64,000 nucleotides of DNA from positions 2,612 to 66,611 of the forward strand of contig JBIKVZ010000002.1 in NCBI GenBank assembly GCA_044356525.1, given 5' to 3'. The stretch comes from Rickettsiales bacterium. Lineage in GTDB: Bacteria; Pseudomonadota; Alphaproteobacteria; Rickettsiales; RGZB01. The translations under genes were made by a program, and so were the position numbers. Of the stretch, positions 1 to 64,000 are shown one piece after another. The first letter of the stretch is position 1; every line of letters starts with the position of its first letter. The notes beneath the pieces are model-generated. The model saw only the letters and a list, made by a program, of their open reading frames with translations, was not told the DNA's origin and made no database searches.

Positions 1-403
1 TCACAAAGCACATACGCGGTACGCCGTATTTATCAGCCTGACGCCATACGGTTTCAGACTGCGGCTCTACGCCGGCCACACCGTCGAACACAGCAACGGC
101 ACCGTCGAGCACGCGGAGCGAACGCTCTACTTCAATCGTGAAGTCCACGTGACCAGGGGTGTCGATGATGTTGATGCGGTGGTCATTCCAATAGCAGGTG
201 GTCGCAGCAGAGGTAATCGTGATACCACGTTCCTGTTCCTGCTCCATCCAGTCCATGGTGGCAGCACCTTCGTGCACTTCACCGATTTTATGCGACTTAC
301 CGGTGTAATACAGGATACGCTCGGTGGTCGTGGTTTTACCAGCGTCAATGTGCGCACAGATACCGATGTTGCGGTAGCGATTTAATGGGGTCGTGCGTGG
401 CAT
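1..403 (-). CDS. fusA: elongation factor G, N-terminal part (gene continues beyond window start)
   Basis: Reverse frame from the ATG (cat at 401-403) reads [35 protein letters not shown]..., the EF-G GTPase G1 region. It lies directly downstream of rpsL-rpsG, as in the str operon. Confidence 0.93.
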
Positions 404-438
404 GATGACTGATTACTCCAAATAACAAATTAATTAAA

Positions 439-921
<483 letters not shown>

Positions 922-1293
922 TTACTTAGGACGCTTTGCGCCGTATTTAGAACGGTTTTTCTTACGATCTTTAACACCCTGCGTATCGAGCGTACCGCGG
1001 ATGATGTGGTAACGAACACCTGGCAAGTCCTTCACACGGCCGCCGCGAATCATCACGACAGAGTGTTCTTGAAGGTTGTGGCCTTCGCCTGGAATATAGC
1101 TGGTAACTTCAAAGCCGTTCGTTAAGCGAACGCGCGCTACTTTACGCAGAGCGGAGTTCGGCTTTTTCGGGGTGGTCGTGTAGACCCTGGTGCACACGCC
1201 GCGTTTTTGCGGGCAGGCTTCCATTGCGGGGACTTTATTGCGTCGACCCTGCTTTTCCCTTGGTTTGCGCACAAGCTGGTTAATCGTTGGCAT
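922..1293 (-). CDS. rpsL: 30S ribosomal protein S12
   Basis: 123 aa. [12 protein letters not shown]...[19 protein letters not shown] is canonical S12. Confidence 0.97.
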
Positions 1294-1555
1294 ACAACTT
1301 TTATCCTACTAATTTTTCCCAGAAATACTGGGTTTTTAATAATACGAAGGCCATGGCACACTACGCCCTAGCCCTAAAAGAGGTGCGCATACTAGTTACG
1401 CGCTATGCCCTAGTCAAGCTAAATTTTTGGCTTTTTTTCGGGGCGCTTTTAGTGAGGCGGGCAGCGGCGGGTAGGGGCTTATGGAAAGAGGCGTAGAATC
1501 GAAATTTAAAATATTGATAAGTAGGGATTAGTTGGCAGTGTTTGGGTAAGAATAA

Positions 1556-1768
1556 CTAGACTTGCCCCTTTTTTGCCATCACATATTCCAGTTTTTGCAC
1601 GGCGATACGGGTTAATTCCGATTCCGGTGCCGAAGAGGCTCCCATAATGGCAACTTCTGTTAGGCTCACGGGGTCCATCGCGCTCACGCGGACATAGCTG
1701 CCGATGCGACGGAACTCGATGATATAATTTGTATCGTCTCGCGGTTTCATATAAGAAGCATAGCGCAT
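1556..1768 (-). CDS. small conserved hypothetical protein
   Basis: 70-aa ORF in an otherwise empty interval, with no motif I can name. Its start codon overlaps the divergent start at 1767 (CATG), so the real start may be the internal Met at 1750. Confidence 0.5.
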   Translation of the reverse strand: MRYASYMKPRDDTNYIIEFRRIGSYVRVSAMDPVSLTEVAIMGASSAPESELTRIAVQKLEYVMAKKGQV

Positions 1769-2153
1769 GACGAATTTCAGAAAAACAGCGATTATTGTTT
1801 TTGGTGTTGCGTGTGTGCTTTTGCTATTGCGAATGGGCGCGGCGATACCTGCCTCGGTGCTGGGCTTTATATTATTTGCCGTGGCATTGGCCGAGCAGTT
1901 GATGCGAATGCATTATATGCGTAAAGCTGCCACAGGTGGCGGCAAGCAGGCAGAAAAATCTGCCACTAAAACAAACAAAATGACGGAGGCTGAGGCGCGA
2001 GAAGTGCTGGGTATAACTGCCGATGCGGGGGCAAAAGAAATTAAAGCTGCACATCGGCGTTTAATCAGTAAAATACACCCCGATCATGGTGGGTCGGAGT
2101 ATCTCGCGATGCAGCTGAACACAGCACGGGATGTGCTATTAAATAAAGAATAG
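1767..2153 (+). CDS. J-domain (DnaJ-like) membrane protein
   Basis: Two N-terminal hydrophobic helices are followed by a J domain with the HPD motif (AREVLGI...AHRRLISKIHPDHGGS). Confidence 0.8.
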   Translation: MTNFRKTAIIVFGVACVLLLLRMGAAIPASVLGFILFAVALAEQLMRMHYMRKAATGGGKQAEKSATKTNKMTEAEAREVLGITADAGAKEIKAAHRRLISKIHPDHGGSEYLAMQLNTARDVLLNKE

Positions 2154-2163
2154 AAGGCGAAAA

Positions 2164-3576
2164 ATGACTGTAAATGCAAAAGGCCAGCCCAAAGGCCCTG
2201 TGATGAACCCCGGCATTTTCCGTGCCTATGATATACGCGGCATTGTGGGACAAACACTGCATGTGGAACATGCGTATGATATTGCGCGGGCACTGGCGGC
2301 TTATGTCATCGATAAAACCAAGAATAAATCTCCGCGCATTGCGCTGGGGCGTGACGGGCGCCTTTCCAGCCCAGCATTATATAAAGAGTATAGCCGCGGG
2401 CTGATTGAAAGCGGTGTGCAGGTGTTGGATGTCGGCATCGGCCCTACACCCATGCTCTATTTTGCCGTGAAACATCTGGAGTTGGATGCAGGGGTGATGA
2501 TTACCGGCTCGCACAACCCGCGCGACCATAATGGCTTTAAGATGATGCTTGCCAAGGAAACCCTGTATGGGGACGACATCCAAAAGCTAAAAGCGCGCAT
2601 TGATGCCGTGCAGTTTCATGCCGGCAAAGGCAGCATCAAGCAGGTTTCGGTGCAGGAAGACTATATTCAGGCACTCCTGAAAGCCATCAAGCCGGGCGGA
2701 AAATCCCTGAAAGTGGTGTGGGACCCAGGCAATGGTGCAGCTGGTGAGGTCACAGAGCAGTTGGTCAAATGCCTAAAAAACACCAATATGGTGTTTAATG
2801 AGGCAATTGATGGCAACTTCCCGAATCATCACCCTGACCCTTCAGAAGAAGAAAACCTCGAAGAACTGATTAGAGTGGTGAAAAAAGAAAACTATGACCT
2901 CGGCATTGCCTTTGATGGCGATGGTGACCGCGTGGGTGTGGTGGATGGCAAAGGCCGCATGGTATGGAATGACCAATTATTGGTGCTGTGGGCGCGCGAT
3001 GTGTTACAAAACCATAAAGGTGCCACCGTGATTGCGGACGTAAAAGCCAGCAAAATGCTGTTTGATGAGGTGAAGAAAGCGGGCGGCAAGCCGCTGGTGT
3101 GGAAAACAGGCCATTCGCTGATTAAAGCGAAAATGGCGGAAGAAAAAGCGTTGCTCGCAGGCGAGATGAGCGGTCATATTTTCTTTGCCGATGAGTATTA
3201 TGGCTTTGATGACGGTATTTATGCAGCGCTCAGGCTTTTGAATTATCTCGCGCACCAGGATAAGCCGCTCGCAGCGATTATTGATGCATTGCCGCAGTCT
3301 TTCAGTACACCGGAAATCCGGCTTGAATGTGCAGAGGAGCGCAAGTTCGCGATTGTGGATGAAATCAAAGCCAGTATGAAAAATAAAGGCGCAAATATCA
3401 GTGATATTGATGGCGTGCGCATCGATAGCGAAAAGGGTTGGTGGCTGGTGCGTGCTTCGAACACACAGGCGGCGCTTTCCATGCGCGTAGAAGGTGTTAA
3501 CCAAGCTGCGCTCGCAGAACTCAAAAACGAACTGACGCAGGAACTGGCGCAATGCGGCGTTACCTTAAAGTATTAA
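2164..3576 (+). CDS. phosphomannomutase/phosphoglucomutase (alpha-D-phosphohexomutase family)
   Basis: 470 aa. It has the active-site loop TGSHNP, the metal loop FDGDGDR and the sugar-binding GEMSGH motif. Confidence 0.9.
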   Translation: MTVNAKGQPKGPVMNPGIFRAYDIRGIVGQTLHVEHAYDIARALAAYVIDKTKNKSPRIALGRDGRLSSPALYKEYSRGLIESGVQVLDVGIGPTPMLYFAVKHLELDAGVMITGSHNPRDHNGFKMMLAKETLYGDDIQKLKARIDAVQFHAGKGSIKQVSVQEDYIQALLKAIKPGGKSLKVVWDPGNGAAGEVTEQLVKCLKNTNMVFNEAIDGNFPNHHPDPSEEENLEELIRVVKKENYDLGIAFDGDGDRVGVVDGKGRMVWNDQLLVLWARDVLQNHKGATVIADVKASKMLFDEVKKAGGKPLVWKTGHSLIKAKMAEEKALLAGEMSGHIFFADEYYGFDDGIYAALRLLNYLAHQDKPLAAIIDALPQSFSTPEIRLECAEERKFAIVDEIKASMKNKGANISDIDGVRIDSEKGWWLVRASNTQAALSMRVEGVNQAALAELKNELTQELAQCGVTLKY

Positions 3577-4355
3577 CTGCAGCATTATTATTGCCCTGTG
3601 CGGCCTTTGCCAGCGAGTCACATGTTCAATATAAAGGTGAGTTTACGCAAGGCGGTCTGGTGGTCGGCAGCACGCAGCCGGGTGCGAAGGTGGTTCTGGA
3701 TGGCGAGGTGGTGCAGGTTTTCCCCGACGGCACGTTTTACATCGGCTTTAGTAGAGATGCGGCAGCGGAAGCAAAAATAAAAATTGCACTGCCAAATGGT
3801 GATACTGAAGAAGCTAGGCTTTCCATTAAGCCACGTGAGTATGACATTCAGAAACTGAAACTGCCGGAAAAAATGGTGACGCCGCCAAAAGAAGTAACGG
3901 CGCGCATTGCCGAAGATAACCGCATTATCAAAGAGAAACGTCAGCGCATCAGCCAGCCTTGCCAGTTTAAGGGTGTGTTCCAAAAGCCAGCGGAAGGCAG
4001 AATTTCCGGCGTATATGGCAGCCAGCGTATTTTGAACGATAAGCCAAAAGATCCGCATATGGGGCTGGATATCGCCGCGCCAGTCGGCACGCCCGTCGTG
4101 GCGCCTGAGGCAGGTGTGGTGACGCTGGTGCGCGATATGTATTACACCGGGAACACCGTGCTTTTAGATCATGGCTGCGGCGTATTTACCGTATATGCGC
4201 ATTTGGAAAAAGTGGCAATAAAAGCCGGGCAGGTGCTTAAAGTGGGCGAGCAAATCGGCACAATGGGTGCTACGGGTCGCGCCACCGGGCCGCATCTGCA
4301 TTGGGGGCTGAATCTGGTAAACCTGCGGCTCGATCCATCACTACCCCTCCAATAA
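3552..4355 (+). CDS. M23 family metallopeptidase (secreted)
   Basis: Signal peptide MRRYLKVLTAALLLPCAAFA. LytM-type motifs HMGLDIAAPVGTPV and GPHLHWGL are present. Confidence 0.85.
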   Translation: MRRYLKVLTAALLLPCAAFASESHVQYKGEFTQGGLVVGSTQPGAKVVLDGEVVQVFPDGTFYIGFSRDAAAEAKIKIALPNGDTEEARLSIKPREYDIQKLKLPEKMVTPPKEVTARIAEDNRIIKEKRQRISQPCQFKGVFQKPAEGRISGVYGSQRILNDKPKDPHMGLDIAAPVGTPVVAPEAGVVTLVRDMYYTGNTVLLDHGCGVFTVYAHLEKVAIKAGQVLKVGEQIGTMGATGRATGPHLHWGLNLVNLRLDPSLPLQ

Positions 4356-4369
4356 TAACAAATACAAAA

Positions 4370-4390
4370 TGTGAAATATTATAATTCACA
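4370..4390. promoter_or_regulatory. 21-bp near-perfect palindrome upstream of the cys cluster (possible operator)
   Basis: TGTGAAATATTATAATTCACA has 9 of 10 arm positions complementary. It lies about 75-95 nt upstream of the cysI start in an AT-rich intergenic region. Confidence 0.3.
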
Positions 4391-4463
4391 AATATAATTG
4401 ACTATTTGTTAAAAAGGCGTATAACTAAATGTAGAAAGGCGACAACGCCAGAGGGAATCCGTC

Positions 4464-6275
4464 ATGTCTGAACAAAATGCAAAGCCGCTTTCCGGCCAGG
4501 AAGCGATTAAAACGAGCAGCGGCTTTTTAAAAGGGAATATTGCGGCTGAATTGACAGACGGTAAGCCTGATATCACCGATTCGTCTTACGAACTGCTCAA
4601 ATTCCACGGCACATATTTCGGCTATGACCGCGACTCTGCCACCGAACGTAAAAAAGCAGGACTTGATAAGAAATATGAATTCATGGTGCGCACGCGCATT
4701 CCGGGCGGTAGGCTGACAGCGGACCAGTATATCGCGATGGACGACATTGCTGAAAAATACGCCAACGGTACGCTGCGTATCACCACGCGTCAGGTGTTCC
4801 AGTTTCACGTGGTTCTGAAAGAAAATTTAAAAGCACAAATTGCAGCCATCAACCATGCTTTGCTCTCCACGCAGAGCGGCTGCGGCGATGTGGTGCGTAA
4901 TATCACCTGCAGCCCTGCGCCGATTAAGAATGTAAAATACGACCGGCTGCGTGCTGATGTGGATGCAGTAGCGGCGTTTGTGCGCCCCAAAACATCATCC
5001 TATAAAGAATTGTGGCTCGATGAAGCGGTGGATGAAATTCGTGAACGCAGCGTGGAAACGCCAGAAGTATATGAGCCGCTCTATGGTGCAACCTACATGC
5101 CGCGCAAATTCAAAATTGGCCTGATTATGCCAGAAGACAATTCGATTGACGTTTTTACGCACGACCTTGGCGTTGTACTGTTGTTTGAAGGCGAAAAACT
5201 GAAGGGCTACAACATTATGCTGGGCGGCGGCATGGGCATGAAGCACGAGGCTGCGGTGGAATGGAAAGACAAAAAAACCTATCCGCGCGTGGCGTCTGAC
5301 ATCGCCTTTGTGGGGCCAGATGATTTGATTCCCGCTGTGGAAGCTGCGGTAAAATTGCAGCGCGATTTTGGTGACCGTTCTGACCGCCAGCACGCCCGCA
5401 TTAAGTATCTTGTGGAAGAAAACGGCATTGAATGGACAAAAAAGCACTTCGGTGAATATTTCGCCAAAGCAGGCGGCAAAGTGATTAAAGAGCCCGTTTC
5501 AGGCATCACGTATCAGGTTCCCACACACATGGGTTGGCGCGAGCAGGGCGATGGTAAGTGGTATCTTGGCGTGCCGGTGGCAAGTGGCCGTGTGGTGGAT
5601 TACGACAAGCCAAATGCAAGCGGTTACAACCCCGGCACCAACCCGCATTTTGCTAAAACCCAATATCGCACAGGCCTTAGGGCAGTGATTGCGAAATATA
5701 AAATGCCGCTGGTGCTGACGCCGACGGAAGAAATTATCCTCGCGGACATTGAACCAAAAGATAAGGCGGACATTGAAGCGCTGCTGAAAAAGCATCACAT
5801 TCCGTTGGCGGAAGAGCACACGCCCTTCCAGCTACATTACATGACCTGCGTGTCGCTGCCGACCTGTGCCAAAGCATTGGCAGAGTCTGAGCGCGTGCAG
5901 TTTCAGATTGCGGATGGCATTCAGGCAGTGCTTGATAAACATGGTATTTCACGCGAGAAAATCTCTGTGCGTGTGACCGGCTGCCCAAATGGTTGTGCGC
6001 GGCCTTATGTGGGTGATATCGGTATTGTAGGCCGTATGCCCGGGCATTATGTGCTGTTCATTGGTGGTGATTTTGAAGGCACGCGCCTCAACCAAAAAGC
6101 GTTTGATAAAGTGCCGCAGGATGATTTGCCCAAAGCGCTGGACCCTATGTTTGCACTGTTTAAAGCCGAGCGAATGCCGAATGAAGGTTTCGGTGATTTC
6201 TGCCACCGTATCGGCGTAGAAAACCTAGTTGCAAAAATAAAAGGCCAATTAAGTGCCTATAAATGGGCGGCCTAA
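4464..6275 (+). CDS. cysI: assimilatory sulfite reductase hemoprotein (siroheme/4Fe-4S)
   Basis: 603 aa. It carries the nitrite/sulfite reductase cysteine cluster (CVSLPTCAKA ... VTGCPNGCARPYVG) and heads a cys gene cluster. Confidence 0.88.
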   Translation: MSEQNAKPLSGQEAIKTSSGFLKGNIAAELTDGKPDITDSSYELLKFHGTYFGYDRDSATERKKAGLDKKYEFMVRTRIPGGRLTADQYIAMDDIAEKYANGTLRITTRQVFQFHVVLKENLKAQIAAINHALLSTQSGCGDVVRNITCSPAPIKNVKYDRLRADVDAVAAFVRPKTSSYKELWLDEAVDEIRERSVETPEVYEPLYGATYMPRKFKIGLIMPEDNSIDVFTHDLGVVLLFEGEKLKGYNIMLGGGMGMKHEAAVEWKDKKTYPRVASDIAFVGPDDLIPAVEAAVKLQRDFGDRSDRQHARIKYLVEENGIEWTKKHFGEYFAKAGGKVIKEPVSGITYQVPTHMGWREQGDGKWYLGVPVASGRVVDYDKPNASGYNPGTNPHFAKTQYRTGLRAVIAKYKMPLVLTPTEEIILADIEPKDKADIEALLKKHHIPLAEEHTPFQLHYMTCVSLPTCAKALAESERVQFQIADGIQAVLDKHGISREKISVRVTGCPNGCARPYVGDIGIVGRMPGHYVLFIGGDFEGTRLNQKAFDKVPQDDLPKALDPMFALFKAERMPNEGFGDFCHRIGVENLVAKIKGQLSAYKWAA

Positions 6276-6289
6276 CAGGAGAATAAGAG

Positions 6290-6877
6290 ATGTTTCCGAT
6301 TGTATTAGATGTCGCCACTATTCCAGTGGCATTAGTGGGAAACGGCATTGCCACACTGCGCCGTTTGGAATTGCTCGATGAAGCAGGCACCAAGCACGTG
6401 ACCGTGTATGCCGATGCACCGAGCGATGAATTGCGCCAAAAGGCAGGCAGCCGTTTGGTTGAAAAACTGCCTGAAGGTAGTGATTTTCAGTTCGCTCCCG
6501 TGGTGATGATTGCCGATTTTGACGAAGAACAAACGGCAAAACTGGCTTCTGCCGCGCGTGGTGCGGGTTCGCTAGTGAATGCTGAAGACAACCGCAAATG
6601 GTGCGATTTCCATGTGCCTGCCATTGTGCGTCGTGGTGATTTGCTGCTTTCTGTTTCCACCAACGGCAAAAGCCCCCGCCTTGCGCGTGTGCTGAATCGC
6701 TGGCTTTCCGACGTGTTTGCTGAAGTATGGGCCGAGCGCCTGACGCACATTGGCACAAAACGTGCTGAATGGCGCGCTGAAGGTGCAAATATTCCGGAAC
6801 TGGCAAAAAAAACCGACGCGCTGTTAGAGCATGAAGGCTGGCTGAAAGAGCTGGATAAAAAGGTGGCACAGTTATGA
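6290..6877 (+). CDS. siroheme synthase N-terminal-type protein (precorrin-2 dehydrogenase/sirohydrochlorin ferrochelatase-like)
   Basis: 195 aa. The N-terminal Rossmann-like VALVGNGIATLRRLELL and the length resemble the CysG N-domain/Met8/SirC. It sits between cysI and cysH. Confidence 0.7.
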   Translation: MFPIVLDVATIPVALVGNGIATLRRLELLDEAGTKHVTVYADAPSDELRQKAGSRLVEKLPEGSDFQFAPVVMIADFDEEQTAKLASAARGAGSLVNAEDNRKWCDFHVPAIVRRGDLLLSVSTNGKSPRLARVLNRWLSDVFAEVWAERLTHIGTKRAEWRAEGANIPELAKKTDALLEHEGWLKELDKKVAQL

Positions 6878-7629
6878 CCGAATCGGCTCACAGCAGCGTA
6901 TCGCTTTCGCGGCTTCAGGCGTTTTACAACGACCTGGAAACCGAGAACCTTATCTTCGCGATGCTGAAAGAATTTGAGCCAGGTAGAATTGTGGCGTTTT
7001 CCTCGTTTGGTTCCTATTCCGCGCTACTGCTTTCCATGGTGGCAGCGGTAGATAAAAAAATACCAGTGCTGTTTCTAGACACAGAAAAGCACTTCAAGGA
7101 AACGGTGGAGTACGTTGAAAAACTGCGTGATGTGCTGAAGCTTGAAAATCTGCGTCTGCTAAAGCCGGATACAGAATTGCTGGCGAAGAATGACGCGGAT
7201 GGCACGCTGTGGCAGCGTCAGGTGAATCGCTGCTGCTGGCTGAGGAAGGTAGAGCCTTTGGAGCGGGAGCTAAAAGGCAATGCCATCGAAGCGGTGATTA
7301 CCGGCAGGCGCCGTTACCAGACTGGTGCGCGCGCGGAGCTGGAGAAAATAGAACTTGATGAACAGGGCCGTTTTCGGATAAACCCCATCGGTCTGTGGTC
7401 GAAAGATCAGGTAAAAGCTGAGTTTGCGCGCCGTGGCTTGCCACAACACCCGTTGGTGGAACGTGGTTACCCTTCCATTGGCTGCGAACCCTGCACCAAA
7501 GAAGTGCGCCCGGGTGAAGATGAGCGCTCAGGCCGCTGGGCACACACGGTGGAAATGCAAGGCGGCCAAAAACAGGAATGTGGCATCCACACGAGTGTTG
7601 GTGCACCAGTACAAAGTTGGGACGTATAA
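6874..7629 (+). CDS. cysH: phosphoadenylyl-/adenylyl-sulfate reductase (thioredoxin-dependent, Fe-S type motifs)
   Basis: 251 aa. C-terminal ECGIH motif, plus a CC pair (NRCCWLRKVEP) and CxxC (GCEPCT), which are typical of Fe-S-containing APS reductases. Confidence 0.88.
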   Translation: MTESAHSSVSLSRLQAFYNDLETENLIFAMLKEFEPGRIVAFSSFGSYSALLLSMVAAVDKKIPVLFLDTEKHFKETVEYVEKLRDVLKLENLRLLKPDTELLAKNDADGTLWQRQVNRCCWLRKVEPLERELKGNAIEAVITGRRRYQTGARAELEKIELDEQGRFRINPIGLWSKDQVKAEFARRGLPQHPLVERGYPSIGCEPCTKEVRPGEDERSGRWAHTVEMQGGQKQECGIHTSVGAPVQSWDV

Positions 7630-7650
7630 TTTTTTAATCAGAGAAGCGTT

Positions 7651-8505
7651 ATGGCAAAGAAAAAAGAAGTGATGGATCATCTGGATAAGCTCGAAGCGCA
7701 GAGCATGTATATCTTCCGCGAAGCCTTCAATAAAATTGACAGGCTCGCCATGCTATGGAGTTTCGGCAAAGACAGCAACGTGATGATTCACCTTGCTCGT
7801 AAAGCTTTCTATGGCAACGTGCCGTTCCCACTTATCCATTGCGATACCGAGCTGGAGTTTGATGAAGTCTATGCTTTCCGCGATAAGTATAAAAAAGAAT
7901 GGGGCATCAACCTGATTTCTGAAACCTGCCCGCCGATTGAAGAAACGGATGAAAGCCTGCCGCATTCTGCCCGCGTGGCCGCGCGCAAAACGCTGGGTCT
8001 TAAAAACGTGCTGTCGAAGCATGGGTTTGAAGGCATCATCACCGGCATTCGCCGCGATGAAGAAGGTACGCGCGCCAAAGAGCGTTATTTCTCCCCGCGC
8101 GATAAAGAAGGCCAGTGGGATGTAAAAGACCAGCCGCCGGAATTTTGGAATCAGTTCATGACCGACTTCCCGCCGGGTACGCACGTGCGCGTGCACCCGC
8201 TGCTGCACTGGACGGAGTTTGACGTGTGGCAATATATCAAGCGTGAGAACATCCCGATTGTGCCGCTCTATTTGGCACGCCAATATTTCACGCTGGAAGG
8301 CCGCGACTTCGGCGGCAAAATCATGCGCTTCCGTTCGCTTGGTGAAAAAGGCATCACGTGGCCGCTTGAGAGCCCGGCTTCTACCATTGATGAAATTATT
8401 GAAGAACTACGCACCACGAAAGTGCCGGAACGTTCCGGCCGCCCAATGGGTGCGGATGAAGACGAATCGTCCTTCGAGCGCCTCCGCGCCGCAGGGTATA
8501 TGTAA
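7651..8505 (+). CDS. cysD: sulfate adenylyltransferase subunit 2
   Basis: 284 aa. PP-loop WSFGKDSNVM and the typical CysD C-terminus ...FERLRAAGYM. An alternative start is at 7672. Confidence 0.93.
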   Translation: MAKKKEVMDHLDKLEAQSMYIFREAFNKIDRLAMLWSFGKDSNVMIHLARKAFYGNVPFPLIHCDTELEFDEVYAFRDKYKKEWGINLISETCPPIEETDESLPHSARVAARKTLGLKNVLSKHGFEGIITGIRRDEEGTRAKERYFSPRDKEGQWDVKDQPPEFWNQFMTDFPPGTHVRVHPLLHWTEFDVWQYIKRENIPIVPLYLARQYFTLEGRDFGGKIMRFRSLGEKGITWPLESPASTIDEIIEELRTTKVPERSGRPMGADEDESSFERLRAAGYM

Positions 8506-8522
8506 AATATTGAGGTACAACC

Positions 8523-10478
8523 ATGCCAGCGACTGCAAAAAAGACTGCCACGAAACCGGAAGCTGCCACGCAAGAGCGCGAGCAGCTGAAAATCGTGATT
8601 GTGGGCCACGTAGACCACGGCAAATCCACGCTTGTGGGTCGCCTATTCTATGATACGGACAGCCTGCCGGATGGCAAGTTTGACCAAATTACCGCCATGT
8701 GCAAAAAGCGCGGCATGCCGTTTGAATGGAGCTTTTTAACGGACGCGCTGCAGTCTGAGCGCGACCAAGGCATTACGGTGGATACCACGCAGATTTGGTT
8801 TAAAACCCAAAAGCGCGATTACGTGATTATCGACGCTCCGGGTCATAAAGAATTCCTGAAAAACATGGTGTCTGGCGCTGCAAATAGTGAAGCCGCACTA
8901 CTGATTATTGATGCCAAGGAAGGCGTGAAAGAACAGTCCAAACGCCATGGTTACCTGCTGCACCTCTTGGGTGTGAATCAGGTGGCAGTTGCCGTGAACA
9001 AGATGGACCTTGTGGATTATTCGGAAGAACGCTTCAACGAAATTGAAAAAGAATACCGCGCTTACCTAAAAAGCATCGGCGTAACGCCGACATTCATCAT
9101 CCCCATTTCGGCGCGTGAAGGGGATTGCATCACGCAGAAATCCAAAAACATGCCATGGTACAAAGGCCCTGCGGTGGTGGAATCGCTCGACCATTTCAAG
9201 CCAAAGCCATTTGCTACCGAGCTGGCGCTGCGCCTGCCGGTGCAAGACGTATATAAGTTCGACGAACGCCGCATCGTGGTGGGCCGCATTGAGAGCGGCA
9301 CCTTAAAGGTGGGTGATCAGCTGGTGTTTTCGCCCGGTAACAAAACCGCGAAAGTGGCATCGATTGAAACATGGCCTGACACGGCAGAAAAGAAAACGGA
9401 AGTAACTGCTGGTATGAGCGTGGGCGTGACTCTGGATGAGCAGATTTTCGTAGAACGCGGCAACATCGTGAGCCACAAAAAAGATGCGCCATTTTTAACC
9501 AACGTGTTCCGCGCTAAATTATTCTGGCTGGGCAAAAACCCACTCAAAGTAGGCAGCAAATATAAACTGAAACTTTCCACCGCTGAATATAACGTGAGCG
9601 TGAAAGCCATCGAAAAAGTGGTGGATACGGGCGATTTAAAGCATGTGGAAGCCACACAGGTGGAACGCAACAGTGTGTCGGAAGTGGTGTTTCAGGTGCG
9701 CGGCATTGCCGCACTCGACCCGTTTGAAAGCAATGACATTACTGGTCGCTTCGTGCTGATGGAAAATTACCTGATTGCAGGCGGTGGTATTATCGACCTG
9801 AAAGGGTTTGAAAACCAGCGTGCCGAAGAAGCGGTAAAATCCAAAAACATTACGGAAGTGGATTTCAACATCCGCACCGAACAGCGCGCCATTACCAACG
9901 GTCATTTGGGCGGTGTGCTTTGGTTCACGGGGCTTTCTGGTTCCGGCAAATCGACGCTTGCAAAAGAATTGCAACGCATGCTGTTTGCCAAAGGCTATCA
10001 GGTATATGTGCTAGACGGCGATAACGTGCGCCGTGGCCTGAACAAAGACCTTGGCTTTTCGCCGGAAGACCGCTCGGAAAACATCCGCCGTGTGGGCGAA
10101 GTTGCCTCGCTGTTTGCGGATGCTGGCGTGATTGTGATTACGTCCTTCATTTCACCGTATAAGGCAGATCGCCGCCATGCACGCACGGCAGCGGGCGCAG
10201 CCTATCATGGTGTGTATATCAAGGCAGATGTGGCGACCTGCGAAAAGCGCGACCCAAAGGGCCTCTATAAAAAAGCCCGTGCGGGTGAAATCAAGCAGTT
10301 TACTGGCATTGATGCACCTTATGAAGCGCCAGAGAACCCAGACCTCGTGGTGGATACCTCGAAGCTCACGGTGGAAGAATCCGTCGCGGCGCTTATGGAG
10401 TATGTGCAGAAAAATCTGGTCGACCCTGTGGAAGAACTGTGTGCACGCAGCGGTGAAATCATGGGCTCATCCATCTAA
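8523..10478 (+). CDS. cysNC: bifunctional sulfate adenylyltransferase subunit 1 / adenylylsulfate kinase
   Basis: 651 aa. N-terminal translational-GTPase motifs ([18 protein letters not shown]) and a C-terminal APS kinase P-loop (GLSGSGKST). Confidence 0.93.
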
Positions 10479-10493
10479 GTGTAACCAAAAACG

Positions 10494-11315
10494 TTGTTAT
10501 TTATGCTTATGCTCAAAACAAGTGAACCAACTCCTGTGAACCCGAATGCGCCTAGTGTGGAAAGCGTGACTGCCGTTACGCATTGGACGGATTCTCTTTT
10601 TTCATTCAGGACCACGCGCTCCGCAACCTTCCGTTTCCGTTCAGGCGAATTCGCGATGATCGGCCTTAATACGGATTCCGGCAAACCGCTGCTCCGTGCC
10701 TATTCCATGGCCAGCCCATCGTGGGAAGAGGAGTTAGAATTTTTCTCTATTAAGGTGGAAAATGGCCCACTCACTTCTAGGCTCCAGAAAATAAAGCCGG
10801 GTGATGAGATACTGGTCGGCCGGAAGCCAACCGGCACGCTGATTACGGATTCCCTAACCCCTGGGAAGCGCCTATATCTTCTTTCAACGGGCACGGGCTT
10901 TGCACCATTTGCAAGCATCATCCGCGACATGGAAACCTATGAAAAATTTGAGCAGGTGGTTGTGACGCACACCTGCAGGCAAGTGGCAGAATTAGGCTAT
11001 AGCCAGAAGGTGGTGAGTGAAACGTTGAACCATGAGTTTCTGGGCGATATCGTGAAGGGTAAGCTTACTTATTACGACAGCATTACGCGTGAAGAATACC
11101 CAAGGAAAGGACGCATTACCAACCTGATTCAGGACGGTACGCTCTTTAAAGACCTAGGTTTTGAAAGCTTCAATCCGGAAACAGACCGCGTCATGATTTG
11201 CGGCTCTAACGAGATGAACTTACAAATAAAAGCGCATCTTGATGAAATCGGGTTCAAGCAGGGTGCAAACAACGCCCCGGCGCAATATGTGATTGAAAAG
11301 GCTTTCGTGGGATAA
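10494..11315 (+). CDS. fpr: ferredoxin--NADP(+) reductase
   Basis: 273 aa. FAD-binding RAYSMAS motif and NADP-binding LLSTGTGFAPF. C-terminal ...YVIEKAFVG. Confidence 0.85.
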   Translation: MLFMLMLKTSEPTPVNPNAPSVESVTAVTHWTDSLFSFRTTRSATFRFRSGEFAMIGLNTDSGKPLLRAYSMASPSWEEELEFFSIKVENGPLTSRLQKIKPGDEILVGRKPTGTLITDSLTPGKRLYLLSTGTGFAPFASIIRDMETYEKFEQVVVTHTCRQVAELGYSQKVVSETLNHEFLGDIVKGKLTYYDSITREEYPRKGRITNLIQDGTLFKDLGFESFNPETDRVMICGSNEMNLQIKAHLDEIGFKQGANNAPAQYVIEKAFVG

Positions 11316-11411
11316 GGCGCTTACACCAGTGCCTTGACAAAGCCTCCTTGCCACACCTTAATGAACGGCTGAAAACAAAACAGTGTTCAGGAAAAGCGCA
11401 GCGTAGCAGGC

Positions 11412-13052
11412 ATGAAAAAGCAGCTTAAAATCGCCCTCGCCCAAATGAATAGCACGGTGGGCGATATCGAAGGCAACGTGGCCAAGGCCGTGCAGCTGTG
11501 GAAGCAGGCAAAGGGCGCAGACATTGTGGTGTTCCCCGAGCTGGCGATTACCGGCTACCCCGCCGAAGATTTAGTGCAGAAGCCAGCATTCCAAAAACAA
11601 GCGATGAAGGCAGCCAGAGCGCTCGCCGCTACAACGTCCAAAGGCCCTGCGATACTTATCGGCAGCTTGCTGGTGGAAGAAGGAAAGATTTTTAACGCGG
11701 TATATCTTCTGCATGGCGGCGTGGTGCTGCACACGCAAACCAAACATGAATTGCCGAACTATGGCGTGTTCGATGAAAAGCGCCATTTCAGCGCAGGCAT
11801 TTTACCAAGCCTGTTTTCATTCAAAGGCTTCAAACTTGGTATTTTAGTGTGCGAGGATATGTGGCACAAAGCCGTGCCGCAGGCGCTGAAAGGCGCCGAT
11901 ATTTTACTTTCCTGCCATGCCTCGCCATTTGAGCATGATAAGCCCGCACGCCGCCTGAAGGCGGCACAGAAAGCAGTCGAACGAGCGAATTGTTCGTTAG
12001 TGTATGCGAACATGGTGGCAGGGCAGGATGACGTGGTGTTTGACGGCGGCAGCTTCGTGATGAGTGCAAAAGGCAAAGTGCTAGGCACGGCCCCGCAATT
12101 TGAAGAAACATTGGCGCTCAGCACGTGGGAAAAAACCACCAAAGGCCTGAAATGCGTGAGCGCGCCCAAGGCAAAACCGCTGGGTGAAACCGCGCAGCAC
12201 TATGCCGCGATGATGTTAGGGCTTAAAGATTACATCACCAAAAACGGCTTCCCCGGTGTTGTGCTCGGGCTTTCCGGCGGGATTGATTCAGTGCTTTCGG
12301 CGGCCATCGCAGTGGATGCGCTGGGTGCTGATAAGGTGAAAGCCATCATGCTACCATCGCGCTATACGTCGGATGAAAGCTTTGCCGATGCGGCAGAATG
12401 TGCGCGGCGCCTTGGCATCAGTCTTGAAGAGATTCAGATTGAAGGCTTGGTAAGCGCTGCAGATGAAGCGCTTGCGGGCGCATTCGCCGGAAAGAAAAAA
12501 GATGTAACGGAAGAAAATATTCAATCGCGCCTGCGCGGATTGCTACTGATGGCCTATAGCAACAAATTCGGTCATATGGTGCTGACGACGGGGAATAAAT
12601 CCGAACTCGCCACGGGCTATGCCACGCTCTATGGCGATATGTGTGGCGGTTATAATGTGCTCAAAGATACCTACAAAACCGAAGTGTTTGCTTTAAGTAA
12701 ATGGCGCAACAAAAATGCGCCCACTGGCGCGCTAGGGCCAAAGGGCGAGGTGATTCCGCCCAATGCAATTCGCAAAGCGCCTACTGCCGAGCTGCGCGAG
12801 AACCAAAAAGATGAAGATAGCCTGCCGCCCTATGACGTGCTGGACGGCATTTTGCAGGCGCTGATTGAAAAAGAACTTTCAATAAAAGACATCGTGGCGT
12901 TGGGCTATAAACGGGCAGTGGTTGAAAAAGTGGCCTCCATGCTTTACAAAGCGGAGTACAAACGCCGCCAGTCTGCACCCGGAGTGAAGGTGACACGCAA
13001 ATCCTTTGGGCGCGACAGGCGTTACCCCATCACCAATAGGTTTACTGAATAA
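11412..13052 (+). CDS. nadE: glutamine-dependent NAD(+) synthetase
   Basis: 546 aa. N-terminal CN-hydrolase domain (FPELAITGYP, ICEDMW) plus a C-terminal PP-loop (GLSGGIDS). Confidence 0.92.
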   Translation: MKKQLKIALAQMNSTVGDIEGNVAKAVQLWKQAKGADIVVFPELAITGYPAEDLVQKPAFQKQAMKAARALAATTSKGPAILIGSLLVEEGKIFNAVYLLHGGVVLHTQTKHELPNYGVFDEKRHFSAGILPSLFSFKGFKLGILVCEDMWHKAVPQALKGADILLSCHASPFEHDKPARRLKAAQKAVERANCSLVYANMVAGQDDVVFDGGSFVMSAKGKVLGTAPQFEETLALSTWEKTTKGLKCVSAPKAKPLGETAQHYAAMMLGLKDYITKNGFPGVVLGLSGGIDSVLSAAIAVDALGADKVKAIMLPSRYTSDESFADAAECARRLGISLEEIQIEGLVSAADEALAGAFAGKKKDVTEENIQSRLRGLLLMAYSNKFGHMVLTTGNKSELATGYATLYGDMCGGYNVLKDTYKTEVFALSKWRNKNAPTGALGPKGEVIPPNAIRKAPTAELRENQKDEDSLPPYDVLDGILQALIEKELSIKDIVALGYKRAVVEKVASMLYKAEYKRRQSAPGVKVTRKSFGRDRRYPITNRFTE

Positions 13053-14398
13053 TGCTTACGCGCTTTGCCCCCAGCCCCACCGGTTTCCTGCACATCGGGA
13101 ATGTGCGCACGGCGCTTATTTGCTATCTGCTCGCAAAAAAACAAGGCGGCAAGCTGCTGCTGCGCATTGACGATACGGACACCGAGCGCAGCAAAGAAGA
13201 GTATGTGGATGCGATTAAAGTGGATTTGGAATGGCTGGGCATCAACTGGGATATGTTCGCGCGCCAGTCTGAACGTATCGCGAATTATAACGCTGCGATT
13301 GAAAAACTGAAAAGTGCCGGAAGGCTTTACCCCTGCTACGAAACCGAGCAGGAGCTGGAAATCAAACGCAAGATGCAGCTTTCACGCGGCGCTCCGCCCA
13401 TTTACGACCGCGAAGGTTTAAAGCTGACCGATACCAAGCGCAAAGAGCTCGAAGCACAGGGCAAAAAACCACACTGGCGTTTTGAGCTAAAAGGCGAAAT
13501 TAGATCATGGATCGATGACATTAAGGGCACAGTTAAATATGATTTAAGTAATTTGAGTGATCCTATTTTGGTTCGAGAAGATGGTACGTTCACATACATG
13601 CTGCCTTCTGTGGTGGACGATGGTGACTTTCAAATTACTCATGTTGTACGTGGCGAAGACCATCTAACTAACACTGCTGTGCAGATTCAGCTATTTGAGG
13701 CGCTTGATTATTTGGGAAAAAATAAGATACCGCTATCATTTGCACATATAGCACTGATTAAAACGGCGGAAGGAAAGCTCTCCAAGCGCCTCGGCAGCGC
13801 GAACGTGCAAGGCCTACGCGAAGCGGGCATGGAGCCAATGGCCATCAATAGCTTCCTTGCCAAGGTCGGCACGTCTGACCCCGTGGAGATGCGTGCAACC
13901 ATGGCAGAGCTTGTTGCGGAGTTTGACGTAAACAAATTCAACCGCGCGCCAACTTTATATGCACTGGAAGATATTGAGCGCCTCAACAGCAAGCTGGTGC
14001 ATACCATGCCGTTTGATAAAGCGCTGCCCAAGCTGAAAGCGCTGGGGCTGACGGGTGTGGATGAGGCTTTCTGGCTTTCTGTGCGCGCGAACCTTGAGCA
14101 TATTGAAGATGTGAAAGAATGGTGGAACATCTGCCGCGAGCAAATGAAAAACGCAGTGGATGAAAAAGATTTCGCGCTCGAAGCTGCGGCATTATTGCCC
14201 GAAGGCAAGTGGGACGAAACCACGTGGGGTCAGTGGACGAAAGCGGTAACAGAAAAAACCGGACGCAAGGGCAAGGAATTATTCATGCCGATTCGTAAAG
14301 CGCTTACTGGCATGGAGCACGGACCGGAGCTAAAAGTGCTGCTGCCGCTGATTGGCCGCGAGCGCGCTGAAAAGCGCCTTAAAGGGGAAGCGGCATGA
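13052..14398 (+). CDS. gltX: glutamate--tRNA ligase
   Basis: 448 aa. RFAPSPTGFLHIGNVRTAL (HIGH) and KLSKR (KMSKS). Confidence 0.93.
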   Translation: MLTRFAPSPTGFLHIGNVRTALICYLLAKKQGGKLLLRIDDTDTERSKEEYVDAIKVDLEWLGINWDMFARQSERIANYNAAIEKLKSAGRLYPCYETEQELEIKRKMQLSRGAPPIYDREGLKLTDTKRKELEAQGKKPHWRFELKGEIRSWIDDIKGTVKYDLSNLSDPILVREDGTFTYMLPSVVDDGDFQITHVVRGEDHLTNTAVQIQLFEALDYLGKNKIPLSFAHIALIKTAEGKLSKRLGSANVQGLREAGMEPMAINSFLAKVGTSDPVEMRATMAELVAEFDVNKFNRAPTLYALEDIERLNSKLVHTMPFDKALPKLKALGLTGVDEAFWLSVRANLEHIEDVKEWWNICREQMKNAVDEKDFALEAAALLPEGKWDETTWGQWTKAVTEKTGRKGKELFMPIRKALTGMEHGPELKVLLPLIGRERAEKRLKGEAA

Positions 14399-15732
14399 GT
14401 GCGCCGGAAATTTCCCTCTATAACAGCCTAACAGGCAAGAAGGAAAAATTCGTGCCACACACTGCGGGTAAAGTGGGCATGTATGTGTGCGGCCCCACCG
14501 TGTATGACCGCCCGCATGTGGGCAACGCTCGCGCCGTGGTGGTGTATGATGTGCTGTTCCGCCTGCTGCGCCATGTATACGGCGAAAAGAACGTGACCTA
14601 TGTGCGCAACATCACCGACGTGGATGATAAAATCAACACCGCCGCGAAAGCGAACGGCGAACCGATTTCAGCCCTTACCACACGCATCACCAAAGCGTTT
14701 CATGACGACATGGCTGCGCTGAATAATTTGCTGCCTACACATGAGCCACGCGCGACAGGGCATATTAAGGAAATGTGCAGCATCATCGAGAAGCTGATTG
14801 AAAACGGTAATGCATATGTGAGCGAAGGCCATGTGCTGTTTGCAGTGAAGACGGATAAAAATTACGGCCAGCTTTCTAAAAAGAAGCTGGATGATTTGCA
14901 GGCCGGCGCGCGCGTGGAAGTGGAAAGCTATAAACGCGATGCGGGGGACTTCGTGCTGTGGAAGCCCGCTGATGAGGGGGATGACCCATCGAGTGTGTTT
15001 GAAAGCCCATGGGGAAAAGGCCGTCCTGGCTGGCACATTGAATGCAGCGCCATGAGCAGCAAATATCTCGGCAATGATTTTGACATCCACGGTGGCGGCG
15101 CAGATTTAAAATTTCCGCACCATGAAAATGAAATTGCACAAAGCACCTGCGCGCACAAGCACAGCTACTATGCTAAATATTGGGTGCATAACGGCTTTGT
15201 AACGGTGAATGGCGAAAAAATGAGCAAGTCTCTCGGCAATTTCACCACGGTGAAAGACCTGCTGGACAGGGGCATTAAAGGCGAAGTGATTCGCTATGTG
15301 CTGCTCGCCACCAAATACAGCGAACCCCTCGATTTCACCGAAAAGAAGCTAGAGGATGCGAAGAAGAACTTGGATAAATTTTACCGCACAGCAGCTGAGG
15401 TGGGGAGTAAAGGGCTGCCGGATGGGTTTCTTCAGGCGCTTGCCGACGATATGAATACCCCAAAGGCATTTGCCATGCTGCATTCTGCCGCACCAGAGCA
15501 AATTAAAGTTGCCTCACAGATGCTGGGCTTTTTGAACCAAACGGCTGAAGCATGGTTTGCCAGCGATGACAAAGGCCAGCAGCCTGAAAATGTACAGGAA
15601 CTAGTGAATGCCCGCGATGCGGCTAAAAAGGCCAAAAACTATGCCGAGGCCGACAAAATCCGCGAAAACCTTGCAAAACAGGGCATTATATTAGAAGATA
15701 CGCCTTCCGGCACAATCTGGAGGAAGGCATAA
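14395..15732 (+). CDS. cysS: cysteine--tRNA ligase
   Basis: 445 aa. [15 protein letters not shown] and EKMSKSLGN motifs. There is a 4-nt overlap with gltX. Confidence 0.95.
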
Positions 15733-15744
15733 AGCGGTAGGCAT

Positions 15745-17337
15745 ATGGCCGAACGTATCTATTTATACGACAGCACGTTGCGCGACGGAGCGCAAACGCA
15801 GGGCGTCAACTTCAGTGTTGTCGATAAGCAGGATATCGCGCTGGAACTGGATGCGCTTGGGCTAGATTACGTCGAAGGCGGTTGGCCCGGCGCTAACCCG
15901 ACGGATGATAAGTTCTTCGCCGCTGCCCCAGAATTTAAAAGCTCTAAACTCGTTGCCTTTGGCATGACGCGCCGCACGGGCACCAGCGCCGCGAACGACC
16001 CCGGCCTGAACACGCTGCTCAACACGGGCGTGAAGCATGTGTGCATCGTGGGCAAAACATGGGATTTCCACGTAACCCACGCGCTGGATGTTTCGCTCAA
16101 AGAAAACATCAGCATGATTACGCAGAGCATCGAATATCTCGTGAAGAAGAAGGTGGAAGCGATGTTCGACGCTGAACATTTTTTCGACGGGTATAAAGCC
16201 AACCCCAAATTCGCACTCGAAGCAGTGAAGGCAGCCTATGCCGCCGGTGCGCGCTGGGTGATACTGTGCGACACGAATGGTGGCACGCTACCGCACGAAG
16301 TGGAAGAAATTGTTAAGGAAGTGGCAAAACATATTCCAGGCAAAAACCTTGGCATACATTGCCATAACGATACGGACAACGCGGTGGCGAACTCGCTGGC
16401 CGCAGTGCGCGCTGGTGCGCGGCAGATACAGGGCACGCTGGGCGGCGTGGGTGAACGCTGCGGCAATGCCAATCTGCTTTCGCTCATTCCCACGCTGGTG
16501 TTTAAGCTGGGTTATGATGTAGGCATTCCGAAGGAAAAAATCAAAAAGCTGGTGAAAATCTCACGTGTGCTGGACGAGCATTTGAACCGTCCGCCGATTA
16601 AGAACGCGCCGTATGTGGGCAAATCTGCCTTCGCGCACAAAGGCGGGCTGCATGTTTCAGCAGTGGTAAAGAATCCCACGAGTTATGAGCATATCGACCC
16701 TGCGATAGTAGGCAATGAGCGCATTATTCTGATTTCCGACCAGGCGGGTAAGTCGAACATCATCAACCGCCTGAAGAAGGTCGGCATCAATGTGGATGGC
16801 AAAAACCCTGCCATGAAGCAAAAAATCGAAACACTGATTGATGAAATCAAAGAGCGCGAGAATAAAGGTTATGCGTATGACAGCGCCGATGCGAGCTTTG
16901 AGCTTCTGGCTAAGCAATTCCTCGGCAAAGTGCCAGAATTCTTCCATTTAAAGAGCTTCCGCGTGATTGATGAACGCCGCTGGAACGCCAAAGGTGAGCT
17001 GATTACCCTTTCAGAAGCGACCATCAAACTGGTGATGGACGGCAAGGAAGTGATGACGGTAGCCGAGGGCAACGGCCCAGTGAACGCACTCAATAGTGCG
17101 CTTAAAAAAGCGCTGCAGCGCAAATATAAGGCGCTGAAGACTTTAAAACTGCGCGACTATAAGGTGCGCATCGTGACACCGGAGCACGGCACTGGCGCGG
17201 TGACACGAGTGATGATTGAAACCAGTGACGAGACCGGCAACCGCTGGTCTACCGTGGGGGTTTCCACCAACATCATCGATGCGTCGTATAACGCGCTGTA
17301 TGACGCGATTGCGTTCAAGCTCATCCATCAGGACTAA
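15745..17337 (+). CDS. cimA: citramalate synthase / 2-isopropylmalate synthase family protein
   Basis: 530 aa. N-terminal HMGL-like TIM barrel (YDSTLRDGAQ, HCHND) and a C-terminal LeuA-type dimerisation/regulatory domain. The length fits CimA. Confidence 0.8.
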   Translation: MAERIYLYDSTLRDGAQTQGVNFSVVDKQDIALELDALGLDYVEGGWPGANPTDDKFFAAAPEFKSSKLVAFGMTRRTGTSAANDPGLNTLLNTGVKHVCIVGKTWDFHVTHALDVSLKENISMITQSIEYLVKKKVEAMFDAEHFFDGYKANPKFALEAVKAAYAAGARWVILCDTNGGTLPHEVEEIVKEVAKHIPGKNLGIHCHNDTDNAVANSLAAVRAGARQIQGTLGGVGERCGNANLLSLIPTLVFKLGYDVGIPKEKIKKLVKISRVLDEHLNRPPIKNAPYVGKSAFAHKGGLHVSAVVKNPTSYEHIDPAIVGNERIILISDQAGKSNIINRLKKVGINVDGKNPAMKQKIETLIDEIKERENKGYAYDSADASFELLAKQFLGKVPEFFHLKSFRVIDERRWNAKGELITLSEATIKLVMDGKEVMTVAEGNGPVNALNSALKKALQRKYKALKTLKLRDYKVRIVTPEHGTGAVTRVMIETSDETGNRWSTVGVSTNIIDASYNALYDAIAFKLIHQD

Positions 17338-17338
17338 C

Positions 17339-18085
17339 ATGCAAGACCCCGTTATTATTCTGGTGCGCCCCCAGCTGGGTGACAATATCGGTGCCGTGGC
17401 GCGAGTTATGGGCAATTTTGCCTTAAAGGAACTGCGCCTTGTTGCCCCGCGCGATGGCTGGCCTAACCCACATGCCGAAAAAAGCGCCGTGACTTCTATC
17501 GGCATCATCAAAAAAGCCAAAGTATATGACACTACAGCAGAGGCGGTGGCCGACCTGCACCATGTGTATGCTACCACGGTGCGTGACCGGAACATGACGA
17601 AGAATGTGGATTTCCCTAAGGATGCTGCTGATCGGATGAAGAGCTGGCTTAAAGCGGGCACCAAAGCGGGCGTGATGTTCGGCCCCGAGCGCACGGGCCT
17701 TGAGAATGAAGATGTGGAAATGTGCGACCATGTGCTGACCATTCCTACGAACCCCGAATTTGCCTCGATGAACCTTTCACATGCGGTGGCGGTGGTGGGT
17801 TATGAGTGGTATGCGCTTAAAGCGGCCAATAAATCAAAAAAAATCAAAGAAAATCATGATCTTGCCACCAAAGAGCAAGTGCTGGGCATGCTGAAGCATA
17901 TGGATGAAGAACTCGACATCGCCGAGCATTATAAAAACCCCACCATGCGCCCTACAATGCGCAGAAATCTGCATAATTTGTTCCAGCGGATGGATTTAAC
18001 GGACCAAGAGGTGCGCACATTGCGCGGCGTGGTGCGCAGTTTGGCTGAAAGCCCCAAGCGCAAGAAGGCCAAAAAAGATGTTTGA
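17339..18085 (+). CDS. SpoU/TrmH-family RNA methyltransferase (TrmJ-like)
   Basis: I place the start at the ATG at 17339 (MQDPVIILVRPQLGDNIGAVARVMGNFAL). The longer ORF from 17216 overlaps cimA. A SPOUT knot region is present (GPERTGLENEDVEMCDHVLTIP). Confidence 0.82.
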   Translation: MQDPVIILVRPQLGDNIGAVARVMGNFALKELRLVAPRDGWPNPHAEKSAVTSIGIIKKAKVYDTTAEAVADLHHVYATTVRDRNMTKNVDFPKDAADRMKSWLKAGTKAGVMFGPERTGLENEDVEMCDHVLTIPTNPEFASMNLSHAVAVVGYEWYALKAANKSKKIKENHDLATKEQVLGMLKHMDEELDIAEHYKNPTMRPTMRRNLHNLFQRMDLTDQEVRTLRGVVRSLAESPKRKKAKKDV

Positions 18086-18178
18086 CAAATGACATGAAAT
18101 CCTTACATTACGCACTCCACTTCGGGGAGTGGGGTGGCTGTGTGCCGCCGAAACCTTAAATATTTATAAAGATAACGT

Positions 18179-18802
18179 ATGACGAAGCGAATCAATTCTA
18201 AGTTTAAAATCAGCCGCCGTTTGGGTGTGGCACTGTGGGGCGATGCGAAAGATCCGGTAAACCGGAACCGCAATTTCGTTCCTGGCCAGCATGGCCCATC
18301 GGGCAAGAAGCGTGCTATTTCCGACTTCGGCACGCAGCTGATGGCAAAACAGAAGCTGAAAGGCTATTACGGGAATATCTCCGAGCGTCAGTTCCGTGGC
18401 ATCTATAAAGAAGCCATCCGCCGCAAAGGTGACTCCAGTGAAAACCTGATTGGTCTGCTTGAGCAGCGCCTTGATATCGTGGCATACCGCCTGAATTTTG
18501 CTCCGTCTGTATTTGCTGCTCGCCAGCTGGTTGGCCACAAACACCTGACGGTGAACGGCAAAACGGTAAACATTCCAAGCTACCGCCTGAAAGAAGGTGA
18601 TGTAGTGGAAGTGAAAGAAAAAGCTCGCCAGATTCCGACCGTGCTGGAAGGCATGCAGAAGCAGGAACGTCAGGTTCCTGATTATCTGGAACTGGATGCA
18701 AAAGGTTTCAAAGGCAAGTTCGTGCGTACGCCGAAGCTGGCCGACGTTCCTTACGCTGTGGTGATGGAACCGAATCTGGTGGTGGAATTCTACTCCCGCT
18801 AA
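18179..18802 (+). CDS. rpsD: 30S ribosomal protein S4
   Basis: 207 aa with typical S4 N-terminal and S4 RNA-binding domain sequence ([14 protein letters not shown]...[15 protein letters not shown]). Confidence 0.96.
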
Positions 18803-18821
18803 TTCGTGATACATCAATAAT

Positions 18822-18850
18822 AAAAAACCCGCCTGTTTGGCGGGTTTTTT
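18822..18850. terminator. bidirectional Rho-independent terminator
   Basis: AAAAAA-CCCGCC-TGTTT-GGCGGG-TTTTTT hairpin between the convergent rpsD and carboxypeptidase genes. Confidence 0.85.
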
Positions 18851-18874
18851 ATTGCTTGAATTGTTTAATAAAAA

Positions 18875-20131
18875 TTACTGAACGACCGAAATCTGGCAGG
18901 GTGTGTTGACCAATCCCATCATGTAACAGGCCTTGCGGGCGTTGTCCTCGCTAAGGTTGTGGAAAGTCGCCCAGTGTTCACGCGAGCGGCTTTTGCCAGA
19001 ATTTGCAAAGGTTACTGATGCAGCGGAAAGATATTCTGAAGCCACGTCCATGGCATCGGCCACGGCAGCGGTAGCATCTTCCTCACGCGTGAAAGCGCCC
19101 ATATTCACATTCCACATGGCAGGTTTTGCTGTGGCAGAGGCAATTTCAAGAGCCGGAGCAGGTGCTTTTGCAAGCATAGAGGGCTCTTTGACTTCAAGTG
19201 ATGACGCTGTGCTCGAATTCTTCCGCGGGCGGTTTACGGGTGCCGGAGCGCGCTCTTTGACGGATTTTGCAGCCGTTTTGCTGCCGCGTAATTTCTTGAA
19301 GCTGCTATCCAGTAGTGAAATCATTCGCTTGTCGCGCGAGAGGGCGGAGCGTCCACCCAGCACGACGGCGACCAGCTTATTGCCCGAACGATTGGCTGCC
19401 GTGGCGAGATTAAAGCCGGATGCATTCACGTAGCCTGTTTTGCCAGCCACGGCGCCTTTATAACGTACCAGCACATGGTTGTGCGTGCGGTAAGTGCGGC
19501 CTTTGTAACTGAACTTGGTTTTACCAAGGCGTTTGTAATATTGTGGGAAGTCACGCTCTAAGGCCATCAACAGCTTGGCCATGTCTTTCGCGGTGGTGAT
19601 TTGTTTGGGGTGGAAAAGGCCAGAGGCATTTTCAAAATTTGTGTTTTTCATTCCAAGTTCTCGCGCCTTTTCACTCATCATGCGCGAAAACTGCCATTCG
19701 CTACCGCCGATAGCTTCAGCAATAACAACGGAAGTATCGTTTGCAGAGAGGACCACGAGGCTATCGATGGCGTCTGCTACTGAGATGCGTTCATTGCGGC
19801 GCAGGCCCAGCTTCATACGTGGCTGCTGAGCTGCTTTGTTGGATGTTGTGAGGCTTGTGTTGAACGAGAGCTTTCCGTGATTGATGGCGTCGAACGCAAG
19901 GTAAATTGTCATCATCTTCGTGAGGGAGGCAGGGTAACGCTTGCGGTCTGCATTCTCCTGATGAAGGATCACGCCACTTTCACCATGCACTACGAGTGCG
20001 GCGTATTTATCAATATAAGAGGTTTTTTTACGCTTTCGCTGTGCGGCATCCGCCGTTGTGGACGTACACAAAACAACGACTAGTAGCAGAAAAATAAAGA
20101 CTATTCTGCGTATCATCAACAACGCGCCCAC
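18875..20131 (-). CDS. D-alanyl-D-alanine carboxypeptidase (S11, PBP5/6-type) with C-terminal SPOR domain
   Basis: Motifs SxxK (ASLTKMMT), SxN (LSANDTS) and KTG (AGKTGYV). The C-terminal ~80 aa resemble a SPOR domain. The ORF starts with GTG at 20131, with an alternative ATG at 20116. Confidence 0.85.
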   Translation of the reverse strand: MGALLMIRRIVFIFLLLVVVLCTSTTADAAQRKRKKTSYIDKYAALVVHGESGVILHQENADRKRYPASLTKMMTIYLAFDAINHGKLSFNTSLTTSNKAAQQPRMKLGLRRNERISVADAIDSLVVLSANDTSVVIAEAIGGSEWQFSRMMSEKARELGMKNTNFENASGLFHPKQITTAKDMAKLLMALERDFPQYYKRLGKTKFSYKGRTYRTHNHVLVRYKGAVAGKTGYVNASGFNLATAANRSGNKLVAVVLGGRSALSRDKRMISLLDSSFKKLRGSKTAAKSVKERAPAPVNRPRKNSSTASSLEVKEPSMLAKAPAPALEIASATAKPAMWNVNMGAFTREEDATAAVADAMDVASEYLSAASVTFANSGKSRSREHWATFHNLSEDNARKACYMMGLVNTPCQISVVQ

Positions 20132-20264
20132 TATTTAGAACAATTTCTCTTTCCATTTTTACATAAATTTTTTATGTAATACAAGATGTTGCTGAATAAA
20201 AATTCAAAAACGTCTATACACGGTAGATGAGCCGTCGCCACCAATGTCAGGATGTGAGGAATAT

Positions 20265-21278
20265 ATGGATCATTACTTAGGAGAATTTCCGAGGGTCCGC
20301 TTGCGCAGAAATCGCAGGGACGAGTGGTCGCGCCGCATGGTGGAAGAGCATCACCTGACACCAAGTGATTTGGTGTGGCCGGTGTTTGTGCAAGAAGGCA
20401 AAACACAGGCAACAGATATTGCCGCGATGCCATGCGTGAAACGTTATTCCGTGGATGCATTGGTGAAGCAAGTGGAAGGTGCTGTCAAACTCGGCATTCC
20501 CGCAGTAGCGATTTTTCCGGTCGTGCCGTCGGAGAAAAAAAGCCTCGATGCCAAAGAAGCATGGAACAGAAAAAATCTGATATGCCGTGCTGTGCAGGCA
20601 ATCAAAAAAGAAAAGTTTGATATTGGTGTGATTTGCGATGTGGCACTCGACCCCTACACTACGCATGGGCACGATGGCTTAGTGAAGCGGGGTGATGTGG
20701 TGAATGATGAAACGGTGCGCGCGCTCGTGAAACAGGCGATTGTACAGGCGGAAGCGGGATGTGATATCGTGGCGCCGTCTGACATGATGGATGGAAGGGT
20801 AGCGGCGATTCGTGATGCGCTTGATGAAAAAGGTTTTCAGCATGTGCGGATTCTTTCCTATGCTGCGAAATATGCTTCGAGTTTTTACGGCCCGTTCCGC
20901 GAAGCAGTCGGTTCAAAGCAAAGCCTTGGTAAAGGACATAAAAAAACTTATCAGATGAATCCAGCAAACAGTGATGAAGCCTTACGGGAAGTGGCGATGG
21001 ACATTCATGAGGGCGCCGACATGGTGATGGTAAAGCCCGGTATGCCGTATTTGGACATTATTAGCCGTATCCGTCAGGCATTCCATATTCCCGTGTTTGC
21101 CTATCAGGTGAGCGGCGAATATGCTATGATAAAAGCCGCTGGCGAAAAAGGCTGGTTTGACGATAAAGCGGCCATGTATGAAAGCCTTATCGCGTTCAAG
21201 CGTGCTGGTGCAACTGGTGTTTTGACCTATGCGGCGAAAGAGATGGCAACACTGTGCCATGAAATAAAAGGACGTTAG
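20265..21278 (+). CDS. hemB: porphobilinogen synthase (delta-aminolevulinate dehydratase)
   Basis: FPRVRLRRNRR...VKPGMPYLDI...AYQVSGEYAM are typical ALAD motifs. I prefer the start at 20265 (GAGGA 6 nt upstream) over 20244. Confidence 0.93.
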   Translation: MDHYLGEFPRVRLRRNRRDEWSRRMVEEHHLTPSDLVWPVFVQEGKTQATDIAAMPCVKRYSVDALVKQVEGAVKLGIPAVAIFPVVPSEKKSLDAKEAWNRKNLICRAVQAIKKEKFDIGVICDVALDPYTTHGHDGLVKRGDVVNDETVRALVKQAIVQAEAGCDIVAPSDMMDGRVAAIRDALDEKGFQHVRILSYAAKYASSFYGPFREAVGSKQSLGKGHKKTYQMNPANSDEALREVAMDIHEGADMVMVKPGMPYLDIISRIRQAFHIPVFAYQVSGEYAMIKAAGEKGWFDDKAAMYESLIAFKRAGATGVLTYAAKEMATLCHEIKGR

Positions 21279-21315
21279 TTTTTATTACGTACGATTTTGT
21301 GATGGAGCTCTAAGC

Positions 21316-22395
21316 ATGCGTTTGAAGAACACATTTATTTTTTTGTTATGCGTCATGTTAGCTTTACCGACGAGTGTGGCGGCACAGCAAGAAGAGTCAC
21401 AGGTGATGTTGCCAGAAATTTCGGTGCAGGAGGAAAGACCGCTACCGAGCTTTAGCCCAAGTGAAGTTCCTGAAAAAATCAAGCAAGCAACCGAGGGAAA
21501 TGATCCTGTTGCCCAGTATACATTGGGGGTTATGCTTTATTACGGCAAATCTGTTGAACGTGATGTCTTTAAGGCAGAAAAATATATCACAATGGCAGCA
21601 AAAAATGATTATGCCCCTGCTCAAACCCAGATGGGATACATTCACGCAGATAAAAACGGCCATACACTTGCGTTGGAATGGTTTAATAAAGCTGCTGCTC
21701 AGAATGAGCCGTGGGCCAATTTCAGGCTTGCCCAATACTATGAGCAAGGCATAAATGTTTTCAAAAATTATGAAAAGGCTAGAAAGTATTACGAAGTAGC
21801 TGCCGATGCAGACATTATGAATGCTGTTTTAAAGCTTGGTACATATTATCAGTATGGTATTGGGGTTGAGAAAGATGTTGAAACAGCGATTGCCTATTAT
21901 GAGTATGCGGCTGATAAAGGCAGTGAAGACTTTAAACTTCACGTTTCATTACTACTCGTAAACTTACTTTCAGAATTGGCAAATAATCCGGAATCGCAAG
22001 AGGTTCATACCAAAGAAAAAATATTCAAGTGGCGCCTAAAAGCGGCAGAGATGGGTGATTTGGACTCTATTGTCACCACAGCAGAGGCGTATTTTGAAGG
22101 CATTGGTACACCCGTCGATTACGAAAAATCAATTGCCTGGTATAAGAAGGCAACAGAGCATGGTCATTTGATTTCGATGGTGAAGTTGGGTCAAATTTAT
22201 GCGAATGGAATGGGCACTGAGATTAATTTCACGGAGGCAGCCAAATGGTATAGGAGGGCCGCAGAAAATGGCAACGTTGAGGCAGCATGGAACCTTGCAA
22301 ATCTTTACGAAAATGGTTTGGGTGTTACCAAAGACCCCGCTGAAGCTCAAAAATGGTACTATCGCGCAGACATGCTTAAGCAGAAAAGACGGTAA
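21316..22395 (+). CDS. Sel1-repeat (TPR-like) secreted protein
   Basis: Signal peptide, then repeated ~36-aa Sel1 units (A..Y.lG.my..G.gv.kD...A..WY.kAA). Confidence 0.85.
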   Translation: MRLKNTFIFLLCVMLALPTSVAAQQEESQVMLPEISVQEERPLPSFSPSEVPEKIKQATEGNDPVAQYTLGVMLYYGKSVERDVFKAEKYITMAAKNDYAPAQTQMGYIHADKNGHTLALEWFNKAAAQNEPWANFRLAQYYEQGINVFKNYEKARKYYEVAADADIMNAVLKLGTYYQYGIGVEKDVETAIAYYEYAADKGSEDFKLHVSLLLVNLLSELANNPESQEVHTKEKIFKWRLKAAEMGDLDSIVTTAEAYFEGIGTPVDYEKSIAWYKKATEHGHLISMVKLGQIYANGMGTEINFTEAAKWYRRAAENGNVEAAWNLANLYENGLGVTKDPAEAQKWYYRADMLKQKRR

Positions 22396-22400
22396 CCTTA

Positions 22401-24272
22401 GTGTCACGTTTGTATAAAGCTATCAAAGCTCTGCGAAATACGCCGAGTCGGATAGTTTTTAGAAATTTTTTGATTAGTGAGCGCAAAAAAAAACTACTTT
22501 TTATTAGTTTTTTTGCTTTGTCTTGTTACGCAGGCTGGGTTTTCATTCAGCCTCTTCATTCCGAAAAACAAAGTGGTGATACCCAAAAAATATCTTCCAG
22601 AAATCTGACGCCACCAGAAGTAATTTATACGAAAACCAGGATGCCCCAAATCCTTTCTACAGAAGAGCGGCAACGTTATAAGGATATTTTTTTATACCAG
22701 AAGGAAGCAGAGTGGTCGGCTGCGGATGAGCAGATTGCCTTACTGCAAAGCCCAATTTTACTAGGGCATATAAAGGCAGAGCGTTTGCTGCATGAAAAAT
22801 ATAAAAGCTCAAAAGAAGAGTTATTGGAATGGGTGGAGTCTTATCCCAACCTACCAGAGTCTTATAAAATATTTAGGTTGGCGGCTAAGCATAAACCTGA
22901 GCTTCTAAAAGCCAGTTATGAAATACGTAAGAATTATTTGTTCGGATATGGCGATGACTTTGCGTCTACCACTGGTAATACGGACGATAAGTATGACGCG
23001 GAGTATTGGGAAGGGCACAACCGTGCACAGAAAGTGTGGGGTCATATTGAAAAATTATTAGACCAAGGCCGGTTAGTGGCGGCATATAAAACAGTGCGCG
23101 GCGCAAAGGCCAAGCGTTGGCTTTCGAAGGAGGAGCAAGGCGACGCACAATGGAATGTTGCCAATGCTTTTCTGGTGAGGGGAAAAGAGAAGGCTGCTTT
23201 TTCAGTGATTCACAGCGCAGGTGAAGAAGCATGGCAAGAGATGCCGCAAATGCAGTGGATTGCGGGCATGATTGCTTGGCGAACAAACGACTGGCCTTTG
23301 GCGGTGAGGCATTTTTCAGATGTTGCAAACGCCAAAAAATTAAATAAGTGGGAAAATGCTGCGGGTGCTTATTGGGCATTTCGTGCCTATCGCGAGATGA
23401 AGGAGTTTGAAAAAGCACGCGAGATGCTTGAAAGTGCCGCCCGCTTTCCGCGCACTTTTTATGGTATTTTAGCAACCCATGCACTGGGCAAAAAGCCTAC
23501 ATTTAACTGGAATTCAGAGCCTCTTACCGTAGACGACATCGCCATGTTGATGCAAAGCCCTTATGTTCAGCGTGCGCTGGCATTTAAGGAATTGGGCTAC
23601 GGCAAGTTGGCAGAAAAGGAAATTCGTAAATTCTTTCCCAAGGCTTCGGAAAAAACAAAACGTAAACTGGTGGCCTTCGCGCGCGAGAACAACATGCCAA
23701 CCCTGCAAGTCGTGATGGCACGAAGAGTTGCTGGTGGTAAAGGCGGCCATATGGATGATGCGCTGAATCCTATTCCGCTCTGGAAGCCAGAAAATGGATT
23801 TAAAGTTAATCCCTCATTGCTGTTTGCAATGATAAAAAAAGAATCAGGGTTTAATCCTACAGCCAAGAGCCATAAAAACGCTATTGGTCTGATGCAAATA
23901 AAGCCTGACACGGCCAAATATATACAAAATAAAATGAAGGCTGAAAGTGGCGCTATTGATTTAACTAACCCCATTACAAACATCACTTTGGGGCAGAGCT
24001 ACATTCAATATCTGCTGCGCCATCCCACGGTGGAAGGGAACGTATTATTTATGCTGGCAGCCTATAATGCAGGTCCGGGCAGGTTAGGAGAGTGGCTAGA
24101 CGAAATGGAATTTGAGGGCGACCCGCTGATGTTCATTGAAATGCTGCCGGTACGCGAAACGCGTGACTATGTCAAACAAGCCATGGCGAATTACTGGATG
24201 TATGCCGACCGCCTCAAGGAAGAGGGCAAATCCATCGAAAGCTTGCTTCAGGGGCGCTGGCCAGTCTATTAG
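22401..24272 (+). CDS. soluble lytic murein transglycosylase (Slt family)
   Basis: 623 aa with a GTG start. C-terminal SLT domain motifs are ESGFNP, GLMQI and AYNAGPGR. Confidence 0.88.
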   Translation: MSRLYKAIKALRNTPSRIVFRNFLISERKKKLLFISFFALSCYAGWVFIQPLHSEKQSGDTQKISSRNLTPPEVIYTKTRMPQILSTEERQRYKDIFLYQKEAEWSAADEQIALLQSPILLGHIKAERLLHEKYKSSKEELLEWVESYPNLPESYKIFRLAAKHKPELLKASYEIRKNYLFGYGDDFASTTGNTDDKYDAEYWEGHNRAQKVWGHIEKLLDQGRLVAAYKTVRGAKAKRWLSKEEQGDAQWNVANAFLVRGKEKAAFSVIHSAGEEAWQEMPQMQWIAGMIAWRTNDWPLAVRHFSDVANAKKLNKWENAAGAYWAFRAYREMKEFEKAREMLESAARFPRTFYGILATHALGKKPTFNWNSEPLTVDDIAMLMQSPYVQRALAFKELGYGKLAEKEIRKFFPKASEKTKRKLVAFARENNMPTLQVVMARRVAGGKGGHMDDALNPIPLWKPENGFKVNPSLLFAMIKKESGFNPTAKSHKNAIGLMQIKPDTAKYIQNKMKAESGAIDLTNPITNITLGQSYIQYLLRHPTVEGNVLFMLAAYNAGPGRLGEWLDEMEFEGDPLMFIEMLPVRETRDYVKQAMANYWMYADRLKEEGKSIESLLQGRWPVY

Positions 24273-24288
24273 TAAGGCAGGGGGTGCC

Positions 24289-24891
24289 ATGCCAGATTAT
24301 GCATTAGAAGAGGCGATTCGCGGCCATGTCGCGGGAGTGGATGAAGCTGGACGCGGCCCATGGGCAGGCCCTGTGGTGGCCGCGGCCGTGATTTTACGCA
24401 AAAAAGAGATTCCCTCCGGTCTTCGCGATTCAAAAAAATTGTCTGCTAAAAAACGTGAGGCACTTTTTCCGATTATTATGCAGCAAGCATGGGTGGGTAT
24501 TGGCGTTAGCGAGGTAGAGGAAATCGACCGGATGAATATTCTGGAAGCAACATTGCTTGCTATGCGCCGTGCCGTGGCGGCACTACCTGTGTCGCCAGAT
24601 AAAGTGCTCGTGGACGGTAACGTAATGCCCCGACTTAACTGCCCTACAGAAACGATTATTGGCGGCGATGACAAGAGCCTTTCGATTGCAGCGGCATCCA
24701 TTGTCGCGAAAGTAACTCGCGATAATATCATGGCGAAATTGCATCATGATTACCCGCAATTCGGCTGGCTCAAAAACGCAGGCTATGGCACGGCAGACCA
24801 TATTGCTGCACTCAACCAACATGGCCCAACACCACTGCATCGAAAAAGCTTCAAACCAATCAAGGCACTGCTGATGGTGAGCGAGTCTTAG
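24289..24891 (+). CDS. rnhB: ribonuclease HII
   Basis: I place the start at the ATG at 24289 (MPDYALEE...). Motifs are VDEAGRGPWAGPVV, DSKKLS and GYGT. The longer ORF from 24136 overlaps slt. Confidence 0.93.
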   Translation: MPDYALEEAIRGHVAGVDEAGRGPWAGPVVAAAVILRKKEIPSGLRDSKKLSAKKREALFPIIMQQAWVGIGVSEVEEIDRMNILEATLLAMRRAVAALPVSPDKVLVDGNVMPRLNCPTETIIGGDDKSLSIAAASIVAKVTRDNIMAKLHHDYPQFGWLKNAGYGTADHIAALNQHGPTPLHRKSFKPIKALLMVSES

Positions 24892-24892
24892 T

Positions 24893-25222
24893 ATGACAAA
24901 AAAACAAAAAGAGCCGCCACGTGGGATGAAAACACTTGGTGGTGCATTGCACGAAGTGGTAGCGCCTGTCTATCAGGCTCGCGGTTTTGCGGAAGCAAAA
25001 TTGATTGCGGATTGGCTAAAAGTAGTGGGCGCTGAAATGGCTGAAAAAGCAACTCCATTGAAGGTAACATTTCCTCAGGGCCAGCAAGTGGATGGCACGT
25101 TGGTGATTGCGGTGCAAGGCGGCCATGCCATTGAAATACAACATTTAGAGCCTATAATTTTAGAGAAGATTGCGACCTATCTTGGATACCGGGCAGTGAG
25201 CAGGGTGAAAATTGTTCAATAA
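24893..25222 (+). CDS. DUF721 (DciA-like) protein
   Basis: 109 aa. Size and sequence pattern (W..vvG......t.p......tL.i.v......elq.....i.e.i) are typical of the DUF721 family, which includes the helicase-loader DciA. Confidence 0.65.
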   Translation: MTKKQKEPPRGMKTLGGALHEVVAPVYQARGFAEAKLIADWLKVVGAEMAEKATPLKVTFPQGQQVDGTLVIAVQGGHAIEIQHLEPIILEKIATYLGYRAVSRVKIVQ

Positions 25223-25305
25223 GGAACAAATTACTAGCGGTTTTTTGCAGCTTATGGCAAACTGCCGACTTCAAAATTCTGATTCAACGAAGTGAGGTTA
25301 GTTCT

Positions 25306-26073
25306 ATGAAGTTTGCAGCGATTTCTCTAGTTGCCCTGTTTGTGCTCTCTGCCACACCACTTCACGCGGCGGATGAAAAGAAAAAAGAAGACAGCCACGC
25401 AGGTCACAATCACACCGCCGCAAACAAAGAAATGACGCCAGAGCAAAAAGCCGCCTATGACAAAGCAGCGGCTGAGGCCAAAGTAAAAGAGCAGGAGATG
25501 CTCAAGAAAATTGCCAATCTGACGCGTGAAGATGTGTTGAAGCCAGGAAAAAATGAAGTGATGTATGGCGATAAAAACGCACCGATTACCATGATTGAAT
25601 ATGCATCATATTCATGCAATCATTGCGCCGATTTCTATAAAAAAATCTTTTCTCAGATTCAAAATAAGTACATTGATACTGGTAAAGTAAAATTCTATTA
25701 CCGCGATTTTCCGCTGAATGAACCTGCTATGCGCGCCGCGATGCTGGTGCGTTGCGCGCCAGAGAAAATGCGCAAGGCGTATGTGAAAACTATTTATAAC
25801 ACACAGGAAAAGTGGGCCTTTGAAAAAGATTTCAAAGAAAAGCTAGCAAATGTGGCCAAATTGGGTGGCATGAAACAGGAAGATTTCAATAAATGCATGG
25901 AAAACAAAAAAATAGAAGATGAAGTGCTGCTTTCTGGCTTTAAGGCCGCCAAGGTTTTGGAAATGACTTCTACCCCAACTGTGTTTATCAATGGTGAGCT
26001 GGACCAGAGCCATGATTTCGCTGCGATTGAAAAGCGCGTGGATGAGCTACTGGCAAAGGCGAAAAAAGACTAA
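25306..26073 (+). CDS. DsbA-family thiol:disulfide oxidoreductase
   Basis: Signal peptide and a thioredoxin-fold CNHC active site (YSCNHCADFY). Confidence 0.85.
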   Translation: MKFAAISLVALFVLSATPLHAADEKKKEDSHAGHNHTAANKEMTPEQKAAYDKAAAEAKVKEQEMLKKIANLTREDVLKPGKNEVMYGDKNAPITMIEYASYSCNHCADFYKKIFSQIQNKYIDTGKVKFYYRDFPLNEPAMRAAMLVRCAPEKMRKAYVKTIYNTQEKWAFEKDFKEKLANVAKLGGMKQEDFNKCMENKKIEDEVLLSGFKAAKVLEMTSTPTVFINGELDQSHDFAAIEKRVDELLAKAKKD

Positions 26074-26213
26074 AATACACCTGTTCAGAAACGTTGAATT
26101 TCAGCCTTTTATCAGAGGGTTGATTTCTTAGCTATCTTTTCTAAAGAAGTACTTGACTACGCAGGGGTGCATGCGTATGTTGCTCGCGAGTTTTTGTCCC
26201 GGGAAGATAGATA

Positions 26214-26513
26214 ATGAAAGATAAAGAAGACCTTCCCTCCCTGGAGAACTTGCAGGCCCGCATTGATGAGGTGCGTGGCGAGCAAAATCCAGAACCAAAT
26301 CGGGCGCCAGATCCAACGCGTATTGGCTTGGAGTTAGTGTCGGGTGTGGCTGTCGGGGGGGCCTTAGGGTTTTATCTTGATAAGTGGTTGGGTACCAAGC
26401 CCTTCCTTTTCATTATTCTGCTGATGCTCGGTGCAGTGGCTGGTTTCCTCAACGTATACCGCTTGGTGGCAACACCGTCGGAAGACGAGGAAAAAAGCGA
26501 AGAAAAAAAGTAA
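26214..26513 (+). CDS. atpI: ATP synthase protein I-like (AtpI/AtpR)
   Basis: 99 aa with two TM helices, immediately upstream of atpB in the F0 operon. Confidence 0.75.
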   Translation: MKDKEDLPSLENLQARIDEVRGEQNPEPNRAPDPTRIGLELVSGVAVGGALGFYLDKWLGTKPFLFIILLMLGAVAGFLNVYRLVATPSEDEEKSEEKK

Positions 26514-26520
26514 TTTTTAA

Positions 26521-27270
26521 GTGGATTCTATGGCAGGCGAAACAAGTCATGGCCCGATGCACCAGTTTGAAGTGCATCCGATTGTGCCGATAGACATTGC
26601 TGGTTTTGATATCAGCTTCACAAATGCATCTCTCTGGATGGTGCTCGCTGTGCTGAGTATTACGCTGCTGCTTGGTGTTGGTATTCGCAGTCGTGCAATG
26701 GTGCCGGGCCGCATGCAATCCATTGCAGAACTTAGCTATGAATTTATTGCCAACATGCTGCGTGAAAACGTAGGCTCTGGTGGCCGCCAGTTCTTCCCTT
26801 TCATCTTTACCCTGTTCATGTTCATCATCACCTGTAACGTGTTCGGCATGCTGCCGTATAGTTTCACGGTTACGAGCCACATTGTGGTGACGTTTGCGAT
26901 TGCAATCCTGTGCTTCTTTATCGTGATTGGTGTTGGCATTGCACGCCACGGCCTGCACTTCTTCTCGCTGTTTCTGCCTTCAGGCCTTCCGCTGGTAATG
27001 GCACCGCTGATGCTGCCGATTGAATTGATTTCGTTCCTTGCACGTCCATTCACGCTTTCTGTGCGTCTTTCCGCCAACATGCTGGCTGGTCACGCCATGA
27101 TGAAAGTGATTGCAGGTTTCGTGCTGACGCTTGGCTGGATGCTTGGCTGGATGCCGTTTTTATTCCTCGTGGTGCTCACGGGCTTTGAAATTTTCGTTGC
27201 GATTCTGCAGGCGTATATCTTTACGATTCTCGTCTGCGTGTATCTCAACGACGCAGTGAACCTGCACTAA
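26521..27270 (+). CDS. atpB: F0F1 ATP synthase subunit a
   Basis: Polytopic protein with the conserved ...LSVRLSANMLAGH... arginine helix. GTG at 26521, with an alternative ATG at 26530. Confidence 0.95.
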   Translation: MDSMAGETSHGPMHQFEVHPIVPIDIAGFDISFTNASLWMVLAVLSITLLLGVGIRSRAMVPGRMQSIAELSYEFIANMLRENVGSGGRQFFPFIFTLFMFIITCNVFGMLPYSFTVTSHIVVTFAIAILCFFIVIGVGIARHGLHFFSLFLPSGLPLVMAPLMLPIELISFLARPFTLSVRLSANMLAGHAMMKVIAGFVLTLGWMLGWMPFLFLVVLTGFEIFVAILQAYIFTILVCVYLNDAVNLH

Positions 27271-27299
27271 TCCAACCCTAAAAAAACAAGGAAAAAACA

Positions 27300-27539
27300 A
27301 TGGAACAAGTTGCAATGCAGTATGAAGCTCTGAAATTTATCGGTGCCGGTCTGACCGCTTTTGGCATGATGGGTGCCGCTATCGGCGTGGGTCTGGTGTT
27401 CTTTGCTATGCTTTCTGGCATCGCGCGCAATCCTTCTGCTGAATCCAAGCTGTCCAAGTACGTATACGTGGGTGCTGGTCTTGCTGAAGCCATGGGTCTG
27501 TTCGCACTGGTTGTGGCACTGATCATCCTGTTCGTGTAG
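27300..27539 (+). CDS. atpE: F0F1 ATP synthase subunit c
   Basis: 79-aa hairpin proteolipid with GAGLAEAMGLFALVVALIILF. Confidence 0.95.
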   Translation: MEQVAMQYEALKFIGAGLTAFGMMGAAIGVGLVFFAMLSGIARNPSAESKLSKYVYVGAGLAEAMGLFALVVALIILFV

Positions 27540-27578
27540 TTCGCGCAGGATTTACTTTTAAACGTTTAAGGTGGGGCT

Positions 27579-28055
27579 ATGCCACAACTTGATCCTTCAT
27601 CATTCATTTCCCAGCTTTTCTGGTTGGTGATTACCTTCGGGCTGCTCTATGTGGTGCTGTCGAAGGTGACATTACCCCAGATTAGCCGGGTGCTGCAGAA
27701 CCGCCAAACCCGTATCACGACGGATGTGGATAAGGCGGAATCGATGCGTAAAGAAGCCGAAAAAGTGCGCGCGGAATATGAAGCCGCACTGTCTGAAACA
27801 CGCGCAAAGTCGATGGTTGCCATCATGACGGCAAAAGCTAAGGCAGAAGAAGAAGCGGCACGCAAACGCGACGAACTGGATAAAGTCATCCAGAAGAAAC
27901 TGAGCGATGCAGACAAGAAGATGCAGGAATTACACCAGAAAGTGATGGCAGATCTTGAGCCGATGGCAGAAGATTTGGCTATGCTGGTGGTAAAACAAGT
28001 GACAGGCAAAGGCACCTCCGGTGGCCCTGCAATGAAGGAGCGAGCACATGATTAG
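27579..28055 (+). CDS. atpF2: F0F1 ATP synthase subunit b'
   Basis: 158 aa with a single N-terminal TM helix plus a long charged coiled coil. It is the first of two b-type genes, as in alphaproteobacteria. Confidence 0.88.
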   Translation: MPQLDPSSFISQLFWLVITFGLLYVVLSKVTLPQISRVLQNRQTRITTDVDKAESMRKEAEKVRAEYEAALSETRAKSMVAIMTAKAKAEEEAARKRDELDKVIQKKLSDADKKMQELHQKVMADLEPMAEDLAMLVVKQVTGKGTSGGPAMKERAHD

Positions 28056-28533
28056 TTTTGACCAGACGTTTTTTGTTGGTGCGTCGTTTGTTCTCTTTTT
28101 CCTGCTGTTTGGCAAGAAGCTGTTCACGGTGGCGGCGGCAGGTCTGGATGGCCGCGCGGCACGCATCCAGAAAGAACTGGATGACGCACTGAAGCTGAAA
28201 GAAGAAGCGCAGGCAGTGCTTGCTACCTACCAGCGCAATCAGCGCAAGGCACTTGAGGAAGTGGAAGAAATTCTGAAAAACGCTCGTTCAGAAGCTGAGC
28301 TTATTTCCAAGCAGGCCCGCCAGTCTCTTGAGCAGGAACTGAACAAGCGTACCGAAGTAGCGATGGAAAAAATCCGCCAGTCCGAAGTGCGTGTGGTCGA
28401 AGAGATCCGTAACAACACAGTAGATATCGTGATGAGCACGGCGCGCGCTGTGATTCTAGAAAACCTGAGCAAAGACGCTGCGGATGAAATGATTTCTAAA
28501 GCGATTTCCGATATTGGCCGCAAGTTTCATTAG
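28048..28533 (+). CDS. atpF: F0F1 ATP synthase subunit b
   Basis: 161 aa with an N-terminal TM helix plus a coiled coil. It overlaps atpF2 by 8 nt. Confidence 0.88.
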   Translation: MISFDQTFFVGASFVLFFLLFGKKLFTVAAAGLDGRAARIQKELDDALKLKEEAQAVLATYQRNQRKALEEVEEILKNARSEAELISKQARQSLEQELNKRTEVAMEKIRQSEVRVVEEIRNNTVDIVMSTARAVILENLSKDAADEMISKAISDIGRKFH

Positions 28534-29361
28534 CCACTGCCTTCACCTATTGCTTCGGCGTGGGTGGGTTTTCCCTGCGATTTTACTTTTATCTTTGCCG
28601 TTTGGTGAAGCCAGAGCCGCAGCATGGCTGCTCGAAAAAGGCCAGAAACAACTCATCAACAATCTTTTTTTATATCGCACGGACAAGGCGTTTCTTGCCA
28701 ACGGCGACCGGCAGCGCCAGCCAGAATTTACTAAACTCGAATAAAACCCTTATCTTGAATATGGTTGGAAAGACGATGTAAGCATAGGCCTTAGCACGAG
28801 TCTGCAGCGCTTGAGCCAGCAGGGCAGTGGTACGAATTCTGGTCTTGGTGATACGGAATTTTTGCCCGCAAACGCTTGTGGCAAAACGAACGCACCGTGC
28901 TTTCTGTGCAGCCATTGTTAAAACTGCCGGGGCTCTATGATGAAGATGAAACATTGTCACTTGGTCAAGGGCAGGTGGATGCAGAAATCCGTGCGCTAGG
29001 CGGCATTGCTTTCCCGCTTTATGGGAAGTGGCATTATTACAATCTTGAAGTGGCATACCGCCAGCGTTATGGCGCACCGTCGGATGAAATCCGTGTGAAT
29101 CAGGCACTGGGTTTGAGGGTTGCTGATGCGTGGCAGTTTGTGCTACAAAACGACAATTCTTTTGCTGTGGATAGCGATGCAATTGGCACACCGTTAAGGC
29201 TAACGAACTCTGCGGGATATGACATGGTGAAGCTTCAAGCCTCGCTGGTGCACGAATGGAATAAAAAAACGTCACTACAGCTGGGTGCATTTCAGCATGT
29301 GGCGGGCGAAAATACGGGTGCGGGCGGTGGGCTTTTAGCGTCCGTGTGGCTGAAGTTTTAA
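28514..29361 (+). pseudogene. outer-membrane beta-barrel protein gene, disrupted (in-frame TAA plus one frameshift)
   Basis: The frame from 28514 gives a signal-peptide-like start. It hits TAA at 28741-28743 and continues in the same frame (NPYLEYGWKDDVSIGLS...LGDTEF). The reading frame then shifts at the T5 run (28859-28863) into ORF 28876-29361, which ends ...GGGLLASVWLKF, with an OMP-type terminal Phe. Confidence 0.7.
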
Positions 29362-29370
29362 GGCTAAGAG

Positions 29371-31221
29371 ATGATAAAGAGAAAAGAACAGAAAGAAAAA
29401 ATTGGCGAGCTGCTGCTGAAAAAAGGCTTAGCATCACAGAAGGTGCTGACGGAAGCGTTGCGCCTGCAGAAAAAGCAGGGCGGCCGCATTGGCGACATCT
29501 TAATCGGGATGGGTGCGGTGAGCCGCTTCACGCTTTATCAGGCGCTCGCTGAACATTATAAAATTGATTTTGTGAATCTGATGGCGACACCAGCAGATAA
29601 GAATTTGATAGAAAAAAAACACCGCGATACGTTTTTGGAACATGGGTTTGTTCCGTGGAAAAAAGATGGCTCACAGATTGTGATTGCTACCACGGCTCTT
29701 GATGACAAAGTGCGCGCATGGGCTGCCGACCACTACAAGAATTACCGTTTTGTAATTACATCCCCTTATGACATTTTGTGGACGGTGAAAGCCTGTTTTG
29801 AATCGCAGGATGATGAAGATGCGCGCAACCTGCTCTGGCAGCACCAGCCGCAATTTTCGGCGAAAAAGCTATTTGCCGTGCGTCGCAGTAAGGCGGGGCT
29901 ATATGCCGCTATTGCCGCCGCTGCTGTGGCTCTTGTTTTTTGGCAAAGCACCCTGACGGCATTTTTTATCATCATGAACATGTTTTATATATTTGCGCTA
30001 GTGTTCAAGGCCATCTTCTTTTTTTATGGCTATCAGGAGCGTATGAAAGAAAAAGAAGTGCTGGTAGATGGCATGGTGGATGAAGAATTGCCAACCTATA
30101 CTTTGTTGGTGCCATTATTCCGTGAACGTGAGGCGACCATTCATAATTTGATTACTGCCGTTCGCAGGATGGATTACCCAAAGTCTAAACTTGATGTGAA
30201 GCTGATTGTAGAAATGGCCGATGAGCCGACTACACAGATTATTAAAAATCTTGGCTGCGAGAGTTATTTTGAAATTATCCGCGTACCGTATTCTTATCCA
30301 CAGACTAAACCTAAGGCGTGTAACTATGCCCTGCGTTTTGCTAAAGGTGAGTATGTAACGATTTACGATGCGGAGGATATCCCAGAGCCACAACAGCTGA
30401 AAAAAGTGATTCGTACGTTTGAGGAAAGCGCCCCTAACGTAGCTTGCGTGCAGGCGCGGCTGAATTACTACAATCGCAACGAGAACTTCCTGACTCGTAT
30501 GTTCTCCATTGAATATGCGGCATGGTTAGATTGTATGCTGCTTGGGCTTGAGAAGCTTGGCATCCCTATTCCGCTCGGCGGGACTAGCAACCACTTCCGT
30601 ACGGACATGCTACGGCGGCTCTATGCATGGGACCCCTACAACGTGACGGAAGATGCAGATTTAGGCGTCCGTTTAGCGCAAGAGGGTTTGCGCACCCGCA
30701 TTGTGAAAGCTTACACGCTGGAGGAAGCACCAGTGGATTTGAAAAACTGGCTGAAGCAACGTTCGCGCTGGATTAAGGGTTACATCCAGACCTATTTCGT
30801 ACATATGCGCCAGCCACTGGCTTTTTTACAAAAAACCGGCGTTCAGGGCTTTTTCGGCTTCCAGTTTTTTGTGGGAGCGCCATCGCTGGTATTTATAACC
30901 ATGCCATTGATTTTTATGACATCTGTGGCGTTGATGGCAGATGTGGTCGTGGCGTCCAGCGGTGTGCTTTCGCTCGCATTATTTAACCTGATTACCGGGG
31001 TAGTGTTGCATGCAGTTTTTGCGATTGTCTCTATTCGCATAAAGAATTGGAAAACAATGGAAACTTATGCCTTTTTGTTTCCTATTTATTGGGTGTTGCA
31101 CATGGCGGCAAGCTTCCGTGCAGTGGGGCAGCTTATACGCCGCCCGCATTACTGGGATAAAACCGATCATGGGCTGACCAAAATGGTGCCCGATTCTGCG
31201 CCGGATTCTGCCATTCTTTAA
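29371..31221 (+). CDS. MshEN-domain :: family-2 processive glycosyltransferase (putative c-di-GMP-regulated polysaccharide synthase)
   Basis: 616 aa. The N-terminus is a T2SS-E/MshE N-domain carrying two 24-residue c-di-GMP-binding-type motifs. TM helices follow, then a GT2 core (YDAED, TEDADLG, QRSRW) and C-terminal TM helices. Confidence 0.8.
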   Translation: MIKRKEQKEKIGELLLKKGLASQKVLTEALRLQKKQGGRIGDILIGMGAVSRFTLYQALAEHYKIDFVNLMATPADKNLIEKKHRDTFLEHGFVPWKKDGSQIVIATTALDDKVRAWAADHYKNYRFVITSPYDILWTVKACFESQDDEDARNLLWQHQPQFSAKKLFAVRRSKAGLYAAIAAAAVALVFWQSTLTAFFIIMNMFYIFALVFKAIFFFYGYQERMKEKEVLVDGMVDEELPTYTLLVPLFREREATIHNLITAVRRMDYPKSKLDVKLIVEMADEPTTQIIKNLGCESYFEIIRVPYSYPQTKPKACNYALRFAKGEYVTIYDAEDIPEPQQLKKVIRTFEESAPNVACVQARLNYYNRNENFLTRMFSIEYAAWLDCMLLGLEKLGIPIPLGGTSNHFRTDMLRRLYAWDPYNVTEDADLGVRLAQEGLRTRIVKAYTLEEAPVDLKNWLKQRSRWIKGYIQTYFVHMRQPLAFLQKTGVQGFFGFQFFVGAPSLVFITMPLIFMTSVALMADVVVASSGVLSLALFNLITGVVLHAVFAIVSIRIKNWKTMETYAFLFPIYWVLHMAASFRAVGQLIRRPHYWDKTDHGLTKMVPDSAPDSAIL

Positions 31222-31303
31222 TGGCTTGACAAACGGAGGGTGATTCGATAATTTGCACCCCTCTTTTGAAGCGTAACCGATAGAATATGTAAGTAGGGTT
31301 GTT

Positions 31304-31429
31304 ATGAAAGTCCTTAGCTCTTTAAAGTCTGCCAAGAAACGCGATAAGAACTGCCGCGTTGTGCGCCGCAAGGGCCGCGTGTATGTAATCAACAAGACCA
31401 ACCCACGCTTCAAAGCGCGTCAGGGCTAG
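31304..31429 (+). CDS. rpmJ: 50S ribosomal protein L36
   Basis: Not in the ORF track because it is shorter than 60 aa. ATG at 31304 gives [41 protein letters not shown] (41 aa), a typical non-zinc L36 paralogue type. Confidence 0.9.
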
Positions 31430-31455
31430 TCCTTAGCTGCATTAGCATCGGCTAG

Positions 31456-31500
31456 AAAAACCACACCCCCGCAGGTGACTGCGGGGGTGGTTTTATTTTG
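31456..31500. terminator. Rho-independent terminator (bidirectional)
   Basis: GAAAAACCACACCCCCGCAGGTGACTGCGGGGGTGGTTTTATTTT is a GC-rich hairpin flanked by A- and T-runs. It lies between the convergent rpmJ and the 31523 gene. Confidence 0.85.
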
Positions 31501-31522
31501 GGGCTACGCTATTTAGCGCGTA

Positions 31523-31954
31523 TTAGCGCACAAACAAATGCACTTCGTTATCTGTCACTTCCGAGCTGGTGGTGTAGCTCGTTTCATATTTGGCTTTTGG
31601 CAGGCCAATTTCACCCAGCGTAGCCATCACTTTTTTAGCATTTTCATGTGCGGCCTGCGTGCTGGCTTCATCAGCCGCGTAGCTGCCCGTGGTGGGGATT
31701 ACCGACACCAGTTCAAAGAATGCACCCGGATAAATCTGCAGCGCTTTGCGCACCACGTTATACAGCGGCATCTGGTAATAGACACTCGGGCTGTTGAAGC
31801 GGATGACCATCACAGGCTTTTCCTTGGTCATAGGCGCATCATAGGCGTTGTTGGTTTCCTGCAAGGCACCTGTGGCACCTGCCGGAGTTGCAGTGAAGCC
31901 AAGGCATGTTATAACGGAAGCCAAGGCCAGTGCAGAAAGTGGTTTAAAACGCAT
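31523..31954 (-). CDS. secreted hypothetical protein
   Basis: I place the start at the internal Met (MRFKPLSALALASVITCLGFTATPAGA), which gives a signal peptide. I recognise no family. Confidence 0.6.
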   Translation of the reverse strand: MRFKPLSALALASVITCLGFTATPAGATGALQETNNAYDAPMTKEKPVMVIRFNSPSVYYQMPLYNVVRKALQIYPGAFFELVSVIPTTGSYAADEASTQAAHENAKKVMATLGEIGLPKAKYETSYTTSSEVTDNEVHLFVR

Positions 31955-32030
31955 CGTCGTCATTCCCATCGAGTTAACGCTGATATTTGCTGGCAGCGAG
32001 CATAGTACGAACATTGATTTGTGGCAAGAT

Positions 32031-33017
32031 ATGAAACAGTTACAGGTAATTCATAATCCCATCAGCCTAGAGTATGGCCTGAATCTGGCTGATGCAGAGC
32101 GTCCTGAGCCTACAGCCCATGAAGTATTAATCAAAGTCCATGCAGCAGGAATAAACCGTGCAGACATACTGCAGGCGCAGGGGCACTACCCACCACCAGC
32201 AGGCGCCTCCAAGATTTTAGGGCTTGAGGTGGCTGGTGAGGTGGTGGCGCTTGGCAGCGAGGCAAAGCTGCGCAAAGTGGGCGATAAAGTTTGCGCACTG
32301 CTTACCAGCGGTGGTTATGCTGAATATGCTGTGGCGCATGAAAGCCTGACCTTGCCCATACCACGTGGTATCGACTTTGTGCAGGCTGCTGCCATTCCTG
32401 AGGCGGCATTTACGGTATACTTGAATCTGTTTGAACTGGGTGGGCTTGCACCAGGGCGAAAAGTGCTTATTCATGGCGGCGCAAGTGGCATCGGCACACT
32501 GGCCATTCAAATGGCGAGCGCCATGGGCGCAGTGGTGTATGCTACGGTGGGCACAGCGGAAAAAGCTGCCCTTTGCAAAAAACTGGGCGCCACAGAGGCC
32601 ATATGTTACCGCGATGAGGATTTTGTTGCGGTAGTGAAGAAAGCAACAGGCGGTGAGGGTGTTGCGCTGGTGCTGGATATGGTGGGGGGTGACTACTTTC
32701 AGAAAAATCTGAAAGCCCTTGGCAAAGGCGGAAAACTTATCAGTATCGCGTTGCTGCAAGGGCGTGAAGCCACGCTGGATGTGGCAACCTTATTGATGAA
32801 GAACATTACCATCATTGGCTCTACACTGAGGGACAAGCCACTGCTAGTAAAGCATGAGTTGGCGCGTTCGCTTGAGTCGGTGTTTTGGCCTTATTTTGAA
32901 AATGGGCGTATTGCGCCAGTGGTTGATTCTGTCTGGCCGTTTGCTGAGGCAGAAAAGGCGCATGAAAAGATGCTGTCTAACAAAACGCTCGGGAAACTGG
33001 TGCTGACCCCAGCCTAG
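32031..33017 (+). CDS. NAD(P)H:quinone oxidoreductase (zeta-crystallin/MDR family)
   Basis: Start at the ATG at 32031 (MKQLQVIHNP...). MDR motifs are INRADILQAQGHYPPP and a GGASGIGT nucleotide-binding loop. Confidence 0.85.
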   Translation: MKQLQVIHNPISLEYGLNLADAERPEPTAHEVLIKVHAAGINRADILQAQGHYPPPAGASKILGLEVAGEVVALGSEAKLRKVGDKVCALLTSGGYAEYAVAHESLTLPIPRGIDFVQAAAIPEAAFTVYLNLFELGGLAPGRKVLIHGGASGIGTLAIQMASAMGAVVYATVGTAEKAALCKKLGATEAICYRDEDFVAVVKKATGGEGVALVLDMVGGDYFQKNLKALGKGGKLISIALLQGREATLDVATLLMKNITIIGSTLRDKPLLVKHELARSLESVFWPYFENGRIAPVVDSVWPFAEAEKAHEKMLSNKTLGKLVLTPA

Positions 33018-33808
33018 CTTTTCCAACCCGTGAGGGTAATAACCTCGAACGTTGCCGGTACGCGGCCTTCTTTGGTCTGGAATAATTTTTTATACGCAGC
33101 GTTAATAGCTTCTAGCGTACCTGGTGCGGTAAAGGATTTTTGCCGCTGCACGAGTGCATTGCTTTCGCCCATGCCGCGCAAATCATACATCAGCGCCATT
33201 GCATCGGGGTACATCACCGTGATGGTGTCGCTATCCGCTACAGGCAGATTAAAACCGGTGCGCTGCAGCAGCATGCCAGCATCTTTAATTTCCACAAACG
33301 GAGAAATGCGCGGAGTGAGTGCCGTGCCAGTTTCAGATGCAGCTTCGGCAATGGCAGCTTTTAGCTCCCACAAAGTTTGGCCGCCAAGCATCGTTGCCAC
33401 CATCAAGCCTTTATCCGCAAGCGCTTTGCGGATTTGTACAAGGCAGCCGGGTAAATCATTTACCCAATGTAGGTTGAGCAAACTCAAAAACAACGGCACG
33501 CTATTTTCTTTGAAAGGTAGCCATTCTTCGTCCAGTACCAATGATACACCGGATGTATTTTCTGTGGTTTCACAAGGCAGATAAGTATGTATGCCCGCAA
33601 GGCCGGAGAGGGCTTTTTGTAAGTAACCGTTGCGGCTGCCAAGTTCCACAGCGAGGGGAAATTGCGCGGTGACAGTTTCAGAAAAGAGTTCTGCCATGCG
33701 GTCTGCCACTTCGCGGTACAGGAAGTCATGGCGCTCTAAATTTTTTAACGCTCGCCCCCGCTGCAGGCGTTTCGTATGGCGGGAAAAAATATGGATGTTG
33801 CTTACCAC
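33014..33808 (-). CDS. class I SAM-dependent methyltransferase
   Basis: 264 aa with methyltransferase motif I-like VELGSRNGYL. Overall it resembles BioC/NDUFAF5-like proteins. Confidence 0.7.
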   Translation of the reverse strand: MVSNIHIFSRHTKRLQRGRALKNLERHDFLYREVADRMAELFSETVTAQFPLAVELGSRNGYLQKALSGLAGIHTYLPCETTENTSGVSLVLDEEWLPFKENSVPLFLSLLNLHWVNDLPGCLVQIRKALADKGLMVATMLGGQTLWELKAAIAEAASETGTALTPRISPFVEIKDAGMLLQRTGFNLPVADSDTITVMYPDAMALMYDLRGMGESNALVQRQKSFTAPGTLEAINAAYKKLFQTKEGRVPATFEVITLTGWKS

Positions 33809-33811
33809 GGC

Positions 33812-35626
33812 CTAGCGCCTGCCAAACAGTTTCTCGATATCTGCCAGCTTCAGCTCGATATAAGTAGGACGGCCATGGTTGCACTGACCGGAATGCGGCG
33901 TGGCTTCCATTTCGCGCAGCAGCGCGTTCATTTCATGCGCGTTGAGGCGCCTTCCGGCGCGCACGCTGCCGTGACAGGCCATGGTTTCGCACACATGCTC
34001 GACCGATTTGGTGAGGGCAAAAGTTTCACCATATTCCTGCACGTCATCGGCAAGGTCGTTGATAAGCTGCTGCACGTTTGTTTCACCCAGCACGGCGGGG
34101 GTTTCACGCACGGTGATGGCTCTGTCACCCAGCGCTTCAATCACAAGGCCGAATTTTGCCAAAGTTTCTTTGTGTTCAATAAGAGCGGAAACTTTCTGAT
34201 GATCCATCTCCACCACTTCCGGCAGCAAGAGGCGCTGGGTTTTCAGGCTGCTGGCAGCTAAATCCTTCTTCATTTTTTCATACACCAAACGCTCATGCGC
34301 GGCGTGCTGATCTACAATCACGATACCATCATTATTTTGTGCCACGATATAGGTTTCATGCAGCTGACCGCGTGCCACACCTAACGGACGGGCAATTAAC
34401 TCCTGCTCGTTCTCTGGCGGGGGTTCATGGCGTGCGTGTAGCACTTCACCCACCGCATGCAGCGTCGGCTGATAGGCAGAGGAGAAAGGTTGGCGGAAAG
34501 AAGAAGGTGCTTCTGCAAACTGGAAAGAAGAACCAGAATGAGATGGAAATGATGCACCAGGCATCGGGCCACTGGGTGCAGAAAAGGCAGCAAGTGCTGC
34601 CTGTGAAACAGTCGATGATGCGCGAAAACCTGCTGCTTCCAGCGCATGGCGCAGTGCGGTGATGATTAGTCCGCGAACGGTGGCGTTGTCGCGGAAGCGC
34701 ACTTCTGCTTTGGCGGGATGAACGTTGACGTCTACCTGCTCCGGCGGTACATCCAAAAACAGTGCTACAATCGGATGGCGATCATGAGCGAGGAAATCCT
34801 GATAGGCAACTTTCACCACGCCGAGCAGTAGCCTATCACGCACTGGTCTGCCATTAACGAACAGATACTGTGCGCTAGACGTACCGCGATTAAGTGTAGG
34901 AAGACCAGCATAACCCGTGAGGTGAATGCCCTCGCGCTCGGCATCCACCGGTACGGCATTTTCACCAAAGGCTTTACCGAGTATGCGCGAAAGCCGTTTC
35001 AGGCGAGCATCCAGCATGTCTGGCGCTTCTGCGGGGAGGGAAAAAATTTCTTTCCCATCGGCCTGTAAACGGAAGGCGACATCGGGGTGTGCCATGGCAA
35101 TGCGTTCGATAATTTCTGCGATTTGCTGCTGCTCTGTGCGCTCTGTTTTCAGGAATTTCAGGCGCGCAGGTGTGGCATAAAAAAGATCGCGCACTTCCAC
35201 CACTGTACCCTGATTGCATGAGGCAGGCTTTGCTTCTGACTTTTCACCGCCTTCTACTTTCAGGCTCCAGCCTTCCGGGTTTCCTTGTGCGCGTGAAGTA
35301 AGCGTTAGGCGTGAAACGGCACCAATGGAAGGTAGCGCTTCACCACGGAAACCGAAGAAATGGATGTTCAGCAAATCTTCATCCGGCAGTTTGGATGTGG
35401 CATGGCGCTCGACGGCGAGGTTTAGTTCTTCCGCACTCATCCCTGCACCATCATCTGCCACGCGAATTAAGTTACGGCCGCCGCTCTCAATGGTGACGTC
35501 GATGCGGCGTGCACCCGCATCCAGCGCGTTTTCGACCAGTTCTTTGGTGGCGGATGCAGGCCGTTCAATCACTTCACCTGCGGCAATGCGGCTAACAAGC
35601 ACAGGCGGTAAAACGCGAATTGGCAT
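33812..35626 (-). CDS. mutL: DNA mismatch repair protein MutL
   Basis: 604 aa. The N-terminal GHKL ATPase is IAAGEVIERPASATKELVENALDAG, and the C-terminus is ...CNHGRPTYIELKLADIEKLFGR. Confidence 0.95.
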   Translation of the reverse strand: MPIRVLPPVLVSRIAAGEVIERPASATKELVENALDAGARRIDVTIESGGRNLIRVADDGAGMSAEELNLAVERHATSKLPDEDLLNIHFFGFRGEALPSIGAVSRLTLTSRAQGNPEGWSLKVEGGEKSEAKPASCNQGTVVEVRDLFYATPARLKFLKTERTEQQQIAEIIERIAMAHPDVAFRLQADGKEIFSLPAEAPDMLDARLKRLSRILGKAFGENAVPVDAEREGIHLTGYAGLPTLNRGTSSAQYLFVNGRPVRDRLLLGVVKVAYQDFLAHDRHPIVALFLDVPPEQVDVNVHPAKAEVRFRDNATVRGLIITALRHALEAAGFRASSTVSQAALAAFSAPSGPMPGASFPSHSGSSFQFAEAPSSFRQPFSSAYQPTLHAVGEVLHARHEPPPENEQELIARPLGVARGQLHETYIVAQNNDGIVIVDQHAAHERLVYEKMKKDLAASSLKTQRLLLPEVVEMDHQKVSALIEHKETLAKFGLVIEALGDRAITVRETPAVLGETNVQQLINDLADDVQEYGETFALTKSVEHVCETMACHGSVRAGRRLNAHEMNALLREMEATPHSGQCNHGRPTYIELKLADIEKLFGRR

Positions 35627-35628
35627 GG

Positions 35629-36873
35629 CTACCTCTTCTGCAAAAGTTTTTTTGCCAGAATCTTTCCATCTTCCACAGCAGGCTGGTCAAATGCATCCAC
35701 ACCCATCAACCGTGCGGTAAGAATCGTTTCCAGTATGAAGTGTACGCACAGTGCGCCGACTGTGGTTTCGTCTAATGTGGTGATGTTGAAGCTGCGCACA
35801 GGGCGTTTGCGCGCCACAAGCGTTTCTAACGTGGCCTGATATTCCGCCTCGATAATGCGGTGAAATGGTAATTGATTTAGGTAACCAAAATCATCACCCG
35901 AAAGAGTAGATGTATCGAGATTGGGTGAAGATTTCACCTGAGGAGGCGAAAACAGTGTATAAAACTTATCGTTCGGGCCATCGAGGAATTGTTGTAGCAC
36001 ACTATGTTGGTCGAGTGTGCCCGTGGCCACCAGAGGCGTACTGCCAAAACCGTTTTTACCAAGGCTTTCCGCCCAAATCTGCCGAACCCAGGTAGCAAAG
36101 CTTTTTAGCTGGTCTGCGTAGGGTAGGAATACTGTAATCGGGTAACCTTTTTGCATGTAGAAGTGCTGCAATGCGGCGCCTTCAGCGGCGGCGGATGTTG
36201 GTTTTAGTAAGGCCTCTGCAGCCTCTGCTGCACCACTGCGGATTTTTTCAATATCCATGCCGCACAGCGCCGCAGGCAGCAAACCCACATTGGTGAGAAT
36301 GGAGAAACGTCCACCGATGGTGGCAACGTGTTCGAGCACACGGATGCCCAGTGCCTTAGCAGAATTGCGGAGGATGTTTGGTTTAGGGTCGTTAATCACT
36401 AGTATATGGGAGTATGCTTTTGTACCGACCTTTTGCCTTAAGGCTTCAAAGCAAATAAGGAACTGCGCCATAGTTTCGAGCGTACCGCCGGATTTGCTAA
36501 TGACGATAAAGCAGGTTTTTTCTAAGGGCAGGCGGCTAAGCAGCGCGTGGGTTGTGTAGGCATCGATGTTGTCGAGGTAATGCAGTTGTGGTGTTCCAGC
36601 AGCAGTGATATGCGGGCTGGTGATGCGAAAGCCAGTAAGGGCTTGGCCGCACAGAGTAGAGCCGCCTGTGCCCAGCACCACAACATGCTCAAAGCGGTTG
36701 CGGATATCGCGAGCGACCTCTGTAATTTCTATGAGGTCCGCGCGTTGCTTCAGGTGGGAGAAAATGCCGATTTTCCCTGCGGCGATATCTTGCGCAAGAG
36801 AAGCCAAGGCGTCATTGGCGATGCCGTGCTTGCCTTGGGTGTTGCAGTGCTGAGTATGGTGCGTGTAGCTCAT
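35629..36873 (-). CDS. pgi: glucose-6-phosphate isomerase (short form)
   Basis: 414 aa with PGI signatures VLGTGGS and ISKSGGTLET. Confidence 0.85.
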   Translation of the reverse strand: MSYTHHTQHCNTQGKHGIANDALASLAQDIAAGKIGIFSHLKQRADLIEITEVARDIRNRFEHVVVLGTGGSTLCGQALTGFRITSPHITAAGTPQLHYLDNIDAYTTHALLSRLPLEKTCFIVISKSGGTLETMAQFLICFEALRQKVGTKAYSHILVINDPKPNILRNSAKALGIRVLEHVATIGGRFSILTNVGLLPAALCGMDIEKIRSGAAEAAEALLKPTSAAAEGAALQHFYMQKGYPITVFLPYADQLKSFATWVRQIWAESLGKNGFGSTPLVATGTLDQHSVLQQFLDGPNDKFYTLFSPPQVKSSPNLDTSTLSGDDFGYLNQLPFHRIIEAEYQATLETLVARKRPVRSFNITTLDETTVGALCVHFILETILTARLMGVDAFDQPAVEDGKILAKKLLQKR

Positions 36874-36927
36874 GGTATAACCTTACCCTCTCGTTATTAA
36901 AGGATAATGGGTTGCCCTGCCAGTATT

Positions 36928-38259
36928 TTATTGTTTTTTAACCGGTGGTTCCAGGCGTTCACCTGCAGTGACAAAAAACACCTGTTTTGGCTGCAGCCAT
37001 TTGCCTGCAATACGGCGGATATCCTCGATTGTGACCTTTTCAATCAGCGCGTTGCGGCGTTCGATAAAATCGGTTCCCAAACTACGGAATTGTATGAATG
37101 TCAGATATCCGGCGATTTTATCGCTGGTATCCAGCCGCAGGGGGAAGGAACCCGCCAGATAACGCTTGGCGAGCTGCAATTCTTCATCGGTTACACCCAG
37201 TGTGTGAAGATCTTTTAAAATGTCGTTCACGCGCTCGATAACGGTATTTTCCTGCCCTTTTCGGGTAGAAGCCTGCCCAACCAGCACGGTCTGTTTATCA
37301 AAACTGAGCACATCCGTGCCGATGCTATAGGTAAGGCCCGATTTCTCACGGATTTCTTTGGTGAGGCGCGATTCAAAACTTCCACCTCCAAGAATGAAGT
37401 TGAGCACATAGGCGGGGTAAAAATCGGGGTCGTCATACGTGGTCCACGGTAGGCCAAAATAAATGGTGTTTTGTGCGGAAGGCGCGTGGGCAATAAAAAG
37501 GGTCTTATCCTGCTGTTCATAACGCCATTCGGGAAGTGGGGTGACTGCACCGGATGTTGTGTGAAGTTGTCCGTGTAATGTATTTAGCAAGGACTTTACT
37601 TCAGATGAGGTGATGTTGCCCACCACGCTGACAATAAGGTTGTTGGCATTAAACCGTGTAGCAGAAAATTGTTTTAAATCTTTGGGTGTAATGGTTTCCA
37701 AGGTTTTTTCTGTACCGTAAGCATGGCGGCTGTAGGGATGCGTGCCAAACATGGCTGTCATCCATGCCCTGTGCGCAATGTCATCTGCATTCTCACGCTC
37801 TTTTGTTAACGAAAGCTGCATTTGTTTGCGGGTGATATCGAGTAAGCCTTGCTCAAAGCGCGGTGATGTAATGGCTAGCAGCAGCAGCTTCACTGCCTCG
37901 GCCTGATGCGCTTTTAATGTTTTAAGGCTAACAGAGAAAGAGTCGGCGCTCGCGCTTGCAGTGAGTTCAACACCATTGTTTTCCAAGGCTTCTTTAAACG
38001 CCCGGCGATCATAACCACCTGCACCTTCGGTGAGCAAAGCGGCTGCTACGCTTGCCAGACCTTGCTTGTTTTCTGGGTCATAAGCATAGCCGCTATTACG
38101 GAACGTGATGTCGATGGTCACAATCGGCAGGCTGTTTTCTTCCACCGCATAGGCGTGGATACCGTGACTTTCTATTTCCTTTACTTCCGCATAGGCAGGG
38201 AATGCCAAGCAATGTAGCAGTAAGAAGATGATAACCAGCGCATGGGTTTTACTGAGCAT
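36928..38259 (-). CDS. M16 family peptidase, non-catalytic-type subunit
   Basis: Pitrilysin fold without an HxxEH motif. I prefer the start at 38259 (MLSKTHALVIIFLLLHCLAFPAYA signal peptide) over 38310. It is paired with the upstream M16 gene. Confidence 0.8.
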   Translation of the reverse strand: MLSKTHALVIIFLLLHCLAFPAYAEVKEIESHGIHAYAVEENSLPIVTIDITFRNSGYAYDPENKQGLASVAAALLTEGAGGYDRRAFKEALENNGVELTASASADSFSVSLKTLKAHQAEAVKLLLLAITSPRFEQGLLDITRKQMQLSLTKERENADDIAHRAWMTAMFGTHPYSRHAYGTEKTLETITPKDLKQFSATRFNANNLIVSVVGNITSSEVKSLLNTLHGQLHTTSGAVTPLPEWRYEQQDKTLFIAHAPSAQNTIYFGLPWTTYDDPDFYPAYVLNFILGGGSFESRLTKEIREKSGLTYSIGTDVLSFDKQTVLVGQASTRKGQENTVIERVNDILKDLHTLGVTDEELQLAKRYLAGSFPLRLDTSDKIAGYLTFIQFRSLGTDFIERRNALIEKVTIEDIRRIAGKWLQPKQVFFVTAGERLEPPVKKQ

Positions 38260-39634
38260 GCGACGGCTCCTTTGCAGCAGGTAGCAGCGTGCCGCTGATA
38301 TGCGGCGCATTTGAAAGCAGTAACATGGCGGCTTTTTTTAGCTCTTCATTGCTGGTGTTTTTTAGCGCTGTTTCCCAGCGTGCGATATCGGCGGCAGTAG
38401 CACCTAAAACAAATGCTTCACCATAAAAACTAGCGAGGGCATGAATACTGTCTTTCGCATAGGTCTGCTCGGCAAGGAAAGAATTTTTCGCGCGGGTAAG
38501 TGTTGCTTCATCCACGCCGTTTTTAGCCACTTTTTGCAAAGTGGATTCCCATACGCTTAAAATATCCTGTGCGTTTCCACCCGCTGCGGGCAAGGTATAA
38601 AGCTGAAAAATACTTGTATCGCGGCTAAGCCCATCATACCACGTGCCGACATAACTGGCTTTTTGTGTATCAATAACAAGCTGCTGGTAAAGGATTCCAG
38701 TGTCAGAGCCCGCCAGCACATAGGCAAGTAATTCTAACGCCGCAGGAAGAACACCGCTTGGTTCAGATACATAACTGGGTACTACGTAATGCCGCATCCA
38801 CTCGGTGGCCTTCACGCGCGCATCGGTAAGTGCAATGGACTCTTTTTCGGACGGCAGCATTGCGGTGGGCGGGAAAGTAGGCGCAATTGTTGTGGCAAAG
38901 TGTGGTGGGATGGCGCCGTAATATTTCTTCGCGAGTGCGAGGGCAAGCTTGGGTGTGATGTCACCTGCCAGTACGAGTATGGCGCGGTTGGGTGCGTAAT
39001 AGCTTTGATGAAAACCCATCGCGTCCTGATAGGTGAGTGCGCGGATGTCTTTTTCCCAGCCGATGACGGGCTGAGCATAAGGGCTTTTAGCAAAAAGCTG
39101 GTGGCGCATTTTTTCAGAAAGGCGTGCTCGCGGGGCATTATCGACACGCATCAAACGCTCTTCTAAAATGACGTTTTTTTCAGTTTCAAAAGCCTTTTCG
39201 GTGATGGAGAGCCCCTGCATACGGTCGGCCTCAAGCGCCATAATGGAGGGCAAATGCTCTTTGGCAATGGTTTGGTGATATACGGTTGCATCCGCAGTGG
39301 TGAAAGCATTATTATTTCCGCCATTTTGGGTAATGATGCGCGTGAACTGGCCTTCGGGAATTTTCTCCGTGCCTTTAAACATCAAATGCTCAAAGAAATG
39401 TGCTAGACCCGTTTTTCCTGTCACTTCGTCGGCGGCGCCGACCTTATACCAAAGCATTTGCGTAATAATAGGGGACTTATGAACGGGTATGACCACCAGC
39501 TCAAGGCCATTAGTGAGGCGGTAGCGAAAAAGCGGTACTGAGGTGGAGTCAGAAGGCTTTGCAAAGAGAAAAACGGCCAACAGGCAGGCAAAAAAAGCAG
39601 AAACAAGGAAAGGCCGTTCGGGGTTTTGGCGCAT
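38249..39634 (-). CDS. M16 family zinc peptidase (catalytic HxxEH)
   Basis: 461 aa with a signal peptide and the inverted zinc motif HFFEHLMF. Confidence 0.87.
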   Translation of the reverse strand: MRQNPERPFLVSAFFACLLAVFLFAKPSDSTSVPLFRYRLTNGLELVVIPVHKSPIITQMLWYKVGAADEVTGKTGLAHFFEHLMFKGTEKIPEGQFTRIITQNGGNNNAFTTADATVYHQTIAKEHLPSIMALEADRMQGLSITEKAFETEKNVILEERLMRVDNAPRARLSEKMRHQLFAKSPYAQPVIGWEKDIRALTYQDAMGFHQSYYAPNRAILVLAGDITPKLALALAKKYYGAIPPHFATTIAPTFPPTAMLPSEKESIALTDARVKATEWMRHYVVPSYVSEPSGVLPAALELLAYVLAGSDTGILYQQLVIDTQKASYVGTWYDGLSRDTSIFQLYTLPAAGGNAQDILSVWESTLQKVAKNGVDEATLTRAKNSFLAEQTYAKDSIHALASFYGEAFVLGATAADIARWETALKNTSNEELKKAAMLLLSNAPHISGTLLPAAKEPSHAQ

Positions 39635-39646
39635 TATAATCCTGCG

Positions 39647-40234
39647 TTACAGGCCGAATAATTCGTTTACTACACCTTTGGTCTTGCTGTCTTTTACTGG
39701 CACATCACCTTCATTAACAGGCTTGCCTTCTTCTTTGTTTTTGGTCAGGCGTTCTTCTTCTTTATCGATGTCCACCAGCGGGTCTTTTTTCTCAGGCGTG
39801 AGTGGTTCCACCAGTTTTTCCAGCATACCCTTTTCTTCCACGGGCGCATCATAGGCTTCGCGATATTCGCTATCAAGGATGGTGCGGATGTTTGAGGTGC
39901 TTTCACCTGCACCGGCTTGGTTTAGCAGTGAACGCTCGCCTTTGCTAACGTTTGCGCTTGATTTACTTTCCGTTTTGGCACCGCTAAAGAGCACTTTTTT
40001 GGCTTCATCGCGCACTTGGCTTTGGCTGCGGATATCCGTTTCCGATGGGGGCTGAAGGCTGAAATCTGGTGGCACGGCCAGCGGCGGGCGCGACATGACC
40101 ATGAATTCATCCGGTGTATGCTTTTTAAGGCCAAGTGTACGCTTTACGCTGCCGCCTTCGCATGCTGAGATCGTTAGCATTGTGGTACACAGTGTGACAA
40201 GTAAGGCGACTTTATGTGGTTTCATTTTTTGCAT
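39647..40234 (-). CDS. lipoprotein (DUF3035-like)
   Basis: Lipobox LTISAC followed by a low-complexity charged sequence. The family assignment is from memory only. Confidence 0.6.
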   Translation of the reverse strand: MQKMKPHKVALLVTLCTTMLTISACEGGSVKRTLGLKKHTPDEFMVMSRPPLAVPPDFSLQPPSETDIRSQSQVRDEAKKVLFSGAKTESKSSANVSKGERSLLNQAGAGESTSNIRTILDSEYREAYDAPVEEKGMLEKLVEPLTPEKKDPLVDIDKEEERLTKNKEEGKPVNEGDVPVKDSKTKGVVNELFGL

Positions 40235-40754
40235 CTTTCGTTGCCGAGCAGGGGTTGCTGACTACGCTTTCTATACACAACAAGAGCGCACCAGTAAAGA
40301 CCATCGCATCGGCAATATTAAAGGCAGGCCAGTGATAGCCCATTACGTGAAAATCAAAAAAATCCGCCACTGCACCAAAGCGCAGGCGGTCGATAACGTT
40401 ACCGATGGCGCCGCCAATCACTACGCCAATAGCGATAATCATGAGGCGGCTTGAAGTGCGGTAAAGCCATACGGAAAGCACGAGAATAATCAGCGCCGCA
40501 AGCCCTGAAAAAATATAGGCAGTGTGGGAGTTGTCGCGGAACATGCCGAAGCTGATGCCGGGGTTCCAGACCATGACATAATTAAAGAAAGGAAATACCC
40601 GTATCGGTGCGGTTTCCGTGATGTTTATCACATCCAGCATGTACCATTTATGCAGTTGGTCAGCGGCGGTAACCAACAAGGCAAGGGCATAGCACACCGC
40701 AAGACGGCGTGTTGGAGAGAGCGTGCTATTTTTTGTTAAAAAATCTTTTAGCAT
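40212..40754 (-). CDS. lspA: lipoprotein signal peptidase (signal peptidase II)
   Basis: 180 aa with four TM helices. Conserved NxGxxFG (WNPGISFGMF) and GAIGNVIDR motifs. Confidence 0.93.
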   Translation of the reverse strand: MLKDFLTKNSTLSPTRRLAVCYALALLVTAADQLHKWYMLDVINITETAPIRVFPFFNYVMVWNPGISFGMFRDNSHTAYIFSGLAALIILVLSVWLYRTSSRLMIIAIGVVIGGAIGNVIDRLRFGAVADFFDFHVMGYHWPAFNIADAMVFTGALLLCIESVVSNPCSATKDAKNETT

Positions 40755-41658
40755 TCTGGCAGTCGAGTTCCATCTGTTGGGTCAGCGCCGGAACGGATTC
40801 AAATTTCTGCTCTGGCCTTAAGAAGCTTAGTAACTGAATGCGCAGGAATTTACCATAGATATTGCGGTTCCAATCAAAAATATGTGCCTCCAGCACCGGA
40901 GCATCCAGCTTGAACATAGGGTTGATACCGAGGTTTGCCACCGCCGGATGCCATGCCGCATCCCCTTCAACCTGTACCTGCACAACATAGGCGCCATAGA
41001 GCGGCCTGAAGTGCGATTTGAGGCGGAGGTTGGCAGTTGGGAAGCCAAGTTCGCGACCTCTTTGTGCACCGGTTACCACACGTCCTTCAATCATATGATT
41101 TCTGCCAAGCAGCTGTGCCGCAACCTCAGGTTTTCCCGTGGAAAGCGACTGGCGGATGCCAGTGGATGAAACGGAGATACCTGCGTCTTCCACGTTCTGC
41201 ATTTTGGTATAACCAAAACCAAGGGACGAAGAGAGGCTTTCAATCAAAGTGGTGGAGCCAGAGCGCTTATGGCCAAAAATGAAATTATCGCCGGTCACAA
41301 GGTGTTTGGCGCCTAGTTTTTTGATAAGTAGCTCTGTAATAAAATCCGGCGCGGTCATTTTTGAAAGCGCTTCATTAAACCGGCAAACATAGAGAATATC
41401 GATGCCTAAATCCTTCAGAAGCGATGCTTTGAGGTGGAAGGGCGTTAGGCGAAACGGTGGAATATCTTTTTTCAGTACGCTCACGGGGTGGGGTTCAAAC
41501 GTGAGAACAGCCGATGGTGCCCCCATTTTTTTTGCAATCGCACAGGTTTGCTGCATTAAGGATTGGTGACCGCGATGCACGCCATCAAAATTGCCGAGCG
41601 CGATGACGGCTCCCTTTAAGGGTGGTGCAGAAGATGCATAACACCGGATGATTCGCAT
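40726..41658 (-). CDS. ribF: bifunctional riboflavin kinase / FMN adenylyltransferase
   Basis: 310 aa. GNFDGVHRGH, GRELGFPTANL and the C-terminal ...F.S...L..Q...D pattern. Confidence 0.94.
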   Translation of the reverse strand: MRIIRCYASSAPPLKGAVIALGNFDGVHRGHQSLMQQTCAIAKKMGAPSAVLTFEPHPVSVLKKDIPPFRLTPFHLKASLLKDLGIDILYVCRFNEALSKMTAPDFITELLIKKLGAKHLVTGDNFIFGHKRSGSTTLIESLSSSLGFGYTKMQNVEDAGISVSSTGIRQSLSTGKPEVAAQLLGRNHMIEGRVVTGAQRGRELGFPTANLRLKSHFRPLYGAYVVQVQVEGDAAWHPAVANLGINPMFKLDAPVLEAHIFDWNRNIYGKFLRIQLLSFLRPEQKFESVPALTQQMELDCQNAKRFFNKK

Positions 41659-41661
41659 GGC

Positions 41662-42582
41662 TTACGCCGCTTGTCTGCGCCGCAGATTCATGAAGATGAG
41701 GACGGGAGCAGAGATGTAAATGGAGGAGTATGTCCCGATAATGATGCCGAAGAAGATTGCGATGCTAAAATCACGAATCACTGGCCCACCCCACACAATC
41801 AGCGCCACAATTGCTACGAGCGTTGTGCCTGCAGTTAGAATGGTACGTGAGAGTGTTTGGTTGATGCTGAGGTTTAACAACTCATCCATTTCCATCTTTT
41901 TGTACTTGCGCAGGCATTCGCGAATACGGTCGTAAATCACCACCGAATCGTTAATCGAATAGCCAAGAATAGTAAGGATGGCGGCAATAGAGGTGAGGTT
42001 GAACTCAAGGCCTGCCAAACTAAATAGTCCCAGCGTTAAAATAGCGTCGTGCCCAAGGGCAAGGATGGCACCTACGCCATATTGCCACTCAAAGCGCAAC
42101 CAGATGTAAATCATGATACCTAGCACAGCGAGGCCAAGCGCAATGGCAGCATCCATTTTTAGCTCTTTGCCGACCTGAGGGCCGACATAATCAACTTTGC
42201 GGTAGTCTATCTTTTCGCCCAAAGTACTCGTTAATAAGGCTTTTACTTTATCAATCGCTTGTTGCTGGGTTTCGCCCTCTCCAAGGCGCGGTTGAAAGCG
42301 GATCATGATGTCATTATCAGAGCCAAAATGCTGAAGGCTGACTTCACCAAGCGACTTATCTGCAGCAAAAGCAACACGAATTTTTGAGAGCTCTACAGAC
42401 GTTTCCGTGCGCATTTCAATCACCACGCCGCCGCTGAAGTCGATGCCGTAGTTAAAGCCTTTTGTTACCATTAAGCCGATAGCAAAGATGCTTAGCAGGA
42501 TAGAAATGCCGAAAGCCAGCCACTTTCGTTTCATGAAATCAATCGTGGTGGTGCTGGGGATAAGGCGGATAGGAAACATCAT
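41662..42582 (-). CDS. secF: protein translocase subunit SecF
   Basis: I place the start at the internal MMFPIRL... Met (the ORF extends to 42639). Six TM helices and a typical SecF periplasmic loop. No adjacent secD in this window. Confidence 0.88.
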   Translation of the reverse strand: MMFPIRLIPSTTTIDFMKRKWLAFGISILLSIFAIGLMVTKGFNYGIDFSGGVVIEMRTETSVELSKIRVAFAADKSLGEVSLQHFGSDNDIMIRFQPRLGEGETQQQAIDKVKALLTSTLGEKIDYRKVDYVGPQVGKELKMDAAIALGLAVLGIMIYIWLRFEWQYGVGAILALGHDAILTLGLFSLAGLEFNLTSIAAILTILGYSINDSVVIYDRIRECLRKYKKMEMDELLNLSINQTLSRTILTAGTTLVAIVALIVWGGPVIRDFSIAIFFGIIIGTYSSIYISAPVLIFMNLRRRQAA

Positions 42583-42698
42583 GGAGCGACCTTTGCGGAT
42601 AAGATTGCTGAAATATAGACAAGATTGCCGGGATTGCAATATGGTTTACATTCCTCTAAGAACATCGCAGGACATAACCGAGGCGTGTGGTGCAATAA

Positions 42699-44261
42699 AT
42701 GACAGTCGTACGTTCTGCTTTTACCGTGGGTTTTTACACGCTTCTTTCCCGCTTTTCCGGTTTTGCCCGCGACATGCTGGTGGCGGGTGTACTGGGCGCA
42801 GGCCAGCTGGCAGACGTTTTTTTTGTCGCCTTTAAATTACCGAATTTCTTCCGCCGCCTGTTTGCCGAAGGGGCATTTAACTCGGCATTTATTCCGATGT
42901 TTTCCTCCATTATGGCAGAGGATGGGCAGGAGAAAGCCCTAAAATTCGCCCAAAAAATATTTACCATTATGGTGATTTTTTTACTGCTATTTACCGTGGT
43001 GTTCCAGATTCTAATGCCCGTGGTGATGGTGGTTCTTGCCCCAGGGTTCGTAGGAAAAAATGGCGTGTTTGATTTAGCGGTGCTGCTGACGCGCATCACA
43101 TTTCCTTATCTGATGTTTATTTCACTAGTGGCTTTGATGGCAGGTGTGCTCAACGGTTTCGGCAAGTTTGCCGCCGGTGCTAGCGCCCCGATTTTGCTGA
43201 ACCTGACGCTGATTGCAGCAATCTTGTGGGGTAAAAACTATACTGAGACACCAGCCCATGCACTGGCATGGGGTGTGGCGGCAGCGGGCGTGATTCAGTT
43301 TATTTGGCTGTATATTGCCTGCGCGCGGCAGGGCATATACTTTAAAATATCGCGTCCCCGCATGAACCCGCAGGTGAAAAAAATGCTGAAACTGATGGTG
43401 CCTGGCATCATCGGGGGCGGCATCACGCAGATCAACCTGTGGATAGACGTGATGATTGGCACGCTGATTACAGGTGCGGTGTCATATTTATATTATGCAG
43501 ACAGGATTAACCAGTTGCCGATGTCGGTAATTGGCACAGCAGTGGGCACTGCCATGCTACCGGTGCTGGCGAGAATCATCCGTGAAGGCAATCACGCTGA
43601 GGTCATACGCCACCAGAACAAAGCGCTGGAATTTACGATGTTGATTACGTTACCTGCCTGCGTGGGGATGCTAGCAACGGCGCATTTGATCATTGCAACA
43701 TTGTTTGAGCATGGCGCGTTCACGGCAGAAGATACGCATGCTACAGCGCTAGCATTGCAGGCGTTTGCACTTGGTTTGCCAGCCTTTGTGATGATTAAAT
43801 TATTCCAGCCTGGGTATTTTGCTGCACACGATACGGCGACGCCCGTGAAATTCGCGTTGATATGCATGGTGATTAATATTGTGCTGAACCTTGCTTCAGT
43901 ATTTAGCCTGCAGAAACTTGGTTTTTATCCGCATGTGGGCATTGCGCTTGCCACGAGCTTTGCAGGTTGGGTAAACACATTTTTGTTGGCGCGCGGCCTC
44001 AGTAAAAGGGGTAGCTTTGTACCAGGCAGCGCGGTGAAAATCCGTTTAGCAAAAATGCTGACCTGCAGCCTTTTAATGGGGGCTGTGCTATGGGGTGTTC
44101 AATATGCGCTAGCGGGTTTACGCGGTCATGTTGCCGGTGAAGCGGCGACGCTCGTTGGCGTGATTGCAGCGGCGTTAGTGGTATATTTCAGCGCGATACA
44201 TTTCACTGGCACATATCCGCTGGGTGAAGTGAGAAAGCTACTCAAGCGCCGCAAAAAATAA
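42699..44261 (+). CDS. murJ: lipid II flippase MurJ
   Basis: 520 aa, polytopic. The N-terminal SRxxGFxRD pattern (LSRFSGFARDMLVA) is typical of MurJ/MviN. Confidence 0.92.
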   Translation: MTVVRSAFTVGFYTLLSRFSGFARDMLVAGVLGAGQLADVFFVAFKLPNFFRRLFAEGAFNSAFIPMFSSIMAEDGQEKALKFAQKIFTIMVIFLLLFTVVFQILMPVVMVVLAPGFVGKNGVFDLAVLLTRITFPYLMFISLVALMAGVLNGFGKFAAGASAPILLNLTLIAAILWGKNYTETPAHALAWGVAAAGVIQFIWLYIACARQGIYFKISRPRMNPQVKKMLKLMVPGIIGGGITQINLWIDVMIGTLITGAVSYLYYADRINQLPMSVIGTAVGTAMLPVLARIIREGNHAEVIRHQNKALEFTMLITLPACVGMLATAHLIIATLFEHGAFTAEDTHATALALQAFALGLPAFVMIKLFQPGYFAAHDTATPVKFALICMVINIVLNLASVFSLQKLGFYPHVGIALATSFAGWVNTFLLARGLSKRGSFVPGSAVKIRLAKMLTCSLLMGAVLWGVQYALAGLRGHVAGEAATLVGVIAAALVVYFSAIHFTGTYPLGEVRKLLKRRKK

Positions 44262-44738
44262 TTAGCGCGGTAGCGGCAGCGAAGGCATGTTGCTGAATAC
44301 TGCAATCAGCACGATGATGCCCCAGAAAACAAGTAGCCGCTTACCGCCAGTCAGCCACCAATATACAAATGAAATGGCAATTGAAACGGGCTGACCAAAC
44401 GAGGCAGGTGAAAGCTCAAAGAAACGCGCGAGCGGCTTGGAAAGCATAAAGAGCTGAACGAACGCGTCGCCCGGCAGGCTAAAAATCCATACAAACCACA
44501 GCATCATGTCGCTTGCCGTGAAACTACCGTTGCGATTTAGATCGAGCGCGGTGTACCAGCGCGGGTGGTCAAAGGCATCAGGCTTGAAGAAAATCACGAT
44601 AATCATGAGGAAAAGTACCATCCCCATATAGAACATATTTATCCCGCCTTCATCCACCTCGGCCAATTGGTCGAACAGGTTGGCATCGTTTTGCACAATA
44701 TAACGTTGCGGCGGCTCATGGTGTTTGCGTGGTGGCAT
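44262..44738 (-). CDS. hypothetical membrane protein
   Basis: 158 aa with 3-4 hydrophobic helices. It contains one EF-hand-loop-like stretch (DLNRNGSFTASD). No family recognised. Confidence 0.55.
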   Translation of the reverse strand: MPPRKHHEPPQRYIVQNDANLFDQLAEVDEGGINMFYMGMVLFLMIIVIFFKPDAFDHPRWYTALDLNRNGSFTASDMMLWFVWIFSLPGDAFVQLFMLSKPLARFFELSPASFGQPVSIAISFVYWWLTGGKRLLVFWGIIVLIAVFSNMPSLPLPR

Positions 44739-44852
44739 AACTCTCCCCAGAGATACTGTATTTTCGAGCGAAGCGTATCATTTCGTATGGTAAATCACAA
44801 AGAAAAACCGGACGCCATAAACAATGGCTTGCATTCCACATGTGCCAAATAG

Positions 44853-46415
44853 ATGATGGAAGCAGCGATTTTTAATAGCGAATTATTTATGTCGGCATTC
44901 AAATCGGAATTTACCGTACCGCTACTTGTTGCAGCATTTGGACTATTGCTGTGTGTGGCTTCGTATTATCCCGGCTATGCCATGAACGACAGTATCAGCA
45001 TTTATAAAAGCATTAAATCTGATACTATTGGAGATTGGTTTCCGCCTTGTTTTTCGTTGGTGTGGAGAGAGCTGGATGCCATATGGCCTGGGCAGCAAAC
45101 GCTCTTTTTATTACAAAATATTTTGTACTGGAGCGCTGTTTTTTTAATCGGCTCTACGGTTGCGTATGGACGGGGTGTTAAGGCTGCTATCGTTGCTATA
45201 GGATTTTGCTTTTTTCCATATTTTTTGTTTGGGCTTGGCGTGGTCCAGCGTGAGCCGTTGCTGGCGGCCGCAGTGCTACTGGCTTTTAGCATGCTCTGGT
45301 TTCGTCGTCGTACGGGGCACCTGCACCCGCTTTGGGTTAAAATTGGCGCCAGCGGACTATGTCTTTTTGCTGTTTCCATTCGGCATGAGGCAATCATTAT
45401 ACTGCCATTTTTTGCAGCCTATTTGGTGGTTGAAAAAGGTGATATCCGCCAACTAAAAACATGGAAAAAAATAGGCGCTTTATTTGTGGTGCTGGTAATT
45501 ATGAGCACGGCTGTTTCACAATTTTGTAAGTACTGCACGGACGCAAATAAATCCTATGCTTCCAGTACACTTATTTATTTTGATCTTAAGGGCATCAGCT
45601 ATTTTATGCCCAAAGGGGAGTATGTCAGCTTTGGCGAGTTTGATTCTGAGCAGGCGAAGGAAGTGTACGATGGCCGTGAATGGTCACGCCATTACCTGAC
45701 ACACGATCAAAGAGATATGGATTATTTTAAAATTATCCATCAAAGGCACTGGAGTGATTTACAGGGCGTGAGAAAACTCTGGCTAAGCCTTATTGCTCAG
45801 TATCCGCTCAGTTATCTAAAGCATCGGTTCAATCACTTTATTTATCAGTTGGAAATTAAAGATACGCCGCCGAATGTATTAAAGATTGCAGTTAAATATG
45901 CTGATGATCCCAATGTCATTAATCAAAACTATGATGATTTAGCTAACGCAAAAATAACGGGTGTCGCGGATGTGTTCTATCGCTATGGCATTGCAAAATC
46001 GTGGGGATTTTTTGCGTTTTCGTTTGTTCTACTCTTTTTTTATCGTTGCTTTAAGTCAACTGAGGATAAGGAGTTTTTTCTTGTATTGCTGCTCGGCGGC
46101 ATTACTTACAGCCTAATTTTCTTGATAATTGGCGTTGCGCATCAGGCGCGCTATTTTTTCTGGCACAATGTGGCAACAGTGGTGGCATTAGGTTTGCTAT
46201 GTGCACAGATGGTGCCGCCAGCTACCAGTAAGGCGATGGCAAAGGCTACAAAACCAAAAAAAGCGTATAAGAAGAAGTCGCAAACGAAGAAAAAGAAAGA
46301 ATGGTGCCTCTGGCCGGGGTCGAACCGGCACGTCCCGCAAAGGACAACAGATTTTGAGTCTTATCATCACAACAGCCTACAAATTCCTACAACAAGAAAT
46401 TGTAGGGTTTTCTAG
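44853..46415 (+). CDS. large polytopic membrane protein (GT-C-like?), with 3' end running through the tRNA-Leu att fragment
   Basis: 520 aa with many TM helices and a Lys-rich tail. The last ~38 codons are antisense to the tRNA-Leu fragment (46302-46361) and to island DNA, so the present C-terminus is shaped by the integration junction. Confidence 0.6.
   Translation: MMEAAIFNSELFMSAFKSEFTVPLLVAAFGLLLCVASYYPGYAMNDSISIYKSIKSDTIGDWFPPCFSLVWRELDAIWPGQQTLFLLQNILYWSAVFLIGSTVAYGRGVKAAIVAIGFCFFPYFLFGLGVVQREPLLAAAVLLAFSMLWFRRRTGHLHPLWVKIGASGLCLFAVSIRHEAIIILPFFAAYLVVEKGDIRQLKTWKKIGALFVVLVIMSTAVSQFCKYCTDANKSYASSTLIYFDLKGISYFMPKGEYVSFGEFDSEQAKEVYDGREWSRHYLTHDQRDMDYFKIIHQRHWSDLQGVRKLWLSLIAQYPLSYLKHRFNHFIYQLEIKDTPPNVLKIAVKYADDPNVINQNYDDLANAKITGVADVFYRYGIAKSWGFFAFSFVLLFFYRCFKSTEDKEFFLVLLLGGITYSLIFLIIGVAHQARYFFWHNVATVVALGLLCAQMVPPATSKAMAKATKPKKAYKKKSQTKKKKEWCLWPGSNRHVPQRTTDFESYHHNSLQIPTTRNCRVF
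46302..46361 (-). other. 3' fragment of tRNA-Leu(CAA) (anticodon loop to CCA): island att-site repeat
   Basis: The reverse complement reads AGA-CTCAAAA-TCT, a long variable arm, GCCGG-TTCGACC-CCGGC, then CAGAGGC-A-CCA. The T-arm is perfect and the anticodon is CAA. No matching 5' acceptor/D-arm follows. Confidence 0.85.
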
Positions 46416-46462
46416 GTATATTTCAATAGTGATCTGTTGGGGCCATTTGTGCTTATTTGGGG

Positions 46463-46639
46463 TTATTTGTACCTAAATGTCCCATCAGTGTCCCTTGGAT
46501 TGATAGCTGTAGGTAGATGTCTTTGGAGGGTTGGTGTTGGCGTGACAATGCTCTGCCTATCGTCCAGCCGGTCAGCCAGAAGGTCTACTGCCATCTCCCT
46601 GATTTCATCACGTATGCTTTTCAGATGCCCTGAATCCAT
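46463..46639 (-). CDS. possible small ORF (58 aa)
   Basis: Below the track cutoff. ATG at 46639 is preceded by AGGA 8 nt upstream, 10 nt after the stop of the 77-aa gene. The product is MDSGHLKSIRDEIREMAVDLL...FRYK. Part of it is repeated as a relic at 51051-51108. Confidence 0.35.
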   Translation of the reverse strand: MDSGHLKSIRDEIREMAVDLLADRLDDRQSIVTPTPTLQRHLPTAINPRDTDGTFRYK

Positions 46640-46648
46640 CAAATTTTC

Positions 46649-46882
46649 CTAGGGCTTTAGATAGCGAGCGATGGTGGCACTATCGGGATACTCGCCATAT
46701 CCGCTTTCCAATATTTCGCCCCGCGCGGAAACATCCATCACTCTCCCAGCCTCTGCCTGCTTTGAAAGCAGTACAGATTTCTGATGGTTTGCGCGCACCA
46801 GATGCCAACAGCTTCGGCCGGTGATGTCGCATCCCCTTACCACAGTAATTTCTTCTGGCCTGATTTTTGTTCTTGTCATCAT
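46649..46882 (-). CDS. hypothetical protein (77 aa)
   Basis: The ORF overlaps the stop of the upstream M20 gene by 4 nt (translational coupling). No family recognised. Confidence 0.5.
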   Translation of the reverse strand: MMTRTKIRPEEITVVRGCDITGRSCWHLVRANHQKSVLLSKQAEAGRVMDVSARGEILESGYGEYPDSATIARYLKP

Positions 46883-48294
46883 TGAATACCCGGCGTGCGC
46901 TCTACAAGCGGTGCTGAACCAAATGGAATGATACGGTTGTCAGGTTTGGAAGCGACCAGCTTGTCGCGATCCAAACAAGTTTCGGCGATGGCCGCCAGCA
47001 ACATTTGTGGCCCACGCTTCAGCTGCTCAGGAGTAATAAATTCGTTTTGCGCGTGTGCGCCTTGTGAGAGCAGGCCTGTGCCAAAGACCAGCGTGGTGGC
47101 GCTGGGGAAATGAAACGCAAATCCACCTGCGTCAGAAGCAAAACCTACCGTTTGAGTTTTTGGTTCTTTTTCATTCACCGCAGCATAAATCTGGGCAAAC
47201 GCTTTCACCGCCTCAGGATTTTGAACTGGCAACTGGCGAGAATTTGAAACTAGTGTACGTGAAACTTTTGCTTCCGGCAGGGTGGCATCAGGCGGTGTTT
47301 TTTCTTCCGCCTCTGCCCGGATGAGGCGGTCAAGTTCTGCCACTCTTCTTTGAATGGGCTCCATCAGTTTCTCGAGCGGCATCGCCGGTGTAGTACGCAA
47401 ATGTAGGCTTATTGTGGCACCCGCAGGAATGGTGTTGCCGCTATTGCCAATAGTGACCGTGCCAGCATTTACGATGGGGTAGGGCGGATCAAAATGTGGG
47501 TCGTGATATTGCGAATCTTTCATCAGACGGCTCTGGTAGTCAATAATAAACCCCAGTAAATCGTGCGCGTAATGCAGGGCATTCACCAATTTTTCTGGCT
47601 CAGAAGAATGCCCCCCAATGCCCGTGATTTGAATATTAAGACCAGCCGCACCCTTGTGACTATATACCACCGACTCACCGGTGGGCTCATTCACAATCAC
47701 CATGCGGGGGTTACAGCCTTGCTTAGTGAGTTTTTCACAGACACGGTCTACCCCTTGGCAACCCACTTCCTCACCATATGAGAGTGCAAAATAGACCGGC
47801 TCCTTCAATGTATCGTGCCTCCCTTCATAAAGGCGCGCCACTGCGAGCATATTCAAAATCGCTTGTTTCATATCCACTGCACCCCGACCTACCAAACCAT
47901 ATTCAGCTGAGGTGAGCTTGAAAGGGTCCTGTCCGTTCCAATCGCCCGGAGCGGGCACGACATCAGTGTGTGAGGAAAGAACTACACCAGCAGGTGCAGA
48001 AGATTCTTTAGTGGCATTGCCACCGATTTTCCCAGTGAGCGTGGCTTGCATGATGCCTGACCCTTTGGGGTACTCGTCCTCTTCGGTGTAAAGCGTTTCT
48101 ACTCCTAGGCGATCAAGCTCTCGCTTGAGCGTTTTGACGAATGGCACGTTACTTCTCGCAAGCTCCGGCTTATGCGAGCTTGAGGTATCGTACCCCACCA
48201 GAATTTCTAGTACCTTAATTGCATCCTCCATGGATGCAAAGGTGCCATCTGCATTCAGCGAAAGATTATCAATGTAGGTGGAAAGCATATCCAT
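46879..48294 (-). CDS. M20 family metallopeptidase (ArgE/DapE/acetylornithine deacetylase-like)
   Basis: Metal-binding motifs are LSSHTDVVP, GRGAVDMK and SYGEEVG. The likely start is MDMLSTY at 48294, although the ORF is open to 48375. Confidence 0.8.
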   Translation of the reverse strand: MDMLSTYIDNLSLNADGTFASMEDAIKVLEILVGYDTSSSHKPELARSNVPFVKTLKRELDRLGVETLYTEEDEYPKGSGIMQATLTGKIGGNATKESSAPAGVVLSSHTDVVPAPGDWNGQDPFKLTSAEYGLVGRGAVDMKQAILNMLAVARLYEGRHDTLKEPVYFALSYGEEVGCQGVDRVCEKLTKQGCNPRMVIVNEPTGESVVYSHKGAAGLNIQITGIGGHSSEPEKLVNALHYAHDLLGFIIDYQSRLMKDSQYHDPHFDPPYPIVNAGTVTIGNSGNTIPAGATISLHLRTTPAMPLEKLMEPIQRRVAELDRLIRAEAEEKTPPDATLPEAKVSRTLVSNSRQLPVQNPEAVKAFAQIYAAVNEKEPKTQTVGFASDAGGFAFHFPSATTLVFGTGLLSQGAHAQNEFITPEQLKRGPQMLLAAIAETCLDRDKLVASKPDNRIIPFGSAPLVERTPGIQ

Positions 48295-48374
48295 AGAATC
48301 CCGAGGCCATAAAAGAGCAGTGTAGCAACCTTCAATTAACGAAAGATTAATAGGAAATGCGGGCGTAAACACCA

Positions 48375-48455
48375 AAACAGGTATTGAGTCTATAAATCAG
48401 ATGGTTAATGCCATAATCCGCTTTTTTCACTGTACATCCCTGGATTTGAAGATGT
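48375..48455 (+). repeat. relic copy of the 3' end of the 109-aa gene plus downstream spacer (repeat D; partner E at 60489-60573)
   Basis: 29 of 32 nt are identical over GTATTGAGTCTATAAATCAGATGGTTAATGCC versus 60495-60526. The last codons KQVLSL-stop are preserved, and the alignment continues to ...TTCACTGT...TTTGAA. Confidence 0.8.
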
Positions 48456-48599
48456 TAAGGAGTTTGTGCCCCTGAAGTTATTAAAGGCATTTAAAAAAGA
48501 GTAAAAAACGCTTAAAAAAACGGCGCCGCACGGCAATAAAAAGGATGACAAGATATTTACTATCTTTTATAACCCTAGCTCCTATAAAGTCCAATAAGT

Positions 48600-48674
48600 G
48601 CCTCGATAGCTCAGTTGGTAGAGCAAGGGATTGAAAATCCCTGTGTCGCTGTTCGATTCCGGCTCGAGTCACCA
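48600..48674 (+). tRNA. tRNA-Phe(GAA)-like gene, 75 nt, with aberrant T-stem (possible pseudo-tRNA)
   Basis: GCCTCGA-TA-GCTC-AGTTGGTA-GAGC-A-AGGGA-TTGAAAA-TCCCT is a canonical 5' two-thirds. However, the 5' T-stem strand (CGCTG or GCTG) does not pair with CCGGC, and acceptor pair 2:71 is C:T. Confidence 0.7.
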
Positions 48675-48704
48675 TTTTCCCATTTTAAGCAGCGAATAAG
48701 TAAA

Positions 48705-49112
48705 ATGGTCGACATTAACATCGTCTATCAGGGTGAGTTACGTTCTGAGGCCACACACGGGCCTTCGGGCACTGTTCTCACCACTGATGCACCTAAAGAC
48801 AATCACGGTAAAGGCGAGAGCTTCTCGCCGACAGATCTGGTGGCAACCGCCCTGGGCAGTTGCATGCTCACAGTGATGGGAATTGCCGCTCGTACACTGC
48901 AAGTAGATTTAAATGGAACCAAGGTGCATGTGAAAAAAGAAATGGCCGCCAAACCCGTGCGCCGTATTGACACACTCACAATCACCATCAATGTGCCCAC
49001 AAAGCTCGATGATAAGAAAAAGCAGCAGCTGACAAAAGCCGCTCTGAGCTGCCCTGTGTATCACAGCCTCCACCCCGATATAAAAACCCCCATCGAATTT
49101 ATCTGGGCATAA
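48705..49112 (+). CDS. OsmC/Ohr family protein
   Basis: 135 aa from the ATG at 48705. OsmC-fold pattern: ...FSPTDLVATALGSCMLTVMG...ALSCPVYHSL with two conserved Cys. Confidence 0.82.
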   Translation: MVDINIVYQGELRSEATHGPSGTVLTTDAPKDNHGKGESFSPTDLVATALGSCMLTVMGIAARTLQVDLNGTKVHVKKEMAAKPVRRIDTLTITINVPTKLDDKKKQQLTKAALSCPVYHSLHPDIKTPIEFIWA

Positions 49113-49118
49113 ATCAGT

Positions 49119-49260
49119 TCGGTTTCCACCTTCACATTCCCACCAATTCGCTCTAGCTTGTGGGCATGTTAGCAGACTCAATCACGGATTTACTTACCGC
49201 TTCGTTGGCTGTATGTTGACTTCAACAGCTATTTCGCGAGCGTGGAACAGCAGTTAAACC
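49119..49260 (+). pseudogene. truncated, frameshifted duplicate of the promoter region and 5' end of the Y-family polymerase gene
   Basis: It aligns by eye with 49679-49817 (TTTCCACCTTCACATTC...CAGACTCAATCAC...TGGCTGTATGTTGA...AACAGCTA...GCGTGGA.CAGCAGTTAAAC). A 4-nt length difference breaks the frame after MLADSITD. Confidence 0.8.
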
Positions 49261-49278
49261 TTTAGAAAAAGGACTTTT

Positions 49279-49572
49279 ATGAAATACGTTTTATTTGCAT
49301 GGAACTTTATTTTTAACCATGAAGTGAGTCCGGTTCGTAATATTCCAGACATAGCTATTAGGCATTACATTTTGCAAGCATTAGGGCTCATGTGGGCAGC
49401 CAGTTTTTCAATTGCAATCGGTAGCTATACTTTTTTTGCAGCGAGCGTAATCGGGCACACTGTTTTAATAGCAGCTGCAGCGATTACCGTTGCGGTTCTC
49501 ACTGCAGCGGCAAAGAAGCCGAAGGTTTTCACGCGCGCGCTGGGTCGCCAAAATGATGGCGAGCACGAATAG
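49279..49572 (+). CDS. small membrane protein (97 aa)
   Basis: Two to three hydrophobic helices. It sits between the duplicated polymerase 5' ends. No family recognised. Confidence 0.5.
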   Translation: MKYVLFAWNFIFNHEVSPVRNIPDIAIRHYILQALGLMWAASFSIAIGSYTFFAASVIGHTVLIAAAAITVAVLTAAAKKPKVFTRALGRQNDGEHE

Positions 49573-49726
49573 TACTTTAATTATAAACATGGTTGTTTTG
49601 TAGGTTATACGCCTTAAATCTATGGCGCCTGCTTTCCCTGCCACAGCTTTTCTAAACGAATATCGCGGCCACAGTCGCTTCAGTTTCCACCTTCACATTC
49701 TCAGTAATTCGCTCTAGCCTGTGGCC

Positions 49727-51004
49727 ATGCTCACAGACTCAATCACCGACTTACCCCTCCGCTGGCTGTATGTTGATTTTAACAGCTACTTTGCCAGCGT
49801 GGAGCAGCAGTTAAACTCCAAATTAAGGGGCAAGCCCGTTGCCGTGGTGCCAGTGGAGACGGATGCCACCAGCGCCATTGCCGCAAGCTATGAGGCCAAG
49901 GCATTCGGGATTAAAACTGGCACCCCCATCTATGAAGCCAAGCGTATGTGCCCAGGACTTATTTGTGTGCTGGCGAAGCATGAGAAGTATGTTGAGTTTC
50001 ATAACCGCATCATTGAAGAGGTGGGGCGGCATATTCCTGTCTCGATTGTAGCTTCGATTGACGAAGTCGCATGCCATCTGATGGACAACGAGACGTCACT
50101 TAAAAAGGTCACCGAGATTGCCGCTTCTATCAAAAAAGGCTTGGCAAAGAATATCGGTGAATATGTGAAATGCTCTATCGGGGTGGCGCCGAATCGCTAC
50201 CTTGCAAAAATTGCTACCGATATGAAAAAGCCGGATGGCTTCACCATCCTGACACCCCAGGATCTGCCCGCTCGCCTGTTTGAGTTAGAGCTTAGGGACC
50301 TGTCAGGTATTGGGCGCAACATGGAGATACGACTTCGCCTTGCTGGCATTGGCACCATCAAGGACCTCTGGGCACTCGATAAAAAGCAGATTCGCAAAGT
50401 ATGGGGCAGTATCTGGGGTGAGCGCATGTGGTATTTCCTGCGTGGGCATGAGCTGCCCGAAGAAGAAACCACTCGCAGCACCATCGGCCATAGCCACGTG
50501 ATGGCCCCTGAGCTGCGCGACCCCGAACAAGCAAAATATGTGGCACGCAGGCTCGTGCTTAAAGCTGCAAGCCGCCTCAGGCGGTTGGGATACTACGCCA
50601 GCGCCTTGTCCTTCTCTACGCGACTGCAAGATGGCCCACGGCTTGAAACGAGTGAACAGTTCTATCGCGCACAGGATAATAAGACAATTCTGGAGGCCTT
50701 TGATAAGGCCTGGACGAACGTGATGCAGGAAGCGAGGAACGCGAAGCTAAAGAAAGTATCCGTAACACTGCATCACCTGACCGCCGCAACAGACATACAG
50801 CCAGAGTTGTTTGAAAGCCTTTCTGATATTGATATGAAGCAGCGCGGGAAAAGTGAAAGGCTCTCCCATGCCATGGACAGACTGAATCATAAATATGGCC
50901 GCGATACCGTCACCGTCGGCATGCTGCCCACGCAAGGTCGTAGCTTTTCAGGCACTAAAATTGCCTTCACCCGCATCCCAGATGCAGAAGAGTTTTTGGA
51001 ATAG
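49727..51004 (+). CDS. Y-family DNA polymerase (DinB/UmuC/ImpB-like)
   Basis: WLYVDFNSYFASVEQ (catalytic DxxxxF[F/Y]), SIDEVA and GVAPNRYLAKIATDMKKPDG motifs. I prefer the ATG at 49727 over the GTG at 49721. Confidence 0.88.
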   Translation: MLTDSITDLPLRWLYVDFNSYFASVEQQLNSKLRGKPVAVVPVETDATSAIAASYEAKAFGIKTGTPIYEAKRMCPGLICVLAKHEKYVEFHNRIIEEVGRHIPVSIVASIDEVACHLMDNETSLKKVTEIAASIKKGLAKNIGEYVKCSIGVAPNRYLAKIATDMKKPDGFTILTPQDLPARLFELELRDLSGIGRNMEIRLRLAGIGTIKDLWALDKKQIRKVWGSIWGERMWYFLRGHELPEEETTRSTIGHSHVMAPELRDPEQAKYVARRLVLKAASRLRRLGYYASALSFSTRLQDGPRLETSEQFYRAQDNKTILEAFDKAWTNVMQEARNAKLKKVSVTLHHLTAATDIQPELFESLSDIDMKQRGKSERLSHAMDRLNHKYGRDTVTVGMLPTQGRSFSGTKIAFTRIPDAEEFLE

Positions 51005-51008
51005 ACAG

Positions 51009-51027
51009 GAAAATCCCTGTGCTGTCC
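51009..51027 (+). other. short tRNA-Phe-derived fragment
   Basis: GAAAATCCCTGTG (13/13 identical to tRNA-Phe positions 48633-48645) followed by CTGTCC. It lies next to repeat G. Confidence 0.5.
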
Positions 51028-51050
51028 AAAATCTACACGTAAATGCGCTG

Positions 51051-51108
51051 GCTGTAGGTGTATGTCTTTGGAGGCTATTGTCCGAGCCGGTTACTTAATT
51101 CAGAAGCA
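51051..51108 (+). repeat. relic of the island left-end sequence (repeat G; partner F at 46506-46583)
   Basis: GCTGTAGGTGTATGTCTTTGGAGG ... CTATTGTCCGAGCCGGT aligns with GCTGTAGGTAGATGTCTTTGGAGG-[27-nt insert]-CTATCGTCCAGCCGGT at 46506-46583. Confidence 0.7.
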
Positions 51109-51121
51109 TTCTTTTAAAATC

Positions 51122-51214
51122 GACCCCGTACCCGACTTTTCAAAGTCTGAACCAATACAACTAGCTACCTCTCCGGAAATTTTTTTGTTTTTCACGCAAC
51201 CACCGATGCCTCAC
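51122..51214 (+). repeat. ~92-nt imperfect direct repeat A (partner B at 57541-57632)
   Basis: CCCGACTTTT.AA.G...AATACAAC...CTC.C..GAAATTTTT..TTTTT..ACGCAACC.C.GATGCC is shared in the same order and orientation. Confidence 0.75.
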
Positions 51215-51570
51215 CTAGATATATATAGGGGTTAATAAAGGTAAACCTATCTTCTCTGTTGTGGCTTGTCGAGGGTTGTTGAAATATCCGCATTCATACG
51301 CCAACTTCATTAATTACTTCTTAACCTTTTTATGGTTCAATCTATCGGTTAACAATACTAAGTTGGCGTTTTGGCTTAAGAGTACACTTTCAATAACTTG
51401 ATAGCCTTTGCATTAGGCGCAAGTGGAGAAAAAGGAGAGAGCTTTATGCAAGCGAATGTCTTTGGAGTGACTACTGAAGTGGCGAAAAGTGGCGAATGTG
51501 CTGTTCTTACAGTCTTTGCGAGGGATGATTTTTAGAATTTCTGCAATAAAAAATACAGGATACTAATCGC

Positions 51571-53403
51571 ATGCTACATATTAAAACACACCAAACCCAT
51601 TCCGACATTTGTAAAGCCGCCGCACTACAAATCGCTGCAGCGATAAAGGCAAAACCAAATCTGGTACTCGGTCTTGCGACCGGCAATACGATGGAACCGC
51701 TTTATAACGAACTGGTGCGGATGCACGCCGAAAGGGAAGTGGCTTTCTCGCAAGTCCAGTTTTTCAATCTCGACGAATATAAGGACCTGAGCACCGACGA
51801 CCTGCGTTCGTTTAACCATTACCTAAAAACCTTGTTTCTGGATAAAATCGGGGTGCGGGCGGAACAGATCCATCTAGTGCAGGGAACAGATTTCGACCCT
51901 AAGGCCTATGAAGCGACGATTCGTGAGGCAGGTGGTATCGATATTCAGCTTGTGGGTGTTGGCGGTACCGGCCATATCGGTTTCAACGAAAAAGGCTCGA
52001 CTCTTGATTCCTTGACGCGCGAGATTGAACTTGACGATCGCACCCGCGAAGACAATGCCGGTTCCTGCGGTGGTAAGAAGAATGTGCCGACTCACGCCTA
52101 CACGCAAGGCATCGGCACCATCATGCGCGCCAATCAAATCATCATGCTCGGCAATGGTGGGCATAAGGCGCAAGTGGTGCACGATATGTTGATCAATGGC
52201 GACAATATCGAACAACTGCCTGCACGCGCGTTGATGCGCCACCAGGACACGACCATTTATCTGGACGAGCCTGCGACGGAATTGTTGACGAAAGAACAGC
52301 TAATGCAGTTTGGCAACATGACTGATACTCAGGCACGCAACTTCCGCTGCAAGTTCGATCCTATCGTGATCGAGCTGGATGAGGGAAAGAGACTGACTCT
52401 GCCTTATAACGCCGATATTTTTATTCCCGGCGCCATGGAAGTGGACAAAAAATTTGATGTAGGCAATGCCATGCATTTAACGGCGCTGAAGACGATGCTG
52501 AAAAACGTCAAATCCACCTACATGGGCGCGCATCAGGATGATACCGAAATTGAAGTGCCGCATGAGATTGAAAGAAACCTCGCTGAGCAGAAAAAGCATC
52601 CGCCGGAGCCGAGCAGTTTCCTGTCTATCATCGCGACCGACGGTGCTGCCTACACCACCGCCCTGAAGCGCGAAGGAAAATTTGCCAACATCACGCCCGA
52701 AGGGCTGATTGAAATGCGAAAGCGCGAACAACGTGTGGCCGCAGAAGAAGGTAAGTTCGCGGTGATCCAGCTGCAATATCCGTCGGCTTCGGTCAAAGGG
52801 CAGGTCAGTAAGGACAAATCGAAAGAGATTGTCAATCATATGAAATCGCTCTATGATGCGTTGCCTAACCACCAGACGGCTTACAGCCACGCGCCGGTCG
52901 ATACGCACGAAACCCATGTGGCGGTACTGACGCTGGCGGCTCAGGCGTTACGCTTGGCCGAGAAAAAGCCGGAAAAGCTTTTTGGTATGGAAGGTTGGGG
53001 TGAGCTTGGAATTGGCGACACTACCTTCTCCGTGGACAATCCTGAATTGGTGGGCCAATTGCTGCGCTGCTACGAATCGCAGATTGCCATGCAAAAACGT
53101 CCGTATGATGAGATTGCCGTGGCGCGTATTCGTGGTAACGGGTTCATGGGTGATCACCACGCCGAAGCGAAAAAAGGGGGGATGGTGATTGGTATCGTCC
53201 TTTCTCGGGCGATTTCCGTAGAAGATCCGGTGTCGCTGAAAGAAATCGTCGGCGAGGCGATGCAGAATTTGAAAGCAAGGTCACTGGGCATGCTTTCGAA
53301 CTTTGCTGCACCTGGAAGTATCGAGGAAGCCTCCAATGGCAAGTGGGTTGGTTCAACAGGGATTGGGGCTGGGGCTATTAGCAAAGTTTCAACCCAGAGG
53401 TAG
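51571..53403 (+). CDS. NagB-like glucosamine-6-phosphate deaminase domain fused to an LmbE/PIG-L-like deacetylase domain
   Basis: 610 aa. The N-terminal ~250 aa have NagB/6-PGL motifs (GLATGNTMEPLY, FNLDEY, GVGGTGHIGFNE). The C-terminal half has PIG-L-type motifs (GAHQDDTEI, DTHETHVAV, CYESQI). Confidence 0.75.
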   Translation: MLHIKTHQTHSDICKAAALQIAAAIKAKPNLVLGLATGNTMEPLYNELVRMHAEREVAFSQVQFFNLDEYKDLSTDDLRSFNHYLKTLFLDKIGVRAEQIHLVQGTDFDPKAYEATIREAGGIDIQLVGVGGTGHIGFNEKGSTLDSLTREIELDDRTREDNAGSCGGKKNVPTHAYTQGIGTIMRANQIIMLGNGGHKAQVVHDMLINGDNIEQLPARALMRHQDTTIYLDEPATELLTKEQLMQFGNMTDTQARNFRCKFDPIVIELDEGKRLTLPYNADIFIPGAMEVDKKFDVGNAMHLTALKTMLKNVKSTYMGAHQDDTEIEVPHEIERNLAEQKKHPPEPSSFLSIIATDGAAYTTALKREGKFANITPEGLIEMRKREQRVAAEEGKFAVIQLQYPSASVKGQVSKDKSKEIVNHMKSLYDALPNHQTAYSHAPVDTHETHVAVLTLAAQALRLAEKKPEKLFGMEGWGELGIGDTTFSVDNPELVGQLLRCYESQIAMQKRPYDEIAVARIRGNGFMGDHHAEAKKGGMVIGIVLSRAISVEDPVSLKEIVGEAMQNLKARSLGMLSNFAAPGSIEEASNGKWVGSTGIGAGAISKVSTQR

Positions 53404-53486
53404 CCGTTGTCCTGCCCCCCCCCTCTATAATTGGTTCAGATTTAATCGTTGTATTATTGAGGTGAATACACCTTAAAGGAGGGAAG

Positions 53487-53984
53487 ATGCGTACCGATCC
53501 CAAACAATTCAGAGAAGATGATCGCTCTCCCGCCGAATTAGCCAAGGCCATTCTCGATCATGAGTTTTCTCCGCCAGGAGATACGTCATCTAGATGGACG
53601 TTTCGCGAGCAATGGCTATGCGATGGTTTTTCCGATGATCCCGATAATAAGGTACATGAATTGACTGTAGGTGTAGTATCCGCGCTGAAGTTGATTGAAG
53701 ACGGTATTTCACTTGGCATGAGAGAAAAGAAAGATTTTTCCGCTACGCTTGAAGTCCTGCATGCGTATCGACAAGAGAGCCTAGATCTACGTCCACATAA
53801 TATAAAGGGATCCAGGGTTGAAGGCTTGTCGCATACGGAAGAGCAAATGCGCGATAATGCCGACCGTGCTGGCGGTAAGTCGGTGGAAATGATGAATTGC
53901 GACCGCATTGAGAAATTGGTGCGGCAATTAGGGCGCAAGCTTTGCATCCAGCTGACAGAACCTGGCCAAGGCCTCAACTCTTAA
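53487..53984 (+). CDS. hypothetical protein (165 aa)
   Basis: ORF with a plausible RBS (AAGGAGGGAAG upstream). No family recognised. Confidence 0.5.
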   Translation: MRTDPKQFREDDRSPAELAKAILDHEFSPPGDTSSRWTFREQWLCDGFSDDPDNKVHELTVGVVSALKLIEDGISLGMREKKDFSATLEVLHAYRQESLDLRPHNIKGSRVEGLSHTEEQMRDNADRAGGKSVEMMNCDRIEKLVRQLGRKLCIQLTEPGQGLNS

Positions 53985-54072
53985 CAGCTTAACCGCGTCA
54001 ACCGGAAAGCTAATTGCTGGGTGGCTTATCTGATTGGCAAAAGCGGAGGGGGTTTGTGCCAATAAATAATGG

Positions 54073-54212
54073 TGTTCCACTCTCTAGGGGGTGGAACAGT
54101 GGAACAGGGCAAGGCGACCCCACTCAGGTCATTGGCAAATAAGGTTTTATCTGGCGAGGTGGCTGTTCCACAGCATCAGCATACATGGAACACGGAACGG
54201 AACAGTGTTCCA
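54073..54212. repeat. cluster of eight GGAACA/TGTTCC motifs (hairpins, a tandem 8-mer and a palindrome)
   Basis: TGTTCCAC-N10-GTGGAACA-GTGGAACA (54073-54106), TGTTCCAC-N14-TGGAACA (54164-54192), and GGAAC-GGAACA-G-TGTTCCA (54194-54212). Confidence 0.8.
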
Positions 54213-54482
54213 TCTGTCTGAGACAACACCAGCGCTTTAGATAAAACGCCCTCTCCAAGGGTTGTGGCTGCCCTTCTCCGTGCGCCCTAAGCCGCACATA
54301 ATTTGTGGTTAAAGAAGGCCAATAGCACCTTGGATAAGGGGGCACTTTTTGGGGATTCCCGGAAGAGATAGTATCCTAAGCCATCTCTTTTCGTCTATTG
54401 CCAACTGGTGGCACCTTGGGGGTACTTACTAAATATGTTTGGCGATCTTGTTTCTGATTTCTATCTATGTATTCTGAATTTT

Positions 54483-55187
54483 ATGAAAATTATCACTTGG
54501 AATTGTAATGGTGCATTTAGAAAAAAGTATCACCTAATTGAAAAGTTAGGTGCTGATATTCTTGTGGTTCAAGAATGTGAGGACCCTTCAAGAGTTGAGG
54601 GCGACTATAAGGACTGGGCTCAAAACTACCTTTGGATTGGTGCAAATAAAAATAAGGGGCTTGGAGTATTCGCAAAAAATCACATTAATCTGAAGAGATT
54701 GGACTTGAATGATGATGGTTTGCAATTATTTCTACCATGCAGAATAAATGGATCCTTTAACTTGATTGCGGTATGGACCAAGCAGGCAAATTCACCGAAT
54801 TTTCGTTACATAGGCCAACTTTGGAAATATTTGCAGTTACATAAAGATAGAATCGCAGCAGATAAGGTAATTATTTGCGGAGATTTTAACAGCAATGTCC
54901 AATGGGATGAATGGGATAGATGGTGGAATCACAGTGACGTAGTTCGAGAATTACAAGATATTAATATATACAGCCTTTATCACGAGCTGACTGGTGAGAA
55001 ACAAGGCCTAGAAAGCATGCCAACTCTTTTCATGCATCGCAAATTGGAAAGGGCGTATCATATAGATTATGCCTTTGCTTCAAAAAGATTATTTGATCTT
55101 GAGATAAATACAATTGAAATTGGAAAGCCGGAAATATGGCTGGAATACAGCGATCATATGCCCGTTGTATTCACGGTTAGTGAATAA
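54483..55187 (+). CDS. endonuclease/exonuclease/phosphatase (EEP, ExoIII-like) family protein
   Basis: 234 aa from the ATG at 54483. Motifs are MKIITWNCNG, VVQE, CGDFN and SDHMPV. Confidence 0.82.
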   Translation: MKIITWNCNGAFRKKYHLIEKLGADILVVQECEDPSRVEGDYKDWAQNYLWIGANKNKGLGVFAKNHINLKRLDLNDDGLQLFLPCRINGSFNLIAVWTKQANSPNFRYIGQLWKYLQLHKDRIAADKVIICGDFNSNVQWDEWDRWWNHSDVVRELQDINIYSLYHELTGEKQGLESMPTLFMHRKLERAYHIDYAFASKRLFDLEINTIEIGKPEIWLEYSDHMPVVFTVSE

Positions 55188-55236
55188 CTAAACCTGATAT
55201 GGTATTAATTTAAGCAAATAAACATAGAGGATTTAG

Positions 55237-55587
55237 ATGTCATCTATTTCAGTTTTAATGCAAAAAGTAATACATTTTCGTGACGAAAGAGACTGGGAAC
55301 AATTCCATAATCCAAAAGACGTGGCTTTATCTCTAGTTCTCGAGGCCGCAGAAGTGATGGAACACTTTCAGTGGAAGAGCGCAGATGAAATAAAAAACCA
55401 TGTCAAAAATCACAAGGAAGAGATCGGCGAAGAGCTGGCGGATGTATTTTATTGGATTCTATTAATGGCCCATGACCTAAAAATAGACCTAGGGAGCGCA
55501 GTAGAAAAAAAGCTAGCTAAAAATGCAGAGAAGTACCCTATTGATAAGGCAAAAGGCTCACATAAAAAATACACAAAAATTAAATAG
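55237..55587 (+). CDS. MazG-like nucleotide pyrophosphohydrolase
   Basis: 116 aa, all-alpha. The EExxE-type metal motifs are LVLEAAEVMEHFQW and IGEELADVFYWILLMA. Confidence 0.78.
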   Translation: MSSISVLMQKVIHFRDERDWEQFHNPKDVALSLVLEAAEVMEHFQWKSADEIKNHVKNHKEEIGEELADVFYWILLMAHDLKIDLGSAVEKKLAKNAEKYPIDKAKGSHKKYTKIK

Positions 55588-55600
55588 AGAGCACCAAACA

Positions 55601-57457
55601 ATGATTGTCTATCAGAGTGAGAAGAGACAGTTCATTGAGGATGTCGTATCTAATTCAATTGAAAAAAAGATTCTTAGTCAGTTTCAGCTAAAGCTAAACA
55701 GAACCACCACTGCGAAGGAGATTAATTCATGGAAAAATTCCATGATGTATATGCAGAATATTCTAATGGATACCGATATTCCAGAAACTTGCGGCGTCGC
55801 TATTGAATATAAAATTCCTCTCACATCTAAGCGTGTAGACTTTATTCTATCTGGAACAAGTGAGGAAAAAGAAGGCTTAGCCATTATTATTGAGCTAAAG
55901 CAGTGGAGTGATGCAAAAAAGACTGATCGTGATGGAATCGTTATCAGTTTTATTGGGGGGCGAGAACGCGAGCTTAGCCACCCTTCTTATCAAGCCTGGT
56001 CTTACGCGGCGATTATCCGAGATTTTAATGAAGCAGTGTATAATGCAAACATACCGATTCATCCCTGCGCGTACCTTCATAACTTTGAGACGAGTAAGGA
56101 TATTTTTAACGACTCCTTCTATAAGGAATATACTGAAAAAGCTCCGGTGTTTTTAAGGGAAGATGCTCTTAAGCTACGTGCCTTTATCAAGCGCCACGTC
56201 AAACATGGTGATAGCGGCGATACCATCTACAAGATAGATTCCGGAAGAATTAGGCCCTCAAAATCATTGGCGGATAAAGTTTCTTCGCTACTTAAGGGCA
56301 ATCAAGAATTTGTCATGATCGATGACCAAAAGGTCGTTTTTGAGGCCGTGCTTTCTTATACGCGGCTACCCAATAAGAAGAAAACAGTCATCATCGTGGA
56401 TGGTGGACCAGGTACTGGGAAGACCGTGGTTGCAATGAATTTACTATCGAAACTACTTAATGAAGGAAAAAACGCACAATATGTGACCAAAAACTCAGCA
56501 CCACGAAGTGTGTATGAGGCAAAGCTGGTTGCAGATTTCAAAAAAAGTGCCATATCCAACCTTTTCAGTGGCTCAGGGGCTTATACCGCAACAGAGCCTA
56601 ATACTTTTGATATTTTAATTGTAGATGAGGCACACAGGCTAAATGAAAAATCTGGCATGTTTCAAAACTTAGGTGAGAACCAGGTAAAAGAGCTTATTAA
56701 TTCATCATCTCATACTGTATTTTTTATTGATGAGAACCAAAAAGTTTCCCTCAAGGACATTGGCACAAAAGAAGAAATTGAGAAATGGGCGGGGATTCTA
56801 AATGCAGATGTTGTACACCTTGAATTAGCCTCGCAATTCAGATGCAATGGATCTGACGGATATATTGCATGGTTAGATAACACACTGCAAATTAAGGAAA
56901 CAGCCAATGAAACGCTAGAGGGTATTGATTATGATTTTCGCATAGTTTCTAGCCCCTCGGAACTTCGTGATTTGATAGTTGAGAAAAATAAAATCAATAA
57001 TCGCGCACGCCTTGTGGCGGGGTATTGTTGGGATTGGAAAAGCAAAAAAGATCACAATGCTTATGACATCGTTTTTCATGAATTTAATTTTCAAATGAGA
57101 TGGAATCTTACAGACGATGGAATGTTATGGATTATGAAGAAAGAATCCGTCGACCAGGTTGGCTGTATACATACCTGTCAAGGGCTCGAGCTTGATTATG
57201 TGGGCGTGATAATTGGCGATGATATGACCTACACTAATGGAGCTGTTCAGACCAATGTACTTAAACGATCAACAAATGACTCCACTATAAAAGGTTACAA
57301 AAAGCTTCTCAGGGAAAAGCCTATAGATGGAGCTCGCCAATTAGATGTGCTCATTAAGAATACATATCGCACCTTAATGACTCGTGGCATGAAGGGATGC
57401 TACGTTTATTGTGTAGACAAAGGATTAGAGGACTATCTTAGAAAGAAGTTGGAATAG
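55601..57457 (+). CDS. PD-(D/E)xK nuclease-like N-domain fused to a DUF2075-type (Schlafen-helicase-like) P-loop ATPase
   Basis: 618 aa from the ATG at 55601. The N-terminus has E69...D80 (RVDF)...E98-L-K100 (IIIELK). Walker A is GGPGTGKT (268-275) and Walker B is IVDEAHR (340-346). The C-terminal ...TRGMKGCYVYC is typical of DUF2075 proteins. Confidence 0.75.
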   Translation: MIVYQSEKRQFIEDVVSNSIEKKILSQFQLKLNRTTTAKEINSWKNSMMYMQNILMDTDIPETCGVAIEYKIPLTSKRVDFILSGTSEEKEGLAIIIELKQWSDAKKTDRDGIVISFIGGRERELSHPSYQAWSYAAIIRDFNEAVYNANIPIHPCAYLHNFETSKDIFNDSFYKEYTEKAPVFLREDALKLRAFIKRHVKHGDSGDTIYKIDSGRIRPSKSLADKVSSLLKGNQEFVMIDDQKVVFEAVLSYTRLPNKKKTVIIVDGGPGTGKTVVAMNLLSKLLNEGKNAQYVTKNSAPRSVYEAKLVADFKKSAISNLFSGSGAYTATEPNTFDILIVDEAHRLNEKSGMFQNLGENQVKELINSSSHTVFFIDENQKVSLKDIGTKEEIEKWAGILNADVVHLELASQFRCNGSDGYIAWLDNTLQIKETANETLEGIDYDFRIVSSPSELRDLIVEKNKINNRARLVAGYCWDWKSKKDHNAYDIVFHEFNFQMRWNLTDDGMLWIMKKESVDQVGCIHTCQGLELDYVGVIIGDDMTYTNGAVQTNVLKRSTNDSTIKGYKKLLREKPIDGARQLDVLIKNTYRTLMTRGMKGCYVYCVDKGLEDYLRKKLE

Positions 57458-57540
57458 AGTACCCATCCAAAGCAGAGACTCTGGGGCTCTTATGGGAGGG
57501 GGTGCTTTTCTAGATATGGGATGGAGATATCCTAACAACC

Positions 57541-57632
57541 ACCCCACCCCGACTTTTTAAGCTCAGCGTTAATACAACCCACCCTCTCACCAGAAATTTT
57601 TAATTTTTTGTACGCAACCGCTGATGCCGCAG
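57541..57632 (+). repeat. ~92-nt imperfect direct repeat B (partner A at 51122-51214)
   Basis: See repeat A. It lies between the convergent stops of the DUF2075 gene and the PLD nuclease gene. Confidence 0.75.
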
Positions 57633-57634
57633 AA

Positions 57635-58156
57635 CTAATACTTCGGCTTATACTCCTCAGCCTCATCCCAGAGCTTATTCCAATTATCTAGATACTTCTT
57701 GGCGAGTTCTTGGGTGTCTTTGATAACCAAAACATTCTCTGCGTTCTTCTTTTCAGCAGCCTTTGAATAGTTAAAGCTACCCTGCTGCACATCCTTGCCG
57801 TCAATGACCATGTATTTGTTGTGCATGATGGCGTACTTATCATTGATGCGGGTGGGCACCCCCATGTTCGCCAAGAAGGTTGCAGATGTGTATTTTGCTG
57901 TTCTTTGGCTTTTATCCAGAACGACCTTAACATCCACCCCTTTTTTGTGGGCCTCCACTAAGGCCTTTGCTATGGGCTCAGAGGTGAACGAATAGGCTGC
58001 GACCCTGATGCTTACCTGTGCCGCAGAAATGGTCTGTACTATAAGCTCTGTGCCACCTCCATTGGGGGAGAATGCAACCTTATAGCCAACATCCGCTCCG
58101 AAGGCTGCAGGGGCACTAAAAGCAATCAACAGAATTAGTATTCGAATGTATTTCAT
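57635..58156 (-). CDS. secreted phospholipase-D-family endonuclease (Nuc-like)
   Basis: 173 aa with a signal peptide (MKYIRILILLIAFSAPAAFG) and a single HKD motif (HNKYMVIDGKDVQQGSFNYS). The size is as in plasmid Nuc nucleases. Confidence 0.85.
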   Translation of the reverse strand: MKYIRILILLIAFSAPAAFGADVGYKVAFSPNGGGTELIVQTISAAQVSIRVAAYSFTSEPIAKALVEAHKKGVDVKVVLDKSQRTAKYTSATFLANMGVPTRINDKYAIMHNKYMVIDGKDVQQGSFNYSKAAEKKNAENVLVIKDTQELAKKYLDNWNKLWDEAEEYKPKY

Positions 58157-58215
58157 GCGCGTTTCAGTATGGCGTATCTGGCTATAATTATCACCAGATA
58201 CGCCTGTTTACGTAA

Positions 58216-59550
58216 TCAAGTCAACTTTCTTGCAAAGCAAAGACCGTCTTGCGTACTGATAGTATTTTTTAATTTTAGGTTGATGACATACTCATAGACT
58301 TGTTCATAAGGCTCTGAACTTTTACTAATACGCTCTTTCTTGATCCAGGCATAATCTTCAGCATTGCCTTTTATTAGACCGTTTTTTAACAGATAATCAG
58401 AATAATCAAGGCCGTGAAGAGTGGGTTGTATTTTCCAATTCTTTATATCTTGGATTCTATCAATGAACTCAGAATCAGTGCCGAATAGAGAACTGGGTGA
58501 GTAAAGGAAAGGAGTTGCAAAGAGACCTTCGTCTATCAGCTGCCTTATCTGCTTATCGTATGAGACAATATTGGAGGCCGGGATCCTGAATTTACTAAGT
58601 TGAAGATTTACATTTGGATGATTTCTGTGGTTATAAAAACAAACATTCCCACACTTAAATTTTAAAGCATCCTCTAGCTTTATTCTTTCGCAATTCAGGC
58701 TATCAAAGCTAAAGCCAAAACTGTAGATATCTTTAGCTTTATAGAGTGCATCTTGAATCTCTTTTAAATTATGATCATCTTCATGAGTAATCCGGATACT
58801 TTCTGCTGATTCCACCACTTGTCTTCCGAAGATTCTAAAATTGTTTTCTCCACGCACAATGGGCCTGAATTTAACCTCCCCGTATACATGAAGTATTTTT
58901 ACATAATCTCTATAATCTACCCCTTTAAAAAGCTCAGAATGTTTATTGAAGTTGCTCTCAAGATAAATCTCTAAGGAGGTATCATAGTTGAAGGTAATAA
59001 CTGTTAGCTGATCCTTTATTAAATCATCTCCAGAATTTGCACCTTTCTTTATTTGCTGTATTAAACGCCCGTACCAGCCACTTTCATTAGATGGCGATAT
59101 CTTTGGATTATAATCTACATTATTTTCCTGAAAAGATTTTTTACATGCCAGATGCCTAAGAATTTCCAATGCTATATACAGCTTACCTATTTTTTGCTGG
59201 CCTGGATTTTCTCGAAGAAAAGCGTCAATACTCCGATGTTGGTCAATAGTAGCTTCTAAGCCCTTAAGTAGATTGGTGTGAAAATTAGCCTGCTTATAGG
59301 CTTGTATTGCCGCATTTTCCTCATTGTCATGAGAGCTTCCCCATAAGTAACTGATAAGGGCCTGGTATGGATGTAATCCAAAATCATTTTCTTTTCTTTT
59401 TTCGGCCCATGGGGCGCCTGTTATTATTTCATCAAGTTTTAATGTTCTTAGCCCATTTATGATGTTTTTTACTAAAGCGTCGCCAAGCGGAAAGTCGTAG
59501 TCCAGACTTGCTCCTGCGCCTAGTATTATGACTGTTGGCTCTGTAAACAT
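58216..59550 (-). CDS. SIR2-like (SIR2_2-type) domain protein with an uncharacterised C-terminal region
   Basis: 444 aa. The ordered motifs GAGAS (11-15), FNYD (187-190), HVYG (221-224) and FGFSFDS (278-284) parallel the ThsA/DSR SIR2 motifs (GAGxS, TTNYD, HG, GFSFxD). Confidence 0.7.
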   Translation of the reverse strand: MFTEPTVIILGAGASLDYDFPLGDALVKNIINGLRTLKLDEIITGAPWAEKRKENDFGLHPYQALISYLWGSSHDNEENAAIQAYKQANFHTNLLKGLEATIDQHRSIDAFLRENPGQQKIGKLYIALEILRHLACKKSFQENNVDYNPKISPSNESGWYGRLIQQIKKGANSGDDLIKDQLTVITFNYDTSLEIYLESNFNKHSELFKGVDYRDYVKILHVYGEVKFRPIVRGENNFRIFGRQVVESAESIRITHEDDHNLKEIQDALYKAKDIYSFGFSFDSLNCERIKLEDALKFKCGNVCFYNHRNHPNVNLQLSKFRIPASNIVSYDKQIRQLIDEGLFATPFLYSPSSLFGTDSEFIDRIQDIKNWKIQPTLHGLDYSDYLLKNGLIKGNAEDYAWIKKERISKSSEPYEQVYEYVINLKLKNTISTQDGLCFARKLT

Positions 59551-59557
59551 TATCTTC

Positions 59558-60103
59558 TTATTTTTTCCACAAATAGAGAATTAATACGGCAACAGGTATC
59601 AGAAATGCATAAGCAAAAAGCAATTGCTTTAACGGGCTTAGGCCCTCAAATTTTTTGTTAAACATTTGAAGTCTTTTAACAGTTTCCAGGCCTGATAAGT
59701 AATTTTTATATTGGTCAAAAGAGCCCCCATCGATGATCTGGTTGATGCCTATAAATACAGCCAAGCAAAGCATGGGTACATATGCCATTTCACTCCTCAG
59801 TGGGCTGCAGCCGTGGTTGTGATAGCAACCGATGCTTAAGATCCAAATTGTAATTGCAATTACACTGTAAGCACCAAGCAGCCATGGGAGTTTTTTATTT
59901 TCCATCGCCCAGCGCCAGGCATATGTAGTCCATACGGGTGAGGTGACTAAGGCATAATAAAACATCTGCATGATTAGCGGCGTACGACGAGCCAACTCAT
60001 TAGCGAGGTCATACGAGATGGGTAGTGCCGCAACCATCCATATAGCGGATAGTGCTATGGCAATTTTTCTTTTATCAATTTTTTGCTGTTTCTCGCTGCC
60101 CAT
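59558..60103 (-). CDS. polytopic membrane protein (181 aa, ~5 TM)
   Basis: Hydrophobic helices run throughout. The stop is 7 nt upstream of the SIR2-like gene start, so the two are probably co-transcribed. No family recognised. Confidence 0.6.
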   Translation of the reverse strand: MGSEKQQKIDKRKIAIALSAIWMVAALPISYDLANELARRTPLIMQMFYYALVTSPVWTTYAWRWAMENKKLPWLLGAYSVIAITIWILSIGCYHNHGCSPLRSEMAYVPMLCLAVFIGINQIIDGGSFDQYKNYLSGLETVKRLQMFNKKFEGLSPLKQLLFAYAFLIPVAVLILYLWKK

Positions 60104-60179
60104 GAATACTATGCCCCTGCTGCATAATTTGGATAAATGAATTATAATCGGAAGGAATCAATTTAATACAAGGAATTCT

Positions 60180-60509
60180 ATGTCTAGAGGTGGCGCAAGG
60201 CCGGGAGCAGGTAGGAAGCCGGGCAGTAAGCTAACTAAGACCGCTGCCATTGCTCATAAGCTCGCGGAGGAGGGGGTAACGCCGCTTGAGTATGTGCTGA
60301 CCCTGATGCGGGATGAATCGCAGCCAGCAGAGCTACGGCTTGAGTGTGCAAAGACGGCAATGCCGTATATCCATCCCCGTATACAGGTTCAGAGCATTAC
60401 GCAGAACAACATGCAGGTGAACAATTACGGCAGCGATGGGCTTAAAAAAGTGCTGGAACAAGTGGAGCAAATTCACGCACTCGGCATGAAACAAGTATTA
60501 AGTCTATAA
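60180..60509 (+). CDS. phage/satellite-type small protein (GARPGAGRKPG N-terminus)
   Basis: 109 aa. MSRGGARPGAGRKPG...TPLEYVL.LMRD...PY.HPR is a pattern I associate with prophage or terminase-small-subunit-like proteins. The function is not established. Confidence 0.55.
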   Translation: MSRGGARPGAGRKPGSKLTKTAAIAHKLAEEGVTPLEYVLTLMRDESQPAELRLECAKTAMPYIHPRIQVQSITQNNMQVNNYGSDGLKKVLEQVEQIHALGMKQVLSL

Positions 60510-60573
60510 ATCAGTTGGTTATTGCCGCATATCGGCTTTGTTTCACTGTTTATATCCCCGTGTTTGAAACATG
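60489..60573 (+). repeat. repeat E (partner D at 48375-48455)
   Basis: It covers the last codons of the 109-aa gene plus the spacer before the primase-helicase stop. See repeat D. Confidence 0.8.
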
Positions 60574-60580
60574 AAACAGC

Positions 60581-62077
60581 CTACTTTTTCTTCTTCAGCA
60601 GCCGATTCACCTTCGCCGCACTACAGCCTAACTCCTCGGCTATTTCGCGTTGTTTGTACCCATCAGCATGCAGCGCGAATACTTTCTCACTCAGACTATC
60701 TTCCAGGTCCTTTACAGCCCACTCAAAAGCCCCATCCTTCAAAATAGATGTTGCCTCAAAAGGCTTTGCTTTCTCTCCATAAAAACCGCGTGCCTTTTCG
60801 TAATGCACCTCAAAACTTGCGCCTTTCTGTTGGTCGTGGTCGTTTGGATTTTTTAGCGCTATTACGGTGTCGAGTAAGTCCTCGCGCTTTGAAGTGCCCC
60901 TTTGAAGTCCGCCCTTACCTGCATGGTGCACGATCAGCACAGATATTCCTCTTCTGCGCCATGATAAAAGAAGCTCCTGTATGGGCATCCAAGACTCTGC
61001 CTCATTCTCTTTCCCTTTTCGAGCTAGGGCCGAAAGGTTGTCTAATATTATAAGATCAACCCCATTGGTATGTTGTTCGATCGCATCCCTGCCTTCTTCT
61101 GAACACAAATCCGGCATTCCAACCTCCTGCATATCGGGCGTAATCAATTTAAAGTAATCTTGACTCGGCATTTCGTTTAGGCTGTTGCCCGAAAGGTCTT
61201 TCAACCTTTTTTGCATGTCCACAGCCGTCATCTCACCATCTATATATAAAACTCTGCTTGGCTTGGTGGCCTTCCACCTTCCCCCTAGAGTTGCCGCCCC
61301 TTTTGCTACGGCTACAGCTATGGATAAAGCCACATACGTCTTACCAATCCCACGCGGGGCATACAGCATGACGAGCCCCTGCTTAGGTATGATGGGGTCA
61401 ACGATTATTTCTCGCGGCGGGATCTTTAGGCTAAGGAAGCTTTCCAGGGTAAGGCTTTTGAGAAGTGTTTTCTTTGCGGCAGAAGCGGCGTTGGCAAGGT
61501 AGGCCTTCGCGCGCTCCTGGTCCCAGCCTTCTTCCAACGCATCTGCAGCGTCCCACCCTTTCGGCTTATCTTCCGAGACTGGCAGTACTTTGACCGAAGA
61601 AACAATAGGTCGCAGTAGCTCAACCAGCGCATCGGCATATTTTTTACCCGCCTCATCAGCATCAGGCCAGATGACAACATCCTTATTGGCCAGGGGGGTT
61701 AAATCGGTTTTGTGCGCCGCATTACAGCCACCGGAGGTGGTAATGCACGGGAGATGAGAAAACAGTTTCTGAGCTGCATCGGCCGCTTTCTCACCTTCGC
61801 ATACAATAACAGGCTCATTCGCTTGGTTGCTTAGTCTGTCCAGGCCGTAGAGTGGTCGCGGTTCAGGCCAGATCTTTTTCTGCCAGCCGCTACCACCATC
61901 CTGATCACCCCAAAAAGTGTAAGGAACTATATCCTTGCCACCTTCCTTGTCATAACGACAGACCACCCCAAGCAACGCCCCACTTGCATCCCGATACTCA
62001 AATTGGGTTGAGGGATTTCCTGTAGGGGGCAACCCAGCTGACTCTGGCACCGGCTTTATTAACTGTGCTTCAATCAT
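60581..62077 (-). CDS. Toprim-primase / RecA-like (AAA_25-type) helicase with C-terminal HTH
   Basis: 498 aa. Toprim motifs are VIVCEGEKAADAA and VVIWPDADEAGKKYA. Walker A is APRGIGKT and Walker B is LIILDNLSAL. The C-terminal HTH is KQREIAEELGCSAAKVNRLLKK. Confidence 0.8.
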   Translation of the reverse strand: MIEAQLIKPVPESAGLPPTGNPSTQFEYRDASGALLGVVCRYDKEGGKDIVPYTFWGDQDGGSGWQKKIWPEPRPLYGLDRLSNQANEPVIVCEGEKAADAAQKLFSHLPCITTSGGCNAAHKTDLTPLANKDVVIWPDADEAGKKYADALVELLRPIVSSVKVLPVSEDKPKGWDAADALEEGWDQERAKAYLANAASAAKKTLLKSLTLESFLSLKIPPREIIVDPIIPKQGLVMLYAPRGIGKTYVALSIAVAVAKGAATLGGRWKATKPSRVLYIDGEMTAVDMQKRLKDLSGNSLNEMPSQDYFKLITPDMQEVGMPDLCSEEGRDAIEQHTNGVDLIILDNLSALARKGKENEAESWMPIQELLLSWRRRGISVLIVHHAGKGGLQRGTSKREDLLDTVIALKNPNDHDQQKGASFEVHYEKARGFYGEKAKPFEATSILKDGAFEWAVKDLEDSLSEKVFALHADGYKQREIAEELGCSAAKVNRLLKKKK

Positions 62078-62393
62078 TCAGCGTACCATGTACGTCAAAG
62101 GCTTTGATAAGACGTATGGCGGCCTTGTGATAAGACAGCCCTTTCATGTGGGCATATAGGCTTATGATATCGCCGCCACCATCGCCCGTATTAACGAAGT
62201 GCCAACGACCTGATTGAAAATCTAAGCACAAAAATTTTCCATCGCGTGATGTAAATTCATTCCCAATATACATTCCATTTGGAAATAACGTGGAGAGCAA
62301 TGCCTTTAGCGCCCTACGGTTGCTATTATTAATAACGTAGTAATTTAGGCGTTTGTAATTGATGTAGTGATAGCCGTAATGAATATCTAACAT
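62070..62393 (-). CDS. primase N-terminal-like small protein (107 aa)
   Basis: ...RDGKFLCLDFQSGRWHFVNTGDGGGDIISLYAHMKGLSYHKAA resembles the N-terminal region usually fused to P4-type Toprim primases. It overlaps the next ORF by 8 nt. Confidence 0.5.
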   Translation of the reverse strand: MLDIHYGYHYINYKRLNYYVINNSNRRALKALLSTLFPNGMYIGNEFTSRDGKFLCLDFQSGRWHFVNTGDGGGDIISLYAHMKGLSYHKAAIRLIKAFDVHGTLND

Positions 62394-62609
62394 TTACTGA
62401 GCCCCCTTGCTGTCGGGGTGGTTATTGCTAGCCCAATCAAGGAATGCCTGCTCGTCAACCAGTACAGTGCGACCCACGCGCTTTACACACTTTGCAAAAC
62501 CATTTTCATGCTCGTGAAAAATCAGGTGTCGCAATCCACCTATAGGCGGCCAGACGTGATAATCATTCCATTTTGTGACAGGGATGAGGCGTGTTTTTCT
62601 TTCTTCCAT
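62394..62609 (-). CDS. AlpA/excisionase-like DNA-binding protein
   Basis: 71 aa. The W.PIGGLRHLIF....NGF..CVKRVGRTVLVDEQAFLDW pattern is typical of small excisionase/regulators of integrative elements. Confidence 0.6.
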   Translation of the reverse strand: MEERKTRLIPVTKWNDYHVWPPIGGLRHLIFHEHENGFAKCVKRVGRTVLVDEQAFLDWASNNHPDSKGAQ

Positions 62610-62697
62610 AAAAATGCTCCGAAATGTGAATTAAGTTGCCGTGAAGCACAGAATTGCACATACGATTGAGCCCGCGAAGACCAATAGAAATGAAGTA

Positions 62698-63246
62698 TTA
62701 CTTTTGGGGTCGCCCAGCCTTCAGAATCTTGTTTTGTTTTTTATGGCAGTGGCTCTTGTACTTTTCTGCTACATTTTTAAATGTGCGTTCAAACGCTTCT
62801 ACGGCATTAGATAAGGCTTCTTCTGAGGAATCAATTTTACCCTCAGTTGTTTTAGATGCTGGATAATGCTGATCCCTCAGCTCATGGAAGAATGTTGGAT
62901 CATCTTTTTTAACGCCCGCTTTTTTGACCATGGCCCTTACGGCTTCCCCTGTTATACCAAGCATGGTGGCGGCGGTCTTCGTATGAGTTTTATCGTCTAT
63001 GAAACCGTCTTTACACAAGAGAGTCCGCATCGCAACAAGTTCTAGTAGAGCAGGTGGGGTTTTGGGCTGACCGCGACCTCTTCTTGGCTCTTCTGCAACC
63101 AGCTTTTCTACACCATCCTCTATATCTTTAATTACGTACTTTGGGCAGGGCATCCCGGCTTCTGAGCTTTTTTTCAAATCGTCTATGGACGCAATCAACT
63201 GCCAATACGTATTACTCATTTCTTGCTCCTTTGATAAATTTATCAT
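62698..63246 (-). CDS. hypothetical island protein
   Basis: 182 aa (or 173 aa from MSNTYWQ at 63219). It overlaps the integrase stop. No family recognised. Confidence 0.5.
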   Translation of the reverse strand: MINLSKEQEMSNTYWQLIASIDDLKKSSEAGMPCPKYVIKDIEDGVEKLVAEEPRRGRGQPKTPPALLELVAMRTLLCKDGFIDDKTHTKTAATMLGITGEAVRAMVKKAGVKKDDPTFFHELRDQHYPASKTTEGKIDSSEEALSNAVEAFERTFKNVAEKYKSHCHKKQNKILKAGRPQK

Positions 63247-64000
63247 TCATTCTCCTTACGACCTCAGATGTGTGTGAGTCGGATAGATGCGCATAGCGCT
63301 TAACCATCTGCAGCGTTTTATGGCCAAGCACCTCCGCAATCTCTGCCAAGCTTGCGCCGCTCATGACTAGATAGGAGGCAGCACAGTGCCGCAAATCATG
63401 GAATCGAAAGTCATTTATGCCCGCTGTATCTAATGCCTTTAGCCAAGCACCCCTGATCGATGCTGGTTTCTTTTTGCTGTGCAGGGAGTGGAATATAAGG
63501 CCAGTCTTAAGGTCGATATTTTTTCTGCGACAAACCATTTCGCTCAAAACTGGGCCTTCAATTGGAACCCTTCTGCGTTCACCATTTTTGGTCTGTTCAA
63601 GAATTACGAAACCTTTGTCGAGGTCTAAGTTTTCCCAGCGAATGCTCAATATTTCTCCGAGGCGCATACCGGTTGATACGGCTAGCATCACTATTGGATA
63701 AAGATTCCTGGTTTTTGATTGCTCACAAGCATCCAAGAGACGGAACAAATCATCATCATTCAGAAACCGCACTCGCCCTCTGGGCTCTTTTGGTCGCCGT
63801 ACCTTATTAACTGGATTACTATCCAGCCACGCCCATTCCTTGACCGCGATAGTAAAGGCATGAGAAAGGGCAGCCATGTAGCGCACAACAGTAGAGGGGC
63901 TTCGCCTAATTCCTGGCCGCCCTTCTTCTGCAAGGAGTCTGTCTCTGACCTCTGCTATAAGGGAAGGGCTGATGTCAGAGAGTAAATAACAGCCGAGTTC
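63212..64000 (-). CDS. int: tyrosine recombinase/integrase (5' end beyond window)
   Basis: Catalytic region motifs are ...TGMRLGEIL..., HDLRHCAASYLVMSG and LGHKTLQMVKRYAHL. The frame stays open upstream of the listed Met to position 64000 (ELGCYLLSDISPSLIAEVRDRLL...). Confidence 0.9.
   Translation of the reverse strand, partial: ELGCYLLSDISPSLIAEVRDRLLAEEGRPGIRRSPSTVVRYMAALSHAFTIAVKEWAWLDSNPVNKVRRPKEPRGRVRFLNDDDLFRLLDACEQSKTRNLYPIVMLAVSTGMRLGEILSIRWENLDLDKGFVILEQTKNGERRRVPIEGPVLSEMVCRRKNIDLKTGLIFHSLHSKKKPASIRGAWLKALDTAGINDFRFHDLRHCAASYLVMSGASLAEIAEVLGHKTLQMVKRYAHLSDSHTSEVVRRMNDKFIKGARNE

Follow-up and report, generated by a model that had tools for sequence, protein, structure and literature searches.

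A MazG-like gene paired with a nuclease-helicase gene: a possible two-gene relative of the Nhi anti-phage proteins in a tRNA-Leu island

Results

Within a 64,000-nt stretch of DNA from a Rickettsiales bacterium, here called the window, a 116-residue MazG-like/DCTPP1-like all-alpha NTP pyrophosphohydrolase (gene g2) is encoded directly before a 618-residue nuclease-helicase (gene g3). These two genes are a tightly coupled pair, and it is this pair, not the trio formed with the EEP nuclease gene upstream (g1), that is conserved between genomes. The pair appears to be a two-gene relative of the Nhi anti-phage proteins that has not been described before; the literature we could search, outside which most subscription journals lie, yielded no description of a DUF2075, Nhi-like or Schlafen protein paired with MazG. 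In our leading reading, in which we place about even confidence, g2 and g3 form a translationally coupled module of a tRNA-Leu island, most likely protecting against phages or invading DNA. Gene structure, domain identities, catalytic-residue conservation, pairing statistics, the absence of g1 and the defence-gene neighbourhood were established directly; a defence function is suggested by a relative with 23% identity and by the gene neighbourhoods.

Organization of the locus

All three genes lie on the plus strand. g1, coding for a 234-residue ExoIII/APE1-like EEP nuclease (54483..55187; PF03372), is separated by 49 nt from g2 (55237..55587; PF12643), which in turn is separated by 13 nt from g3 (55601..57457; PF09848). 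A ribosome-binding site (AGAGGA) precedes g2 and no terminator-like site was found between the three genes, whose GC contents of 0.37, 0.38 and 0.40 compare with about 0.50 in the backbone of the island and elsewhere in the window. The ATG at 54483 as start of g1 agrees with the N-terminus of its homologues, MKI(I/V)TWNCNG; other gene callers place the start at 54435 or 54408. Probably g1 is co-transcribed with g2 and g3 (54483-57457). ORF and GC checks reproduce the reading frames, strand, gaps and AT-richness given in the initial annotation, and its domain calls for the three proteins hold as well, based on PF03372, PF12643, PF09848 and the invariant motifs of g3.

The best reading of the surrounding DNA is that g2 and g3 are cargo of an 18-kb integrative island in tRNA-Leu. 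The left att repeat of the island (46300..46361, plus strand) reproduces the 3' part of tRNA-Leu(CAA) exactly over 62 bp. On L001, a sequence that extends the window, the intact tRNA-Leu(CAA) occupies window-equivalent positions 64587-64675, about 590 bp beyond the window end and adjoining the integrase. This tyrosine integrase gene (63212..64000, minus strand; PF00589 at 2.6e-33) is cut by the window end and encodes 367 residues on L001. Also within the island are a primase/AAA_25 gene of the element (60581-62077, minus strand; AAA_25 at 1.6e-30, Toprim) and a UmuC-like polymerase gene. The earlier description of the genes as island cargo between relic element ends is thus right about the cargo and wrong about the ends, which comprise the exact 62-bp tRNA-Leu repeat and the integrase. 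The tRNA-Phe gene at 48600-48674 was considered as integration site and rejected because the att repeat corresponds to tRNA-Leu.

The genes g1 to g3 share an AT-rich cargo block (54400..60103, GC 0.37-0.46) with three minus-strand genes, which code for a PLD/NucT-like nuclease (57635-58156; PLDc_2 at 1e-27, with DrmC-like matches), a 444-residue weakly SIR2-like protein (58216-59550; SIR2_2 at 2.6e-4) and a 181-residue membrane protein (59558-60103). No near-identical DNA was found in plasmids or in complete E. coli genomes.

g2 and g3 are conserved as a pair

Relatives of g3 are found in bacteria and archaea, with at least 596 species hits and 822 clusters at 50% identity (E <= 1e-30). We analysed the gene context in 80 species loci out of these hits. 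A g2 relative is directly adjacent to and co-directional with the g3 relative in 66 of the 80 loci (about 83%), and the paired loci span Bacteroidota, Proteobacteria, Verrucomicrobiota, Nitrospira, Chloroflexota, CPR lineages and others as well as archaeal plasmids. The g2 relative lies upstream in 60 loci, at distances of -4 to +56 nt, and downstream in 6; 21 of the 60 upstream arrangements have a 4-nt ATGA overlap between the two genes. All four of the closest g3 relatives (85, 75, 71 and 69% identity) have MazG directly upstream. Among four close homologues of g2, two have a DUF2075 gene as the next gene downstream; in a third, the next gene runs for more than 541 amino acids before it is cut. 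No third gene is conserved around the pair, the commonest neighbour families being present in at most 8 of the 80 loci.

An adjacent MazG gene is absent from 13 of the 80 loci, 10 of which are not cut, while in three negative loci no more than 350 bp of sequence precedes the g3 relative; g3 can therefore exist alone. The family is patchy in its distribution and horizontally transferred, occurring on plasmids, in an integrative island and in one phage record. A scan of IMG/VR with the g3 alignment, in which the Walker A pattern was degenerate, returned about three real relatives among the matches listed, which gives a weak impression that the family is rare in viruses.

A small upstream gene that overlaps a large effector gene through ATGA resembles toxin-antitoxin operons, E. 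coli mazG adjoins mazEF, and AbiEi and other toxin-antitoxin genes are found among the neighbours of the pair. g3 might then be a toxic nuclease-helicase that is restrained by g2, either through binding or through destruction of a nucleotide signal, in a toxin-antitoxin or abortive infection system. We consider this improbable, given that g2 has kept its catalytic residues as a housekeeping enzyme would, that 13 of the 80 g3 relatives are without adjacent g2, and that a g2 homologue is also found beside a C5 DNA methylase gene without g3.

g1 lies outside the conserved unit

g1 matches PF03372 over the whole profile length (E = 6e-10), and its EEP catalytic residues N7/N9, E31, D134/N136, D195 and D224-H225 are invariant among 21 homologues. 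An AF2 model (pLDDT 86) has NExo, ExoIII, APE1 and LINE-1 endonuclease as nearest Foldseek relatives, with TM scores of 0.65-0.74. Scores against the exodeoxyribonuclease III (XthA) equivalogs TIGR00633 and TIGR00195 are 37.6 bits (cutoff 99) and 32.1 bits (cutoff 182.6), with alignments limited to the N-terminal half. g1 is thus a member of the EEP superfamily with an ExoIII/APE1-like fold and not an XthA orthologue.

No g1 relative was found in the 80 species loci carrying a g3 relative or at the four closest g3 relatives, and neither g2 nor g3 was found in 80 metagenome loci carrying a g1 relative. The trio was seen only in two copies of this element, between which each of the three proteins has its one-to-one match. 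The initial annotation had proposed the three genes as one system and had let this proposal depend on their co-occurrence elsewhere, which fails for g1 in independent genomes (0/80, 0/80 and 0/4).

A three-component defence system with the EEP nuclease as integral effector is thus largely refuted by the co-occurrence counts, and we regard it as highly improbable, even though the three genes are co-directional, close, terminator-free and uniformly low in GC and the EEP fold of g1 is of the DNA-acting ExoIII/APE1 type. Of about 36 informative loci of the g1 family, 9 have restriction-type genes (Mrr or DUF4357) next to the g1 relative, so that this family also frequents defence neighbourhoods; other loci of the family have housekeeping genes as neighbours. 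g1 is best read as a separate mobile ExoIII-like nuclease gene outside the conserved g2-g3 module.

g2 is a MazG-like protein related to DCTPP1

g2 matches the MazG-like family PF12643 with an E-value of 5e-18 (65.7 bits, cutoff 27), and its best sequence match in the PDB is DCTPP1/RS21-C6 (E = 1e-18), to which it aligns across the whole catalytic core. Across 68 partner sequences, both metal-binding motifs, ExxE (E36, E39) and ExxD (E66, D69), show at least 99% conservation. Based on the profile match and the presence of both motifs in its sequence, g2 belongs to the MazG-like PF12643/DCTPP1-like family. In contrast to the eukaryotic DCTPP1/RS21-C6, it is a minimal protein of 116 residues whose operon also codes for a nuclease-helicase. 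DCTPP1 serves to clear 5-modified dCTP from the nucleotide pool, and it has been shown to hydrolyse 5-methyl-dCTP (PMC4491611). What g2 hydrolyses is a guess from this similarity, at roughly 40% identity. One source annotates g2 as 'dCTP diphosphatase'.

g3 combines a predicted nuclease domain with a DUF2075 helicase

The C-terminal part of g3 (residues 261-606) is a DUF2075/SLFN-type SF1B helicase that matches PF09848 along the entire profile (1-354 of 354; E = 1.9e-103, 347 bits, cutoff 24). With this full-length match and with Walker A and Walker B motifs, g3 is a member of the DUF2075/SLFN helicase family. GGPGTGK (268-274), DEAHR (342-346) and the residues E69, D80, E98 and K100 of the N-terminal domain are invariant in 21 relatives with 58-85% identity. 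An AF2 model of g3 (pLDDT 78) matches RecD, RecD2, SLFN11, Dna2 and Dda in Foldseek.

For the N-terminal domain (residues ~1-250, nt 55601-56350, plus strand) we predict a PD-(D/E)xK-like fold, based on the invariant motif, its strand placement and the profile alignment to Nhi-like described below. The putative nuclease motifs fall on three predicted strands that follow one another (65-70, 79-86 and 92-100). The N-terminal 250 residues have no sequence match in Pfam or among PDB chains, and searches of both with the whole protein returned only P-loop noise apart from the PF09848 match. The whole-model Foldseek search is dominated by the helicase and therefore does not confirm the nuclease fold. 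Profile comparisons of the N-terminus with NERD and Mrr proteins from neighbouring loci were not significant, the sole correspondence with an Mrr protein being the ExK strand (ELKQW / QAKRW). In a variant from Paceibacterota, MazG is kept and the N-terminal nuclease is exchanged for GIY-YIG, which argues that the N-terminus of g3 is a nuclease module.

With 55-60% identity across phyla, the family shows more conservation than is usual for an immune gene. In 41 of the 80 g3 relatives the C-terminus bears a LexA/UmuD-like S24 domain, in which an Ala-Gly site, a GESM serine and a conserved lysine are present. Judged from these sequence features, the domain implies a putative RecA-stimulated self-cleavage. 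A domain of this kind in about half of the family is equally compatible with a role in DNA damage or repair. The genes might then form a mobile DNA-damage/repair cassette rather than an immune system, with g3 as a repair or fork-processing helicase-nuclease, g2 as a pool cleaner like DCTPP1 and g1 as an AP-endonuclease-like enzyme; RecD and Dna2 among the best Foldseek matches, the high conservation of g3 and the UmuC-like polymerase gene in the same island would fit. Yet the distribution is patchy and horizontal, including plasmids, the integrative island and the phage record, restriction, Abi and SoFic genes, not repair genes, abound directly beside the pair, and remote relatives that share the architecture of g3 are experimentally anti-phage. 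Sensing of RecA-ssDNA is also plausible as a phage-replication signal. A repair cassette is therefore unlikely in our view, and an immune function of the pair is the preferred interpretation.

Comparison with known defence systems

A close parallel in architecture is Nhi-like from Bacillus cereus FSL H8-0482, which like g3 is a single polypeptide with a predicted N-terminal PD-(D/E)xK domain and a DUF2075 helicase. Using the first 399 residues of Nhi-like as reference, hhalign aligns g3 33-349 with Nhi-like 34-318 (probability 91%, E = 1e-6, 276 columns), including the E-Y-x-I, D and E-x-K strands, while BLASTP gives 23% identity in the P-loop region (E = 2e-4). Nhi-like was cloned, is experimentally anti-phage and functions as a single gene (Millman et al. 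2022, 10.1101/2022.05.11.491447). In contrast, the g3 family is coupled to MazG in about 83% of loci (66/80), and about half of its members add the C-terminal S24 domain.

Nhi of S. epidermidis (SERP2475) degrades phage replication intermediates (Bari et al. 2022, 10.1101/776245). It has an N-terminal PD-(D/E)xK domain, predicted in g3, and a C-terminal SF1B helicase in common with g3, and the PADLOC models of Nhi and AbiO, both combining a nuclease with an SF1B helicase/DUF2075, match g3 at about 1e-15. However, the match to either is confined to the P-loop half of the g3 helicase (234-416) and the nuclease domains do not align; for Nhi it joins g3 235-416 to profile positions 179-331 of 470 (1.3e-14), short of full length, and no MazG partner has been described for Nhi. 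The best defence-model match is PDC-S41 (E = 3.8e-20), which extends over the N-terminal domain into the first part of the helicase (g3 residues 5-315) but only positions 7-291 of the 657 in the profile; PDC-S41 is a single-gene candidate, of which we found no mention in the literature within our reach, most subscription journals lying outside it. PADLOC models gave no match to g1 or g2. The earlier failure to place the three-gene combination in a named system thus stands insofar as PADLOC places neither g1 nor g2 and g3 only in part; g3 is nevertheless not wholly unplaceable, because its architecture is that of the known defence proteins Nhi and Nhi-like.

Eukaryotic group 3 Schlafens (SLFN11, SLFN13 and others), which have antiviral or replication-stress roles, likewise combine a nuclease with a PF09848 helicase, and one of them, SLFN11, ranks high among the structural matches of g3. 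Their N-terminal nuclease, however, has another, tRNA-cleaving fold and they are not coupled to MazG. In a B. thuringiensis locus with a DUF2075 gene 25% identical to g3, an NTP pyrophosphohydrolase gene lies nearby which is not a recognisable g2 homologue.

Restriction genes and modified cytosine in the neighbourhood

To characterize the gene context we compared 124 immediate neighbours from 73 loci with the PADLOC models. Matches comprise mREase_IV (5), HNH (5), SoFic (4), PDC-S04, S05, S23 and AbiEi, and genes for Mrr_cat, MrcB_N, AAA_15/21 and HD proteins are located near the closest g3 relatives. MrcB_N/DUF3578 reader genes share an operon with the pair's relatives at loci L003 and L172 and on a Priestia plasmid, and PLD-helicase-DUF3427 type IV enzymes adjoin the pair in 8 loci. 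Type IV enzymes (McrBC, Mrr, PLD-helicase-DUF3427, DUF3427-DUF3883) are thus recurrent operon or neighbour partners, represented by MrcB_N, mREase_IV, HNH_2 and DUF3883. Unlike type IV restriction systems, g1 to g3 themselves contain no SRA, PUA, DUF3427 or MrcB_N domain, and such readers occur only as neighbours elsewhere. DUF2075 NTPases have already been reported as neighbours of modification-dependent endonucleases (Lutz et al. 2019), and phages escape Nhi-like via loss of a DNA methylase (Millman et al. 2022, 10.1101/2022.05.11.491447). g3 may depend on DNA modification. With the Nhi-like architecture and the restriction-gene neighbours, a defence-type role as suggested in the initial annotation is plausible for the pair; a three-gene unit is not supported.

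Depletion of dNTPs is an established mode of defence, and g2, with its DCTPP1-like sequence and intact catalytic residues, could be an effector that drains the dCTP or dNTP pool, with g3 as sensor, activator or second effector. The tight translational coupling of the two genes would fit a regulator-effector complex. This reading is modelled on the defensive dCTP deaminase and dGTPase. It appears rather unlikely to us: a constitutively active dCTPase of 116 residues would be toxic unless regulated and g2 has no regulatory domain, the putative nuclease residues of g3 are invariant and g3 is therefore not merely a sensor, and the methyl-directed restriction neighbours are better explained by a specificity for modified bases.

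Discussion

In the mechanism that we favour, g3 would be the effector, an ATP-driven SF1B helicase with an N-terminal nuclease that unwinds and cuts foreign DNA in the fashion of Nhi and Nhi-like. g2 would be an active DCTPP1-like pyrophosphohydrolase of cytosine-derived dNTPs, possibly with a preference for 5-modified dNTPs such as 5-methyl- or 5-hydroxymethyl-dCTP, and may be in physical contact with g3. Its activity could starve phages that build modified DNA and could also block re-incorporation into the host chromosome of modified nucleotides freed through degradation by g3, as a chromosome containing them might otherwise become a target itself. The link to modified cytosine is suggested by the resemblance to DCTPP1 and by the gene neighbourhoods. 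g1 would have landed upstream in one element, where it may be co-expressed without being needed by the module.

It is possible, though we hold it only tentatively, that the pair represents an unnamed and widespread immune module, in which a Schlafen-type nuclease-helicase is joined to a DCTPP1-like enzyme, with LexA-like, RecA-responsive gating in many lineages and an obligatory policing of modified dCTP. If this policing is indeed obligatory, the module would be a prokaryotic counterpart linking the eukaryotic SLFN helicases and DCTPP1.

Nuclease-helicases of the DUF2075/Schlafen type are well accepted as effectors against phages but have hitherto been treated as single-gene systems. The present analysis shows a very large and unusually conserved branch that is almost always accompanied by a dCTP-pyrophosphatase-like partner, catalytically intact as judged from its motifs; readers of methyl-cytosine or a self-cleavage switch of the LexA-like kind often occur with it as well. 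The unit of study is thereby corrected to g2 and g3; work on the three-gene fragment would wrongly credit the EEP gene with a role. Should the pairing prove functional, it would add a new principle, in which the clean-up of the nucleotide pool is coupled to DNA-targeting immunity.

Gene layout and AT-rich cargo of the island

The initial annotation described three closely spaced genes on one strand, and these are present as claimed: an EEP nuclease gene (g1, 54483-55187, +), a MazG-like gene (g2, 55237-55587, +) and a nuclease-helicase gene (g3, 55601-57457, +), with intergenic gaps of 49 nt (g1-g2) and 13 nt (g2-g3). As a ribosome-binding site precedes g2 and no terminator-like hairpin was found between the three genes, their co-transcription in this organism is plausible. 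Their AT-richness is likewise borne out, with GC contents of 0.37 (g1), 0.38 (g2) and 0.40 (g3) compared to about 0.50 in the remaining window. This low GC is common to g1-g3 and three downstream minus-strand genes, and all six belong to the cargo of an integrative island that measures about 18.3 kb. The island is delimited by an exact 62-bp direct repeat (46300-46361 and L001:10309-10399, L001 being the locus that extends the window past its end), a copy of the 3' part of tRNA-Leu(CAA), and carries a primase/AAA_25 gene (60581-62077). Just past the end of the window are the intact tRNA-Leu(CAA) and, next to it, most of a tyrosine integrase.

Of the three proteins encoded by the minus-strand cargo block (57635-60103), the first (173 aa) is a PLD/NucT-like nuclease that seems to carry a signal peptide and has DrmC-like PADLOC matches, the second (444 aa) shows only weak SIR2_2/SIR2 similarity and the third (181 aa) is a multi-pass membrane protein. 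The genes for the latter two are 7 nt apart and may constitute another uncharacterised defence pair. Elsewhere in the island, a tRNA-Phe(GAA) (48600-48674) is flanked by genes for an M20 peptidase (46879-48375, -) and a UmuC-like Y-family polymerase (49721-51004, +), and no umuD-like partner was seen adjoining the latter. The 610-aa product of 51571-53403 begins with a NagB-like glucosamine-6-phosphate deaminase domain (residues ~1-250), and no Pfam family matches the ~360 residues after it.

Domain identities of the three proteins

The domain calls made from sequence hold up for each of the three proteins. g1 belongs to the EEP superfamily (PF03372, E 6e-10) and all its catalytic residues are invariant across its homologues. 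Its AF2 model (pLDDT 86) is nearest to the DNA-acting EEP members NExo, ExoIII, APE1 and LINE-1 endonuclease, while its score is far under the XthA equivalog cutoffs. The 116-residue g2 product is a MazG-like all-alpha pyrophosphohydrolase (PF12643), the nearest solved relatives of which are mammalian DCTPP1/RS21-C6 (E 1e-18). In the 618-residue g3 product the DUF2075/SLFN-g3 helicase domain is complete (E 2e-103), and the AF2 model of the protein resembles the SF1B helicases RecD, RecD2, SLFN11, Dna2 and Dda.

The restriction-endonuclease-like core proposed for g3 is supported by its predicted active-site residues and finds no counterpart in domain databases. The N-terminal 250 residues match no Pfam or PDB sequence; E69, D80 and E98-x-K100 are invariant and fall on three successive strands of the prediction, in the usual PD-(D/E)xK layout. 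Profile alignment sets these residues on the corresponding residues of the validated Nhi-like protein.

g2 and g3 form a conserved pair and g1 is an independent neighbour

A genome scan with the g3 alignment gave hits in more than 596 species, and the window proteins were then compared with the best 80 of these loci, which span many phyla at 53-61% identity. Of these 80, 66 have a g2 relative immediately next to the g3 relative in the same orientation, and one more holds a fragment; three of the g2-negative loci are cut by a contig end. The MazG gene is upstream of the g3 relative in 60 loci, at a spacing of -4 to +56 nt and with an ATGA overlap in 21 of them, and just downstream in 6. The same association is seen from the side of g2, where a DUF2075 gene follows two of four close homologues and a cut large gene follows a third. 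Among the MazG partners, conservation of the ExxE and ExxD metal-binding motifs is at least 99%, and the g3 relatives show no variation in the nuclease and ATPase motifs. The g3 family comprises 822 clusters at 50% identity (E <= 1e-30), retains the full-length architecture down to about 32% identity and extends to archaeal plasmids.

g1 does not share this association. The initial annotation had proposed all three genes as one defence system, and the three open reading frames do stand together here; yet none of the best 80 of the more than 596 g3-family loci has a g1 relative, and none of 80 metagenome loci from a scan with the g1 alignment has g2 or g3. The MazG gene is 2-15 nt upstream in all four closest g3 relatives (85, 75, 71 and 69% identity), none of which has an EEP gene. 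Only two copies of this same element, with 1:1 matches for each of the three proteins, were found to hold the complete trio. Across these loci only g2 and g3 recur together, so that a three-gene system is very improbable beside a two-gene module, and g1 is an independent neighbour. Members of the g1 EEP family (about 3000 hits, 55-75% identity) that have informative flanks are next to Mrr (5 loci), to DUF4357 (4 loci) or to ordinary housekeeping genes, and the family may itself be a mobile nuclease associated with restriction. Mrr-type genes (Mrr_N + Mrr_cat) are directly beside g1-family genes at L094:2263-3183, L085, L096 and L143, as are DUF4357 genes at L089:198-1094, L091 and L093.

No conserved third gene was found around the g2-g3 pair. 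The pair also occurs in a 22-kb record deposited as the genome of Microcystis phage Mwe-JY31 (L178:3657-5863, PP438423.1), with proteins 45% (MazG-like) and 56% (DUF2075) identical to g2 and g3, within a 9.7-kb stretch in which all features are annotated 'hypothetical protein'. At the locus of the 75%-identical g3 relative, a second, divergent DUF2075 gene (640 aa, L175:2581-4503, -) is head-to-head with the MazG-DUF2075 pair (L175:4636-6869, +).

Variants of the module

In a Paceibacterota variant (L173:4351-6498, L174:1612-3759; 715 aa) GIY-YIG replaces the PD-(D/E)xK-like N-terminus and is followed by DUF2075 and S24 domains. Directly upstream there is still a MazG-like gene (67% identity to g2), and the module here has exchanged one nuclease domain for another. 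A C-terminal Peptidase_S24 extension of ~180 aa is found in 41 of the 80 g3 relatives (L022:7850-8394, L007, L063 and 38 others), the g3 of the window being without it. The extension is LexA/UmuD-like, and its conserved Ala-Gly site, GESM serine motif and conserved lysine make up a complete self-cleavage module, which suggests RecA-stimulated cleavage and an activation or release triggered by RecA-ssDNA. The S24 domain and the high sequence conservation would also fit a mobile DNA-damage or repair cassette, to which we assign a lower probability than to a defence module.

Two further arrangements were noted. At L169:4001-6297 (also L170, L171) a MazG-like gene 70% identical to g2 precedes genes for a 263-aa unannotated protein and a C5 cytosine DNA methylase, with no DUF2075 gene present; this arrangement, on at least 24 contigs, lies in a mobile element that also carries genes for PIF1 helicase and ParE/Phd. 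On the B. thuringiensis plasmid pKK1 (L167, 1-5857) a DUF2075 gene (protein 25% identical to g3) is in a co-directional row with genes for a DEAD-box helicase, an NTP pyrophosphohydrolase (no recognisable g2 homologue) and an HNH endonuclease; NTP pyrophosphatases and DUF2075 helicases may here have been coupled by convergence.

Relation to known defence systems

The combination had been regarded as unplaceable in any named system. This holds for g1 and g2, which no PADLOC model matches, and in part for g3, with partial matches only (PDC-S41 on residues 5-315, AbiO and Nhi on the P-loop region). However, g3 has the same nuclease-helicase architecture as Nhi (Bari et al.) and Nhi-like (Millman et al.), and is probably a remote homologue of the latter (hhalign probability 91%, 23% identity). 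No mention of the MazG-DUF2075 pairing was found in the literature searched; possibly the pair is already listed in newer defence catalogues. The initial observation is confirmed and its interpretation partly supported.

The neighbourhood of the pair was surveyed with PADLOC models over 124 immediately flanking ORFs from 73 loci, matching type IV methyl-directed restriction enzymes (5), an HNH family (5) and SoFic (4), as well as PDC-S04, S05, S23 and AbiEi. Within 6 kb of the pair, PLD-helicase-DUF3427 proteins and HNH_2 proteins occur in 8 loci each. MrcB_N/DUF3578 reader genes share an operon with the pair at L003, at L172 and on a Priestia plasmid, and a Streptomyces relative comes after a DUF3883 gene. 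DUF2075 NTPases beside modification-dependent endonucleases have been remarked on earlier (Lutz et al. 2019).

A putative two-gene defence module is the best-supported reading of g2 and g3; a toxin-antitoxin-like arrangement of the two genes is less probable. We infer that g3 would be the helicase-nuclease effector and g2 an active dCTP or modified-dCTP pyrophosphatase. DCTPP1 hydrolyses 5-methyl-dCTP (PMC4491611), and phages escape from Nhi-like by loss of a DNA methylase. g2 might starve phages that use modified cytosine, or it might keep modified nucleotides out of host DNA and so prevent self-targeting; this link to modified cytosine is putative, and a general depletion of dCTP is a less probable reading. 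The pair is best recast as a nuclease-helicase of the Nhi type whose MazG/DCTPP1-like partner is apparently obligate.

Follow-up and report, generated by a model that had tools for sequence, protein, structure and literature searches.

The 64,000-nucleotide stretch of DNA analysed here, which we call the window, encodes on its minus strand a divergent SIR2-like protein of 444 amino acids (58216-59550), which belongs to an uncharacterised family without a fixed gene partner. The explanation we prefer, and hold with roughly even confidence, is that this protein is a stand-alone, AbiH-like, NAD+-consuming defence enzyme, accompanied by a putative membrane accessory specific to the mobile element that carries both genes.

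The motif series G11AGAS15, F187NYD190, H221VYG224 and F278GFSFDS284, which a previous sequence-only reading had noticed, was confirmed in that order, and the corresponding core motifs are GAGAS (residues 11-15), TFNYD (186-190), HVYG (221-224) and GFSFD..N (279-286). They lie in a SIR2 core spanning residues 1 to ~345, in which a long helical insert (residues ~36-180) separates GAGAS from TFNYD. Because GAGAS, TFNYD, H221 and G224 are invariant in all 120 homologues aligned, the motif matches are not due to chance. Membership of the SIR2 superfamily, as first proposed, thus holds for a divergent protein whose NAD-loop and Asn/Asp motifs are intact. With Pfam SIR2_2 it scores 21.5 bits (E = 2.6e-4) against a gathering score of 24.5 bits, and the PADLOC "SIR2" model matches residues 2-38 only (E = 8e-5). 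Among 52 family members, 51 match a PADLOC SIR2 model and 23 match SIR2_2 (E ≤ 0.01). No specific PADLOC 2.0 or NCBIfam model matches the 444-residue protein.

The AlphaFold model of the protein (pLDDT 80) is well defined over residues 1-350 and has the predicted sirtuin-type Rossmann fold of the SIR2 superfamily (DHS-like NAD-binding fold). Using Foldseek against the PDB, all the matches at E ≤ 0.001 were sirtuin chains of SIR2-HerA, followed at lower rank by KomC, SPARSA, ThsA and DSR2 and then by classical sirtuins including CobB and SIRT3; the TM-scores were modest (0.3-0.5) and only SIR2 folds were found. The C-terminal segment that had been described as resembling nothing recognisable is real, but its length is ~95-100 residues (~346-444) rather than ~150, since residues 290-345 belong to the conserved core of the family. 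This tail is unique to the window protein: it was seen in none of 336 SIR2-family relatives and has no similarity to any ORF of the 190 loci fetched or to the C-terminal domains of the membrane protein family described below.

In the HMMER alignment to KomC, the window motifs GAGAS and TFNYD align with GAGVS and TTNYD, and the catalytic-His slot directly before the glycine (H146 in KomC) is occupied by Y223. The invariant H221 is found on the same strand, two positions before Y223. Across the family, the slot before the glycine holds Tyr in 75% of the members, His in 16% and Asn in 9%. With a Tyr in the catalytic-His slot, the enzyme may follow another chemistry than the known NADases. This Tyr, together with the score below the Pfam gathering threshold, speaks against the preferred reading.

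A homologue search with the 444-residue protein retrieved 337 relatives, the nearest at 34% identity. Family members have ~300-420 residues and are spread patchily over bacteria, one CPR lineage and one archaeon, and they occur also on plasmids, prophage-like contigs and integrative elements; among IMG/VR contigs, 24 encode a family member. One relative (P0017, 30% identity) stands alone in an unrelated integrase-primase element, its neighbours being a PrimPol-DUF3987 primase and an integrase, and the relative on pAtC58 adjoins a restriction endonuclease gene with a Fic protein close by. About one tenth of the relatives' immediate neighbours match RM, SoFic, PbeA or PDC models. No relative was found by tblastn in GenBank phages, and the segment 57.5-60.2 kb had no megablast match in any complete E. 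coli genome.

These contexts bear on an alternative that we consider unlikely, namely that the protein is not an immune effector but a deacylase or ADP-ribosyltransferase regulating the element or its host, or that it works as an addiction module resembling a toxin. Many of the relatives are found in housekeeping surroundings, for instance with LepA or thiolase genes, an observation that, like the absence from GenBank phages, weighs against the preferred reading. The alternative is favoured by the variant His motif, which hints at another chemistry, and by a relative whose gene overlaps that of an SRAP protein; moreover, the family members in Legionella longbeachae, L. waltersii, Rickettsiales and Holosporales might just as well be effectors directed at the host. 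Against the alternative, the patchy distribution across phyla combined with prophage, plasmid and integrative-element sites is what defence or conflict genes usually show, and the top structural matches are defence sirtuins and not deacetylases, although CobB and SIRT3 also match.

If the preferred defence reading is correct, the GAGAS loop and the TFNYD/H221 site would be where the enzyme binds NAD+, and the enzyme would act as a self-contained sensor-effector: upon phage infection it would consume NAD+, either as NADase or as ADP-ribosyltransferase, and the infection would be aborted. DSR2 has been shown to abort infection by NAD+ consumption. The membrane protein would then be an accessory of this element and not a defining component of the SIR2-like family; with its variable-domain side and its K/R-rich loops toward the cytoplasm, it may tether or restrain the enzyme via the unique ~95-residue tail. 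Should the family prove to be an active phage-triggered NAD+ consumer, it would constitute a compact single-gene sirtuin defence, unrecognised by PADLOC 2.0 and NCBIfam and spanning many phyla, an archaeon, plasmids and prophages, and its invariant His, displaced by two residues toward the N-terminus, would bear on the catalysis of sirtuin NADases.

The membrane protein has 181 residues and is encoded immediately upstream of the SIR2-like gene (59558-60103, minus strand). The three minus-strand ORFs of this region were found where they had been placed, with gaps of 7 nt and 59 nt. The first gap, the spacer GAAGATA (59551-59557), separates the TAA stop codon of the membrane protein gene (59560-59558) from the ATG of the SIR2-like gene. 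A Shine-Dalgarno-like run, AAGAAG, can be read over this stop codon and therefore suggests that the two genes are co-transcribed and probably translationally coupled. The 76-nt divergent intergenic region upstream (60104-60179) had been expected to hold the native promoter. A consensus promoter scan found none there; the sequence shows only a TATAAT hexamer (60146-60141 on the minus strand, i.e., positions 60141-60146), 37 nt upstream of the start codon of the membrane protein, which is a possible -10 element, a candidate without a well-spaced -35. The AT-richness attributed to this accessory DNA was verified, with G+C contents of 41.8% for the membrane protein gene and 36.9% for the SIR2-like gene as compared with 49.7% for positions 1-54000 of the window.

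As for the membrane protein itself, the five or so transmembrane (TM) helices that had been announced agree with the model (pLDDT 85), which presents five long hydrophobic helices and an amphipathic helix at residues 129-152. Its N-terminal ~120 residues form a four-TM module (W22, P28, F48, P56, W58, W63, W65, P110). A word-indexed search of 5.8 billion proteins with the single sequence found no relative, and such searches overall, single-sequence and profile, returned only the protein itself and two remote relatives. Exhaustive HMMER searches brought the number to ~25 remote relatives, which have the N-terminal four-TM module in common and carry at least four unrelated C-terminal domains; one of them sits after an AAA_25 replication gene in another element. 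Neither Pfam, PADLOC, NCBIfam nor PHROG profiles match the protein, no credible Pfam match was obtained for its family, and a PDB fold search with the model gave nothing significant (best E = 0.25). The module constitutes a small new family, of interest in itself.

The sequence-only reading had taken the membrane protein and the SIR2-like protein as a two-gene defence system, and this is the claim that failed the synteny check in other genomes, which that reading had itself named as a possible refutation: the two families were not found together. Members of the membrane protein family were found at none of 103 non-redundant loci of SIR2 relatives, drawn from genomes, prophage-like contigs, plasmids and metagenomes and scanned in two runs of hmmsearch --max (E up to 10 and 1), and conversely no SIR2 gene was found in the six contexts of membrane protein relatives; the power of this test is limited, both families being sparse and the closest SIR2 relatives (P0002-P0016) lying on very short contigs of 1.2-2.6 kb, in which a partner of that clade is not visible. 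No family recurs in more than two of 131 immediate neighbours of SIR2 relatives, and multi-TM genes of any kind adjoin them at 7 of the 103 loci, a frequency at background level (6.1% per gene). The pair itself is known from one element only, in three contigs that are 100% identical.

These counts stand against the obligate version of the pair, an abortive-infection system of two genes in which the membrane protein would sense envelope or injection events and switch on the NADase, or in which the SIR2 protein would sense and the membrane protein kill. We regard it as improbable, in spite of several points in its favour: the 7-nt spacing with the Shine-Dalgarno-like run over the stop codon, the similarly low G+C of both genes, the tail present only in this SIR2 protein as a possible docking module, the fusion of the TM module elsewhere to variable cytoplasmic domains, as for a membrane anchor of soluble modules, the family member that follows an AAA_25 replication gene, and the existence in P4 hotspots of validated enzyme-plus-TM systems (PMC9122126). 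A related and even less probable proposal is a membrane-coupled NADase switch, in which the SIR2 tail would dock on the cytoplasmic face of the modular four-TM anchor and events that a phage causes at the membrane, by injecting its genome or through its holin for example, would release or activate the enzyme; the pair would then be the split-gene version of an unrecognised family of membrane-anchored conflict proteins. The anchor family normally bears its own variable cytoplasmic domain. Returning to the reading with a stand-alone enzyme, the tight spacing and the unique tail fit a true partnership with the membrane protein, and the label "accessory" may understate its role. The general lesson is that close linkage of two unusual genes in one operon does not suffice for speaking of a "system".

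The third gene of the strand encodes a protein of 173 residues (57635-58156, minus), a Nuc-type nuclease of the PLD family that carries a signal peptide and in which the HxK..D..GSxN motif is intact. It has the single HKD motif, the signal peptide and the PLDc_2 match (E = 1e-27) of this type, with weak matches to NucT and DrmC, and is matched over its full length by phrog_12711 (E = 8e-49). At least 5000 plasmid records contain homologues, the best among the matches listed having 47-59% identity. It thereby resembles the Nuc endonuclease of conjugative plasmids, in which one HKD motif and a signal peptide are likewise found within ~170 residues, and differs from it by its location in a chromosomal island. 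Between the stop codon of the SIR2-like gene and the start codon of the PLD gene lies a perfect palindrome (58171-58204) with 11-nt arms, which occurs once in the window. As RNA, it forms a 12-bp stem of -22 kcal/mol (z-score -4.7), and none of 200 shuffles folds as well; no T-tract follows it. It marks the boundary of the unit, and could serve as operator, as processing site or in the manner of a terminator.

The doubt initially expressed about the membership of this nuclease was justified: the strong palindrome and the higher G+C content (46.4%) set it apart from the SIR2-like gene as a separate gene, and it is also a member of a plasmid family. We infer that this periplasmic Nuc-type nuclease gene moves independently, is unrelated to the SIR2 unit and lies outside it. 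That the membrane, SIR2 and PLD genes form a three-gene unit with the nuclease as second effector is in our opinion highly unlikely. The common strand, the gap of only 59 nt without a T-tract terminator and the PLD nucleases known in the DISARM, Mokosh and Pbe systems are consistent with such a unit; it conflicts with the Sec-type signal peptide and the ubiquity of the family on plasmids, with a G+C content that exceeds the SIR2 gene's by 9.5 points, with the palindrome in between, and with the neighbourhoods of the SIR2 relatives, beside which no PLD is annotated and no neighbour family recurs. Relatives of neither the PLD protein nor the other cargo proteins were found in elements related through the primase described below.

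All these genes lie in an inserted unit of 18.3 kb rather than ~10 kb, from 46.3 to ~64.6 kb, located at a tRNA-Leu(CAA) and ending beyond the window. Its far att repeat (46300-46361, minus) repeats the 3' part of the tRNA over 62 bp without a mismatch, and was found in a single copy by blastn of L001 4905-4966 against the window, and the intact tRNA-Leu(CAA) adjoins the integrase just outside the window (L001 4876-4964). A nearer att copy at ~54.3 kb, where two metagenome contigs break, was considered and rejected, the only copy being that at 46300-46361. The related genome L186 presents the empty site, colinear with the window up to 46361 and continuing with tRNA-Leu and gltB, and the whole region is therefore one tRNA-Leu insertion. 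The core of the unit comprises, on the minus strand, a tyrosine integrase (63212-64000; Phage_integrase E = 8e-34), whose full gene of 367 residues runs past the window end, a small protein of 71 residues in the position of an excisionase/AlpA-like regulator (62394-62609), and a primase of 498 residues (60581-62077), a replication protein with Toprim, AAA_25 ATPase and C-terminal HTH parts. The small protein has no Pfam or PHROG match; it is conserved between integrase and primase in related elements, and tblastn finds it (40-47% identity) at seven loci (L123, L124, L125, L127, L131, L132 and L142), in six of them with the integrase upstream. The primase matches Pfam AAA_25 (E = 1.6e-30), Toprim and DUF6371, as well as phrog_239 (primase/helicase, E = 1.6e-37), and 66 related loci were found in metagenomes. 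Another ORF of 498 residues (46879-48375), considered as a second primase, is an M20 peptidase unrelated to it.

The SIR2-like gene occupies the accessory DNA of this integrated mobile element, as had been stated. In 21 related elements, the region after the primase is hypervariable and of lower G+C, 93 of its 104 protein clusters being singletons. In the present element, a TerS-like protein of 109 residues (60180-60509, plus) is encoded divergently from the SIR2 operon; it matches phrog_15261 (E = 2e-19) and, weakly, phrog_641 (terminase small subunit, E = 3.7e-5), and has a homologue of 50% identity after the primase in L121. Convergent with the operon, an AT-rich trio (54435-57457, plus; G+C 37-39%) encodes, according to Pfam domains, an EEP-family nuclease/phosphatase, a MazG-like protein and a Schlafen-group-3 (DUF2075) helicase; with PADLOC matches to PDC-S41 (E = 5.5e-20), AbiO and Nhi, it is a candidate for a separate defence module.

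The designation "satellite-like element" is weakly supported, by the single TerS-like match; relatives of the core carry MobA/MobL relaxases and TraD, resemble integrative mobilisable elements and point to mobilisable islands. P4-like satellites and PICIs combine an integrase and a primase/replicase with genes that hijack the packaging or capsid assembly of a helper phage. Here, integrase and primase are present and the only packaging-type gene is the weak TerS-like match; the Psu, Delta and Sid genes of P4-like satellites are absent from the island, no capsid, Psu or Sid-type profile (Pfam, PHROG) matched the element proteins scanned, and it is relaxases that the island's relatives carry. The hotspots of P4 satellites are known to hold SIR2 genes along with the enzyme-plus-TM systems (PMC9122126). 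Like the window pair, the P4/P2 hotspot systems (HAD-like hydrolase, TIR or RT-nitrilase) are small operons for one soluble enzyme and one polytopic membrane protein, placed in a variable slot of a small integrative element (PMC9122126); the window pair differs from them by the class of its enzyme and in not being recurrent.

Among the known SIR2 systems, the SIR2 subunit of SIR2-HerA (Nezha) is the best structural match (Foldseek E = 8e-6), with ~400 residues including a helical insert and the GAGxS, NYD and G..D..N series in common, with a sequence identity of 12-14% and TM-scores between 0.32 and 0.42. The window protein has a shifted His motif, and a Pfam scan found no HerA ATPase gene in the island, the only ATPases near the SIR2 gene being the AAA_25 primase and, on the opposite strand, the DUF2075 helicase. 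ThsA, DSR1/DSR2, SPARSA-SIR2 and KomC (Kongming) are NAD+-consuming SIR2-fold effectors whose aligned motifs are shared by the window protein, except that H146 of KomC pairs with Y223 and not with H221. The window locus lacks their SLOG/Macro domain, TIR ThsB, large sensor domain, pAgo/APAZ and KomA/KomB; for Thoeris, neither Pfam nor PADLOC matched a SLOG/Macro or TIR ThsB model in the 444-residue protein or the island ORFs scanned. DSR1/DSR2 reach ~1000 residues with a large C-terminal sensor, as compared with 444 residues and a non-SIR2 tail of ~95 in the window protein. The earlier statement that no TIR, HerA, pAgo or STAND partner lies beside the protein thus agrees with our results. The remaining comparison is with AbiH from Lactococcus, a sirtuin-like Abi system of one gene, for which NAD+ depletion has been proposed (PMC13064643) and protection demonstrated, while the role of the window family is predicted from sequence and model. 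The AbiH profile PF14253 does not match the window protein in Pfam at E ≤ 0.1 and weakly matches 3 of 52 family members (best E = 9e-4), and AbiH has neither the upstream TM gene nor the unique C-terminal tail. AbiH, a stand-alone protein of ~350 residues, shares with the window family a sirtuin-like fold, the lack of a fixed partner and carriage by integrative elements; in architecture and likely mode of action the window protein resembles AbiH.

The 444-aa product of the gene at 58216-59550 (minus strand) is a real but divergent sirtuin-fold protein. Its direct profile matches are weak: the Pfam SIR2_2 score of 21.5 bits falls short of the 24.5-bit cut-off, a PADLOC SIR2 model covers only residues 2-38, and NCBIfam profiles returned no match. 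A search of 5.8 billion proteins provided 337 relatives, mostly of 300-420 aa, the nearest being 34% identical. In an alignment of 120 of them, GAGAS (11-15), TFNYD (186-190), H221 and G224 are invariant, and G279 and N286 are kept in 117, the remaining three presenting gaps at those positions. The AlphaFold model (52 sequences, pLDDT 80) is well ordered for residues 1-350, and its PDB fold matches with E <= 0.001 are exclusively sirtuin chains of SIR2-HerA/Nezha, followed by KomC, SPARSA, ThsA, DSR2, CobB and SIRT3. These invariant motifs and sirtuin-only top fold matches uphold the SIR2 identity assigned by the sequence-only reading. Two features are specific to the family: a helical insert of ~145 aa which separates the first two SIR2 motifs, and a shifted His motif. 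In HMMER alignments the catalytic H146 of KomC, which is the mutated residue of the PDB entry "KomC(H146N)", has Y223 and not H221 as its counterpart; the two glycines coincide, and the invariant H221 lies two residues upstream of the H146-equivalent slot. Among the relatives, position 223 is occupied by Y (75%), H (16%) or N (9%). The last ~95-100 residues (about 346-444), predicted with low confidence, are found in no other member and had no match in any of the fetched loci; the C-terminus had been described as unmatched over ~150 aa, which holds for the lack of matches but not for the length.

The sirtuin-like gene is the middle one of three minus-strand ORFs, which we found where they had been placed from the sequence alone: the TM gene (59558-60103, 181 aa), the SIR2 gene and the PLD gene (57635-58156, 173 aa), with the same gaps of 7 nt and 59 nt between them. 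The TM gene ends in a TAA stop codon that an AAGAAG run overlaps, and the spacer before the SIR2 gene reads GAAGATA; because of this short spacer and this run, the two genes are likely to be co-transcribed and translationally coupled. Their G+C content is 41.8% (TM), 36.9% (SIR2) and 46.4% (PLD), to be compared with 49.7% for positions 1-54000 of the window. A promoter scan found no consensus promoter 5' of the TM gene, where the only candidate element is a TATAAT (60146-60141).

This tight linkage argues for a conserved two-gene system made of the membrane protein and the sirtuin-like enzyme, as had been proposed, and the unique C-terminal tail of the enzyme leaves room for a real interaction with its neighbor. 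The comparative evidence, however, does not bear out a conserved association of the two. We surveyed 80 genome loci, 24 IMG/VR loci and two plasmid loci of the SIR2-like family and, for closer relatives of the window's protein, three metagenome contexts. All-against-all BLAST of the genes up to three positions away in the genome loci yielded no neighbor cluster present in more than three loci, no Pfam or PADLOC family recurred in more than two of the 131 immediate neighbors, and a profile of the TM family had zero matches in the surveyed loci. A same-strand adjoining protein with at least two TM helices was present in 7 of 103 loci, for a per-gene background of 6.1%, and these seven proteins show no kinship among them. 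The contexts are mixed overall, including housekeeping genes for some relatives and, for others, defence-like neighbors: type I and type IIG RM, type IV restriction, SoFic, PbeA and PDC candidate systems. The copy on pAtC58 adjoins a restriction endonuclease, with a Fic protein close by. Other arrangements also occur (loci L093 172-2284; L034 5986-7899; L062 4243-6978): in one, a SIR2-like gene is overlapped over 8 nt by the gene for an SRAP (SOS-response peptidase) protein, and elsewhere two SIR2-like paralogues lie side by side, in tandem or divergently. The most telling case against a fixed partner is the relative P0017 (30% identical), carried by an unrelated integrative element in which it stands alone beside the integrase and a PrimPol-DUF3987 primase and adjoins no membrane gene; the same kind of slot can therefore hold a SIR2 gene by itself. 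The SIR2-like family is without a fixed gene partner.

The membrane protein leads to the same answer from its own side. A word-indexed homologue search returned only the protein itself, and exhaustive HMMER on 1.84 billion representatives provided 25 remote relatives (E from 1e-13 to 7e-4) of 128-488 aa, most of them aligning in the same register across the N-terminal ~120 residues, with W22, P28, F48, P56, W58, W63, W65 and P110 conserved. Their C-terminal regions belong to four or more unrelated families, with no SIR2-like one among them, and Pfam gave no credible domain in any relative. The homologues P0124-P0148 (loci L083-L088) form a small uncharacterised family in which an N-terminal 4-TM module is fused to these soluble domains. 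The model of the window's protein (pLDDT 85) comprises five TM helices, four of them those of the module, and an amphipathic helix (129-152), and a PDB fold search with it found no counterpart. The positive-inside rule predicts a cytoplasmic location for the N-terminus, the MENKK loop and the 124-156 segment, which would also place the relatives' variable domains in the cytoplasm. One relative, P0126, is encoded downstream of an AAA_25 gene (a replication gene), and SIR2 is present in none of the six genomic contexts recovered. With the TM family missing from all surveyed SIR2 loci and SIR2 from these six contexts, a conserved TM-SIR2 pair is not supported, and our literature search found no paper describing a pair of this kind.

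The PLD protein, whose membership the sequence-only reading had left undecided, can be excluded from the unit. It belongs to a plasmid-type family, carries a signal peptide and is set apart by a palindrome, and no PLD is listed beside SIR2 relatives, around which no family is recurrent. The PLD gene is a separate gene. Its product, in which the HKD motif is intact and the signal peptide is of the Sec type, matches PLDc_2 (E = 1e-27) and, over its full length, phrog_12711 (E = 8e-49), and has at least 5000 plasmid homologues, mostly on conjugative plasmids, the best among the matches listed being 47-59% identical. The palindrome at 58171-58204, between the SIR2 and PLD genes, is unique and perfect (GGCGTATCTGG-N12-CCAGATACGCC), with an AT-rich, -10-like sequence in its loop ~30 nt 5' of the PLD start codon, and folds at -22 kcal/mol (z = -4.7). 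It may act on the PLD gene as an operator or promoter, or else serve in RNA processing or termination.

All these genes are carried by one mobile element. A perfect 62-bp copy of the 3' part of tRNA-Leu(CAA) lies at 46300-46361, with no other copy in the window, and the integrase gene (63212-64000, minus strand) abuts the intact tRNA-Leu(CAA) just past the window end. A related genome (L186; 84% identity across 13.7 kb) stays colinear with the window as far as 46361 and then goes straight into tRNA-Leu and gltB (empty site at L186 13583-13671), so that 46362 to about 64585 is a single 18.3-kb insertion at tRNA-Leu(CAA), between 62-bp direct repeats. The insertion holds genes of host-like G+C (an M20 peptidase, tRNA-Phe at 48600-48674, a UmuC-like gene at 49721-51004 and a NagB-like fusion), the PLD, SIR2 and TM genes, a TerS-like gene (60180-60509), the primase (60581-62077), small ORFs and the integrase. 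It also contains an AT-rich plus-strand cassette (54435-57457), convergent with the SIR2 operon and encoding an EEP-family nuclease/phosphatase, a MazG-like pyrophosphatase and a Schlafen-group-3 (DUF2075) helicase, the last of which matches PADLOC PDC-S41 (E = 5.5e-20), AbiO and Nhi; the trio probably constitutes a candidate defence module of its own, the second in the insertion. Short non-coding similarities within the insertion link 48375-48450 to 60489-60568 (81% over 80 nt) and 51131-51213 to 57548-57631 (71% over 84 nt), one of them relating the tRNA-Phe upstream region to the spacer that separates the primase from the TerS-like gene. Both may be remnants of an older related element, or repeats internal to the island. 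A diverged duplication of ~160 nt (49100-49259 and 49661-49816, 80-87% identity) lies just upstream of the UmuC-like gene and overlaps its start.

A related primase occurs in 66 metagenome loci, several with the same order of integrase, 71-aa gene (62394-62609 here) and primase. Twenty-one of these loci are long enough to show what follows the primase: a hypervariable stretch, in which 93 of 104 protein clusters have a single member and the G+C content tends to fall below that of the core. None of them holds the TM, SIR2 or PLD genes. Six related elements share in their variable region a ~480-aa protein in which AAA_14 and ATPase_2 domains were recognised and, in two of the six, DUF234. Because MobA/MobL relaxases, large MobA/MobL-AAA_30 proteins in three loci (L125, L131, L171), and TraD are present in the relatives, their gene content indicates that the class includes integrative mobilisable elements and not only phage satellites. 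The term satellite-like, used earlier for this element, has a weak TerS-like match as its sole support.

Together, these data are best accounted for by a sirtuin-like enzyme that stands on its own, belongs to a new family and is borne as variable cargo. From the sequence-only reading, the observation itself and the SIR2 identity are retained and a defence-cargo role of the gene is plausible; the two-gene system is not supported, and the PLD is excluded. By analogy, the enzyme is predicted most likely to consume NAD+ and so to abort infection. Among the precedents for such an NAD+-consuming abortive reading, DSR2 is a self-contained sensor-NADase. The others are the sirtuin-like AbiH, an Abi system made of a single gene (PMC13064643), and the P4 hotspots, which hold SIR2 genes as well as enzyme-plus-TM cassettes (PMC9122126).
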